In this document: one piece after another, positions 1 through 38,369 of the stretch | Numbering within the stretch: position 1 is the first letter of the stretch | How the letters are laid out: each line of letters opens with the position of its first letter | Source: Candidatus Woesearchaeota archaeon | GTDB lineage: Archaea > Nanobdellota > Nanobdellia > Woesearchaeales > GW2011-AR4 | Assembly: GCA_016185805.1 (NCBI GenBank) | Contig: JACPMW010000045.1 | Span: forward strand, 1 to 38,369 | Length of the DNA: 38,369 bases | Reading direction: 5' to 3' | Program-made: the position numbers and the translations under genes | Notes under the pieces: model-generated | What the model was told of the DNA's origin: nothing | The model's input: only the letters and a program-made list of their open reading frames with translations | Databases searched by the model: none

Positions 1-3000
1 TTCTTCACATGCCTTTTCAGCCATTCGTTCCAGTCGAAAAATATCCTCTTTGAATCCAAAGTCCCGATTTCTTCCCTTATCCGCTCTGATATCTTGTGGA
101 ACTGGTCATTGCTTTGTATTACAAAATCTGCCTCCAACAATCCCATGTTGTTTGTCTTGTTCGCAAAATCAACCAATGCTTCCTTTGTTTTTGCACGCAG
201 CAGTATGTTGTCCCATACAGCATCCCAGTTGCCTGCCCATTCTTTCACATTTCCTGCAATTGCCTTAAGGATTTCAGAATCTCCATTAATTAAATCCTCG
301 CTTGTCTCAAGCTCATCTTTTTTTGAATCATACTTCATCAAATCAACAAAACCTTTCTCCACAAGAGGGTCCTGCTCCCAATGCTTCCTGACCTCTGTTA
401 TTTGGGTCACTCTTCTCCACCTGTGCAATCCATCGGCGCTTCTTACAGGATTTGCAACGACAACAACGTCTGTTGCCTTGAAGCTTGTCCTTGGCACTCC
501 CAAGTCATTTACAACCCTGTCAAACACCCCGTAAGGAGAATCTCCGTGGATTGTGCCTGCAACCACATTTGCCAAAGCTCCAACCCTCATGGCTTCATAC
601 AATGCAAGCGCCTCCTTGCTCCTTATTTCCCCAATTATCAGGGCAGAATCCCCCATCCTTAATGTTGTCCTTATTCCCTCGTCTGCAGGCACCTCGCTTG
701 TGCCTTTTGACAAAGCAGCAGCAACTTTCATTGATTGAATGTTATATCCCAATTTTCTTAGCGAGTTTGTCGGCAATTCAAGAGTATTATGGGCAATTAT
801 ATTTTCACATACAAAACTCTCACATTCAGGAACGGAAATATCATATACAAAATCCTCAAAATTTTCGATAAGCTCTATTGATTCAATCTCGTCCCAAAAT
901 ACATCTGAATTTGCAAGAGATTTCAAATTATTTCTTAACTTACTTTCTGGCATCAATTCAACAATTTGGGTTAATTTTGTTCTTCCAACATTGTTGTTTC
1001 TGATTATGTAATCATGATATTTAAAATCATTATATTCTTTGAGAATGTTCTTTTTGGTTTCCAATCCCAGAGGTATGACATCAGAGCTATCGTGCGTGCT
1101 TTTCTTGCTGCAAAGCTTTTTTAGGACAGATGCCTTGTAATGTTGCAAAAATCCTATATTTTCATGGAATCTAATAAAATCTTTTAAGGTGCTTATACTA
1201 GCATTATAAGTCCCATCTTTTCTGAGTTTTCTGATTCTGAGATTAATTCCATAAAGAGAAAGCAGGAATTGCACGTCTTTTAACAGATTAATTGATGAAA
1301 GCGGTATGACAATCTCTTTGTCTGTTGCACATCCATCTCCTGAAAATAGCCCTTTCAAGATTTGTGCTATCTGTTCTTTTGAAAGATTAAAGACCCATTC
1401 TGGAATCCTTTTTGTATAAGCATTTCCATCCAGATTTAAGCATTCTTTCATTAAAATCTTTAATGGCTTGGAATTTATCATATAAGAAACTTTATCGGAA
1501 TGAATTTTTCTCTTTAAGTTGAATACCTTAGCCACATCATCAAATATTTCCCTGTCTTCAGCATCATTGCAGGATATTATAACACTGTTTTTATCGTAGC
1601 ATCCATCAGCTATCCATAGGCCTATGAAAGTGAGGAATTCCTCATTAAGCTCGATATTTATCGGAATTTTTGTTATGCTATTGTTATAGGAGAAATAAGC
1701 GTCATTCCCTACCTTGATTCTTTGATTTATCAAAGATAAAAGCACTTGCTGCGGTAGCAAGCCTTTTCTAAACCAATTTGTAGCAGCTTCTTTGCTATAA
1801 CCCAATTCTTTTCTTAAGTATATAATATCTTTTTTATTTTCCAAAAGCACTTTTTTGATGGAATTTCCGCAAAAGAATGTGTTTGGAATCCTAACTAACT
1901 GCTCTAGCAAATTCAACCTGTGGATGGGCTTATTGTCAATATTGACTAATCTGGAAGCAGCTATGAAACTTCCCTCTTTTAATTCATTGGCTTTGGTCTC
2001 AACTATATTTGCATCTTTATCAAGCCCGAAAAGAGAGTGGTCACCTGTTACTTTTATAGTCCTTCCAGTTCTAGTTCTTATTTTGTAAATTGGTTTTTTT
2101 ACTTTATGCCTGATGAATTTGCTTACTGCTGATAATTTTATTTTTCCTTGCTTGTCCATTGCAAATACTTTTATGTTTTCAGGGTTGCCAGTAACTTCAT
2201 GCTCCGTAAGGTTATACCACTTTCCATATTTGTTGATTAATTCATCAATCAAAGAGCCTATTGTAGTTCTTTCAATTTTGCCATTTCTTTGGATTATAAT
2301 GCTGGAATCTCCCGTTACACTATCCTCTATCGTTATCACTCTATATTTTCTCATCAATTCAACTAAAACAGCCCCAAGCAGGCTTGTTTTTCCGGCACTT
2401 CTTGTCCCTGCAATCAGCATGCTTCTTGCACCATCAATCAAAAAGCTCATGATGCCGGCTGCCATTGGGTTGATCATCTTGTTTTGTATGAACAATGGCA
2501 AAGTCCATGGCTTGTCCCTATGCCTTCTGAAAGCAAATGCCAGCCCGCTCGGGTTTAATGGGGGTGCTACAACAGCAATTCTTGAATTTGCTCCTGGAAT
2601 TGTCAATTCTGTATCAAGGATTGGATTTGCCTCATCTAATGGCCTTCCGGAAATCAGCCTCAGCTTGGATGCCCATGAATCCGCCTCCGGAGATGTCGGC
2701 ACTATGTTTGTGACGCAGTCAGCATAATCCTGATGGACAATGAACATCGGGGTTTCCCCCAATGGGGAATTTATAGTTATGTCCTGCACTCTTTCATCCT
2801 GCAAAAGCACCTCAATCAGTCCAAAGCCAACGGTGTACCTTACAAGTATTTTCGTCATCTCATCTATCTCTGCAGAGCTCAATCTTAAATTCCTGTAATT
2901 GACAAGCTCCTCTATCAAATCAGAGCCGATATTGTAGAAGACCTGCCTCATCCTTTCAGGATCGATAAATTCCTGCCTTGTTGGCTTGTGCTCCGCCATT

Positions 3001-3815
3001 ATTTTCCTGGCTGTGTCAAGGATTTCGTATTTTTCCTCGCTCAGCTTGAATTCCGGGGGTATTAAATGGTAGAGATACTGCACATTGTCCGGCAATTCAA
3101 AAATTGTCACCTCTGTATTTTTGTCAATCTCGTAGCTGTCAATTTCCTCGCCTTCAGCCGGAAAGGTTGCCATCAGTTTCGTAAACATGAAATCCGGCCT
3201 TATATCTGGAGTGAATATCCTCCTGTAAACAGAGCGCTCATTAAGCTTGTACCCTGACAGATATTGCTTTGCCGCGTCTATTAATTTTGTTTTTTCAAGC
3301 AACGCCATCAAATAGCTTAAAATTGCAATGTATTTCTTTGCACAATTTATGTAATTCTGGTCAAGCGTCCTGTCAATCCTTATTCTCTCGTCCCTTGCAG
3401 TTCTTTTCAGCTCAACATAAGCTCCTATTGGATCCCTTTTCAGCATGTCTGCTGTAAGATTTTGCAATGAGGCGTACCACTGCGCAGCCCATTTAGTGCA
3501 TTTTGGGTCAGCAAGCAGGTTTGCATACCCGATAACATCCCTCCTCTTTGTCAGCTGGGAATATAGCTTCGCAATCTCCTGCATCATCATGGTTTGGCTG
3601 TAGTCATACTCATAATTCCTTTTTTGTGTATACACTATTTTTGTTACTCCTGTAGTTTCAGCCAGAATGTCCATGGTCCTTGACATGCACACAGGGTCGT
3701 CTTCCAGCGATGGGGTGTGCTGGTATTGCTCCAAATCAATCATAAGTATAGTTTCATCACCCTCCCTCAAAATGTCATAGGAGAATGGTTTTTTAGTCTC
3801 TCCAAATAACGCCAT
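1..3815 (-). CDS. Type II/IV secretion system ATPase (VirB11/TadA/FlaI-like) with in-frame intein; 3' end runs off the window
   Basis: Manually translated from ATG 3815 (MALFGETKKPFSYD...), open to position 1. Walker A GTRSAGKT, Asp box TIED|TLEL split by the intein, Walker B IIGEIR, His box GTIHGDS. Not in the ORF track. Confidence 0.92.
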   Translation of the reverse strand, partial: MALFGETKKPFSYDILREGDETILMIDLEQYQHTPSLEDDPVCMSRTMDILAETTGVTKIVYTQKRNYEYDYSQTMMMQEIAKLYSQLTKRRDVIGYANLLADPKCTKWAAQWYASLQNLTADMLKRDPIGAYVELKRTARDERIRIDRTLDQNYINCAKKYIAILSYLMALLEKTKLIDAAKQYLSGYKLNERSVYRRIFTPDIRPDFMFTKLMATFPAEGEEIDSYEIDKNTEVTIFELPDNVQYLYHLIPPEFKLSEEKYEILDTARKIMAEHKPTRQEFIDPERMRQVFYNIGSDLIEELVNYRNLRLSSAEIDEMTKILVRYTVGFGLIEVLLQDERVQDITINSPLGETPMFIVHQDYADCVTNIVPTSPEADSWASKLRLISGRPLDEANPILDTELTIPGANSRIAVVAPPLNPSGLAFAFRRHRDKPWTLPLFIQNKMINPMAAGIMSFLIDGARSMLIAGTRSAGKTSLLGAVLVELMRKYRVITIEDSVTGDSSIIIQRNGKIERTTIGSLIDELINKYGKWYNLTEHEVTGNPENIKVFAMDKQGKIKLSAVSKFIRHKVKKPIYKIRTRTGRTIKVTGDHSLFGLDKDANIVETKANELKEGSFIAASRLVNIDNKPIHRLNLLEQLVRIPNTFFCGNSIKKVLLENKKDIIYLRKELGYSKEAATNWFRKGLLPQQVLLSLINQRIKVGNDAYFSYNNSITKIPINIELNEEFLTFIGLWIADGCYDKNSVIISCNDAEDREIFDDVAKVFNLKRKIHSDKVSYMINSKPLKILMKECLNLDGNAYTKRIPEWVFNLSKEQIAQILKGLFSGDGCATDKEIVIPLSSINLLKDVQFLLSLYGINLRIRKLRKDGTYNASISTLKDFIRFHENIGFLQHYKASVLKKLCSKKSTHDSSDVIPLGLETKKNILKEYNDFKYHDYIIRNNNVGRTKLTQIVELMPESKLRNNLKSLANSDVFWDEIESIELIENFEDFVYDISVPECESFVCENIIAHNTLELPTNSLRKLGYNIQSMKVAAALSKGTSEVPADEGIRTTLRMGDSALIIGEIRSKEALALYEAMRVGALANVVAGTIHGDSPYGVFDRVVNDLGVPRTSFKATDVVVVANPVRSADGLHRWRRVTQITEVRKHWEQDPLVEKGFVDLMKYDSKKDELETSEDLINGDSEILKAIAGNVKEWAGNWDAVWDNILLRAKTKEALVDFANKTNNMGLLEADFVIQSNDQFHKISERIREEIGTLDSKRIFFDWNEWLKRHVK
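786..2321 (-). mobile_element. Intein with LAGLIDADG homing endonuclease (512 aa)
   Basis: Starts SVTGDSSII after TIED. Block B VTGDHSLF, endonuclease motifs FIGLWIADGC and ILKGLFSGDGC, block F/G VYDISVPECESFVCENIIAHN followed by +1 Thr (TLEL). Confidence 0.93.
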
Positions 3816-3958
3816 TACTTCTTGGCCTCCTTTTTAAGCAAGTGAAGCGCAATCTCTATCAAATGCGACTTGTTCCTGTACTTTTCCCTGTTCTGCAGCT
3901 CTTTTTCAATCCAATTGACTAGCTCTTCATCAATCGTAGCGCTGATTGGCTTTTTCAT
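3815..3958 (-). CDS. Ribbon-helix-helix (CopG/MetJ-like) DNA-binding protein, 47 aa
   Basis: MKKPISATIDEELVNWIEKELQNREKYRNKSHLIEIALHLLKKEAKK has a beta strand plus two helices with NKSHLIE. Its stop overlaps the ATPase start (TAATG). Too short for the ORF track. Confidence 0.8.
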   Translation of the reverse strand: MKKPISATIDEELVNWIEKELQNREKYRNKSHLIEIALHLLKKEAKK

Positions 3959-4047
3959 CAAGCAGTATATTATAAAATATATTTTATATTTTTTCTATAG
4001 TTTATGTTAGTTTATAATATAATAGGTATTTAAAGATTGCTATAATT

Positions 4048-4326
4048 TTATTTCAAAAATAAGTATTTCACAGCCATTGTCGCAATAAAGAACAATGTGA
4101 CTCTAAATCCCCAAATAGTTATATGATAATTTCTAAGGGATTCTCCACCAAACTTTATAACAACTAATTCAGCTAGCACTGTAAGAACTATGCTTAAGAA
4201 TATAGCTGTACCCCATTCGGAAACAAAATTCATAACTTTTTGTCCTGCCCCTAATAATGCTAGAATAACTAATACTGCAATAAATATCTGTAAAAAAGTT
4301 TTAATTCTTCTATCTCCATTACTCAT
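4048..4326 (-). CDS. Small membrane protein (3 predicted TM segments)
   Basis: 92-aa ORF with hydrophobic stretches, starting right after the lipoprotein stop; AT-rich. Confidence 0.6.
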   Translation of the reverse strand: MSNGDRRIKTFLQIFIAVLVILALLGAGQKVMNFVSEWGTAIFLSIVLTVLAELVVIKFGGESLRNYHITIWGFRVTLFFIATMAVKYLFLK

Positions 4327-4327
4327 T

Positions 4328-5137
4328 TTAAGTCAATCCTCGACAATTAGCGTCTATTTTTTCGATAGAATCTTTAATATATAATCTAAATGACCCATAG
4401 TGGTCTCCTGCCCATTCACCAAAACTCATAGTAAACTTTTCCACTCTAATCCTAAACCACCAATAAACGTTATATAGAGCAAGCCCAAAACATTTATTTC
4501 CACAAAAATCTTTAAGTTTATAAATCTTTAATACGCCATTCAATTCTCCTATTTTTGGAAAGATTGCACTATGGATGTAGCTGCCTTGAACTAGAAAAAC
4601 ATCGGTTGCTAATGCAAATGCAGAAATATAAAATTTACCAACAGAATTCTGGTCATTTTTGTTAACTAACTTTGATTTTTCAATTAAGTTATTATATGGT
4701 TCTATCAAAGGGGTATATTTTTGTACTTTATCTACAACATTATCAAACTCTTCTGGGCTAACATCCATTAATTGAAATTGTGTTCCTATGTTCTCATTTA
4801 TGATTCCAATCACATAATTTACATTATCTTGAAATTTTACAAATTTTTCATAATTTTCAAACGTTGTTGCATCAACTTTCTCAAAATTACCTATCTTTGA
4901 AGACAAAGTTACTGCTAAGTTTCTTGAAGTCTCATTAAGGTTAAAATTAAAATCGTGTTCATAAAAAAAGTTGGAAGTTAGTAAATATAAATCACAGGAT
5001 TTGTCTTTTAATTCCGTTAATGTATTATTTCCTATAGTTGTTACAGTATCAACACTTTTTTGTACTTTTTCTTTCTGTTCGGGTGTACATCCTAATAGGA
5101 ATAATATAAATATCAAAAACCATACTTTATTTTTCAT
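4328..5137 (-). CDS. Hypothetical lipoprotein
   Basis: N-terminal MKNKVWFLIFILFLLGC lipobox-like signal; 269 aa; AT-rich relative to flanks. Confidence 0.7.
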   Translation of the reverse strand: MKNKVWFLIFILFLLGCTPEQKEKVQKSVDTVTTIGNNTLTELKDKSCDLYLLTSNFFYEHDFNFNLNETSRNLAVTLSSKIGNFEKVDATTFENYEKFVKFQDNVNYVIGIINENIGTQFQLMDVSPEEFDNVVDKVQKYTPLIEPYNNLIEKSKLVNKNDQNSVGKFYISAFALATDVFLVQGSYIHSAIFPKIGELNGVLKIYKLKDFCGNKCFGLALYNVYWWFRIRVEKFTMSFGEWAGDHYGSFRLYIKDSIEKIDANCRGLT

Positions 5138-5558
5138 TTTTTGTAAATTGGAATATTAGATATAACCACATTCCATACTTGTTTAATCATTTAAACTGGT
5201 TTATATCTGTATCAAAATAAGTATAGGCTATAACTATAAATGAGTTTTCTGGTTCTGTCGTCAATATTTTTGGCTCAATGGTTAAGTATCTGGGGTACAG
5301 ACTTGAATTCCTCATCTGTGCCATTAAATATTACATTATAATTATTTTAAGTAAGTAACTTGGATTATTTTGGGTAATATAATTCCAGTAGGTCTTAGTT
5401 CAACCCTAACAAATTCATTAGGCAAAAAAGCCTCTTTTTATCGTATTAACCAACTCCCCCAAATATAACTCTGAAACTCTTTTATTTAAACTTTTCCCAT
5501 TCAAGCCAAATAACAAACTTTAAATAAATCAATAAAGATATTGTCAAAAAAAGAGGTT

Positions 5559-6029
5559 ATGATGGAAGTTCCGCAGTCTACTTTGCCGCCACCGCCAAAA
5601 AAGCACCAAGGCCTGAAATTTGGGCATCCGCAGCAGCAACAGCAGGAAATGCCTGATGCCGGCAGCATGAATTCTGACATAAACGCATTGAGCAGGCGCT
5701 TAAGGCTTCTCGAGGAAGGCTTCACAAATTTGAGAAGGTTCTTTCAGGTGACTGAGGAGAACATGATAGCAAAGAACAAGCACTTCTCTGCTGAAATCAA
5801 GACAATGTCATCCGATATCATTGAGACAAGGAAGGAAATCCAGGAAACAAGAGACAAATTGATGCTTGTGATAAGGGAATTGCAGACAGTAGCAAGAAAA
5901 GAGGAAGTCAAGGTGCTTGAAAAATACATCAATCTCTGGAACCCCATCAAATTTGTCACTCAAAATGAAGTTGACCAGATAATCAGCGAAATTCTCGAGA
6001 AAAGGAACCAAGCAAAAAAAGAGGGCTAA
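5559..6029 (+). CDS. Hypothetical coiled-coil protein
   Basis: Pro/Gln-rich N-terminus followed by heptad-like helices. TATA TTTAAATA near 5519 and GAGGT favour an ATG at 5559 or 5562 over TTG 5541. Confidence 0.75.
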   Translation: MMEVPQSTLPPPPKKHQGLKFGHPQQQQQEMPDAGSMNSDINALSRRLRLLEEGFTNLRRFFQVTEENMIAKNKHFSAEIKTMSSDIIETRKEIQETRDKLMLVIRELQTVARKEEVKVLEKYINLWNPIKFVTQNEVDQIISEILEKRNQAKKEG

Positions 6030-6085
6030 TAGAAAGTTTTAAATATGCTATAGAAAGTGGAACACCAAAAGAGAGGTGCTTTCAG

Positions 6086-6775
6086 ATGGCTTTCTTTAAG
6101 TTTGGAAAGAAGAAAAAAGAGGACTTGGAAATGCAGATGCCTTCTCCTGAAATGCAGGCCCCTCCCCAAGCTCCAACTTCCCCAATTGAACAAGTTCTAA
6201 TGATGAAGCAGCAGGGCTACACAAATAACCAGATTGTGCAGACCTTGCAGAGCCAAGGCTATAACACCAACCAGATATTTGACGCAATCAACCAGGCCGG
6301 CTTGAGCGGCGGCTTTGAGGCAGCGCCAGAGCAGCCACAGGAAACCGGAATGCAGGACTATGGGCAGAATTATGAGCAGCCTTATCAGCAGCAGCAATAC
6401 CAATTTCAAGCTCCTGAAATAAAAGCGCCTGCCTCAATAGATGAAGAGAGGATCCAAGAAGTTGCAGAAGCCATAATTGACGAAAAATGGGAAGCCCTTG
6501 CAAAGGACATAAAGAAAGTAATTGAATGGAAGGAAAGCAGCGAAAACAGGCTTGCAAAACTTGAGCAGCAGCTCATTGATTTGAGGTTAAGCATAGATTC
6601 CCTGACAAAAAGCATGATGGCAAAAGTTTCTGCATACGACCAGAACATTGTCGATGTCGGCACAGAGGTAAAAGCAATGGAAAAGGTATTTCAAAAAGTG
6701 CTTCCAAGCCTCACGGAAAGTGTCAATAAGCTGGACAGGATGGCAAAAGGTGTTAAGGAGCCGCAGAAGAAATGA
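6086..6775 (+). CDS. Hypothetical protein (Gln/Pro-rich linker plus C-terminal coiled coil)
   Basis: 229 aa, SD GAGGTG, upstream TTTAAATA. Confidence 0.8.
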   Translation: MAFFKFGKKKKEDLEMQMPSPEMQAPPQAPTSPIEQVLMMKQQGYTNNQIVQTLQSQGYNTNQIFDAINQAGLSGGFEAAPEQPQETGMQDYGQNYEQPYQQQQYQFQAPEIKAPASIDEERIQEVAEAIIDEKWEALAKDIKKVIEWKESSENRLAKLEQQLIDLRLSIDSLTKSMMAKVSAYDQNIVDVGTEVKAMEKVFQKVLPSLTESVNKLDRMAKGVKEPQKK

Positions 6776-6777
6776 GT

Positions 6778-7140
6778 TTATTGAAGAACTACATCTTTCA
6801 CAAATGTTTCTAGTGTCTTAAGTTCTATTGTGCAGGCAGAATCAGTAAGAATATCCATCCTTGCCCGGACTAATTCCGACTTATCAGAATCATCATAAAG
6901 AATTCTGTAATTGACTTTTGACAATACTGCTCCGGCGTTACCAATGTAATATAGGCCTTCGCCCATTGAAATTACTTTTTGCTCCGTGCCTGTTTGGACT
7001 TTTACATATTCAGCAAGCAAACCCATAATCTCCTGAGCTTGAGTAGGGCTATCGTTTCCAAAGTGAATTATCAATCTGGGTTTTCCATTGGCACTGCCCG
7101 GGATATACCTCACTCTGGATTTCAAAATTCCATCAGGCAA
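6778..7140 (-). CDS. Orphan hypothetical protein
   Basis: 120-aa ORF (TTG start) filling the gap between convergent genes. Confidence 0.5.
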   Translation of the reverse strand: MPDGILKSRVRYIPGSANGKPRLIIHFGNDSPTQAQEIMGLLAEYVKVQTGTEQKVISMGEGLYYIGNAGAVLSKVNYRILYDDSDKSELVRARMDILTDSACTIELKTLETFVKDVVLQ

Positions 7141-7179
7141 TCTTAATTCAGCGATTTAGCTCCACCAAAAAACTTAAAG

Positions 7180-7677
7180 CTATCCCCTGCTGGCAAGCAG
7201 TGCGATCGTAAAAATAGCGATTGCAAATATCAATACTGTGCCAAGAAAAGTTGGGTGGAAAATAAGGTTTACTGTCTTTGAAAGGTCTGTTTGTGTTTCA
7301 GATGGCACATTTACCTGCTCTCTTATCTTTACTCCTGCAGCAATCACAACTATAATGACAATGAACACTATAAAAACTCCTTTCAGGGCTGGAAATGCAT
7401 CAGCTCCTGCCCCAAACATGTGGGATGCAACTGATATCAGCACCACAAACAGGAAGATAACAGCTATAAAAGGGGCAATGTCTGCCACTATGCTTGTCGC
7501 CACAGGCGATATAAGCACAAAAATCGCAAGCAGAAGCCCAATAAGCGCATGAATGAATTTGTTGTCCCCCAAAACCTTCACCCATGAGAACACCGCAAAT
7601 ACTACAAGCCAAACAAAAAGGAAAACAAAAATGCTCGAGAAATGCTCCAAGCCTGTCACGTCAAGAAATGTTGCCAT
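7180..7677 (-). CDS. Multi-pass membrane protein, paralog 3
   Basis: About 5 TM segments. FVFLFVWLVVFAVFSWVKVLG-DNKFIHALI is a diverged copy of the motif in the two upstream genes. Confidence 0.8.
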   Translation of the reverse strand: MATFLDVTGLEHFSSIFVFLFVWLVVFAVFSWVKVLGDNKFIHALIGLLLAIFVLISPVATSIVADIAPFIAVIFLFVVLISVASHMFGAGADAFPALKGVFIVFIVIIVVIAAGVKIREQVNVPSETQTDLSKTVNLIFHPTFLGTVLIFAIAIFTIALLASRG

Positions 7678-7695
7678 TTTTATAGGTATATCCAG

Positions 7696-8301
7696 CTACT
7701 TCTTTCCACCAAAAAGCCTTTCAAAATCAAATCCCATCCTGCGCGCTATGCCAACCCCTTCTTTCTCCTTTGAGTCGCTTGTAATCCACGCAATAATCAG
7801 CCCAAACACAACTAGCATTATGAAAATTGCCACGCCCTCTGTTCCAAAGAAATTTTCTAAAGTGGTGCCAAACCCAGAGTCCCACCAACCTGCGGATCCT
7901 CCAAAGATTAAAACTATTGTTATCAATGAGACAAGCGTAATCCATCCCGGCATCGTAACCCCTAAAAACACATATTCTTGGCCAAAAACGCCTATCAATA
8001 TAAGCAAAAATATAACAGCAACTAAAACAATTGAAACCTGAGGCAATGCATCATTTATTATTAGCACAGGGTCAGAATCCGCAGGAAATCTCCCAGTAAC
8101 GTGAGGAATGACGACTAGCAGCGCAACAACAATCCCGATAATGACATTGAGATTTTTCCTTGCCTCACCAAGAATTTTGGTTTTTTGCAGTATTGCGTAA
8201 ACAATTACAAAAATAAGCAGGAATGGGAGCATTACATCTGTCAAGCCCCAGCTTTCCAATGTCCTTACAAAGCCTTCAAGCTTCAAAGCCTCAGCAGCCA
8301 T
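7696..8301 (-). CDS. Multi-pass membrane protein, paralog 2
   Basis: GLTDVMLPFLLIFVIVYAILQKTKILG...KNLNVII motif; SD GAGGTG. Confidence 0.85.
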   Translation of the reverse strand: MAAEALKLEGFVRTLESWGLTDVMLPFLLIFVIVYAILQKTKILGEARKNLNVIIGIVVALLVVIPHVTGRFPADSDPVLIINDALPQVSIVLVAVIFLLILIGVFGQEYVFLGVTMPGWITLVSLITIVLIFGGSAGWWDSGFGTTLENFFGTEGVAIFIMLVVFGLIIAWITSDSKEKEGVGIARRMGFDFERLFGGKK

Positions 8302-8347
8302 TTAGCACCTCTTTAATCAAATTCATTTTGATATTACTATTTAAATC

Positions 8348-8905
8348 TTATGAATGTTTTGCCGGTGCGGATTCCTTTGTGGCATATATGATGAACAGCA
8401 CTATCAATGCCAGCAGCACTATTGAGCCAGCCAGCTCGTCTCCTCCGGTACCTGTAAAGTCAAAAACCCTTTCAAGCCATGTCCTCCCGTCAGGGCTTTT
8501 GATGGCGTCCAGGAAAATCCCGACTATTGATATAAAGACTATCACCATGAATACAACCTTCCAGCCCCCTTCAAGGAATACGGGCTCGCCTTCCTTATAA
8601 AATGACCCTACCAGCATTAGGAACAAAACCGAAAGGAACAGCACAATAACGGCATTTGCTGAAACTGTAGTTATTATCTCAACCAGTTGGGAAGACGCAA
8701 CAACCAAAAAAGCTATTACAAAGGCTGCAATCGCATTGAGGTTCTTCTTTGTGTATTTCTTGCCGTCAATATCCTCTGTCCCCAGAACCTTTGTCTTTTC
8801 CAGTATTGCAAAAACAATAGTGAAGACAAGAAGGAAGGGCAGCACAACATCAAATAAGCCAATGCTGTCAAAGAACTCTATCACTTCCCTGAAAGGAGTA
8901 GCCAT
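8348..8905 (-). CDS. Multi-pass membrane protein, paralog 1
   Basis: GLFDVVLPFLLVFTIVFAILEKTKVLG...KNLNAIA motif; upstream TTTAAATA. Confidence 0.85.
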   Translation of the reverse strand: MATPFREVIEFFDSIGLFDVVLPFLLVFTIVFAILEKTKVLGTEDIDGKKYTKKNLNAIAAFVIAFLVVASSQLVEIITTVSANAVIVLFLSVLFLMLVGSFYKEGEPVFLEGGWKVVFMVIVFISIVGIFLDAIKSPDGRTWLERVFDFTGTGGDELAGSIVLLALIVLFIIYATKESAPAKHS

Positions 8906-8994
8906 AAGTTTCCACGCTTAAAATGAATATTTAAATGTTTTGGTTTAAGGGTTATGAATATTTGCAATATTGAATAAAGTTTCAATCACGTTTT

Positions 8995-9097
8995 AGACCC
9001 ATGCAATGTATGCTATAATTGGTGCCCTCAATATAGCATTTAGGAGCACAAGCGGGTCACCTCAAACGCATTGCTTATAGAGGTCGTTCTCGGGTTT
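8995..9097. ncRNA. Candidate structured intergenic element
   Basis: GC-richer patch in an AT-rich spacer with several complementary segments (see findings). No family recognised. Confidence 0.3.
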
Positions 9098-9179
9098 GAT
9101 ATTTTTACAATATTATCTAAAAGTTAATCATAAAATACAATCAAAAACCTTTATAAACAAAACAATCAACTTAAACTAT

Positions 9180-9746
9180 ATGCTAAACAAAAAGGAATTT
9201 GGACAAATCAGGCATGAAATGCACAATCTGGACCTGAAAAGGGAAGCGATAATCCAGACTTCCCGCGAAATAATTACAATCTCAAAGCAGATAATCTATG
9301 CTGCACAAAGAAATGACCTAAAAGAAGCTTCTGATGCAATCAAAATAATAAAGGAAAAGGTCAGCAAGCTGAGGAAAATAAACGTTGTAACAGACACTAA
9401 TATAGGCTCTGTCGCTTTCCAGGAATATGTTGAAGCGATTGCTTTCTATGAATTCGTGAAGAACAACAAGATTCCTTCAAAAGCAAGCCTTGGAGTTTCT
9501 GCAGATGACTACCTAAGCGGCATATGTGACTTGACAGGAGAATTGGTCAGAAAGGCAATCTATGATGTGATTCACAAGAAATTTGATGAAGCGGAAAAAA
9601 TAAAGGAGCTTGTGCATGACATCTACGGCGAATTCCTGAAACTGCACTTGAGAAACGGTGAATTAAGAAAGAAATCAGACTCTATAAAGTGGAATTTGAA
9701 GAAGCTTGAAGAAGTGATGTACGATGTTTCTATGAGAAGGCATTGA
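9180..9746 (+). CDS. Translin/TRAX family RNA-binding protein or nuclease
   Basis: QEYVEA and YLSGICDLTGELVR motifs. TATA TTTATAAA at about 9150 supports Met at 9180. Confidence 0.85.
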   Translation: MLNKKEFGQIRHEMHNLDLKREAIIQTSREIITISKQIIYAAQRNDLKEASDAIKIIKEKVSKLRKINVVTDTNIGSVAFQEYVEAIAFYEFVKNNKIPSKASLGVSADDYLSGICDLTGELVRKAIYDVIHKKFDEAEKIKELVHDIYGEFLKLHLRNGELRKKSDSIKWNLKKLEEVMYDVSMRRH

Positions 9747-10172
9747 CAATAAGATTTAAATAAAAATTCAAAATCTTCATTTTGTGGGGCTGGAAGGACA
9801 AATTGCGGCATTGATAAGTGCATTATTGATCAGCATAGGCCCTGCTCCAATCTCCAAAAATCCGGGAATAATTCTAGAAGCTACTCCGCTTGCACAAAGG
9901 GGCTTTAAACCCTATCGTGAAGAGCATGCGGCCAGAAGAACCTCAGAAGAGACTGTTGTTGAATCCACCTTCTATTATAATATAAAAAGAAATATTGTAA
10001 TAGAAAATGTGAGAGATGGAAAGGTAGTGGATGCATTTATATGCAGTCTCTGGTCCAGACTCAGCTACTACTCAAATACCGGCTCTAAAGAATTTGAAGA
10101 TATGAGCCCTGAGCCAAATCCTGCTTGCAATCAAAAGGATTTTGCAAAGCCTGCACAATAAGATTTAAATAA
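9746..10172 (+). repeat. 18-bp direct repeat ACAATAAGATTTAAATAA (9746-9763, 10155-10172) bracketing an orphan ORF
   Basis: Exact repeat read from the sequence; each copy contains a TTTAAATA box. Confidence 0.8.
9784..10161 (+). CDS. Orphan hypothetical protein, possible signal anchor
   Basis: 125 aa, GTG start, hydrophobic N-terminus, TATA box about 25 nt upstream. Confidence 0.55.
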   Translation: MGLEGQIAALISALLISIGPAPISKNPGIILEATPLAQRGFKPYREEHAARRTSEETVVESTFYYNIKRNIVIENVRDGKVVDAFICSLWSRLSYYSNTGSKEFEDMSPEPNPACNQKDFAKPAQ

Positions 10173-10193
10173 CTTCTACAAATTCGTTCCTTT

Positions 10194-12428
10194 ATGAAAA
10201 GAACCCATACATGCGGGCAGCTGACAGACAGGGACATAAACAAGAAAGTAGCCCTTGCTGGATGGTGCTCTACAAGCAGGGATCATGGTGGTGTGATTTT
10301 CATTGACCTCAGGGACAGGTATGGAATAACCCAGATTGTGTTTGACCCGAGCAATGACATGCCATCCCATAAAATTTCAGAAACCTTGAGAAGGGAAGAT
10401 GTTGTTGTTGTTGAAGGCATTGTGAGAAAAAGGCCTCAGGGAATGGAAAACGAGAAAATTGCAACCGGAAAGATTGAGGTGCTTGTGAGCAAAATCCTTA
10501 ATGTGAACAAAGCTCAAACACCTCCCCTTGAAGTAGAGGACAGGATTGATGCTTCTGAGGAAATGCGCTTAAAATACCGGTATCTTGACCTGAGAAGGCC
10601 GAAGATGCAGAAGCAATTGATGTTCAGGCACAATTTGTCAATTGCAGTCAGGGAATATCTGAACAGCCAGGGCTTTGTTGAAATCGAAACCCCTATGCTC
10701 ATCAAGACAACTCCGGAAGGCGCAAGGGATTATCTAGTTCCGAGCAGGCTTCATCCAGGCAAATTCTATTCATTGCCGCAGTCCCCCCAGATATACAAGC
10801 AGATTTTGATGATCGCAGGCTTTGACAAATATTTCCAGTTGGCAAAATGCTTGAGGGATGAGGATTTAAGGGCAGACAGGCAGCCTGAGCACACTCAAAT
10901 TGATCTGGAAATGTCGTTTGCAGATGCAGACGACATTTTTCACCTTACAGAAGGGCTTATCAAGCATGTATTCAGGAAGCTTCTGGACAAGGACATTAAA
11001 ACTCCTTTCAAAAGATTTTCGCATAAAGATGCAATAGAAAGATTCTGCACCGACAAGCCCGATACAAGATTTGGGATGGAATGCTGCACTGTGACAGAAA
11101 TTGCAAAAAACTCTGAATTCAAGGTTTTTCTCGAGGTCATCAAAAAAAATGGAACTGTCAAAGTCCTGAACGCGGAAAAATGCGGAGACAAACTGAGCAG
11201 GAACCAGATTGATGAGTTGATAGAGTTCGCAAAGCAGAATGGCGCTCATGGGCTTGCATGGATGAAAGTGACAAAAGAAGGACTCGAAAGCAACATTGTA
11301 AAGTTTTTTCCCCAGAAAGTGCAGAAAGAATTGCTGGAAAAAACTAAAGCAAAGCCAAATGATTTATTGCTTTTTGCAGCAGACAATCTAAAGATTGCTA
11401 ATGACGTGCTTTCCAAAATAAGGCTGAAGCTCGCGAATTCAATTGGATTGATAAAGGAGAATGAGTTCGATTTTTGCTTTATAACAGACTTTCCAATGTT
11501 CGAATGGAATGAGGACGAGCAAAAATGGGATTTTGCCCACAACCCGTTCACAATGCCGAAGGAAGAGTTTTGGAAAAATCTTGAAAAAGAGCCTGGAAAA
11601 GTTGTTTCATACCAATATGATTTTGTGATGAACGGCTCTGAATTGTTTTCAGGCTCTGTGCGAAACAATATCCCGGAATTGCAGATGAAAACATTCAAGG
11701 TTACTGGCATGTCTGAAGCTGAAATAAGCTCAAAATTCGGATTTTTATTGGAAGCTTACAAGTATGGAGCTCCGCAGCATGCGGGTTTTGGGCTTGGATT
11801 TGACAGGCTTGCTTCCCTAATGCAGGGCATACATGATATAAGGGAAGTCATCGCTTTTCCTAAAAACAAGGCTGCTGAAAACCCGATGGACGGCTCGCCA
11901 AATGAAGCCTCTGAAAAGCAGATGCAGGAACTGCACATCAAGCTTGACTTTGTAAAAGAGCAGGTGAATGTTGTATTCGGCAAGATAAGGGATATTTTGA
12001 ACAAGGAAAAGATTGAATTTGAAGTGCTAGAGCACAAGCCAGTTTTTACAAGCAAAGAAGCTGCTGAAGTCAGAGGCACTGAATTAAAGCAAGGCACAAA
12101 GGCATTGATAGTCAAGACAGAAGAGGGTTTTATACAGGCAGTTGTTTCAGGAGCTAAAGAGGTTGACCTTGCTAAACTTCAAAAACTAACTTTATTCAAA
12201 AATCTTCAGTTGGCAAATGCAAAAGAAGTCAAGCAGGCAACTGGCTGCAATATCGGTTCTGTTCCACCATTCGGAAACCTGTTTAATTTGAAAACTTATT
12301 TTGACAAGTCTGTTGTAGAGAATGAAATTTTAGCCTTCAATGCCGGCCAGCACACCAAGAGCATCAAGATGAAGGCAAAGGATTTGGTTAAAGTTGTTAA
12401 TCCTGTGATTGGGGAGTTTAGTAAATGA
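10194..12428 (+). CDS. aspS: Aspartate-tRNA(Asp/Asn) ligase, bacterial type, with C-terminal YbaK/ProX-like deacylase domain
   Basis: RTHTCG, RDHGGVIFIDLRD, TPEGARDY, LPQSPQ, RDEDLRADRQPE, GAD insertion, GLGFDR, IAFPK. The extra ~155 aa contain KALIVK and GSVPPFG. Confidence 0.95.
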   Translation: MKRTHTCGQLTDRDINKKVALAGWCSTSRDHGGVIFIDLRDRYGITQIVFDPSNDMPSHKISETLRREDVVVVEGIVRKRPQGMENEKIATGKIEVLVSKILNVNKAQTPPLEVEDRIDASEEMRLKYRYLDLRRPKMQKQLMFRHNLSIAVREYLNSQGFVEIETPMLIKTTPEGARDYLVPSRLHPGKFYSLPQSPQIYKQILMIAGFDKYFQLAKCLRDEDLRADRQPEHTQIDLEMSFADADDIFHLTEGLIKHVFRKLLDKDIKTPFKRFSHKDAIERFCTDKPDTRFGMECCTVTEIAKNSEFKVFLEVIKKNGTVKVLNAEKCGDKLSRNQIDELIEFAKQNGAHGLAWMKVTKEGLESNIVKFFPQKVQKELLEKTKAKPNDLLLFAADNLKIANDVLSKIRLKLANSIGLIKENEFDFCFITDFPMFEWNEDEQKWDFAHNPFTMPKEEFWKNLEKEPGKVVSYQYDFVMNGSELFSGSVRNNIPELQMKTFKVTGMSEAEISSKFGFLLEAYKYGAPQHAGFGLGFDRLASLMQGIHDIREVIAFPKNKAAENPMDGSPNEASEKQMQELHIKLDFVKEQVNVVFGKIRDILNKEKIEFEVLEHKPVFTSKEAAEVRGTELKQGTKALIVKTEEGFIQAVVSGAKEVDLAKLQKLTLFKNLQLANAKEVKQATGCNIGSVPPFGNLFNLKTYFDKSVVENEILAFNAGQHTKSIKMKAKDLVKVVNPVIGEFSK

Positions 12429-12429
12429 A

Positions 12430-12924
12430 ATGAAAAAAACACAAATAACGGGATTAAATAAAGGGACTATAATTAATAAAGAACCAACTAATCCAAATCA
12501 AAAAGTAGGACAAATAAGGGGGAGAATTATTGATTATTATATTCAAATTGAACTTTTAATTAATGCATTCTTAACAAATTATTTTGTTTTAGAGAATAAA
12601 CATAGTGATTTCTTAACTAAGTTTCTATACGATGATTTTTGCAGCACTGGACTAAAAATTAGAGTTCTTGAAAAATTATTGCCAGAAAATAAAATTGTTA
12701 GGGGATTCTATGTAGAATTAAGAAGATTAACTAATATTAGGAATATAGCTGCACATTCTTATCCTATGTCTTTAAATGGGCCAATAGTATTAGAAACAAG
12801 AAAACTGGAAAGTAAAGATTTAAGGGTATTGGAAGAAGAATTTTTTAAAATATATAAAAAAGTTTTTCCTTTATTGATAGACGCCGTGAATAAATTGATT
12901 GAAGACAAAGTCAAAATGAGTTAA
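12430..12924 (+). CDS. Putative HEPN-superfamily protein
   Basis: All-helical with an RxxxxH motif (RNIAAH); very AT-rich. Met at 12430 directly follows the aspS stop. Confidence 0.55.
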   Translation: MKKTQITGLNKGTIINKEPTNPNQKVGQIRGRIIDYYIQIELLINAFLTNYFVLENKHSDFLTKFLYDDFCSTGLKIRVLEKLLPENKIVRGFYVELRRLTNIRNIAAHSYPMSLNGPIVLETRKLESKDLRVLEEEFFKIYKKVFPLLIDAVNKLIEDKVKMS

Positions 12925-13024
12925 TTTACTTAATCAATATTAAAACGTCATTTAAAACCCTAACAATGAATTTAATTAACCAGAAATTTGGTAAAGTCAA
13001 ATAATTTAAGCAAATTCTAAGAAA

Positions 13025-13174
13025 TCAAAGTCTTCCTATATCCATCAGAATTTTCCTTCTTTTATCAATATAATCAAGCATTTCTTCTATTTCTTTTATG
13101 CTTGAATCTAAATGCAACTCATCTTTTAAATTCTCTAATTTCTCCTGTTTTGAGCCAATTTTTGATTTCTTCAT
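13025..13174 (-). CDS. Small hypothetical protein, 49 aa
   Basis: MKKSKIGSKQEKLENLKDELHLDSSIKEIEEMLDYIDKRRKILMDIGRL, with TATATAAA about 20-25 nt upstream. Confidence 0.35.
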   Translation of the reverse strand: MKKSKIGSKQEKLENLKDELHLDSSIKEIEEMLDYIDKRRKILMDIGRL

Positions 13175-13217
13175 ATTGTAAAAACTTATAATCTTTATAT
13201 AGTGCCCACTCTATAAA

Positions 13218-13688
13218 TTAGTTTCTATTTTGAGGTTCAACATAATTCATTTTAAGTGCTTTAAAAATATTTTTTTCAGAAATTGCTATAATTTTGCCTG
13301 TTTTTTTATCTATTAATCCATTAGCAGTAAGTTGCATATTCATAGATATAGCCCTTGTAGTCAGTTTTACATTATGTTCTTTGCTTCCTGTTCTAATCAA
13401 TAGTAAAGGCTCATAATTTTCTTTATTTGCAATATAAATATCAACTTGTGTGTTGTCTTTTGTTATCACTCTTATTAATTTGTCACCTTTAAGTTTTAGC
13501 TCTCCTAATTTAGATACATAATCCTTAAGCTTATCCAAGTTTTGTGGTTTTAATTCAATTACAATATCTATATCTCTTACAACTGGGTTTTTTCTTCTTA
13601 TACTTCCTCCTAAGCGTCCCCTAGCTATAAATGGAGATACCTGTTTAAGAATTTGTAAACCTTTTTTTTGTGCTTCGTCCAATCTCAT
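13218..13688 (-). CDS. Minimal family X DNA polymerase / nucleotidyltransferase (palm + thumb only)
   Basis: GSIRR..RDIDIV, QVDIY, RTGSKEHN, SEKNIFKALKMNYVEPQNR. 156 aa, with no lyase, fingers or PHP domain. Confidence 0.85.
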   Translation of the reverse strand: MRLDEAQKKGLQILKQVSPFIARGRLGGSIRRKNPVVRDIDIVIELKPQNLDKLKDYVSKLGELKLKGDKLIRVITKDNTQVDIYIANKENYEPLLLIRTGSKEHNVKLTTRAISMNMQLTANGLIDKKTGKIIAISEKNIFKALKMNYVEPQNRN

Positions 13689-13697
13689 GAGAATAAT

Positions 13698-14783
13698 TTA
13701 AAGGAATTCTATAGTAACTCCATCCGGATACGAAAATTTTCTTTTTCTATGGCCCAAAACTTGTATTTCCCTTTTTTCTTCCATAGGTTTAAGTATACTA
13801 GTTTTATAATGAAACGTTGTAAATGGGGTTTTAGCAATAACAAAATGTTCTAGTTTTTTGGCAGTTACTCTTTTACCTTTATACTCTTTTAATATCATCT
13901 TCTTTAATTCAGAAAAATTTGGACCTAGCTCAAATAATACAGTTTGATTAGGATTATAAGTTGCGTCAGAAAATTCAAAATTACCTTTTTTATCCACCCT
14001 CCACATTGCCTCTTTCATCCTTTCTAACCCTAGCAAACTTTTAGTAGCAAAAAATAATAAATAATCATCTTTATTAGATTTATTTTTCATCTTAAAAGAA
14101 TGGACAAAGTTAGCCACAGTACTTAATTGACCTAGATAAGAATCATGAATAATCTTGAATCTTTCCTCAGGACTTTTGCCTCTTGCATCCTTCCATTTTT
14201 CATTTCCAAAGAGTTTGATATACGTTTGTTCCAATCTAGTATCATCAATGAACCTGTTTATCTCTTCATACATAAAAGTTATTAATATTTCACAAAAATC
14301 GTTTTTCATTATCTTATTAATTACTTCAAAAGGAGTATCTTTAAATCCAAATGGATCTATAAAAACAAAAGTTGGGGCTATTGACTTATTTTTTTCATTA
14401 AGCTTATTCAGCTCATTTTCAATAACATCAGAAAATTCACCACATATGCACGCGTAACTCACATTTTTTGGGATTGAGATTGTTTTTAATTTATTTTGTA
14501 AAAAATCATATCTATCCTTATCTTTTTCTATAAATAAGAAAAATATTTTTGATGCTATTGGAATTCTTTGTTCTGCAACAGACTTTATTGCAATAACTGG
14601 AGAACCATCTTCTTTACCATTATATTCTCCTGGCCCAGAAAATCCATCTATAATGTTGACATTCTTCGCCCAGCTAGATAAGATTGGGATCCAAGCATCT
14701 AAATATTTTCTTAAGATGGCATGTTTCGCTTCTGTATGAGGCTCTATGTCCCATATGGTAGTTGTAATTTTCCCCATATTCAA
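13698..14783 (-). CDS. tcmP: Three-Cys-motif partner protein (TcmP / GMT-wHTH family, methyltransferase fold)
   Basis: HTEAKHAILRKYL, IDGFSGPG, GSP, FIDPFG; adjacent to DUF5131 as is typical. Confidence 0.85.
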   Translation of the reverse strand: MNMGKITTTIWDIEPHTEAKHAILRKYLDAWIPILSSWAKNVNIIDGFSGPGEYNGKEDGSPVIAIKSVAEQRIPIASKIFFLFIEKDKDRYDFLQNKLKTISIPKNVSYACICGEFSDVIENELNKLNEKNKSIAPTFVFIDPFGFKDTPFEVINKIMKNDFCEILITFMYEEINRFIDDTRLEQTYIKLFGNEKWKDARGKSPEERFKIIHDSYLGQLSTVANFVHSFKMKNKSNKDDYLLFFATKSLLGLERMKEAMWRVDKKGNFEFSDATYNPNQTVLFELGPNFSELKKMILKEYKGKRVTAKKLEHFVIAKTPFTTFHYKTSILKPMEEKREIQVLGHRKRKFSYPDGVTIEFL

Positions 14784-14786
14784 AAC

Positions 14787-15551
14787 TCAAATTTTAACTT
14801 CTAAAAGATTTTCTTTGACTTCAGGATATTCATCATAAATTCTTCCATCAAGTGTTCTACCGCCAGATTTAGAAGTCAATCCTCCCCATTGCTTGAAGAA
14901 GAAAGCGACATTATATTTTCTGCATTGCCTGCGAATTTCATGTATCCATTCTTTTTTTATTGGTCTGTGATATTTTCCGGATTCCCCCCCTACTATTGCC
15001 CAGTGGATTCCTCGTAAATTTACTTTTCCAACAGAGCCTAACAAAGGCTCAAAGCTGACGAATCGTATTGCAGCATCAACTTTTTTCAAGATAGCTAATC
15101 TATGCAATACTTTGCTGTCTTCTATTGATGTTCCAAGCCACACATTTGGTAAAACTTCACCATAATATTCATTTGTAAAATATTGCATTCTTTCTGGTCT
15201 CTTAGTTAATATTTGGAAAGTATGCCAATCTGCTTTTTCCATTGTATCAAAAACCCGTTTAATAAAAGAAAATGGTACTTGTTCATGAAATAGATCTGAC
15301 ATACTATTAACAAATATCGTTCTAGGTTCTTTCCAGGATAGAGGTAATTCAATGTCTTTTTCATGCAAAGTTAGCTTGAAGCCATTCCTATATTTTCCAG
15401 TTGGATTCATCATTTGTAATCGCTTTGCAAGGCGTTCAGCGTAGCAAAAAGCACACCCAGCACTAACTTTTGTACACCCTGTTACAGGATTCCAGCTAGA
15501 ATCAGTCCATTCTATACCACTCTTTCCCCCCATTTTTTTGTAATCCTCCAT
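14787..15551 (-). CDS. DUF5131 / phage Gp37-Gp68 family radical-SAM-like protein
   Basis: IEWTDSSWNPVTGCTKVSAGCAFCYA (Cx6Cx2C), FVNSMSDLFH, LTKRPER, SFEPLL, GGESG, FFKQWGG. True start may be 15533. Confidence 0.92.
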   Translation of the reverse strand: MEDYKKMGGKSGIEWTDSSWNPVTGCTKVSAGCAFCYAERLAKRLQMMNPTGKYRNGFKLTLHEKDIELPLSWKEPRTIFVNSMSDLFHEQVPFSFIKRVFDTMEKADWHTFQILTKRPERMQYFTNEYYGEVLPNVWLGTSIEDSKVLHRLAILKKVDAAIRFVSFEPLLGSVGKVNLRGIHWAIVGGESGKYHRPIKKEWIHEIRRQCRKYNVAFFFKQWGGLTSKSGGRTLDGRIYDEYPEVKENLLEVKI

Positions 15552-15590
15552 TTTAGTATTTAAATATATACTACTTTTTCCTTTAAATAC

Positions 15591-15614
15591 TTCACCTGAA
15601 AATGTCCAGTGCTA
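15591..15614 (-). promoter_or_regulatory. Pre-TATA motif copy 1 (TAGCACTGGACATTTTCAGGTGAA)
   Basis: Immediately followed by GTATTTAAA and the DUF5131 operon; 21/24 identical to the copy at 20989. Confidence 0.55.
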
Positions 15615-15678
15615 CTCCAATATATAGATTATAGTATAATAATAAAAATTTATAAATATGTAATAAGTTGGGCTGGAT

Positions 15679-16177
15679 ATGTCTAAAAAATCAATCAATT
15701 TCATCACCAGCAATCCCGGCAAGGTAAGGGAATTCAGGCAAATTCTGGAGTCGGAAATAAAGGTAAATCACATCAATCTTTCTTATCCTGAATTGAGAAG
15801 TGATGATCCCGAAGAAATAGCAAAAAATTCAGCAGAAATGCTGGCAAACAAGCTAAAAAAGAATGTTGTTGTTGAAGATTCCGGATTGTTTATCAAGGCA
15901 TTGAATGATGGAAGGAATAGAAGATAGGCAATGCACTTACAAAAGCGCTGTTGCATACTGCGAGCTAGGCAAAAAGCCTATAAGCTTTCTGGGGGAGGAA
16001 AAGGGCAGAGTTGCTGAAAAAATAAGCGGTTCTTATGGTTTTGGGCATGACCCGATATTCATCCCTGAAGGCAGCAACAAAACATACGGCGAGATGAAAA
16101 ATGCAGATGAAGTAAAGCAATTCAGGAGAAAAGCTGTCTTGAAATTAAGAGCATATTTGTTGAAAAAGAAGAAGTAA
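15679..16177 (+). pseudogene. rdgB: Non-canonical purine NTP pyrophosphatase (RdgB/HAM1), split by an internal deletion and frameshift
   Basis: FITSNPGK and VEDSGLFIKALN in ORF 15679-15927; GFGHDPIF in ORF 15905-16177. The conserved GFPG-containing segment between them is missing. Confidence 0.8.
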
Positions 16178-16293
16178 AGGGGCACCCATTTGCCTATGGC
16201 GTGCATGGGTCTTAAATTTTTTGAATTTTAAGGCTAATATGTCAAAGCTATCAAAACAATAATTTTAAATATGAATTCCATACATCTTAATTC

Positions 16294-16869
16294 ATGCTCC
16301 AGAAAATAAAAGGGCTGATGAATGTAAAAGAGGATATTGATGCTATAAACAGGAATATAGAAGAGAATAACAAAGTTATTTCTGAATTGAAAGCCGAGCT
16401 TGAAACATTAAGGAACGGATTGGCTGAAACCAACAAGTCACAAGGAGAATTCTTAAAGAATTTCAGGGAAAATTTGGCAATAATCAAAAACTTAAGGGAA
16501 GATTTCGGAAAGGAATTGGTTGAATTCAAGCTTTTAAAAGGCCAGCTGCAGAGAAAAATCCTTGACAAGTTCGAGGAGGAGCTGCAGAAGGATTTAGAAG
16601 TCAACAGGGAATTGTTGAAAAAAGACACAGAAGATTATAACGACTTGCGGAAAAAAGCCGCTGAAATTCTGTCGAGACTGAACCTTACAGGCGGCGAGCT
16701 GAACAAATTCATAGAAATAAGCAAAAGCATCAAGAAGGAGGATTTTGAGCTTACAAAGTTCGCAAGGCAGCTTATAGACATGGACAGGGAAAAGCTGGAA
16801 TTGATGAGAAAGATTGACACTCTTGAAAGGCTTGTTTCCAAGATAAGGAGAAGGGAACTGGTGAGATAA
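16294..16869 (+). CDS. Coiled-coil hypothetical protein
   Basis: 191 aa, E/K/L-rich heptads, upstream TTTAAATA. Confidence 0.75.
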   Translation: MLQKIKGLMNVKEDIDAINRNIEENNKVISELKAELETLRNGLAETNKSQGEFLKNFRENLAIIKNLREDFGKELVEFKLLKGQLQRKILDKFEEELQKDLEVNRELLKKDTEDYNDLRKKAAEILSRLNLTGGELNKFIEISKSIKKEDFELTKFARQLIDMDREKLELMRKIDTLERLVSKIRRRELVR

Positions 16870-17322
16870 CTAAATTTTCTTTGATGGCAAACCATTGCCA
16901 TTTCCATCAATCGATTCTTGGATTTGTCTTTCTAACATAAAATCAAAGTCATCTGGTGTACAGCCTGATTTGACAGCTTGAATAAGTGCGCCTATTTCTT
17001 CCATAGCTTTCTCAAATGCAGCTTCTGGCTCCATACCACTTAGCCTTAGGCCAACATACCTTCCGCTAGTATGACTCCTTAAACGGGTTATAGAAGAACC
17101 AATCAACAAAGCTAATTCCTCATGCGCCATCCTAGCTTCGTATTTGGGAATAATCAGTCTTTCAATATCGGACTCTAATTTTCCCATTACAGAGCGCGGG
17201 GCAATCTGCTCAAATCTTCCCTTAAACTCTGCTTCGTACACACTGGCATTAATTGTGATATCCGAGACCAAAACAGGCTTTCCTGTATAGCCTTGAACTA
17301 TTCCGGCAATTCCGTCAGGCAT
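16870..17322 (-). CDS. Orphan hypothetical protein
   Basis: 150-aa ORF with upstream CTTAAATA box. Confidence 0.6.
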   Translation of the reverse strand: MPDGIAGIVQGYTGKPVLVSDITINASVYEAEFKGRFEQIAPRSVMGKLESDIERLIIPKYEARMAHEELALLIGSSITRLRSHTSGRYVGLRLSGMEPEAAFEKAMEEIGALIQAVKSGCTPDDFDFMLERQIQESIDGNGNGLPSKKI

Positions 17323-17471
17323 TATGTATTGTTATCTTGCCGCAATTCATATTTAAGCATTTCTATTAGTAAAGCTTTTTAACAAAAACATGTAAATTAG
17401 TGAGATAGAAAAAGGAGGTGTTTGCCTTGGGCAAAGAGGAGTCTTTAAAACCCAAGGCAAATGATGGATTT

Positions 17472-17492
17472 CAATAGCCTCGCTATTGTTTT
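17472..17492 (+). terminator. Hairpin plus T-tract (CAATAGC-CTC-GCTATTG-TTTT)
   Basis: Perfect 7-bp stem followed by TTTT. Confidence 0.35.
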
Positions 17493-17589
17493 AACTTAAA
17501 GAATGCAGCCATGTTTATATACCATGTGAACATTACTTCTGGAAGCATCTTTCACAAGCTTTATAAATCATTTATATAGGGCTGTTTCC

Positions 17590-18288
17590 ATGGTGCAGGT
17601 TGTTTTCAGCCCGAAATGGTTCTGGGGGAAGGATATCTTCATTGACTCAATTGCTTTGCTGGTGCTGCTGTCTATAGCAATTTTTGCCACAAAATACTAT
17701 TGGATAAAGAAAAGCAGGAACTACCTCTATCTCGCTCTTTCATTTTATCTGATTGCATTGTCCTTTTTCTCAAAAATACTCATTAACTTCACTATCTACT
17801 ACCAGGTGCTTCATACGCAGATTATAGGCTCCATGACATACACCCAAACCATACTCAAATCCTCTGAAATATTTGCTGTCAGCGGGCTGTTCTTTTACAG
17901 GTTTTTCACACTGCTTGGGCTTTTCATGCTTTACTCCATATATGAAAAGCAGTCCAAGGCAAACATAATTTTAATGGTGTATTTTATCCTTATATCAATT
18001 TTCTTCAGCAAAGAGGAATACTACCTTTTTTATTTAACCAGCCTTATTCTATTAGGCATAATATCCAACAGATATTATCAAAATTACAGGAAAAACAAAA
18101 GCAAAGCTTCAGGAATGCTCGCAGCAAGCTTTTCTATAATAACCTTAAGTCAGGTTTTCTTTATGCTGGTCAGTATTACAAAACATTTTTATGTTGCAGG
18201 AGAGATTATGCAGCTTATAGGGTATACTGTACTGCTGACAGCTTTCATAACGGTGCTCAAGCATGGAAGGGAAAAGAACAAGGGTTGA
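17590..18288 (+). CDS. Membrane protein with about 7 TM segments
   Basis: Repeated hydrophobic segments; overlaps the downstream wHTH gene. Confidence 0.8.
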   Translation: MVQVVFSPKWFWGKDIFIDSIALLVLLSIAIFATKYYWIKKSRNYLYLALSFYLIALSFFSKILINFTIYYQVLHTQIIGSMTYTQTILKSSEIFAVSGLFFYRFFTLLGLFMLYSIYEKQSKANIILMVYFILISIFFSKEEYYLFYLTSLILLGIISNRYYQNYRKNKSKASGMLAASFSIITLSQVFFMLVSITKHFYVAGEIMQLIGYTVLLTAFITVLKHGREKNKG

Positions 18289-18535
18289 CATCATAGGAGA
18301 TATGCTCTCTTCCATAGTCAGCAAAGGAGGCCAGATAAAACCAACCCATTTGATGTACAAGTCAAACATGTCGCATGGGCAGATGAAGACTTATATTGAC
18401 GACCTGGTGCAGAAGGAGCTGATTAAAAAAGTGAAAAAGAACGACTTTGACTATGTCATCATAACCAATAAGGGCCATGAATTTTTGCAGAAATTGAGGG
18501 AAATGAAGGAGTTTGAAAAGGCATTCGGGCTGTAG
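18263..18535 (+). CDS. Winged helix-turn-helix transcriptional regulator (archaeal COG3432-like)
   Basis: KRTRVDII, KPTHLMYKSNMS, YVIITNKGHEFL. Confidence 0.85.
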   Translation: MEGKRTRVDIIGDMLSSIVSKGGQIKPTHLMYKSNMSHGQMKTYIDDLVQKELIKKVKKNDFDYVIITNKGHEFLQKLREMKEFEKAFGL

Positions 18536-18572
18536 GCAAAATATATAAATAATGCCTTGATTAACTTGTTCT

Positions 18573-18857
18573 ATGGAAGTGGACAGAAAGCTTCTGGAGC
18601 ATGTTGCAGAAGTCGCAAGGCTCAAATTAAGCGAAGATGAAATAATGAAATTTCTTCCCCAGCTCAAGGAGCTGTTGGAATTCTTTTCACAATTAAAAGG
18701 CATTGAAACAGGCGATGCAAAGCCCAGCTTCCAGCCTGTTGAGCTGAAAAATATATTGAGAGAAGATAAGGAAGGCAAGTGCCTTTCACAGGATGAAGCA
18801 TTGTCCTTGACAGAACATAAAAAAGACGGCTATTTCAAGGGGCCGAGGGCTGTTTGA
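18573..18857 (+). CDS. gatC: Asp/Glu-tRNA amidotransferase subunit C
   Basis: [21 protein letters not shown]. Confidence 0.9.
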
Positions 18858-18858
18858 T

Positions 18859-19395
18859 ATGAAGAAGGCAGCCTGCTTGGCTTTGGTGATTCTGTTTTTT
18901 ATCAGCTCATGCGCACCGAAAGGCCAATCAACAAATATGGAAAAAAGCACGGAGAGCGAAATGACAAAGTATGCAATAATTGAAACTGAAAAGGGGATTA
19001 TAAAGGCAGAACTCTACACGTCCAAAGCGCCAGTTACGGCAAAAAATTTTATCGGTTTGGCTGACTCGGGATTTTACAATGGGCTGGCTTTCCACAGGGT
19101 AGAGCCGGGATTTGTTGTGCAGGGCGGCGACCCAAAAGGCGACGGAACAGGCGGCTCCGGAAAAACAATACCGCTTGAAATAAATAATGAATTGAAGCAC
19201 GTGAAAGGGGCGCTTGCCATGGCCCGCTCGCAGGATCCTGACAGCGCATCATCGCAGTTCTATATCACTCTGGACGATACCCCGTTCCTTGATGGAAATT
19301 ATGCGGTTTTTGGAAAGGTTGTTCAGGGAATGGAGGTGGTGGAAAAAATAAAAGTTGGCGACAGGATGAATAAAATACATATAAGTGATGAATAA
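18859..19395 (+). CDS. Cyclophilin-type peptidyl-prolyl isomerase with lipoprotein signal
   Basis: [38 protein letters not shown]; N-terminal ISSC lipobox-like signal. Confidence 0.92.
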
Positions 19396-19397
19396 AA

Positions 19398-20828
19398 ATG
19401 GATACACTTAATTTTATTGAAAAAATAAAAAGCGGAGAAATTGACATAGTCGAGCATACTGAAAAAATTCTTGAGGAATGCAGGCAGATAAATAAGGAAT
19501 ACGGCTATCTTAACACGATTTCTGAAAATTTGGCATTGGGGCAGGCAAAGGAAATCAAAAAACAATTGAAAAGCAAAGATAAAAAAATAAAAAACAAAAA
19601 ATTGCTTGGCATTGCAGTTTCTGTAAAGGATGCAATTTGTGTTAAAGATGTTGAAACAACTGCCGGTTCAAAGATTCTTAGAGGCTACAAGCCATTGTTT
19701 GATGCTTTTGTCATTCAAAGAATAAAGGAAGAAGGCGGAATGATAATAGGCAAGACTTCACAAGATGAGTTCGGTTTTGGAACGTTTTCTATAAATTCCG
19801 CATTTGGAATTCCAAAAAACCCTTTTGACAGGGAAAGAAGCTGCGGCGGCTCTTCTGGAGGAGCAGCCGGATTAAGCCAAAAGCTGAAAAATCACATTGC
19901 ATTGGGTGAGTCAACAGGAGGCTCGATTGCAACGCCTTCATCATTCTGCGGGGTTTATGGATTATGCCCGACTTATGGAAGGGTTTCAAGGCATGGATTG
20001 ATAGATTTTTCAAACTCAATGGACAAGATAGGCCCGATTGGAAAAACAATTGAGGATGTTGCCTTATTGATGGATATTATTGCCGGCCATGACAAAAATG
20101 ACAGCACTTCCTTAAATGCCAAAAGCGAAGATTATGAAAAATACCTTAAAAAGCCGATTAAGGGAATGAAAATCGGCATCATAAAAGAGGCATTTGGACA
20201 AGGAGTTGAGAGAGAAGTTGAAAAAAATGTATACAACGGCATAGAAGAGCTTGAAGAGGAAGGCGCAAAAGCAGAGGAAATTTCCCTTGAGCTTCCAATA
20301 AAATACGGCATTCCAACATATTATATGATTGCAACAAGCGAGGCAAGCACCAATCTTGCAAAGTATTGCGGCATGAGGTATGGCGCAAGCGAAAAGCTTG
20401 AAGGCAGCTTTAATGAATACTTTACGAAAGTCAGGAGCAATAATTTTGGCGAGGAAGCCAAGAGAAGGATTATACTCGGAACATTTGCAAGGATGGCAGG
20501 CTATCGAGATGCTTTTTACCTGAAAGCTGCAAAAGTCAGGACATTGATGATTAATGAGTATAAAAAAGCATTCAAGAAATTTGATGCTTTAGTTAGCCCC
20601 ACTTCTCCAATGCTTCCCCCAAAATTCTCAGAGATTGAAAAGCTGACTCCATTGCAGCATTATTTGGCTGATGTCATGACAGTCTCCCCAAATGTCGCTG
20701 GCCTGCCTCATTTAAATGTGCCTGTAGGCTTTGAAAAAAATCTTCCAGTAGGAATGCTCCTGATAGCAGACCATTTGCAAGAAGGGAAACTGATACAATT
20801 GGGAAGCGCTGTGGAGAAGGGAAAATGA
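19398..20828 (+). CDS. gatA: Asp/Glu-tRNA amidotransferase subunit A
   Basis: Amidase signature GGSSGG, STGGSI, EASTNLAKYCGMRYG, EAKRRIILG. Confidence 0.95.
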   Translation: MDTLNFIEKIKSGEIDIVEHTEKILEECRQINKEYGYLNTISENLALGQAKEIKKQLKSKDKKIKNKKLLGIAVSVKDAICVKDVETTAGSKILRGYKPLFDAFVIQRIKEEGGMIIGKTSQDEFGFGTFSINSAFGIPKNPFDRERSCGGSSGGAAGLSQKLKNHIALGESTGGSIATPSSFCGVYGLCPTYGRVSRHGLIDFSNSMDKIGPIGKTIEDVALLMDIIAGHDKNDSTSLNAKSEDYEKYLKKPIKGMKIGIIKEAFGQGVEREVEKNVYNGIEELEEEGAKAEEISLELPIKYGIPTYYMIATSEASTNLAKYCGMRYGASEKLEGSFNEYFTKVRSNNFGEEAKRRIILGTFARMAGYRDAFYLKAAKVRTLMINEYKKAFKKFDALVSPTSPMLPPKFSEIEKLTPLQHYLADVMTVSPNVAGLPHLNVPVGFEKNLPVGMLLIADHLQEGKLIQLGSAVEKGK

Positions 20829-20988
20829 GAAATTATGTAATGTATGGTGGTTGTGGAGGCAGAAGAGAACATAATCCAGAAGATATAACTGCTGCCGCAT
20901 AAAGGATGATTGGTAATGAAAAAATTAACTATTTACCTGATGATAGTAATAACATGATTAAAAGAAAATTATCGAGGAATCATTGAAA

Positions 20989-21012
20989 TAGCACTGGACA
21001 TCTGCGGGTGAA
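20989..21012 (+). promoter_or_regulatory. Pre-TATA motif copy 2 (TAGCACTGGACATCTGCGGGTGAA)
   Basis: Immediately followed by ATATATAAA and the Bro-N gene. Confidence 0.55.
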
Positions 21013-21044
21013 ATATATAAAGGGTAAGTTTATACAAAATAAGA

Positions 21045-21856
21045 ATGGAACAAGAAAAATCATTAGCTGTGTTTCGAGGAAATCAGATTAGAAGGACTTG
21101 GCACAATAATGAATGGAATTTTGTGGTTGAAGATGTAGTGCTGGCGCTAACTAACTCAAAAGACCCTAAACAGTACATACAGAAGATGAAGCAGAGGGAT
21201 GAAGAGCTTTCCAAAGGGTGGGTACAGATTGTACATACCCTTTCAGTCTATACCCAAGGCGGAATTCAAAAGATGAATTGTGCTAATACGCAAGTATTGC
21301 TTCTCCAAAAGCTGAGCCATTTAAGCTATGGCTCGCAAAAGTTGGATACGAACGGGTGCAGGAGATAGAAAACCCGGAACTTTCTCAGGAAAGGATGAAG
21401 GAAATTTATGAGCAAAAAGGATATTCCAAGTCATGGATTGACAGAAGACTGAGGGGCATTGCTGTAAGGCAAGGTCTCACAGATGAGTGGAAAAAGAGAG
21501 GGCTAAATAAACAGGAGGATTTTTCAATTCTTACAGCAGAAATATCCAAGGCAGCTTTTGGCATGACTCCTTCTGAATACAAAAAACTCAAGAAACTTGA
21601 CAAAGAGAATCTTCGTGACCACATGACTGATTTAGAGCTGATATTTACCATGCTTGGAGAGGCATCAACAACTGAAATTGAGAAATTCAAAGATCCCAAA
21701 ACATTTTTACAGCATAAAAAGGCATCAAGGGAGGGTGGCACAATATCAAAGAATGCAAGGCTGGAGCTGGAAAGGAAAACAAAAAGAAAAATCATAACAA
21801 AAGAAAACTACCTTGATAAGCCCGAAAGCCAGAAAAGAATTGAATCTAAAAAATAA
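21045..21856 (+). pseudogene. Bro-N domain (phage antirepressor-like) protein, frameshifted
   Basis: IRRTWHNNEWNFVVEDVV in the first frame. SPKAEPFKLWLAKVGYERVQEIENPEL and LRDHMTDLELIF continue in another frame after about 21293. Confidence 0.8.
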
Positions 21857-21868
21857 AGGGGTTAATCA

Positions 21869-23266
21869 ATGAAATTTCAATCTGACGTTGTCATCGGTTT
21901 AGAAGTGCATTGCGAGCTATCCACAAAAACAAAACTCTTCTGCCCCTGCCCGACAAAAGGAAATGAAGAGCCAAACACAAGGACCTGTCCAATATGCCTC
22001 GGGCATCCGGGCTCAAAGCCAGTCCTGAACAAAAAAGCCGTTGAATTTGCATTAAAACTGTGCCTTGCATTAAACTGCGAAATATCACCTGAACTGATTT
22101 TTTCCAGAAAATCCTATTTCTATCCTGACATGGCCAAGAATTATCAAATCACACAATATGATATTCCTCTTGGAAGAAAAGGAAAGTTAAAAATCGGCAA
22201 CAAAGAAATCGGAATTACAAGAGTTCACATGGAAGAAGATCCGGCTTCCTTGGTACATCCCGCCGGCATGAAGGAATCAGCTTATGTTTTGGTTGACTAC
22301 AACCGGAGCGGCAACCCCCTTGTTGAAATAGTCACAGAGCCTGACTTGACATCTCCTGACGAGGCAAGGGATTTCATGAAGCAGCTGATTACAGTCCTTG
22401 GCTATCTTGAGATTTTTGACATCAATAAAGGTATAATAAAGGCTGATGCTAATATCTCCATAAAAGAGAGCAATTACACAAGGGTTGAGATTAAAAACAT
22501 AACTGGATTCAGGGAGATTGAAAGGGCCTTGCTTTACGAAGTGAAAAGGCAGAAAGAAGCCGTTAAAATCGGGCAGGAGACAAGGTCATGGGACTCTGAA
22601 AGGGGCATTACATTTTCTTTGAGAAAAAAGGAGACGGAAGAGGACTATGGCTACATAATTGACACTGATTTGGTTGTCACAGAAATCGAGGATAAATGGG
22701 TTAACGGGATAAGGAAGCATATGCCAGAGCTTGCACAGGACAAGGTAAAAAAATTCATACAAAAATACAAGCTCAAGAAAGAAGATGCTGAAATCATTGC
22801 AGCAGGGAAGCAGCTTGCAGAGATGTTCGAGAAAGTCGCCCAAGAAATAGACCCATTGCTTGCAGCAAAATGGCTGAGAAGGGAATTGTTGAGGGTTTTG
22901 AATTACAGCAAAAAAGAGCTGCACGAAACAGGAATAAATGAAAAGCACATGATTGATTTGCTGAAGTTAATTGAAGCCAAAAAAATCACAGACAATGTTG
23001 CGGCAAAAATTCTTGAAAAGCTGGTTGAAAAACCGTTTGATGTAAAGGAACATGTTAAAAAAGAAGGTTTAGAGGCTGTTTCTGACATTTCGGAATTGGA
23101 GAAATACTGCAGGGAAGCAATTGAAGAGAATCCAAAGGCTGTCGACGATTACAAAAAAGGCGAGGCGAAAGCGTTGAATTTCATCGTGGGCAAAGTGATG
23201 CAGAAAACAAAAGGCAAAGCAACTCCAAAAGAGGTTAATGAGATTTTAATGAGGATGATAAAATAA
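21869..23266 (+). CDS. gatB: Asp/Glu-tRNA amidotransferase subunit B
   Basis: IGLEVH, FSRKSYFYPD, HMEED, DYNRSGNPLVEIVTEP, RVEIKN, C-terminal YqeY-like domain. Confidence 0.96.
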   Translation: MKFQSDVVIGLEVHCELSTKTKLFCPCPTKGNEEPNTRTCPICLGHPGSKPVLNKKAVEFALKLCLALNCEISPELIFSRKSYFYPDMAKNYQITQYDIPLGRKGKLKIGNKEIGITRVHMEEDPASLVHPAGMKESAYVLVDYNRSGNPLVEIVTEPDLTSPDEARDFMKQLITVLGYLEIFDINKGIIKADANISIKESNYTRVEIKNITGFREIERALLYEVKRQKEAVKIGQETRSWDSERGITFSLRKKETEEDYGYIIDTDLVVTEIEDKWVNGIRKHMPELAQDKVKKFIQKYKLKKEDAEIIAAGKQLAEMFEKVAQEIDPLLAAKWLRRELLRVLNYSKKELHETGINEKHMIDLLKLIEAKKITDNVAAKILEKLVEKPFDVKEHVKKEGLEAVSDISELEKYCREAIEENPKAVDDYKKGEAKALNFIVGKVMQKTKGKATPKEVNEILMRMIK

Positions 23267-23273
23267 AAGATAA

Positions 23274-23606
23274 TCAAAAAACTTTAATAAATTCAGATTT
23301 TACTTTCTCAAAGGTCGCGTTGCTTAAAGTTCCTATTCTCATGACTATTAATCTTTTTTCAACCGTGAATACTTTGTCAATTTTTATGCAACTTGGTTTA
23401 ATGAGTTTGCCGCTGCTCAAGTCCTCTTCATTTATAAGAATAGAGTAAGTCTCATCCCTTATAACAGTAGTGAGGGGCAGCATTATGCTATCGTTTGATT
23501 TTTTATTGAGAAAATCATTTGAAACTACAAGCGCAGGCCTTACTTTTGTCCTTTCCAAATCAGTGAATGGGTAAGGCAATAGAACTATGTCTTTTTGTTT
23601 AACCAT
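23274..23606 (-). CDS. PemK/MazF family toxin
   Basis: DIVLLPYPFTD...KVRPALVVSN. Confidence 0.9.
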   Translation of the reverse strand: MVKQKDIVLLPYPFTDLERTKVRPALVVSNDFLNKKSNDSIMLPLTTVIRDETYSILINEEDLSSGKLIKPSCIKIDKVFTVEKRLIVMRIGTLSNATFEKVKSEFIKVF

Positions 23607-23616
23607 TGTAAAACTT

Positions 23617-23892
23617 CTAGATTTTGGTTTTACTAATTTTCAAATAGTTATTCCAGATATCGTCTTGCTTGTTGCCCCAGACGTCCTTAAGCGCCTGTTC
23701 GCTAAATCTCATCAAATCCTTGAAATGGTCTTTCATTTTTGCTGATACCCTGTGTGATTTTTCTATCAATATTTTTCCATTGGATTCAAAAATAACTAAT
23801 TCGTCCCCTTTTTTGATGCCTGCCTGCTCCCTAATGGTTTGCGGAATGGCTATTTGCCCTTTGTCAGAAACTTTTATGGTTTTAACAATCAT
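23617..23892 (-). CDS. AbrB/MazE family antitoxin
   Basis: KVSDKGQIAIPQTIREQAGIKKGD; directly upstream of the toxin. Confidence 0.9.
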   Translation of the reverse strand: MIVKTIKVSDKGQIAIPQTIREQAGIKKGDELVIFESNGKILIEKSHRVSAKMKDHFKDLMRFSEQALKDVWGNKQDDIWNNYLKISKTKI

Positions 23893-24057
23893 GATGAAGG
23901 TAAGAATTTTCTTACTTATAAGCTTTTCGGTTTTGAAGAGCGGAATGTGTTAAAACCAAAGGAAAGGCAGCCCCTAAGAAGTCAATGAGATAATTGTGAA
24001 GCTAATTAAATAATTTCCATCAAAAAGCTTTTATATGCCTTCTAAAAAGAAAGATTC

Positions 24058-25386
24058 ATGTCAAAAAAGAGCTTGTTGTTTTCATTAGTTTTGATTTCTT
24101 TTATAATTTCTGGCTGCACAGCAAAAGTAGAACAGCAGGAAGCTACCCAAATTCCTGAAATCAAGGAAAGTATAGAACAGGAGCAGAATGATTATGATAC
24201 AGCACAACAATCCGACATTTTGGAAGAAAGAGATATTGAGCATGGAAAGGAATCTTCCCAACAATCTGGCTGGTCAGTCCTGCATACAAAACTAGATGGG
24301 TGTCAAGAAAAAGATGTTGTATTCACAAGCCTTCCCTTGGATATTGAGGATATAACGGCGGTTGAGCCTCAAGGAGAGCTTACAAATTCAGGGCATGTAA
24401 CTCCGGGCGACCATGCTGGATTCCAGTATGATGCAAAAACAAAAATTAACGTTTATGCAATGGCAGACGGGTACATCAAGAGAGTGGAAAGGAACAGGCC
24501 CTTTGGCGAGCTAAAATCAAAGAATTATCATGTATACATAGAATTTTCCTGCTCGATGTTCGCAAGCTATGTGCATGTGACAGAGATTGCGCCTGAAATT
24601 TTGGAAGCATCTCCTGAATTCAAGAGACTGGATTCTCTGGAAGAGGTTCCTGACAATGAGAGAAGCATCTGGCCAAACATACCCATAAAAGCAGGACAAA
24701 TTATTGGAAAGGCAAATGAATGGGGCTTGCTTGGGATGCTGATTGCAGACACCAAAGTCACGCTTCCCGGATTTGCCAATCCTGAAAAATATAAAGGGGA
24801 AGACTGGAAAATGCACGCTGTTCCTCCATTCGATTATTTCACGCCAGAGCTTAAATCGCAGCTTATGGAAAAGAATCCAAGGAAAAAAGAGCCAAAAGGG
24901 GGCAAGATAGATTTTGATGTTCCCGGAAAACTGTCTGGCAATTGGTTCCTGGAAGGCACAGACTATGCGGGTTCAAAGGAAAAAATCCCGATATATTGCG
25001 GAAACCAGTTATGTCCTTACTGGAGCGGGCATCTTGCATTTGTGTATGATTTTGTCGATCCTGACCAAGCCAGAGTTTCATTTGGAGACTATTCCGGATG
25101 GTATCCTCAGGGCCCGTATGGCATGAAAGGAAATGCAGACTTTGCAAAAATTAGTGCAGAAGACGGATTAGTAAATCTTGAGCTGGTGTCAATAGATGAC
25201 ATCGGAAATGAGTGCGGATTTGTAACACAGGGAAAGCCGCTTTGCACAAGGAACAGCAATAATGTTGTTGGCATCATACTTGTCCAGATGCTTGATAACA
25301 ATAAAATAAAAGTTGAGCTGTTTCCAGGCAAGACAGCATCGGAAGTTGCAGGCTTTACAGGCAAAGCAAAAGTTTATGAGAGGTAA
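24058..25386 (+). CDS. Lipoprotein with a possible degenerate M23/LytM-like domain
   Basis: Lipobox IISGC; VYAMADGYI, YVHV and IKAGQIIG follow M23 spacing. Confidence 0.6.
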   Translation: MSKKSLLFSLVLISFIISGCTAKVEQQEATQIPEIKESIEQEQNDYDTAQQSDILEERDIEHGKESSQQSGWSVLHTKLDGCQEKDVVFTSLPLDIEDITAVEPQGELTNSGHVTPGDHAGFQYDAKTKINVYAMADGYIKRVERNRPFGELKSKNYHVYIEFSCSMFASYVHVTEIAPEILEASPEFKRLDSLEEVPDNERSIWPNIPIKAGQIIGKANEWGLLGMLIADTKVTLPGFANPEKYKGEDWKMHAVPPFDYFTPELKSQLMEKNPRKKEPKGGKIDFDVPGKLSGNWFLEGTDYAGSKEKIPIYCGNQLCPYWSGHLAFVYDFVDPDQARVSFGDYSGWYPQGPYGMKGNADFAKISAEDGLVNLELVSIDDIGNECGFVTQGKPLCTRNSNNVVGIILVQMLDNNKIKVELFPGKTASEVAGFTGKAKVYER

Positions 25387-25433
25387 AATGCCAATAAAAT
25401 TCCTGGATTTTGTTTTATTTTCATAAATTGTCC

Positions 25434-25508
25434 CGTATAACCGCTTTTTTGCGGTTCGCTTCGCTCAGCCTAAGTTTCAGCAAAACTTCGCAAAAAAATA
25501 GTTATATG
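25434..25508 (+). repeat. attC-like hairpin, left (CGTATAAC...GTTATATG)
   Basis: TAAC/GTTA core boxes, inner stem TTTTTTGCG/CGCAAAAAA, internal GTTCGCTTCGCTCAGCC shared with the right site. Confidence 0.7.
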
Positions 25509-25728
25509 TTCGTTCGTGCCGCTTCTTCATTATGGTTTTACCTTGCAGGTCGTGGAATAACTTTCGCATAATCTGGAAGATTATACGCAGGTCTTAAACT
25601 AGTGTACGCATAATTCGAGAAAACCCGCCTATTCCTGATAATATTAACCGTAAATCCTTTAGTTGTCGCCTTTCTAATGCAGTAAAATAACAGTAAACAT
25701 TTTAAACTACTAAAGACCTCCAGTCTTT

Positions 25729-26892
25729 ATGGCAAATAATGAGGAAAACTGGGTTATGCCCGAAGAAGACGATGATGGGGGAGAAGATACGCCTTTAGAA
25801 TATAATATAACTTCTTCTCCAAATGATTTTAATACAAAAACTGTATTTGATTTTATGGAAAAGGGGATTGTTAAGATTCCAGGATTTCAAAGAAATTATG
25901 TTTGGGACATAAAAAGAGCTTCTAAGTTAATAGAATCCATAATTATGGGGTTGCCAATTCCTCAGATATTTTTGTATGAAAAAGATAAGAATGACTTTCT
26001 AGTAATAGATGGTCAACAGAGACTTATGACAATCTACTATTTTTTTAAAAAAAGATTCCCTAGGCAAGATAAAAGAATTGAATTGAGAAAAGTCTTTGAT
26101 ACCGAAGGTAAAATTCCAGATAGAATCCTTGAAAGTAACAGTTATTTTACAGATTTTGAGTTAAAGCTGACAGAACCTGTCCCTGAGGTTGATAACAGGC
26201 TAGATGGTTTAAATTATTCAACATTAGAAGATAACGATAGGAATACATTTGACTTAAGAACTATAAGAATTGTGATAATAAAACAAAGTCATCCTCCAGA
26301 TGACCATTCTGCCATGTATGAGATATTTTATAGATTAAACACTGGCGGGATGAACTTAAATCCACAAGAAATAAGGGCTAGTTTATACCATTCAGATTTT
26401 TATGATATGCTTTCTAAATTAAACTTGAATAGTAAATGGAGAAGATTAACAAAACCAGAACCGGATTTGCATATGAAAGATATTGAGATTATAGTTAGGG
26501 GTTTTGGCATGTTAATGGAAAATCAAAATTATAAGCCTTCAATGGTTAAATTTCTTAATACATTTTCCCAAAAAAGTAAAACCTTCACTACACAAAAAAT
26601 AGACTACTTAAAAGAATTATTTGAAGGATTTTTAGATGCCTGTGATAATTTGCCTAACAAAATTTTTTTAACTCAGTCAGGTCAATTTAATGTTTCTATG
26701 TTTGAGGCAGTTTTTGTTGCCGCTACAACTGAACCTTATCAAAATGAGGACACGAATGTTAAAATAATTGATGCTGACAAACTGAATGCGCTAAAGGAAG
26801 ATCAGGAGTTTAGTGATGCAATTCAAAGACAAACTACTAGTAAGAAAAATGTTTTAATAAGAATAAGCAGAGCTCGAGAAATTTTATTGTAA
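25729..26892 (+). CDS. DUF262 (ParB/Srx-like, GmrS-type) domain protein
   Basis: PGFQRNYVW, LIESIIMGLPIP, VIDGQQRL, IFYRLNTGG. Confidence 0.9.
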   Translation: MANNEENWVMPEEDDDGGEDTPLEYNITSSPNDFNTKTVFDFMEKGIVKIPGFQRNYVWDIKRASKLIESIIMGLPIPQIFLYEKDKNDFLVIDGQQRLMTIYYFFKKRFPRQDKRIELRKVFDTEGKIPDRILESNSYFTDFELKLTEPVPEVDNRLDGLNYSTLEDNDRNTFDLRTIRIVIIKQSHPPDDHSAMYEIFYRLNTGGMNLNPQEIRASLYHSDFYDMLSKLNLNSKWRRLTKPEPDLHMKDIEIIVRGFGMLMENQNYKPSMVKFLNTFSQKSKTFTTQKIDYLKELFEGFLDACDNLPNKIFLTQSGQFNVSMFEAVFVAATTEPYQNEDTNVKIIDADKLNALKEDQEFSDAIQRQTTSKKNVLIRISRAREILL

Positions 26893-26904
26893 TGATTCAT
26901 TTTC

Positions 26905-27423
26905 ATGGTAGAAAACATTATAGATGAATTCTATAAACGGCACTTAGAATTATTAAATTATTTGGAAGAAAATAAAGAGATTTCGCTTAGAAGTGAAGCT
27001 GATGATAATTTTAAAAAAGTTTTAGTCATAGCCATTGCTAGTTTTTTTGAACAGGAAATTATAGACACCCTAAATAGGCTTATAGAAACCAAAATTAATG
27101 ATGGTAGATTAATATTTTTCAGTAAATTTAAAGGCATCAGGCGCCAATATTATACTTATTTTGACTTTGATACCGACAATAATGCCAATCGATTTTTTAA
27201 AATTTTTGGAGATGAATTTAAAAAACAGGCAGAAGAAGATGTAAAATTAAATCAAGATTTGGGGCAAGGAGTTAAGTCTTTCTTGGAGATAGGATTGACA
27301 AGGGACAGGTTAATTCATCAAAATTTTGCTACTTTCTATTTAGAGAAAACTTCAATAGAAATTTATAACTTATATAAATCAGCAATGGTTTTCATAGACT
27401 ACTTAAAAAATAAATTATGTTAA
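26905..27423 (+). CDS. HEPN domain protein (DUF262-associated type)
   Basis: IASFFE and RDRLIH (RxxxxH); 12 nt downstream of DUF262. Confidence 0.8.
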   Translation: MVENIIDEFYKRHLELLNYLEENKEISLRSEADDNFKKVLVIAIASFFEQEIIDTLNRLIETKINDGRLIFFSKFKGIRRQYYTYFDFDTDNNANRFFKIFGDEFKKQAEEDVKLNQDLGQGVKSFLEIGLTRDRLIHQNFATFYLEKTSIEIYNLYKSAMVFIDYLKNKLC

Positions 27424-27429
27424 TCATTA

Positions 27430-27831
27430 TTAATTTGATAAATAAAATTTCATTATTTTGTTGATGCATTTTTCTAGATTTTTCTTAATATCGTGCTCCC
27501 AGACTCTGATTACTTTCCATTCCTCTTTTTTCAGCATTCTATTATATTTCTTTGCCCTATCAATATTTTTCTGAATTTTTTCCTGCCAATACTTTCTAGG
27601 CGGCACTTTTCCCAATTTTTTCCAATTGTAACCATGCCAAAAGTCGCCATCAAGGAAAACTGCAATTTTATGTTTTTTGCTACCGAAGTCTGGATTTCCT
27701 AGTATTCCTTTTGGCTGATATCTAAGGTAAGTCCCTTTTAGCCTAGCTTTTAAAAACAGCTCTGGGCTTGTATTATTTGAGCGTATCTTTGACATTACTT
27801 CGCTTCGCTTTTTTTTGGTAAAAACATCCAT
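27430..27831 (-). CDS. vsr: Very short patch repair endonuclease
   Basis: DVFTKKKRSEVMSKIRS, GNPDF, FLDGDFWHG, RVWEH. Confidence 0.93.
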   Translation of the reverse strand: MDVFTKKKRSEVMSKIRSNNTSPELFLKARLKGTYLRYQPKGILGNPDFGSKKHKIAVFLDGDFWHGYNWKKLGKVPPRKYWQEKIQKNIDRAKKYNRMLKKEEWKVIRVWEHDIKKNLEKCINKIMKFYLSN

Positions 27832-27922
27832 AATCCCTATTAGCTGGGATTCCTTTTAAATAATTTACTGGTCATAACTACAATGGAAAATAATATAAGT
27901 AGCAACATGTTACCTATTCATT

Positions 27923-28900
27923 ATGGAAAAGATAAAAAAGAAAATTTCGATTTCAGATATTAGAGAAGGGAATGTAGTGGAGGATATATTTGTTGTTAAA
28001 ATAAAGAAAGATTTCAAGCCTTATAGTAAGGGGTACAGTTTCACTCTAGTTCTTACGGATTCCAGTGGGGGAAGCTTGGACCTTAAGTTTTGGGGAGACT
28101 CAGATGAAAACAAAGTAAAGGCACTTTTTGATTCTATACCTTCAGATTCTGTTTTGAAAGTTTCAGGGAAAGCTAGCTCCTATCAAAGCATAATGCAACT
28201 AGCAATTAACGATTATAATAGTATACAGTTATTAAAGCCAGGGGAGTATGATTCCTCGGATTTTATACCGACAACAAAAAAAGACATAGAGCAAATGTAT
28301 AAGAATCTTATTGAAATTATAAATACTATTTCTGATGAAAAGATAAAAATCCTACTGCTCGAAGTGGTAGAAAAAGATTTCAAAGAGGAAATCAAAATAC
28401 ATCCAGCAGCCATTCAGTACCATCATGGATGGGTTGGAGGATTGCTAGAACATATCTTAGAAGTGATTGAGATATGTGAAACTGCATTTAAGATTAATGG
28501 CTCATTGAATAGGAATCTTTTGATTGCAGGAGCTATACTCCATGACATAGGGAAAATAGAGGAATTGGAGGTTACAACTAGAATAAAGGCAACCAGGAAA
28601 GGTCAATTGATTGGACATTTGACAATGGGGGCTTTTTATGTTAATAAGAAGCTTGAGTCCTCTCAAATTGATGATTTAACCAAAGAAAAATTGATACATC
28701 TTATATTAAGTCATCATGGAAAGTTCGAATACGGGTCACCAAAAGAGCCTATGTTTCCTGAGGCAGCAGTTTTGTACTATGCCGATGAGTTAAGCTCTAA
28801 GCTTGCCGAGTTGCACAAAATTGTAGAAGACAATAAAGATGTTACAGAAGATGATTTTACTTTTGTTAGAAGGAAAGGCAATAATATTTTCCTAAGGTAA
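27923..28900 (+). CDS. YhaM/Cbf1-like 3'-5' exoribonuclease (OB fold + HD domain)
   Basis: LTDSSG, HPAAIQYHHGWVGGLLEH, LHDIGK, ILSHHGKFEYGSP, YADEL. Confidence 0.88.
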   Translation: MEKIKKKISISDIREGNVVEDIFVVKIKKDFKPYSKGYSFTLVLTDSSGGSLDLKFWGDSDENKVKALFDSIPSDSVLKVSGKASSYQSIMQLAINDYNSIQLLKPGEYDSSDFIPTTKKDIEQMYKNLIEIINTISDEKIKILLLEVVEKDFKEEIKIHPAAIQYHHGWVGGLLEHILEVIEICETAFKINGSLNRNLLIAGAILHDIGKIEELEVTTRIKATRKGQLIGHLTMGAFYVNKKLESSQIDDLTKEKLIHLILSHHGKFEYGSPKEPMFPEAAVLYYADELSSKLAELHKIVEDNKDVTEDDFTFVRRKGNNIFLR

Positions 28901-29941
28901 AATAATTTTTTCTTCTTGTATTTTTGCCAAATTTGCCGACCACTCTTTTATCTTGCCTTGTTGTTTTAGCTCCAATAGGTCTTTCATAATTTGCATGGCC
29001 AATGCTTCAGCCAGTTTAACAGGCACGGCATTACCTATCATCTTATACCCATCTGCAACATTACTATAATAAAATACAAAATCGTCTGGAAAGGTTTGTA
29101 TCCTTGCACATTCCCTTACTGAAAGCCTCCTGTAGAGATTTTCTTTGCTCTTTATAAATTCCATCTTATCTTTTTGGACATGCCTCATTTTTGGGGCCTT
29201 TGGATGGCAAGGCGCATGCCTACCGCCTGCCTGAATTGTGAAAGAAGGCTCATCCCAGCCTCTTACCCTATTTCTTGACATATAGATAGTAGAAAATCCG
29301 CCATTCATGTATTCATGGTTGTATATTTCTAATTTTCCATTTGACTTATTTTTCTGGCTCGCGGGAATAGGCTCTGGCAAGTCACCAATTGCATCTTTTA
29401 ACATTGACTTAGCCTCTAAAGGCTTTGGAAATTCAAACTTCTTCCCAAATTTTTCATGGTAGCCTACAACAATAACCCTTTTTCTCTCCTGCGGAACCCC
29501 ATAATCATTCGCATCAAGCAATTTAAAGGAAACATTGTAGCCAATTTGCTTAAAGGCATTAACTATTTTCATAAATTCAGTGTAATGCCTGCTAGACAGT
29601 AGCCCAGCAACATTTTCAGCTAAAAAGAATAGTGGCTTTTTTTCTTTAATTAGCCTAACATAATCATAAAAAACTCTACCTCTAGGGTCATTTATTCCTC
29701 TCATTGCCCCTGCAAGGCTCCAGCTTTGGCAAGGCGGACCTCCAACAAAGCCAACAACATCAGGAACTTCATCAGCTTTTATTTTAGTGATAGATTTTTT
29801 ATTAATAGAAATTTTATGGTTTTTTTCAAATGTTTCCCAGCAGCCTTCCCAATTGTCATTGGCAAATGCTAGCTTAAATCCTGCATTTGTAAACCCTAAA
29901 TCCAATCCACCGGCTCCTGAAAAAAATGATGCTATTTTCAT
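28892..29941 (-). CDS. C5-cytosine DNA methyltransferase, HaeIII/NgoPII-like (probably GGCC)
   Basis: FSGAGG, GGPPCQSWS, ENV, QERKR, TRD STIYMSRNRVR, IGNAVP; the TRD resembles M.HaeIII as recalled. Confidence 0.93.
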   Translation of the reverse strand: MKIASFFSGAGGLDLGFTNAGFKLAFANDNWEGCWETFEKNHKISINKKSITKIKADEVPDVVGFVGGPPCQSWSLAGAMRGINDPRGRVFYDYVRLIKEKKPLFFLAENVAGLLSSRHYTEFMKIVNAFKQIGYNVSFKLLDANDYGVPQERKRVIVVGYHEKFGKKFEFPKPLEAKSMLKDAIGDLPEPIPASQKNKSNGKLEIYNHEYMNGGFSTIYMSRNRVRGWDEPSFTIQAGGRHAPCHPKAPKMRHVQKDKMEFIKSKENLYRRLSVRECARIQTFPDDFVFYYSNVADGYKMIGNAVPVKLAEALAMQIMKDLLELKQQGKIKEWSANLAKIQEEKIILP

Positions 29942-30795
29942 TTTTCCTTAAATGATATTAGCTTTGCGTCAATCTGCTTAGCTGGGTTATTTGGGTTTTT
30001 AATTTTTATTTCACTTACTGAAATTTCCTTATTGCTCTCCACTTTTTGCCTATCTTCCTTTGGGAATGAGTCATATTTATCTTTTTTCATGATGGCAAAC
30101 AAGTGAAATTTTCCATCGCTTTCTACTTTGCAATGACTTTCATATACTCTCAAGGGATTCTTAATGTGCCACATACCCCTAATTCTTAATTCAGTGATGC
30201 CCAGTGGGTCTACTTTTCTGACTTTTCCTATTTCAACAGTCTCTCCCTTTTCAAGATTTAGGCTGTCAAGCACCTTGTCAACTTGCTCTTTTATTGGCGA
30301 ATGCACCTTATTATAAACATCATGGTCAGCAGCATAGCAAGTTCCTTGGATAAAGAAGAGGTAATTAACTTTTCCATTCTTTGCGTGTCCTATAACATAG
30401 AATAGCTCTTTTTCTTTCCATCCGGGCTCACAATTTCTGCATGCTTTTGTAATTCTGGCATCTGTTGACAACAGCTTATCTTTCGGAGGTGAGCTATTTA
30501 ACGCAAGCGCAGATTTTGGGCTTTCAATTTTCTTTATTTCAAAAGCATCGCTATTCTTAATAATCATGTCCGGCGGGTTATTTTGGTTGCCCAGGTAAGA
30601 GAATATTTTTGAGTATGTTTCCTCTTTTTTCTCTTGGGGCAGTTTAAATGAGTCTGCTATGGCATCCCTAACGTAATATTCAAGCTGCTCCCCAACCGCA
30701 TTAATCCTTATCAGATACTTAGAAGCATAGCTCTTTAAATCATTATTTCCAAAAGAAACAATGCTTGAAACGGCACTTAATATATTGTTTTGCAT
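29938..30795 (-). CDS. NgoPII-family type II restriction endonuclease
   Basis: FSYLGNQNNPPD, DAFEIKK, LALNSS, VDPLGITELRIRGMW; ATGA overlap with the MTase. Confidence 0.88.
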   Translation of the reverse strand: MQNNILSAVSSIVSFGNNDLKSYASKYLIRINAVGEQLEYYVRDAIADSFKLPQEKKEETYSKIFSYLGNQNNPPDMIIKNSDAFEIKKIESPKSALALNSSPPKDKLLSTDARITKACRNCEPGWKEKELFYVIGHAKNGKVNYLFFIQGTCYAADHDVYNKVHSPIKEQVDKVLDSLNLEKGETVEIGKVRKVDPLGITELRIRGMWHIKNPLRVYESHCKVESDGKFHLFAIMKKDKYDSFPKEDRQKVESNKEISVSEIKIKNPNNPAKQIDAKLISFKEK

Positions 30796-30841
30796 ATCAC
30801 ACCCTTTGTTTTCCTATAATATACGGAACTGATTTATAAAG

Positions 30842-30865
30842 CTTGCCCACAAATGTCCAGTGGTC
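30842..30865 (-). promoter_or_regulatory. Pre-TATA motif copy 3 (GACCACTGGACATTTGTGGGCAAG)
   Basis: Same CACTGGACAT core and spacing, followed by CTTTATAAA and the REase gene. Confidence 0.5.
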
Positions 30866-31091
30866 AAAAATCAATTAAAATACCATAATGAAGAGTAAAT
30901 TACGGCGACAACTGGGATTTATGGCGGGTTTTCAACTAGTTTAAGAAACTTTTTTGCAAAAAGATGTTATTCCACTAAAACCATATGAGAAGCTAAATGC
31001 CGAATTTTCCATCAAAGGAAATTCGGGCGGCACGAACAACTAAATCCTCACGAAATCGGGCATCAAAGCCCTCATTCGTTGCGGCTTAATT

Positions 31092-31173
31092 CATATAACA
31101 CATTTTAGGCAGTTCGTTCGCTCAGCCATCAAAGGCATCGCTCACTATGTTCGCCTAAAATGTACGTTATACG
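31092..31173 (+). repeat. attC-like hairpin, right (CATATAAC...GTTATACG)
   Basis: 11-bp inner stem ACATTTTAGGC/GCCTAAAATGT, a 2-nt bulge before GTTA, internal GTTCGTTCGCTCAGCC. Confidence 0.7.
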
Positions 31174-31228
31174 AACAATTTAAACCCAAAACCTTTCCAG
31201 CCAAGATGCTGTCTAATCTGCTGGACTT

Positions 31229-31582
31229 TTAGGTTTTTTTCTCAAAAGCAAGAACCTGCTCAAGCATACCCAGTTCAGATAGTCTAGCGTTTACTGCTTC
31301 CTCTGAATGCTTTAGTTTTCTTGCTGCGGCTTTTAATGAGCCATACATTTTTATTCTGTCTATGATTGAATCTAATTCACCAAGGGTTATTGGTCTTCTT
31401 CCTGCCTTTTTTATTACCCGGTTATTAAGAAGCCCTTCATTTTCCCATATTTGCCTAAGATTAGGCATTGAAGGAAGTGGAGCTACACGGCCTCTCAATT
31501 GTTCTCTTGCTATTGAAGCCAAGCCTTTGCTAGAGTTATAAGCTTCCCTAATGTAGCCAATTTGCTCATTGGTGTAACCCAT
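31229..31582 (-). CDS. Hypothetical protein with C-terminal HTH-like motif
   Basis: GSLKAAARKLKHSEEAVNARLSEL resembles a LysR-type HTH. Confidence 0.55.
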   Translation of the reverse strand: MGYTNEQIGYIREAYNSSKGLASIAREQLRGRVAPLPSMPNLRQIWENEGLLNNRVIKKAGRRPITLGELDSIIDRIKMYGSLKAAARKLKHSEEAVNARLSELGMLEQVLAFEKKT

Positions 31583-31596
31583 TTGAAACTCCGAAA

Positions 31597-32814
31597 TTAT
31601 AAATCCAGCTCCAGAACCCTGCCAACTTCTTCCCTTACTCTTCCCTCAAAATCAGGAACTGTTTCCCCTTCCTGCTTTTCCGTGCTCAAGATTTTCATCA
31701 AATTTTTTATTAGCTCTTCCTCTTTCTCTGTGCTCAAATTGTCCAATTTTATCTGGCCCAGGTGCTCTTTGACTAAAAATGATTCTATGTCATCCACATT
31801 CTTTGCGTCTGTCTTTATCTCCTCAAACTCCTGTGATGCTAGTGCGTGCAAGCTTTTCATTACAAAATAAGCCGACTTGCTGTAAATTTCATTGAAAATT
31901 TCCTTGAAATCGATATCAGATGGCTTGCCTGACTCGAGCGTTCCAAAAAGCCTTATCAAGACAACTGTGTTGTTGAATTCTTTGTTTTTTATCTCATTGA
32001 AAATCTCATTTTTAATCTCGTCAGGGCTTTTATGGCTGCAATCCTTGTTTATCTTGTAGATATTATAAATCTGTACAGGCTCCCATCTTGCATTTCCATC
32101 TTCAACAATGTAGAAGCCGCCCCTCTCCAGTTTCTCCAATTCCGCAAAGCTGTTCGGAAATAATGGCCCCGGATAAACAATTCTCCCATAGCCTTCAATC
32201 TGCTTGTCATCAACAATATGGACGTGGCCGCCGGCGTAATAGTCAAAGCCCTTCGGCAGCAGAGACAATGGCTGCGAGATTATGTTTTCCATCTCCTTTG
32301 GCTTCAGTTCATCAATCCCGGAGTGAAACATAAAAATCTTGTATCCCTCTTCTCCCTCCAGATTTTCCAGAATAAGCTTTTCGTAATAGGATTTTTCCAA
32401 TGAGCCTCTTTTCCCAAGAATTCCTGTTATCTTTGCACCTGTTTTTTTGTCAACAGTAAAATTTAATTTTAATTTGCCGTCTTCAGCGCTTCCCTTGAAC
32501 ACATTTACAAACAATCCGGCTTCCTCCAGGACATCAAGAATTGTCTTTCCGCTCGGGCTGTAGTCATGCGAGCCCGGCACTATATAAACTGGAATTTCCA
32601 AATCCTTTAATTGCTTGAATTTTGTGACAACTGCTTTCAAATTATCAAGCCTTGGAAAAGAGGTGTTGAACAAATCGCCTGCAATCAGGATAAAATCCAC
32701 TTTTTCTTTTATGCACTTGTCAATTGCCTTGCAAAATGCCAGAGTGCTTGTATCCTTCAGTTTCGGGTCTCTCCACGAGCCTATATGGCAGTCCGCTAAA
32801 TGGGCGAATTTCAT
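31597..32814 (-). CDS. mre11: DNA double-strand break repair nuclease Mre11/SbcD
   Basis: AHLADCHIG, IAGDLF, PGSHD, FHSG, GGHVH, YPG; near herA. Confidence 0.9.
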   Translation of the reverse strand: MKFAHLADCHIGSWRDPKLKDTSTLAFCKAIDKCIKEKVDFILIAGDLFNTSFPRLDNLKAVVTKFKQLKDLEIPVYIVPGSHDYSPSGKTILDVLEEAGLFVNVFKGSAEDGKLKLNFTVDKKTGAKITGILGKRGSLEKSYYEKLILENLEGEEGYKIFMFHSGIDELKPKEMENIISQPLSLLPKGFDYYAGGHVHIVDDKQIEGYGRIVYPGPLFPNSFAELEKLERGGFYIVEDGNARWEPVQIYNIYKINKDCSHKSPDEIKNEIFNEIKNKEFNNTVVLIRLFGTLESGKPSDIDFKEIFNEIYSKSAYFVMKSLHALASQEFEEIKTDAKNVDDIESFLVKEHLGQIKLDNLSTEKEEELIKNLMKILSTEKQEGETVPDFEGRVREEVGRVLELDL

Positions 32815-32844
32815 GGATTAAAGGTAATATATGGCAATTTTTAA

Positions 32845-33090
32845 AGGTATTCAATACCACTGGACCAATACCTTGGAGAAAAAATAGATACCACTTATGA
32901 ATACATATATGGTGCTGGAATATCAATAATTGTTATTGGTATTATTTTTCTTTTAATAACATTTTTTGTTAATTTTAATATTAAAAATTTAATTTTTTCA
33001 AGTTTTATAATATTTTTAGGCATGGCTGTTCTTGTAATTTTGGAAATGCTGAAAAAAAGATTTGTAAAAAATAAGAAAGGATATAAATAG
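32845..33090 (+). pseudogene. 5'-truncated membrane protein fragment
   Basis: 82-codon AT-rich open frame (...YIYGAGISIIVIGIIFLLITFF...FIIFLGMAVLVILEMLKKR...) with no start codon at its 5' end. Confidence 0.35.
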
Positions 33091-33102
33091 AATTAAAAAT
33101 TA

Positions 33103-33271
33103 GGAACTGCATATCTCCTTTGCATCACCTCCGGTTGTTTTATTCAAAAGAATACCTTACTTCGTTCGGGTATTCGCTAGGTGATTAAAGATTTCCAAAA
33201 GCTTGTTTGTTGTCCCTTTGAATTCCGTTTTTGGAATCGAGGATTTGCCTTGGGTTTTGGAGTGCAGTTCC
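33103..33271. ncRNA. Candidate structured RNA closed by a 9-bp stem
   Basis: GGAACTGCA/TGCAGTTCC enclose ATCACCT/AGGTGAT, GAATACC/GGTATTC, TCCAAAA/TTTTGGA and ATTCC/GGAAT. Confidence 0.4.
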
Positions 33272-33277
33272 CGATGA

Positions 33278-33496
33278 TCATGCTTGTGATCTTGCCTCAT
33301 CAATTTGAGGCTCCATAAACTCTTCTCTAAAGTATTCGGCTTCCTTGAATTTCTTCAGCCTTGGAAGGGCTTTCATATGCCTGTTGAGAGTCTCTTGCGA
33401 CTCTGTATCATCTTTCTGTGGGATATGAACTATTTTTTGTAAAGCCCTCTTCTTTTTCAGATAAAAATCTTTCAAGCCTTCCATTTTTACCCCCAA
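33278..33496 (-). CDS. Small hypothetical protein
   Basis: 72-aa charged ORF with upstream TTTATATA. Confidence 0.5.
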   Translation of the reverse strand: MGVKMEGLKDFYLKKKRALQKIVHIPQKDDTESQETLNRHMKALPRLKKFKEAEYFREEFMEPQIDEARSQA

Positions 33497-33558
33497 GATA
33501 TATAATATTGTTAAGTATATATAAATTCACTATTAAATGTATATAGCAGTATATAGAA

Positions 33559-35100
33559 TTATTTCAATTCGCTGAATTCCATGGCAAAACCTTCTTTTTT
33601 TTCCAGAGTTTGCTGTACAACATCCTCAAAATATGGAATGCCTATTGGTGTTACAAACTTTGCAAAATTGCTTGTTATAAGCGCTTCTCCTATGTCAAGG
33701 GATGCTATTGTCCTGTCATCATCGCTTAAGTCTTGGGAAGCGCTTTCAATTATTGCTTGTCTTTCGGGCTTCATCTCTATGCCAAGTATGATTTTGGTGT
33801 TCATGTTTGCAAGTATCTCGCGCGGAATGAGTGAAGGCAGCTGCGTGATGGCACAAAGGCCAATTTTGAATTTCCTTCCTTCCCTTGCTATGGTTGAGAA
33901 TATATTCTGCCCCGCTTCAAGCACCTCCTTTCCCAGAACTCTTGGGGCTTCTTCCAGGACAATGGATATTACTGGCTTGCCTTGCAATGCTCCATCCATT
34001 TTATAATTTTTATATTTGTTGAATACCTCATTTGCAATAAGGCTTCCAACAAGCAATTCGACTGCCCCGCTGAAGCTTGAGGTGTCAATTATGACAATTC
34101 TTCCCTCTTCAAGATGCCTGCATATGTCGCTTATTGTTGCAAATCCTGAATTGAGCTGGAAAATCCCGTTGCAAAATAGTTGGTTGTCAGCAAACTCCAA
34201 ATCAAGCAGGTACAGCAATCTCCTTTTAACAACAGCCATCGTATCATCTTTAAACACCTTGCCTATTCTTAATTCTTTTTCAAGTATTATGGCTTCTATC
34301 CATTTGCTGCCGAACTCTTTGTGGTAAATGTTTATGCATTGCCTCTGTGCGTCGCTAAAATCCACAACACCCTCAAAATGAATAGGCTTTATGATTTCAA
34401 GATGCACCCTCAAGGTATTGGTTCCGATAGGGGCATTTTTAGCTGTGTAGTACAAAACATTTTCCTTGACTGGGTGCTCCTTCAGCCCAATCTTATTCCT
34501 TCCATAATACTCGTCATGGGGGTCAAGCACCAGAATTCCAAACCCCCTGCCAATTGAATTCCAGAGCAGATTTGAAACAAGCACGCTTTTTCCCCTTCCG
34601 GTTGTGCCTGCAATGAGGATATGGTGCGAGAAAACTTTCTCGCCGTCAAGATAAATGGGAACATCAAGCAGTTTTGAGCCGCTTCTCAGTTTGCCGATGG
34701 CTATCGGATTTCTTGGCTTGGCCAAAAAAGACAGATCTTCCTCGATTATTTCCCTTACTTCAGAAAAAAAATTTGGCAAAGATTTGCTGACAAAAGCATT
34801 ATTGTCCTTGATTGTTACAAGGCTTTTCATCATAGCCAGCATGTAATTCCGCAGATTTGCGTCAAAAAGCTCGAATTCAGTGTTTTCCTCCATCTTCATG
34901 CCTGAAATCAGCTCAAGATTCTGCTGCGATATCTGGCTTCCATAGATCAAGTCATAAACCTGCATAAGGATCTTGCGGTCGTTTAGGTTTGCAACCAGCA
35001 GCTCTCCAATCTCTATGTCCCCTCCAGCCTTCTGCCTTGCAATAACTTTTCCGAATTCCCCAGAAATAATTTGGCCTTTAATCGGCATATGGATAACCAC
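33559..35100 (-). CDS. herA: HerA-family helicase/ATPase
   Basis: N-terminal HAS barrel, [35 protein letters not shown]. Confidence 0.88.
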
Positions 35101-35142
35101 CCAAAAGTGAAAAATAAGGCAGTGTATATAAAAGTTGTTGGT

Positions 35143-36231
35143 TCAGTCTATCTTTGGCGGCAAAAAGCCTTTTTTCTTAAAGATAAGATAAGCCAAAAGG
35201 CCGGAAGCTATTGTTGAGAAAACCAGAATGGTGACTTGTGTGCGCCACTCCACGTGCTCTGCTATGGGTGTTCCAAAAACAGTGGCGATAGTGTTTGGCA
35301 CGATAAAAGCTGCCCCAAGAACTCCCATCCAAACCGCAATCAGTGACATCCTATTGTTCAAAATCTGCAATTGGTTGTTGTAAATGCTCTGCAAAACCTC
35401 CAAGCCCGATGCAAGCACTGTCGACATCTGCTCGCTTATTGATATTTGCCTTGTCAGGTCCGTGCTCAGCATCCCGACCTTCTGCAGGATTATGGGGTCG
35501 TCTGTTATTATCTCCGCATCCCCATACCTCAAATAATGCACGACATCAAGGGTGGCCCACAAGGCTTCAAGGTAAGAAATCAATGCATGCTTCATCTTGT
35601 ATATGTCAGAGCCCAATTCTTTCCTGAAGCCGGTTGTTTCTATGAGGTACTTGCTTATTTCTTCTCCTTGCTCTTGTATGGCCCTTATCCCATCAAAATT
35701 TCTTTCATTGTTTTCGTCAAGTATCCTTATGAGGACAAGTGAAATCTTGTCTATGTCATCAAGGTTCTTTGGGACTTTTTTGAAGAAAGTGACTGCATAC
35801 CTTGCAAACTTCACAAGCCTTGTTACATGTTCGCCGTGTATGGTCACAATGAGATTGTTTTTCATCAGGATGATAAGCTTGTTTATCTCGACTTCAAGCT
35901 CTGTGACCCTCACGGCAGGCAGCAATAGCCCAAGCTCTGTGGTGTGGTCGTCATAACCTGAAAACCTCTGCTTTGCCAGCTCATTGATAATGAGGGGGTT
36001 AAACCCAAGCATGGACGCTGTTTTGCCGCCTTCATTTTCCAAATCGCTAACCTGCACGTTTATCCATGCAAAATCCGCGTCTTTCAGCGTTGGAAGAAAT
36101 TCATCTGCATTCCCCTCAATTTTAACGGTGCTGCCGTTCCTGAGCATGGCAACGCAGAAAGTCGGGCTGACGCTGTTTGATTGGAGATTAGTGGAAAGTT
36201 CCGATTTAGATTCTTCGGATTCATGCCTCAT
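35143..36231 (-). CDS. CorA/ZntB family divalent cation transporter
   Basis: Cytoplasmic funnel, LNNRM, two C-terminal TM helices. Start placed at the ATGA overlap (36231) after GGAGG. Confidence 0.8.
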   Translation of the reverse strand: MRHESEESKSELSTNLQSNSVSPTFCVAMLRNGSTVKIEGNADEFLPTLKDADFAWINVQVSDLENEGGKTASMLGFNPLIINELAKQRFSGYDDHTTELGLLLPAVRVTELEVEINKLIILMKNNLIVTIHGEHVTRLVKFARYAVTFFKKVPKNLDDIDKISLVLIRILDENNERNFDGIRAIQEQGEEISKYLIETTGFRKELGSDIYKMKHALISYLEALWATLDVVHYLRYGDAEIITDDPIILQKVGMLSTDLTRQISISEQMSTVLASGLEVLQSIYNNQLQILNNRMSLIAVWMGVLGAAFIVPNTIATVFGTPIAEHVEWRTQVTILVFSTIASGLLAYLIFKKKGFLPPKID

Positions 36232-36917
36232 TTTGCCTCCAATCTCAGTATTTGGAAGATTTCCTCTTTTGACACCGCGCATCCGTTTAGTTTTACTCCC
36301 CATAAAAGGCTTTCCAGCAGGTTTTTTCTTGCATCAGGTAGTTTTGTGATGAAGCTGTCCAAGATGCCATGCTCGTAGGCTATTGCAACAAGCTCGACCG
36401 AACGTATTGCTTTTACGTCCCTGACCGCAAGGTTAATCTGTTTTAAATTATTTTCGTTTATGGTTATGGGGGTATGCAGGGTTTTTTTAAGGATCTCGAC
36501 AATCATTTTCGGGTTTTCTATAAGGAACCTTGTCGTCTTCTCGTCAATTGCTATGGCATCTGATTTTGACTCCATTGCAGCTGCAATAACTGACATTTCC
36601 GCAAAATGCACTATTTTTATGTAGTTGTTGTACGCCTTGAATATCTCATTCGCTGTGCTCAGCAATGAAGGTGTCTTTTCCCTTATAAAATTGGTGTCCA
36701 TAATTTCCAATATTCCTTTTTCCACAAGCCTTTCAACCTGGATTGCCTCGAACTTGAATTTTTTAGTCTCAAGCGGCCTGTCTACCAGCTCCCTCCTCAC
36801 GCTTTCTGTAATGTAAAACTTTCCGTTAAATTTTTTTTTCAGCGGCTCCAGTATCCACAACAGATTGTTCATTGTCAGGCTTATCACAGGGCCTGCGTCA
36901 AAAATCAGCGATTTCAT
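36228..36917 (-). CDS. PIN-domain protein
   Basis: LIFDAGPVI, ITESVRREL, HFAEMSVI, IDEKTTR. Confidence 0.75.
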   Translation of the reverse strand: MKSLIFDAGPVISLTMNNLLWILEPLKKKFNGKFYITESVRRELVDRPLETKKFKFEAIQVERLVEKGILEIMDTNFIREKTPSLLSTANEIFKAYNNYIKIVHFAEMSVIAAAMESKSDAIAIDEKTTRFLIENPKMIVEILKKTLHTPITINENNLKQINLAVRDVKAIRSVELVAIAYEHGILDSFITKLPDARKNLLESLLWGVKLNGCAVSKEEIFQILRLEAK

Positions 36918-37462
36918 GAAAACAGGCTCCTTGCAAATTTTAATCTCTTTGAAACATTGACAGGCTCGCTAATCTGGTCCACCAAGGTTGTCTTGCCAAT
37001 ATAGCGCATAATCTCCCACTGTGATATGCCTAAAATTTCCGCGGACCTTGCAATTGAAATGCCATGCTCGCAAAGTTTGCATCCCTTCTTTATTTGGGCA
37101 TGGCTTATGACTTCATGTATGTACAGGTTTATTTTTTCATCTATAGACCTCACAAAATTGAACATGTTTTTAATGGATTTTCTGAACATGTCATCCTGGT
37201 TGTTTCTAAGGTAAGAGATGCAGGAATTAATCATACCTATTATTTTTCCATAATCCAGCTCCCTTCTTTCCATTATCTTTGACAAAGAGTAAATCAAAAC
37301 AGCGACGCTGATGGAATCCTCGTCCTGGAAAACGCTTGCATTATGCATGGTGCTGTTGCTCAGCTCCTTTATCTCAGTTATGTCTGTTTCCTCACTGACT
37401 TTCAGAATATCAGCAAGTTTGCCAAGCACGTCAATAATGTCTTTCTTTATTATGTCCTGCAT
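36914..37462 (-). CDS. Hypothetical protein with C-terminal HTH (UPF0175-like)
   Basis: GISIARSAEILGISQWEIMRY; ATGA overlap with the PIN gene. Confidence 0.7.
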   Translation of the reverse strand: MQDIIKKDIIDVLGKLADILKVSEETDITEIKELSNSTMHNASVFQDEDSISVAVLIYSLSKIMERRELDYGKIIGMINSCISYLRNNQDDMFRKSIKNMFNFVRSIDEKINLYIHEVISHAQIKKGCKLCEHGISIARSAEILGISQWEIMRYIGKTTLVDQISEPVNVSKRLKFARSLFS

Positions 37463-37508
37463 TGAAAATTTTTGGCTGATTTGCTATATAAAAAGTTTTG
37501 GTTTTGAA

Positions 37509-38369
37509 TCATTGTCCAAGCAATTTCTTTACTGATTCTTTCGCGTCATCTTTACCATGCACAAGCAGCTTCCCGTTCCTGTAAAGAATAACAGTTGCAG
37601 GCCCTTTCATTACCGCCAATTCATGCTCTGATCTTGGCTTTTCAAAATGATAGCCGAAATCCTCAAGTTTCTTTAAGTCTTCCAAAGTATGTCCCTTGTG
37701 CTTCTTCTCTTCCTTTAGGAACTGCGTGAAATCAGTCAAACTTTTCTGGAATTTTTTATTGACAAGCTCCCTGTATGGAAACCAGCTTTTCCTGAAAATC
37801 TCTGGATAGTTTTCAAAATTGCTTTTTAAAAATTCAACTGTTTTGGGATCCGACATGTAGCCGCTTCCAAAGTCAATGCCGATTTGCTTTTTTATTTTTT
37901 CTATTTCATTGTCGCCAGTCACTTTTGCTATTATTGAGGCTGCCGCAACCAAAGGATAGCGCTCTGCATTGTGCTCCAAAATCAGTTCAATCTTTTTGTT
38001 TTTTAATAATTTTAATAATTGCTGGTGATAAGATTTAATATTATTGCTCGGGCAGTCGATAATCGCTTTTTCAGGATTGAATTCGTTAAGGATGTCTGCC
38101 TGCTTGTGCGCCTCCAATTTGTTAAGGTTTAATCCATCATGCCCATGTACAGCTTTGTCAATCTCTTTTGGCTGCATAATAATTACTTTGTAATATTTCA
38201 GCACAGACAGAATTTTAGGGTATAATTTTTCTCTTTCTTCTCTAGTCAATAATTTTGAGTCTTTGGGTTTGAGCTTAATTAGTTTAGGCAAGTTTGATTC
38301 CTCAATCATCGCTCCGCACATTACCATAACTCCAAGTACTGGACCTCTTCGGCTCTCATCAATACCGCA
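37509..38369 (-). CDS. rnhB: Ribonuclease HII with extra C-terminal domain; 5' end off the window
   Basis: Frame is open to the window edge: CGIDESRRGPVLG, KDSKLLT, VAAASIIAKV, GSGYMSDP, RKSW, PIP-box-like QKSLTDF. Confidence 0.9.
   Translation of the reverse strand, partial: CGIDESRRGPVLGVMVMCGAMIEESNLPKLIKLKPKDSKLLTREEREKLYPKILSVLKYYKVIIMQPKEIDKAVHGHDGLNLNKLEAHKQADILNEFNPEKAIIDCPSNNIKSYHQQLLKLLKNKKIELILEHNAERYPLVAAASIIAKVTGDNEIEKIKKQIGIDFGSGYMSDPKTVEFLKSNFENYPEIFRKSWFPYRELVNKKFQKSLTDFTQFLKEEKKHKGHTLEDLKKLEDFGYHFEKPRSEHELAVMKGPATVILYRNGKLLVHGKDDAKESVKKLLGQ

Follow-up and report, generated by a model that had tools for sequence, protein, structure and literature searches.

Organization of the locus

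The window, i.e. the whole stretch of 38,369 nucleotides that was analysed (contig JACPMW010000045.1), comes from a tiny groundwater DPANN archaeon labelled as Woesearchaeota. A segment of 5,665 bp in this stretch carries six genes between two hairpin sites and two conserved non-coding modules, arranged as follows:

25403-25433, + strand: left outer flank of the resident site with CTGGA, GTTTT and TAAATTGT (read directly; fold of the rebuilt empty site)
25434-25501, + strand: resident hairpin site hpL, from box CGTATAAC to the G of the crossover GTT (read directly; fold)
25501-25508, + strand: hybrid box GTTATATG, the resident-site G plus TTATATG of the cassette start (sequence)
25501-25672, + strand: conserved non-coding left-end module B, beginning exactly at GTTA[T/C]ATG in every copy
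25502-31166, no strand assigned: cassette, 5,665 bp (boundaries, folding, complementarity)
25729-26892, + strand: DUF262/GmrSD_N protein, NsnA-like, 387 aa (Pfam PF03235 3.6e-33; PADLOC NsnA 1.9e-62)
26905-27423, + strand: HEPN (RiboL-PSP type) protein, 172 aa (Pfam PF18735 2.4e-10; PADLOC none)
27430-27831, - strand: Vsr-type mismatch endonuclease, 133 aa (Pfam PF03852 1.1e-21; PADLOC Vsr 6e-15)
27923-28900, + strand: OB-fold and HD-domain nuclease, YhaM-like or Cas3-HD-like, 325 aa
28892-29941, - strand: C-5 cytosine DNA methyltransferase, 349 aa (Pfam PF00145 1.5e-95; PADLOC MTase_II 1.4e-110)
29938-30795, - strand: NgoPII-family type II restriction endonuclease, 285 aa (Pfam PF09521 9.2e-89; PADLOC REase_II 4.2e-95)
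30959-31091, + strand: conserved non-coding right-end module A, small hairpins with ATCAAAG loops (conservation, fold, depth)
31092-31166, + strand: the cassette's own hairpin site hpR, from box CATATAAC to the G of the crossover GTT (sequence; fold)
31166-31173, + strand: hybrid box GTTATACG, the cassette-site G plus TTATACG of the resident site (complements 25434-25441)
31174-31200, + strand: right outer flank of the resident site, AACAATTTA...AAAAC...TCCAG (sequence; fold of the rebuilt empty site)
31229-31582, - strand: 117-aa ORF of unassigned family (no Pfam, NCBIfam or PADLOC match)

The cargo is a portable defence island that combines an NgoPII-type restriction-modification pair and Vsr, a DUF262 (NsnA-like) and HEPN pair, and the OB-HD nuclease. 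The original prediction had described six genes on both strands, which the ORF list and Pfam bear out with three ORFs per strand, and the length of 25502-31166 equals the circle length that it gave. A promoter-like TTTATAAA...ATGTCCAGTG lies at 30833-30862 upstream of the restriction gene, and the left half of the cassette has a G+C content of 0.28-0.33 vs about 0.40 in the flanks. A cassette in a relative (G010:C18) has much the same cargo, at nucleotide identities of 85% and 79%, and other end modules; the OB-HD nuclease is missing from this otherwise matching copy. The ORF at 31229-31582 lies outside the cassette, but inside a variable stretch that is absent from relatives, and gave no tblastn match in six syntenic loci. 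Both hairpin sites sit in 3' intergenic DNA between convergent genes. As had been noted before, no integrase is encoded nearby: the window contains no tyrosine recombinase, and the only one of this genome is located on another contig (C17).

Boundary sites

The boxes of the left site are CGTATAAC (25434-25441) and GTTATATG (25501-25508), those of the right site CATATAAC (31092-31099) and GTTATACG (31166-31173). Read directly from the window, all box coordinates in the original prediction are correct and the crosswise complementarity is real, with the hybrid box GTTATATG complementing the cassette's own box at 31092-31099 at 8/8 positions. This crosswise match alone is weak (about 1 in 16), since each box has a single variable position (G/A and T/C). 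The internal architecture of the sites differs: hpL has a 9-bp stem (TTTTTTGCG/CGCAAAAAA), a 3x3 internal loop and a loop with GGTTCGCTTCGCTCAGCC, while hpR has an 11-bp stem (ACATTTTAGGC/GCCTAAAATGT), a loop with AGTTCGTTCGCTCAGCC and a 2-nt AC bulge between the inner stem and the GTT box. As for the earlier remark on a missing L box, neither site seems to follow the textbook attC layout: the AC bulge on the right and the 3x3 loop on the left are found in place of the usual spacer and extrahelical bases. Textbook attC sites, as scored by IntegronFinder or HattCI, carry RYYYAAC/GTTRRRY boxes and an L box with extrahelical bases within 57-141 nt; the two sites here are 75 and 82 nt long and their boxes ATATAAC/GTTATAT match this consensus in part only.

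The pattern TATAAC-N40-70-GTTATA occurs twice in the window vs 0.04 expected occurrences, and two or more were found in 0/100 shuffles. The loop motif TTCGCTCAGCC, noted before as common to both sites in direct orientation, has just two copies in the window, at 25460 and 31117 of the + strand (0.29 expected; at least two copies in 3/100 shuffles). Genome-wide, GTACGTTA has only two copies in 0.94 Mb, both at such sites, vs about 37 expected from base composition.

Rebuilding the recombination products by script gave structures that fold far better than both present sites. The left site as present reaches -13.7 kcal/mol (z -1.7) and the right site -14.1 kcal/mol (z -2.9), compared to -24.7 kcal/mol (z -9.4) for the empty site (25403-25501 plus 31167-31200) and -47.2 kcal/mol (z -8.0) for the circle junction (30975-31166 plus 25502-25545). 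In the rebuilt empty site 25403-25433 pairs with 31174-31200. The crosswise match of the boxes is thus backed both by the outer pairing TAAATTGT/ACAATTTA and by folding. Right outer flank and box together read GTTATACGAACAATTTA, which mirrors the type of arm seen next to other members of the family described below.

Mutually pairing cassette ends

The attachment site is larger than initially seen. The first ~45 nt of the cassette find their pairing partner 65-125 nt upstream of the cassette's own 3' box, which results in a folded junction of ~236 nt; in the window, bases 25512-25545 of module B pair with 30975-31038, i.e. inner segments of module A pair with the start of module B. Bases 9-48 of B reach -18 to -25 kcal/mol against their own A in five of seven elements, representing three sequence types, whereas pairing across types is weaker (-6 to -16 kcal/mol). 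Three compensatory changes in the end pairing separate the type of the window from that of L175a, and the remaining two elements (L170, L171) have degenerate or mismatched ends. Forms in which a right end is joined to a left end occur naturally (L091/L175 and L246). Contigs of run X1 diverge directly before 25501, and in this run the contig depth reaches 195 in the bin of module A vs ~16; module A is therefore multi-copy sequence.

A cassette family in Woesearchaeota

The island at 25502-31166 belongs to a cassette family of Woesearchaeota (DPANN) that occurs throughout the genus and in parts of the order. Its members have in common module B at the left end and module A followed by a hairpin at the right end, with variable cargo in between, for the most part genes of restriction-modification or of other kinds of defence (restriction-modification or helicase-nuclease genes in 4/7 B...A elements, window included). 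None of the seven B...A elements contains a recombinase. Pieces of the modules were found in 35 of the 43 genomes of the genus, and a viral contig collection gave no match.

The boundaries are exact. In all left junctions (13/13 genomic and 9/9 on metagenome contigs), module B begins at GTTA[T/C]ATG and is preceded by unrelated DNA. In 9/13 genomic junctions this DNA ends in an arm of the type GAAAGTTCGTNAAAC followed by 2-5 nt (with AAG in place of AAC in one of these nine). At the right end seven junctions could be read; they go on with GTTATACGAAC, GTTAAATGAAC or GTTTCACGAAC, which mirrors the left arm. Hairpins of the hpL type are also present in three other genomes (G048:C25, G021:C13, G020:C93) and at the metagenome locus L251, and each of these four copies is conserved up to GTTA and diverges right after it into other DNA. 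Moreover, the cassettes follow the rule known from integrons that a start box is complementary to the box in the 3' site of its own cassette: the mean match is 7.5/8 (n = 10 cassettes in 8 genomes, of which six reach 8, three 7 and one 6), vs a mean of 5.7/8 between the boxes of one present site (10 sites), and the observed sum was reached in 0/10,000 permutations. Boxes covary accordingly, GTTATATG with CATATAAC, GTTACATG with CATGTAAC, GTTAAACT with AGTTTAAC and GTTTGCC with GGCAAAC.

Similar sites, alternatively filled sites and arrays do exist elsewhere. Arrays of three sites were found in G002:C10 and G024:C55, the array sites in L180 show a layout of box, short spacer and second stem, and the genome of the window has several target sites (C22, C53, C5 and C17). 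Short perfect palindromes whose centre measures 3-5 nt are common targets, and each genome has between 0 and 2 solo palindromes (9 sites in 7/43 genomes). The spacing between arms ranges from 3 nt to ~190 nt, and in some members the boxes are only 9-13 nt apart and lack a hairpin, so that the site may also be double-stranded.

Empty form and synteny

At the locus itself, assembled contigs of four runs contained neither the circle junction (31166 to 25502) nor the exact empty site (25501 to 31167), and assemblies drop rare forms. The only empty form is a contig of a relative in run X1 that joins 25386 to 31601, which means that the resident hairpin and the ORF at 31229-31582 are missing there as well. 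In the syntenic relative G016 the island is absent and the same flanking genes are separated by a 16-bp gap. The breakpoints at this locus are thus at gene ends, contrary to the expectation that they would coincide with the GTT cores.

A probable integrated gene cassette

We consider it likely that 25502-31166 represents an integrated cassette whose family moves between DPANN archaea of the Woesearchaeota type. Part of the earlier reading is thereby retained, namely the bounds formed by recombination-type hairpins, the crossover at G|TT(A), the family of cassettes, of which several have defence genes, and the DPANN host, while IntI and core breakpoints at this locus are not. The free form would be a circle in which the right end (module A and hpR) meets the left end (module B), and the joined ends might fold or extrude into a long imperfect palindrome of ~236 nt with the boxes CATATAAC and GTTATATG as part of its stem. 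A tyrosine recombinase would then exchange strands at G|TT of the cassette site and of the resident hairpin (CGTATAAC...GTTATACG) downstream of the 442-aa gene, each hairpin keeping its stem and swapping the bases 3' of the G. Since GTTA (here GTTATA) is all that the partners have in common and every junction retains a spacer of its own, exchange of one strand, completed by replication, seems most likely, a step that would resemble attC recombination in integrons or integration of CTX phage by Xer. Cassettes of this kind may be mobile today.

Candidate recombinases and alternative explanations

The acting enzyme had been predicted to be of the IntI/XerA type and to act in trans. The XerA half of this prediction is matched by a gene on contig C17, the only PF00589 gene of the genome, which encodes a diverged XerA paralogue; the IntI half is not, as 0/43 genomes of the genus pass the cut-off of the IntI model and every match skips model positions ~182-234, the IntI-specific domain. 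The C17 recombinase scores 189 bits in two stretches against TIGR02249 (cut-off 265) and 218.8 bits in one stretch against XerA_Arch (cut-off 220), and likewise aligns in one stretch to the XerA structures 5hxy and 4a8e and in two to IntI4 (2a3v). Upstream of the gene, ~190 nt are conserved in five genomes to ...TTTAGGTTATATAC[C/T]GTTA and then diverge, i.e. a conserved box-hairpin ends at GTTA, and in 4/7 loci a module common to the C53 cassette comes after this boundary. The DNA 3' of the gene also varies between genomes, so that the GTTA boundary could be the end of a gene-carrying element instead of an attI. The paralogue is present at ≥75% identity in only 9/43 genomes of the genus (five intact, one broken, three fragments), with a 61% relative in one further genome, and is absent from G046 (93% complete, 8 contigs), where cassettes are present. 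Housekeeping XerA lies above the NCBIfam cut-off in most genomes of the genus (271-278 bits vs 220). It was not found in the genome of the window (86% complete). Judged from sequence, the acting enzyme is probably not an integron integrase and the diverged paralogue on C17 appears to be the best candidate, the housekeeping XerA of relatives being an alternative one. A search of the window genome for resolvases or serine recombinases and for Y1 transposases (PF01797) gave no match; a single TnpB-like frame on C34 is unlinked to any site.

An unlikely alternative is an integrative element that exploits housekeeping XerA in the manner of IMEX or Acinetobacter dif modules, which would make the arms dif-like XerA sites and the C17 paralogue irrelevant. 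This is compatible with solo sites like TTCGTTAAAC-ACGG-GTTTAATGAA, in which two 11-nt arms and a 6-nt spacer can be made out, the layout of dif (PMC8371274), and the elements encode no recombinase, are maintained in genomes that lack the paralogue and occur in a genus where most genomes have a XerA that passes the cut-off. However, there are only 0-2 solo palindromes per genome, the arm spacing of 3 to ~190 nt is beyond the tolerance of a duplex dif-type site, and the genome of the window (86% complete) yielded no housekeeping XerA. The solo site on contig C5 of this genome is not a fixed chromosomal dif either, as G013 lacks the intergenic stretch around it at the syntenic position.

Less probable still is a regular integron cassette within an attC cluster that has no integrase; the true IntI would be missing from incomplete assemblies or be supplied by other organisms, bacteria included. 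The cassette rule, the G|TT crossover and the arrays in relatives all fit, as does the site layout in L180, and integrons of archaea, in most cases with no integrase on the contig, were reported from Nanoarchaeota among other phyla (PMC9668308). The IntI model result across the 43 genomes speaks against this explanation. So do the six genes on both strands between conserved, mutually pairing ends of 130-170 nt, neither of which has, to our knowledge, been described for integron cassettes, and the partial fit of ATATAAC/GTTATAT to RYYYAAC/GTTRRRY.

Very unlikely is a transposon that is non-autonomous, bounded by long imperfect terminal inverted repeats and targeted to palindromes, with its transposase elsewhere and GTTA as target duplication. 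In its favour, the left ~45 nt match a region close to the right end as inverted complement, GTTA is found at both ends, and self-complementary ends are formally also terminal inverted repeats. However, GTTA is invariant in the 22/22 left junctions read, and box bases 5-8 covary with the element's own 3' box, which identifies the box as a recombination core and not a target duplication; on the right, the inverted repeats are not terminal but lie 65-125 nt inside, and the genome has neither a Y1 transposase nor a serine recombinase, only the unlinked TnpB-like frame. A different origin of the island, with hairpins that are mere terminators or palindromes by chance and have no relation to each other, can practically be dismissed: the position of both sites between convergent genes and a reciprocity that amounts within the window to one variable base per box would suit it, but the shuffle controls, the family-wide boundaries, the permutation test and the scarcity of GTACGTTA all oppose it.

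Returning to the integrated cassette, a more far-reaching and only tentative proposal is that Woesearchaeota-type DPANN archaea might run a cassette capture by integron rules, with palindromic sites that fold, crossover at G|TT, exchange of one strand and arrays, driven by a XerA-family recombinase without the IntI-specific domain, and move multi-gene defence islands with an end-folded attachment structure of ~240 nt. If true, integron-type recombination would have been invented a second time and independently here, or else the system would be a living relative of the transition from Xer to IntI.

Comparison with known systems

Archaeal integrons and attC clusters were described by Ghaly et al. 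2022 (PMC9668308), and the IntIs reported therein do have the extra domain. The cassettes studied here resemble integron cassettes in ending in an imperfect palindrome with AAC/GTT boxes and a G|TT crossover, in a start that complements the box of the cassette's own 3' site, in arrays in relatives and in partner sites with few common bases, which fits single-strand exchange. Similarly, a recombinase gene has a conserved site just upstream and variable DNA beyond it. They differ in that the recombinases lack the IntI-specific domain around patch III (0/43 genomes pass the IntI model). Most integron cassettes consist of one ORF without a promoter of its own, in a common orientation. Cassettes of integrons are 'generally in the same orientation' (PMC9668308). 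The cassette in the window, in contrast, has six genes on both strands over 5.7 kb. Further differences are the conserved end modules of 130-170 nt that pair into the ~236-nt structure and the short perfect palindromes with a 3-5-nt centre that serve as common targets.

IMEX such as CTX phage integrate as a folded single strand through XerCD at dif. They have in common with the present family the absence of an own integrase, a folded hairpin attachment site, a candidate enzyme of the Xer family and non-identical spacers that imply exchange of one strand followed by replication. On the other hand, the targets here are many hairpins or palindromes and not a single chromosomal dif (11-6-11 palindrome), and the cassettes lack replication or virion genes. 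The pdif sites of plasmids are 28-bp duplex sites with fixed spacing. In Acinetobacter plasmids, such XerC/XerD sites bound gene modules, the dif modules (PMC6449649, PMC13141974). These modules are likewise small, sometimes multi-gene, placed between Xer-type inverted-repeat sites and shuffled among replicons with no recombinase of their own, but the 3 to ~190 nt spacing, the mutually pairing ends, the integron complementarity rule and the archaeal host set the present family apart.

IS200/IS605 elements rely on the Y1 (HUH) transposase TnpA and have subterminal left-end and right-end hairpins. A hairpin transposon of this type was rejected, as PF01797 has no match in the genome of the window and the hairpins are att-type sites with common AAC/GTT cores. 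Finally, the evolutionary transition from Xer to IntI has been addressed by Escudero et al. 2016 (PMC4792948), and the family described here, be it an ancestral-like state, a convergence or the result of a secondary loss, recalls it by pairing a Xer-like candidate enzyme with integron-like sites.

Cassette content and variability of the locus

The interval between the cores of the two hairpin sites spans 5,665 bp and carries six genes, flanked by genes that are syntenic in genomes of the same genus.

Features of the cassette and its immediate surroundings (boxes read from the sequence)
24058-25386, + strand: left flank, 442-aa protein of no known family
25434-25441: left site (resident hairpin), first box CGTATAAC
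25501-25508: left site, second box GTTATATG
25501-25672: module B, non-coding left end of the cassette
25502-31166: cassette
in the cassette: DUF262/GmrSD_N protein (PADLOC NsnA, 1.9e-62)
in the cassette: RiboL-PSP HEPN protein
in the cassette: Vsr
in the cassette: OB + HD nuclease
in the cassette: C5 cytosine methyltransferase
in the cassette: NgoPII-family restriction enzyme
30959-31091: module A, non-coding right end of the cassette
31092-31099: right site (the cassette's own), first box CATATAAC
31166-31173: right site, second box GTTATACG
right flank, - strand: 117-aa ORF of no family
right flank, - strand: calcineurin-like phosphoesterase (Pfam Metallophos)

The left half of the cassette has a G+C content of 0.28-0.33 vs ~0.40 outside; stretches at 4000-5500 and 12500-14500 of the window (0.26-0.29 vs ~0.40) resemble it. 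The 442-aa gene, directly upstream of the resident hairpin, encodes a protein with 33-43% identity to its syntenic homologues vs 70-88% for most neighbouring genes compared, a pattern that might reflect either rapid evolution or repeated replacement.

The genome of the window (0.94 Mb in 58 contigs, 86% complete) has named relatives, for its DNA and its proteins, that carry the labels Candidatus Woesearchaeota or Nanoarchaeota. In one related genome (G016) a gap of only 16 bp separates the homologue of the 442-aa gene from the phosphoesterase gene, three others (G006, G021, G020) hold 0.8-1.8 kb of different DNA at the same spot, and a contig from groundwater metagenome run X1, possibly the source sample, connects 25386 with 31601 through four other letters. 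The locus is thus variously filled or empty, and the island is therefore an insertion into a variable spot. In the empty forms the resident hairpin and the 117-aa ORF are missing as well; synteny had been predicted to break at the GTT cores, and these forms (G016 and the X1 contig) break at gene ends. Neither the joint 25501/31167 nor the back-joint from 31166 to 25502 occurs in the assembled contigs of runs X1, X5, X6 and X7, which carries no weight on excision because such contigs lose rare forms.

Folding of the sites

The four box positions of the original prediction are exact, and re-reading bore out its crosswise pairing, with 8/8 complementary bases between sites and one mismatch within each. 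The window contains two occurrences of TATAAC-N40-70-GTTATA vs 0.04 expected, a count reached in 0/100 shuffles, and the loop motif TTCGCTCAGCC is confined within the window to both sites, in identical orientation. As present, the left site folds with -13.7 kcal/mol (z -1.7) and the right site with -14.1 kcal/mol (z -2.9), while the empty site rebuilt by script reaches -24.7 kcal/mol (z -9.4) and the rebuilt circle junction (236 nt) -47.2 kcal/mol (z -8.0). Crosswise complementarity alone is a one-base argument, which the folding backs. A scanner demanding complementary boxes within one site missed the window sites because integrated sites are hybrids; across the family, sites were scanned by patterns and BLAST, with 9 to ~190 nt between boxes.

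A further AAC...GTT palindrome lies at 23875-23960 (TATGGTTTTAAC, 62 nt, GTTAAAACCAAA; 11/12 complementary; -14.4 kcal/mol, z -2.2), overlapping the start of ORF 23617-23892 (-); it lies on the upstream side of the 442-aa gene and could be an additional site or a divergent promoter.

A family of cassettes with varying cargo

The loop motif was searched in 185,579 species genomes, giving 121 matches in 120 stretches where our own estimate of chance was ~500. One Woesearchaeota contig (L091) stood out, and the other matches were judged from context as chance or coding. In L091, ~190 nt similar to window 30959-31146 (76%) are followed by a hairpin and at once by ~200 nt similar to window 25501-25672 (73%); by sequence, this is a right end joined to a left end. 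Rfam searches of the window and L091 assigned modules A and B to no family (four matches, all far under threshold), and ARAGORN found no tRNA in either. Small hairpins with the common loop ATCAAAG occur in window 30975-31135 and L091 2340-2480 (GGGCATCAAAGCCC, GCCATCAAAGGC) and on contig C53 of the window genome (CCCCATCAAAGGGG); they look like repeated putative binding sites of some factor.

Pieces of the 519-nt module of L091 are present in 35/43 genomes of the genus, commonly with several copies each and frequently at contig ends, as well as in 12/250 genomes from elsewhere in the order, of which one is unpublished. A search of the viral contig collection with the first 35 nt of module B gave no exact match. 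Six more units with the window layout (module B, cargo, module A and site) were read (G013:C8, G007:C222, G048:C6, G022:C39, G001:C22 and G046:C1), and their cargo varies: an NgoPII restriction enzyme with a methyltransferase, Vsr and three unknowns; a 789-aa methyltransferase fusion with an HNH protein; a PLD-helicase with an AAA_23 (SMC-like) ATPase and a methyltransferase; a hydrolase; a peptidase-like gene; and a small HTH protein. Conversely, nearly the window's cargo occurs in another genome (G010:C18, L179 4193-8326; 85% identity over 2,062 nt and 79% over 1,895 nt) between end modules unlike those of the window, without the OB-HD gene (196 nt where the window has 1,308). Short AAC-N4-GTT palindromes, e.g. 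CATTTAAC-AGCG-GTTAAC, flank this cargo. The window genome itself contains a second, shorter element of ~2.1 kb (C53:18460-20745, -) whose end modules differ from those of the window. It starts with GTTATATG, preceded by a hairpin with a 136-nt loop 96% identical to that of L091, and ends with box CATATAAC and a degenerate 3' arm.

Boundaries and target sites

Module B starts with GTTA[T/C]ATG in all left junctions (13/13 from genomes, 9/9 from metagenome contigs), the DNA before it is unrelated from locus to locus, and X1 contigs diverge precisely before 25501. An arm like GAAAGTTCGTNAAAC plus 2-5 nt precedes module B in 9/13 genome junctions, and a hairpin 3' arm in the others. The seven readable right junctions show GTAC or a variant followed by GTTATACGAAC, GTTAAATGAAC or GTTTCACGAAC, mirroring the left arm. 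The targets are therefore palindromes or hairpins, which the element would enter in their right half, at G|TT.

Short palindromes that stand unfilled (TTCGTNAAAC-N3-5-GTTTNACGAA) occur at 9 sites in 7/43 genomes (reversed-pattern control: 0), and their variable base covaries between the arms. One of them (C5:2401-2424 of the window genome, TTCGTTAAAC-ACGG-GTTTAATGAA) lies in an intergenic stretch missing from G013; this absence and the low number of genomes with such sites led us to reject these palindromes as the chromosomal dif. Alternatively filled sites, as originally predicted, were found: hairpins of the resident type also occur in G048:C25, G021:C13, G020:C93 and metagenome locus L251, each running into different DNA directly after GTTA. 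Site-specific integration of the island as a cassette, with crossover at G|TT, is highly probable, and the finding is real and richer than first described.

Cassette rule and proposed mode of exchange

Ten cassettes from 8 genomes were compared: their first 8 bases are complementary to the box of the 3' site of the same cassette at 8, 7, 8, 8, 8, 8, 7, 8, 7 and 6 of 8 positions (mean 7.5), a sum reached in 0/10,000 permutations; the two boxes of one site as present average 5.7/8 (10 sites). This rule is kept with differing box sequences, e.g. in G002:C10 and G024:C55, which hold arrays of three sites. Partner sites have only GTTA in common (GTTATA in the window), and the spacer in each junction comes from one partner. 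These observations do not fit a classical exchange of both strands over a 6-8-bp identical overlap. Exchange of one strand followed by completion through replication would fit both, and this mode is known for attC recombination and CTX integration. We regard the full mechanism as rather likely.

The ends of the cassettes might fold together into a larger structure for attachment. Over its first ~45 nt, module B matches the complement of segments that lie 65-125 nt upstream of the 3' box of the same cassette (e.g. GTTCGTGCCGC with GCGGCACGAAC and TTCTTCATTATGGTTTTA with TAAAACCATATGAGAAGC). Cognate ends pair with -18 to -25 kcal/mol in 5/7 elements, representing three sequence types, and ends paired across types reach -6 to -16 kcal/mol; the remaining two elements have degenerate ends. 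Three compensatory double changes distinguish the window type from the L175a type, the natural joined module of L091 folds with -64.1 kcal/mol (z -5.6), and a second natural joined form was found in L246. Formally, the paired ends are also inverted repeats, but three unrelated sequences all retain the pairing, which speaks for a structure and not for a common protein-binding sequence.

A candidate recombinase

The window genome encodes a single PF00589 protein (C17:1469-2308, 279 aa); no resolvase or Y1 transposase was found in it, and its one TnpB-like frame is unlinked to any site. Against the archaeal XerA model (cut-off 220 bits) the C17 protein matches in one stretch with 218.8 bits, and against the integron integrase (IntI) model (cut-off 265) in two stretches with 189 bits; it likewise aligns in one stretch to XerA structures and in two to IntI4. 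Most genomes of the genus carry a second recombinase, the regular XerA (271-278 bits), which is 37-42% identical to the C17 protein; it is absent from the contigs of the window genome (86% complete), which may be an assembly gap. The C17 type (at least 75% identity) is present in 9/43 genomes (five intact, one broken, three fragments), with a 61% relative in one more, and its public homologues often lie on 1-3-kb contigs. The IntI model was passed by 0/43 genomes, and all matches skip the IntI-specific domain positions. Of the trans-acting IntI/XerA-type enzyme originally proposed, the IntI part thus finds no match in the 43 genomes and the XerA type keeps a candidate on C17, whose role as the enzyme we propose only tentatively.

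About 190 nt upstream of the C17-type gene are conserved in five genomes and end in CCTATAAC, a 6-bp stem and TTATATAC[C/T]GTTA, beyond which the sequences diverge; in 4/7 loci the DNA that follows carries a module with which the C53 cassette also begins. This region looks like a candidate attI. Because the DNA on the other side of the gene also differs among genomes, the C17-type gene and its site may be mobile themselves. About 500 nt beyond the GTTA boundary lies a hairpin site with perfectly complementary boxes (C17:2983-3060, CGTTTAAC...GTTAAACG). A T-arm-like stretch, GGGGGTTCAAATCCCCC (C17 ~2860-2900, ~350 nt past the boundary), was discarded as a tRNA, with no ARAGORN or Rfam call.

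A doubled GTCCAGTG motif upstream of the recombinase was rejected as recombinase-specific. It also precedes a presumably housekeeping gene on C39, read by eye as acylphosphatase, and TTTAAATA...ATGTCCAGTG is a promoter-like motif found genome-wide (TATA box TTTAAATA or TTTATAAA, then ATGTCCAGTG ~15 nt on; TGTCCAGTG is counted 21 times in the window genome). In the window it occurs at 15603, 21000 (-) and 30854, with a copy within the cassette upstream of the NgoPII gene.

Implications and comparison with known systems

Little is known of how DPANN archaea, which depend on hosts and whose genomes are very small, gain and exchange defence genes. In this lineage, modules for restriction-modification and other defence functions probably move as site-specific cassettes over a genus and parts of its order, a concrete route of defence-island turnover in these archaea. 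The sites break assemblies and many family members lie at contig ends, so the defence content of such metagenome-reconstructed genomes is probably undercounted. If true, a cassette rule obeyed without the IntI extra domain would be another way of reading folded sites, and such a system would make the proposed Xer-to-integrase transition testable using natural enzymes.

No title or abstract among those listed by literature searches describes such a system in Woesearchaeota or DPANN. Archaeal integrons have been published, mostly as attC clusters without integrase and with Nanoarchaeota included; in that study, all six reported archaeal IntIs have the extra domain, described as necessary for integron-mediated recombination (PMC9668308). 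A 2021 review of archaeal tyrosine recombinases gives dif as 11-6-11, reports weak binding of stem-loop structures by one XerA, and lacks the terms 'IMEX', 'hairpin' and 'DPANN' (PMC8371274). The present system appears to work like an integron, from which it departs in the integrase. Like IMEX elements and Acinetobacter dif modules it may borrow a Xer-type enzyme, and it departs from them in not relying on a single dif.

Follow-up and report, generated by a model that had tools for sequence, protein, structure and literature searches.

Conserved left and right arms bound an integron-like cassette in Woesearchaeota and may pair into a branched recombination hairpin

The region 25501-31099 of the window (the whole stretch of DNA that was analysed, 38,369 nt) very probably belongs to a non-autonomous, integron-like cassette of ~5.67 kb in Woesearchaeota, and the two complementary arms within it are the subterminal ends of this cassette. 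Pairing of one arm with the other is the most likely reading of their working form, and the whole account, that is, cassette ends which work by arm-to-arm pairing, is held here with moderate confidence.

Two attC-like hairpins in direct orientation enclose the cassette, which stands solitary with housekeeping genes around it and carries six genes in both orientations with likely promoters of their own (Table 1), among which a Pfam scan of the cargo found no recombinase. The host is a tiny groundwater archaeon with an assembly of 939 kb, the Woesearchaeota belonging to the DPANN archaea. In the left hairpin, which here comes after an ORF without an arm, GTTATA (25501-25506) is the partner of the outer box CGTATAAC (25434-25441), CGCTTTTTTGCG and CGCAAAAAAATA form the inner stem, and the loop, whose motif recurs at 31117 on the + strand, contains GTTCGCTTCGCTCAGCC; its flank TAAATTGTCCCGTATAAC is the inverted partner of 31166-31182. 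In the right hairpin, CATATAAC (31092-31099) pairs with GTTATAC (31166-31172), ACATTTTAGGC and GCCTAAAATGT make the inner stem, the loop contains GTTCGTTCGCTCAGCC-ATCAAA-GGC, and the target flank GTTATACGAACAATTTA follows. The outer flanks of the cassette together make a palindrome. From hairpin to hairpin the inner stems vary in sequence and keep their complementarity, while the loop core of the right hairpin is 95-98% identical beside arms in two other genomes (G013, G036) and longer forms of this hairpin occur in L086, G036 and L044. A solo hairpin in G030:C25 is 93% identical to the left one and has another 3' neighbour (GTTAGGC...) after GTTA; hairpins of this kind thus exist without arms, which are therefore unnecessary for defining the site.

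Table 1. Positions of the cassette's features in the window; paired values for B1-B7 refer to the L and the R arm.
Feature	Position	Strand	Remarks
Left boundary hairpin, attC-like, presumed target site	25424..25500	+	read from sequence
L terminal 8-mer GTTATATG	25501..25508	+	holds presumed crossover core GTTA
Left (L-type) arm	25509..25670	+	blocks B1-B7 and private hairpins
B1 GTTCGTGCCGC	25512/31027	+ in L arm, reverse complement in R arm	
B2 TATGGTTTTA	25531/30976	+ in L arm, reverse complement in R arm	
B3 GTGGAATAAC	25552/30966	+ in L arm, reverse complement in R arm	
B4 TCTTAAACTAG(T)	25592/30935	+ in L arm, reverse complement in R arm	
B5 GAAAACCCGCC	25619/30923	+ in L arm, reverse complement in R arm	
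B6 TAAATCC	25651/30915	+ in L arm, reverse complement in R arm	
B7 AGTTGTCGCC	25660/30904	+ in L arm, reverse complement in R arm	
Cargo: GmrSD_N (DUF262) protein	25729-26892	+	Pfam
Cargo: RiboL-PSP HEPN protein	26905-27423	+	Pfam
Cargo: Vsr-type very-short-patch mismatch endonuclease	27430..27831	-	Pfam
Cargo: OB-fold/HD-domain protein	27923..28900	+	Pfam
Cargo: C5 cytosine methyltransferase	28892-29941	-	Pfam
Cargo: NgoPII-type restriction endonuclease	29938-30795	-	Pfam
Right (R-type) arm	30904..31037	-	B7-B1 as reverse complement
R-specific connector	31038..31091	-	hairpin CGAAT-GA-GGGC TTTGAT GCCC-GA-TTTCG, tandem G.A
Right boundary hairpin, cassette's own attC-like site	31092..31182	+	

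The L terminal 8-mer is the exact reverse complement of CATATAAC, and homology among 42 distinct L arms begins with it. The first-pass annotation had described seven complementary blocks between 25512-25670 and 30904-31037, and all of them lie where it had placed them, exact and colinear, with 71 nt in sum. Their spacing is unequal between the two arms, for which reason a gapless repeat search missed the relation; by gapped local alignment, the L arm scores 145.5 with the reverse-complemented R arm, against 75.2 +- 8.2 (maximum 103) for 200 mononucleotide shuffles. B7 is unique in the assembly and B1 has one further copy. As read from the sequence, the shared blocks have no pairing partner inside their own arm, and the B2/B5 complementarity is gone in type-2 arms. 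Three self-folding inserts named by the same annotation were found again, namely ACCTTGCAGGT (25540-25550), ATAATCTGGAAGATTAT (25569-25585) and CTTTTTTGCAAAAAG (30949-30963). The hairpins private to the L arm are ACCT-TGC-AGGT, CGCATAATC-TGGAA-GATTATACG and, in the spacer from B5 to B6, one of the form TAT..ATA; those of the R arm are CTTTTTTGCAAAAAG and CCGAATTTCC-TTTGAT-GGAAAATTCGG (31000-31026). The R connector, which has no counterpart in the L arm, is kept in the R ends of other cassettes and covaries.

Homologues of the left arm occur at E <= 1e-8 in 14 of 36 genomes of the same genus. In the order's other families, 24 genomes were searched and not one has a homologue at E < 1e-3. Full-length homologues are seen in G013:C8 (83% identity) and G036:C1. 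The strict B1..B2 pattern was matched in 7 of 43 genomes, by 8 copies of L type and 5 of R type, and the same-contig pairs are inverted in all four cases. The L-end pattern occurs 16 times in species genomes and 41 times in metagenome contigs, with no match in viral contigs. Among 58 L ends, an inverted R end lies 630-5546 nt downstream in 12 and an R end directly upstream in 2, and most of the others are on short contigs; some copies are truncated (G010, G013). Every cassette adjoins attC-like hairpins, and the cargo between the ends is interchangeable, contains no recombinase and consists mainly of defence genes (NgoPII R-M/Vsr/GmrSD; PLD-helicase/AAA/methylase; hydrolase; PBECR2 nuclease; or almost nothing), while the genes flanking the cassettes are differing housekeeping genes such as thermosome, RadA, FttA and Mre11. 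The outer module (8-mer, B1, B2) is common to cassettes with unrelated cargo and is by itself joined to other inner modules among the 42 distinct L arms; the inner module B4-B7 goes with the NgoPII/GmrSD cargo lineage. That homologous L and R arms bound different cargo at different chromosomal sites bears out the earlier view of the arms as selected structures other than a decayed terminal inverted repeat. Contigs with a circle junction or an empty site were not seen in four metagenome runs. Our literature search found no published description of the cassette family or of the arm design.

Whether the arms can pair was examined by folding them joined end to end. The stretch which the first-pass annotation proposed to fold, 30904-31166 joined to 25502-25670, measures 432 nt and not the ~520 nt quoted there for the hairpin. 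Folded as single-stranded DNA, the circular junction made in silico gave the predicted branched hairpin at -94.6 (+ strand) and -97.7 (- strand) kcal/mol, compared with -41.0 +- 5.1 and -42.5 +- 4.2, respectively, for 40 mononucleotide shuffles (z about -10), and 69 of the 71 block nucleotides were paired arm to arm. A natural contiguous junction of R arm, hairpin and L arm in G036 adopts the same branched hairpin as ssDNA (-100.1 vs -57.65 +- 4.46, none of 100 shuffles as low, z about -10). Good folding in silico is to be expected of every long inverted repeat, and these folds therefore speak for feasibility only. We regard the giant hairpin as plausible, with chances that we put near even. 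The first-pass proposal that it extends the recombination stem is partly supported, by the conserved arms, the folding and the matched ends, and pairing in vivo is plausible.

The private inserts were compared over 12 R arms. In their two hairpins, 11 of 19 pairs change on both sides; 91.2% of the cells pair, against 79.7% in shuffles and at most 61% in slid controls, and the covariation score of 0.425 (0.188 when shuffled) was reached by none of 500 shuffles. Sequence comparison thus supports taking the arm-private inserts as covarying hairpins.

Matching between the two ends of one cassette is seen as well. In all nine cassettes with both visible, the L 8-mer and the R'' box are exact reverse complements of each other, in two variants, and over 8-mer, B1 and B2 in 12 cassettes there are 301 identical cells and 2 different ones, while the different cells number 32.5 +- 9.0 when partners are shuffled (p about 0.0015). 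The alignment score is 94.6 for cognate L/R arms vs 76.6 for non-cognate ones, and the cognate arm ranks first in 7 of 12 (permutation p = 0.0002). Only 1 of 13 elements is mismatched, the G013 element, which is mixed, its L end being of type 1 and its R end of type 2, and has its R'' box deleted. At an array junction in L086 the adjoining arms of neighbouring cassettes differ in type, and hence the match belongs to the cassette. The first-pass annotation had proposed to look for cross-arm covariation; L and R variants match per cassette, but compensatory changes within the blocks are almost none, because the block sequences are conserved across cassettes. Eight single L/R block differences are readable; the G.T pair would fall on the bottom strand in five of them and on the top strand in two, and one is a transversion, a split which is not significant. 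The matching takes the form of discrete end types, two or three in number, which could arise equally well from shared descent, from gene conversion or from a cognate protein.

A cognate protein is at the centre of the first alternative, in which the arms are duplex-DNA accessory (arm-type) sites for the recombinase or for a host architectural protein, with no arm-to-arm pairing; the blocks would be symmetric about the crossover site, comparable to the attP arms of phages or the ends of Tn7 and Mu, and the unequal spacing would tell left from right. We consider it unlikely. It agrees with the conservation of the blocks beside unrelated cargo, with the discrete end types matched per cassette, and with the consistent differentiation of L and R ends by short and long spacers, which holds in all six same-contig pairs of inner modules. 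But all seven blocks are mutually different and offer no repeated binding motif, the private spacers are covarying self-complementary hairpins that duplex binding does not need, and the cassette carries neither a recombinase nor an accessory gene.

Conserved blocks with variable covarying hairpins are also typical of RNA families, and each arm might be a structured non-coding RNA transcribed inward with GTTATATG as TATA box, the two being diverged inverted copies of one RNA gene, e.g. a regulator of the cargo. This is improbable, and the inverted RNA pair that the first-pass annotation gave as its alternative is weakened. Under RNA parameters, all 13 distinct copies of the R arm fold better on the outside-to-inside strand than on the complementary one (by 11.9 kcal/mol on average), and the outside-to-inside strand, which carries TTTGAT, has 7 G.T against 4 A.C cells in the R-arm hairpins; however, the L arms have no strand preference, and DNA parameters prefer no strand in either arm, so that the tests from sequence disagree on the acting strand. 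Further, no Rfam family was found at gathering threshold or at E <= 10 except chance-level matches, ~70 nt of conserved blocks are without a partner inside the arm, the start of the arms coincides with the recombination core, an L type is always combined with an R type, and in two of the inspected related cassettes (G030:C6 and G030:C17) the cargo gene next to the arm reads toward it.

The last point also tells against the arms being inward promoter/operator modules duplicated before the two outermost operons, i.e. ordinary regulatory DNA, to which we give a similarly low probability. Both arms do lie upstream of inward genes (GmrSD at 25729, R.NgoPII at 30795), TATA-like boxes can be read in the sequence after each arm, and the B4-B7 module is tied to one cargo lineage; yet the outer module is present with unrelated cargo, the likely promoters between arm and start codon would put the arms outside the promoters, and covarying hairpins are unexpected in operators. 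Finally, it is hardly credible that the arms are the decaying terminal inverted repeat of a transposon of DDE type, or an inverted repeat of chance or duplicative origin with no present function. The cargo does lie between inverted ends, and truncated copies exist, but the blocks are identical at 71 of 71 positions beside unrelated spacers and are conserved in other genomes, the flanks are inverted and not direct with no target-site duplication, and a transposase is in none of the cargos examined.

For comparison with known systems we used integron cassettes and attC sites, with integrase-less attC clusters (CALINs) and archaeal integrons (Ghaly et al. 2022, PMC9668308) among them. Common features are promiscuous cargo units without their own recombinase; imperfect bounding hairpins with a conserved AAC...GTT outer box and variable complementary inner stems; an exchange apparently inside GTT(A) on the 3' side of the hairpin, by which, in the circle, the distal box of the cassette comes to pair with the cassette's first bases; head-to-tail array junctions; and cargo rich in defence/toxin genes. 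The differences are that the boxes here fit RYYYAAC/GTTRRRY inexactly, that the cassette is solitary and holds six genes instead of one promoterless ORF, and, as the main one relative to attC, that conserved and differentiated L/R arms of 130-200 nt lie beside the hairpin site. We know of no flanking L/R arms at attC sites.

Other mobile elements have single features in common with the cassette. IMEX are CTX-phi-type elements integrated by host XerCD on a folded single-stranded hairpin; like them, the cassette is free of a recombinase and would depend on an Xer-family enzyme of the host, acting on a hairpin made, as proposed here, from two inverted ssDNA stretches, but it is not a phage, has no known single-stranded life stage, and its hairpin is branched and much larger. 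Acinetobacter plasmids carry pdif modules, in which accessory genes lie between Xer sites of inverse orientation, each a 28-bp duplex of 11-6-11 layout; these modules resemble the cassette in lacking a recombinase, in varied cargo, inverted boundaries and suspected Xer dependence, yet the cassette ends have no such 28-bp site, their boundaries being structured arms of 130-200 nt and hairpins. The ends of Tn7 and Mu, too, are differentiated into left and right and have common motifs in inverted order and with different spacing. They are built, however, from copies of a single transposase-binding motif, and target duplications are made, whereas the two arms here have seven different block sequences, covarying hairpin spacers, no target duplication and no linked transposase.

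As to the enzyme, the tyrosine recombinases tested from three genomes (G000, G001, G036) all have archaeal XerA as best match and fall below the integron-integrase cut-off (8/8), with no IntI among them, unlike integrons. The sole tyrosine recombinase found in this assembly adjoins a cassette array, in the cores of which the CGTATAAC/GTTATACG boxes recur together with a loop GGC-ATCAAA-GCC. Presence of the Xer paralogue does not follow that of the elements: of 9 genomes holding an L end, 3 have it, and 3 genomes that lack an L end have it at >= 85% identity. The cassette outer box and a candidate dif site of this genome have TTCGTATAA in common; the dif assignment is putative, and so is any role of Xer.

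In the mechanism we propose, a tyrosine recombinase acting in trans, for which a Xer-type enzyme is the candidate as the only kind found in these genomes, would swap strands within a short core, GTTA, at the hairpin's 3' side. In an integrated solitary cassette the arms are 5.2 kb apart and so cannot assist excision. In the excised circle, or between neighbouring cassettes of an array, the R arm and the L arm would flank the hairpin site, and in single-stranded DNA the shared blocks would pair together while the arm-private inserts protrude as small hairpins. The recombination hairpin would then be lengthened to a branched structure of ~430-530 nt, which may stabilise or mark the site.

The block observation of the first-pass annotation is confirmed: all seven complementary blocks (B1 to B7) that it described are found on the + strand at 25512-25670 and, as reverse complements in the same order, at 30904-31037, and the small self-folding inserts that it saw are present in the arms. 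The length of about 520 nt has to be corrected, as the stretch proposed for folding measures 432 nt. The spacers between the blocks are unrelated between the left (L) and right (R) arms and of unequal length, which is why neither a gapless repeat finder nor MAFFT recovered the correspondence. When the L arm was aligned locally, with gaps tolerated, to the reverse complement of the R arm, the score was 145.5, with 75.2 +- 8.2 and a maximum of 103 in 200 shuffles; B7 occurs only once in the 939-kb assembly, and B1 has one further occurrence.

The arms are very probably the matched ends of a mobile cassette family in Woesearchaeota. Within the genus, 14 of 36 genomes contain a homologue of the L arm with E <= 1e-8; in other families of the order, 24 genomes were covered and none reached E < 1e-3. 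The public records carrying the same end motif belong to Candidatus Woesearchaeota or Nanoarchaeota. A strict B1..B2 pattern returned 13 copies, spread over 7 of the 43 genus genomes. They take two forms, namely an L type with 8 nt between B1 and B2 (8 copies) and an R type with 40-41 nt (5 copies), the latter spacer containing a hairpin CCGAATTTCC-TTTG(T)AT-GGAAATTCGG; in all four pairs on a common contig an L copy is paired with an R copy in inverted orientation. With a degenerate L-end pattern, 16 loci were collected from species genomes and 41 from metagenome contigs, while viral contigs gave no match. An inverted R end follows 630 to 5546 nt downstream in 12 of 58 L ends, several duplicates among them, and an R end stands directly upstream in two; for most of the remaining L ends the contig is too short for a decision. 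Thermosome, RadA and FttA genes flank related loci, and the chromosomal neighbours are unrelated housekeeping genes. These flanking genes, the translin and intein-bearing ATPase genes of the window and the public records mark the organism as a DPANN archaeon. The cargo varies from one cassette to the next (table).

Read from outside to inside, both ends start with GTTAYATG, which is followed directly by B1 at the L end and, at the R end, by a conserved 55-nt connector with a hairpin of its own (CGAAT-GA-GGGC TTTGAT GCCC-GA-TTTCG) before B1. This layout is modular: an outer module (8-mer, B1, B2 and often B3) is common to 42 distinct L and 15 distinct R arms, and inside it several alternative inner modules are found, the one of the window (B4-B7) being present in 15 of 43 genus genomes. 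The inner module has a long form, on the L side, with a small hairpin between B5 and B6, and a short form on the R side, and each of the six same-contig pairs consists of one long and one short copy, inverted. Another module of about 110 nt, rich in hairpins (TCGCTACATTACTTTCGCTTAATTC ... CTCAGCCTAACTTTTTTC), occurs in the L arm of many cassettes (e.g. the loci L005/L008/L012) and in the R arm of two (e.g. L017, on contig G001:C22 of another genome) with the opposite relative orientation, so that its copies are direct, not inverted.

In the window, the cassette is solitary and flanked by housekeeping genes; it holds six genes on both strands in 5.67 kb, among which a Pfam-level reading of the cargo found no recombinase gene, and no tyrosine recombinase was found in the window, which also encodes translin. 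The insertion occupies a variable region that has GatB/MazEF on one side and, on the other, an Mre11-like gene that the genus otherwise conserves. As this Mre11-like gene is kept in 34 of 42 other genus genomes, it is host DNA and not cargo, and since the MazF/PemK gene and the 442-aa ORF are absent at the corresponding place in related genomes, the whole GatB-to-Mre11 stretch is a variable slot. An empty site for the insertion was not found among the related genomes, which hold other content between the Mre11-like gene and GatB/MazF. A promoter-like motif (table), seen also outside the L ends in L011, L016 and L017 ahead of cassette-neighbouring genes, may be a common regulatory site of cassette genes.

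Features of the window cassette and its surroundings, and of related loci (G000, source assembly; G001, another genome; C, contig; L, collected L-end locus)
Feature	Sequence	Position	Strand	Description
Secretion/pilus-type ATPase gene	window	3-3815	-	T2SSE; split by an intein that has a LAGLIDADG homing endonuclease domain
Toxin gene	window	23274-23892	-	MazF/PemK, small ORF upstream, between GatB and cassette
ORF of 442 aa	window	24058-25386	+	between GatB and cassette, no Pfam match
Left attC-like hairpin	window	25434-25508		CGTATAAC (25434-25441) pairs with GTTATA (25501-25506); stem CGCTTTTTTGCG / CGCAAAAAAATA
L arm	window	25509-25670
Cargo	window		+	GmrSD_N protein; RiboL-PSP HEPN protein
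Cargo	window		-	Vsr endonuclease
Cargo	window		+	OB/HD protein
Cargo	window		-	C5 methyltransferase; NgoPII-type endonuclease
Promoter-like motif	window	30833-30865		CCACTGGACA(T), then TTTATAAA-type box 12-14 nt on; ahead of R.NgoPII
R arm	window	30904-31037
Right attC-like hairpin	window	31092-31172		CATATAAC (31092-31099) pairs with GTTATAC (31166-31172); stem ACATTTTAGGC / GCCTAAAATGT
Genes adjoining the cassette	window	31597-35100	-	Mre11-like metallophosphoesterase and HerA-type ATPase
XerA paralogue	G000:C17	1469-2308
XerA-paralogue gene with adjoining array	G000:C17	1469-10100		array of small cassettes beside the gene
Promoter-like motif	G000:C17	2340-2395		same CCACTGGACA(T) / TTTATAAA motif, ahead of the Xer-paralogue gene
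Candidate dif	G000:C35	4296-4323		TTCGTATAAAA-TCAGTA-TTTTATACGGC, 11-6-11 inverted-repeat layout
Third related end	G000:C53	18370-18720		hairpin with ACCCC-TTTGAT-GGGGT loop, then GTTATATG, start of R-type connector, then inverted CGCTTAATCC...GGATTAAGCG module
R-arm copy of ~110-nt module	G001:C22	13950-14178
Nearly empty cassette	L044 (= L080)	6330-7430		L and R ends 630 nt apart, boundary hairpins complete, one ORF of ~70 aa; useful as minimal element
Cargo of another cassette				NgoPII R-M with three unknown genes
Cargo of another cassette				PLD-helicase, AAA protein, N6/N4 methylase
Cargo of another cassette				609-aa hydrolase
Cargo of another cassette				PBECR2 nuclease

Regarding the boundaries, the two attC-like hairpins both carry GTTCG(C)TTCGCTCAGCC in their loops on the + strand and are therefore direct, whereas the arms are inverted; in the outer flanks, TAAATTGTCCCGTATAAC on the left is the inverted partner of GTTATACGAACAATTTA on the right. 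In all nine cassettes in which both can be read, the L-end 8-mer and the distal box of that cassette are exact reverse complements (five with GTTATATG, four with GTTACATG); at the right hairpin, the far-side box runs on into the flank (GTTAYACGAAC). A hairpin on contig G030:C25 of another genome is 93% identical to the left hairpin of the window but has other sequence after GTTA, reading GTTAGGC, which is the canonical attC ending. The inner stems vary in sequence among hairpins with their complementarity kept, and contiguous R arm-connector-hairpin-L arm junctions, which are what adjacent array cassettes would give, occur in G036:C1, from another genome, and in the metagenome contig L086. From the match of 8-mer and distal box, the altered GTTA partner, the complementary stems and the array junctions we infer exchange within GTTA: strands would be exchanged inside this short core on the 3' side of the hairpin, as in attC x attC recombination, and the cassette would then be 25503-31166, the left hairpin having belonged to the target. 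Hairpins of the same kind also occur without arms, hence the arms are not required to define the site. In a genome-wide scan, hairpins whose loops read TTTGAT/ATCAAA did not turn out to be general in this genome.

No excision product of the window cassette was found: the assembled contigs of four groundwater metagenome runs contained neither a circle junction nor an empty-site joint; one candidate joint, 27060 to 31174 (side 22), had low support in one run only and is not trusted. Summed contig depth over the L arm was about 4x the cargo depth in the first of these runs, and over the R arm with its hairpin about 4 to 60x across the four. Metagenome contigs break at the arms, which is expected for a repeat that many elements of the community have in common.

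In the window, with the cassette integrated and solitary, the arms stand 5.2 kb apart, and they could be of importance only in the circle or between array neighbours. The branched hairpin proposed by the first-pass annotation for the joined ends is indeed predicted when they are folded with DNA parameters, far below shuffled controls. The circular junction of the window, built in memory from 30895-31166 plus 25503-25680 (450 nt), gave -94.6 kcal/mol on the + strand and -97.7 kcal/mol on the - strand, with -41.0 +- 5.1 and -42.5 +- 4.2 respectively in forty mononucleotide shuffles; 69 of the 71 block nucleotides are paired between the arms in this fold and the private inserts, the arm-specific segments between blocks, form side branches. 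The natural junction of G036 (531 nt) folds into the same architecture with -100.1, against -57.65 +- 4.46 in 100 dinucleotide shuffles, none of which was as low. On these predictions, an arm-to-arm fold is clearly feasible.

The L and R ends of a cassette also match each other. Among 12 distinct cassettes, which are not independent samples, cognate L/R arms scored 94.6 and non-cognate ones 76.6 (permutation p = 0.0002; p = 0.0014 for the inner arm parts only), and the cognate arm was top-ranked in seven. Over the 8-mer, B1 and B2, cognate ends share 301 identical cells with 2 different, compared with 32.5 +- 9.0 different for shuffled partners, the same variants of B1 (GTTCGTGCCGC / GTGAGTGTCGC) and B2 (TATGGTTTT / TATTATTTT) appearing at both ends of a cassette. 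One further element, on contig G013:C8, is mixed: its L end is of type 1 and its R end, which has lost the distal box, is of type 2. At the L086 array junction the arms of the neighbouring cassettes differ in type, and therefore the match belongs to the cassette, that is, to the ends that meet in the circle. Moreover, the blocks have no complement inside their own arm, the sole candidate (B2-B5) being lost in type-2 arms. The fold, the cognate matching and the missing in-arm partners are as predicted by a branched cross-arm hairpin. Since the matching comes down to a few discrete end types, the same counts would be expected from shared descent, from gene conversion or from recognition by a cognate protein.

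As for covariation in homologous ends, the private R-arm hairpins covary; the blocks are nearly invariant, with so little variation within them that strict compensatory change cannot be scored. Eight single L/R differences are readable, comprising five bottom-strand G.T, two top-strand G.T and one transversion, a distribution that is not significant. Of the single explanations for the arms, the giant branched recombination hairpin of the first-pass annotation is the best one, unproven, and it may equally well turn out right or wrong.

In the two private R-arm hairpins, 11 of 19 pairs change on both sides among 12 distinct R arms, 91.2% of the cells pair (79.7 +- 1.5% in shuffles), and the covariation score of 0.425, against 0.188, was reached by none of 500 shuffles; when the partner is slid by one to three columns, pairing falls to 20-61%. 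The TTTGAT loops are invariant. Compensating changes can be recognized by eye in an L-arm hairpin (ACCT/AGGT, CCTT/AAGG, CCTC/GAGG and CTCT/AGAG) and in a second one (CGCATAATC/GATTATACG versus CGCTTAATTC/GAATTAAACG). Selection for stem-loop formation is thus indicated at least for the private inserts, and duplex DNA sites do not need stem-loops. As to the folding strand, the TTTGAT strand of the R arms has 7 G.T versus 4 A.C cells, three of these four at misaligned or deleted positions, and in L arms both kinds occur. With RNA parameters the outside-to-inside strand of the R arm folds better than its complement in all 13 copies; with DNA parameters such a difference is absent for both arms. 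Rfam 15 gave no match at gathering score on the window, and in E-value mode (E <= 10) only chance-level hits with E above 2 on both arms.

Turning to the enzyme, all eight tyrosine recombinases tested from G000, G001 and G036 have archaeal XerA as best match, and all eight lie below the TIGR02249 cut-off for an integron integrase (best 247 versus 265, with a match in two stretches; the G000 assembly is 86% complete). This assembly yielded a single one, a XerA paralogue that shares 90% identity with one in G001 and 38% with canonical XerA. The junction cores of the C17 array have CGTATAAC / GTTATACG boxes and a GGC-ATCAAA-GCC loop, like the window hairpins. This paralogue was considered as the cognate enzyme and rejected, being in only 3 of 9 genus genomes that hold an L end and, with >= 85% identity, also in 3 genomes without one. 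The candidate dif, tentatively assigned as the chromosomal one, recurs in 8 of 43 genus genomes when <= 3 mismatches are allowed, in most of them as a single copy, and shares a 9-nt identity, TTCGTATAA, with the outer box of the hairpins. Given that only Xer-type tyrosine recombinases were found and that enzymes of IS110 and IS200 type are patchy, a Xer-family enzyme acting in trans on the cassettes is our best guess.

Among known systems, integron cassettes and CALINs are reported in Archaea, including Nanoarchaeota (PMC9668308). They are the closest working likeness of the window cassette system. IntI is a tyrosine recombinase with a specific insertion, usually encoded beside the array, whereas G000, G001 and G036 yielded only Xer-type enzymes. 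An attC folds into an imperfect hairpin whose R''/R' boxes read RYYYAAC / GTTRRRY; its L''/L' stems are free in sequence, and some of its bases are extrahelical. The window hairpins have AAC...GTT outer boxes and complementary inner stems of different sequence; their boxes, (C)RTATAAC / GTTATAY, are one position each off the consensus and so fit it in part. An integron cassette consists of one, usually promoterless, ORF plus attC in a unidirectional array, in contrast to the six genes on both strands of the solitary window cassette, with array junctions existing at other loci. The cassette also resembles Xer-dependent elements such as CTX-phi, with its hairpin integration, and pdif modules, but the 11-6-11 layout of dif-like sites is absent at both ends. 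Elements of the IS200/IS605 family use the Y1 transposase TnpA and have subterminal hairpins that are direct, unlike the inverted arms of the window; their enzyme (PF01797) is in 4 of 5 element-bearing genomes and missing from G001, which holds a complete element. IS110/IS1111 elements carry a DEDD recombinase gene within the element beside a structured non-coding end, no such gene was present in any cargo examined, and the IS110-type enzyme (PF01548) is in only 2 of the 5 genomes, far from the elements. A DDE transposon or MITE is contradicted by flanks forming an inverted pair, not a direct target-site duplication, and no transposase was found in seven cargo sets examined.

We know of no counterpart to long, conserved and differentiated L and R arms around a hairpin site, and no published description of such arms turned up in full-text searches of the literature; supplementary tables on archaeal integrons might list the hairpins as attC. 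What the present analysis adds is the block architecture of the arms, the L/R matching statistics, the fold of a natural junction and the covariation of the private hairpins.

A wider reading, speculative and in our opinion rather improbable, is that Woesearchaeota carry an undescribed integron-like system, in which Xer-family strand exchange acts on a multi-branched ssDNA hairpin of about 430-530 nt with TTTGAT-loop protein handles, attC sites being 60-140 nt. Such a hairpin would be built in the circle from the two ends of one cassette or, in an array, from the ends that neighbours turn toward each other; through the conserved outer blocks, R and L arms of the same type could zip together in any combination, the private hairpins, whose TTTGAT loops are invariant, would serve as handles for protein, and a Xer-family recombinase rather than IntI would exchange the strands. 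Should pairing be the way in which the arms function, hairpin recombination sites would become several-fold larger, and richer in architecture, than is known today. It would also suggest that in archaea a Xer-type enzyme acts on folded DNA, and this would bear on the origin of integron integrases from Xer-like ancestors.

To our knowledge, defence-gene swapping in DPANN archaea, with their 1-Mb genomes and few mobile-element enzymes, is poorly known. The cassette family provides a sequence-defined vehicle for defence genes, recombinase-free, with conserved, differentiated and structured ends and many chromosomal sites, and the cargo it carries includes restriction-modification, nuclease and toxin genes. 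Its conserved end motifs allow these cassettes, together with their largely unannotated cargo, to be mined from metagenomes.
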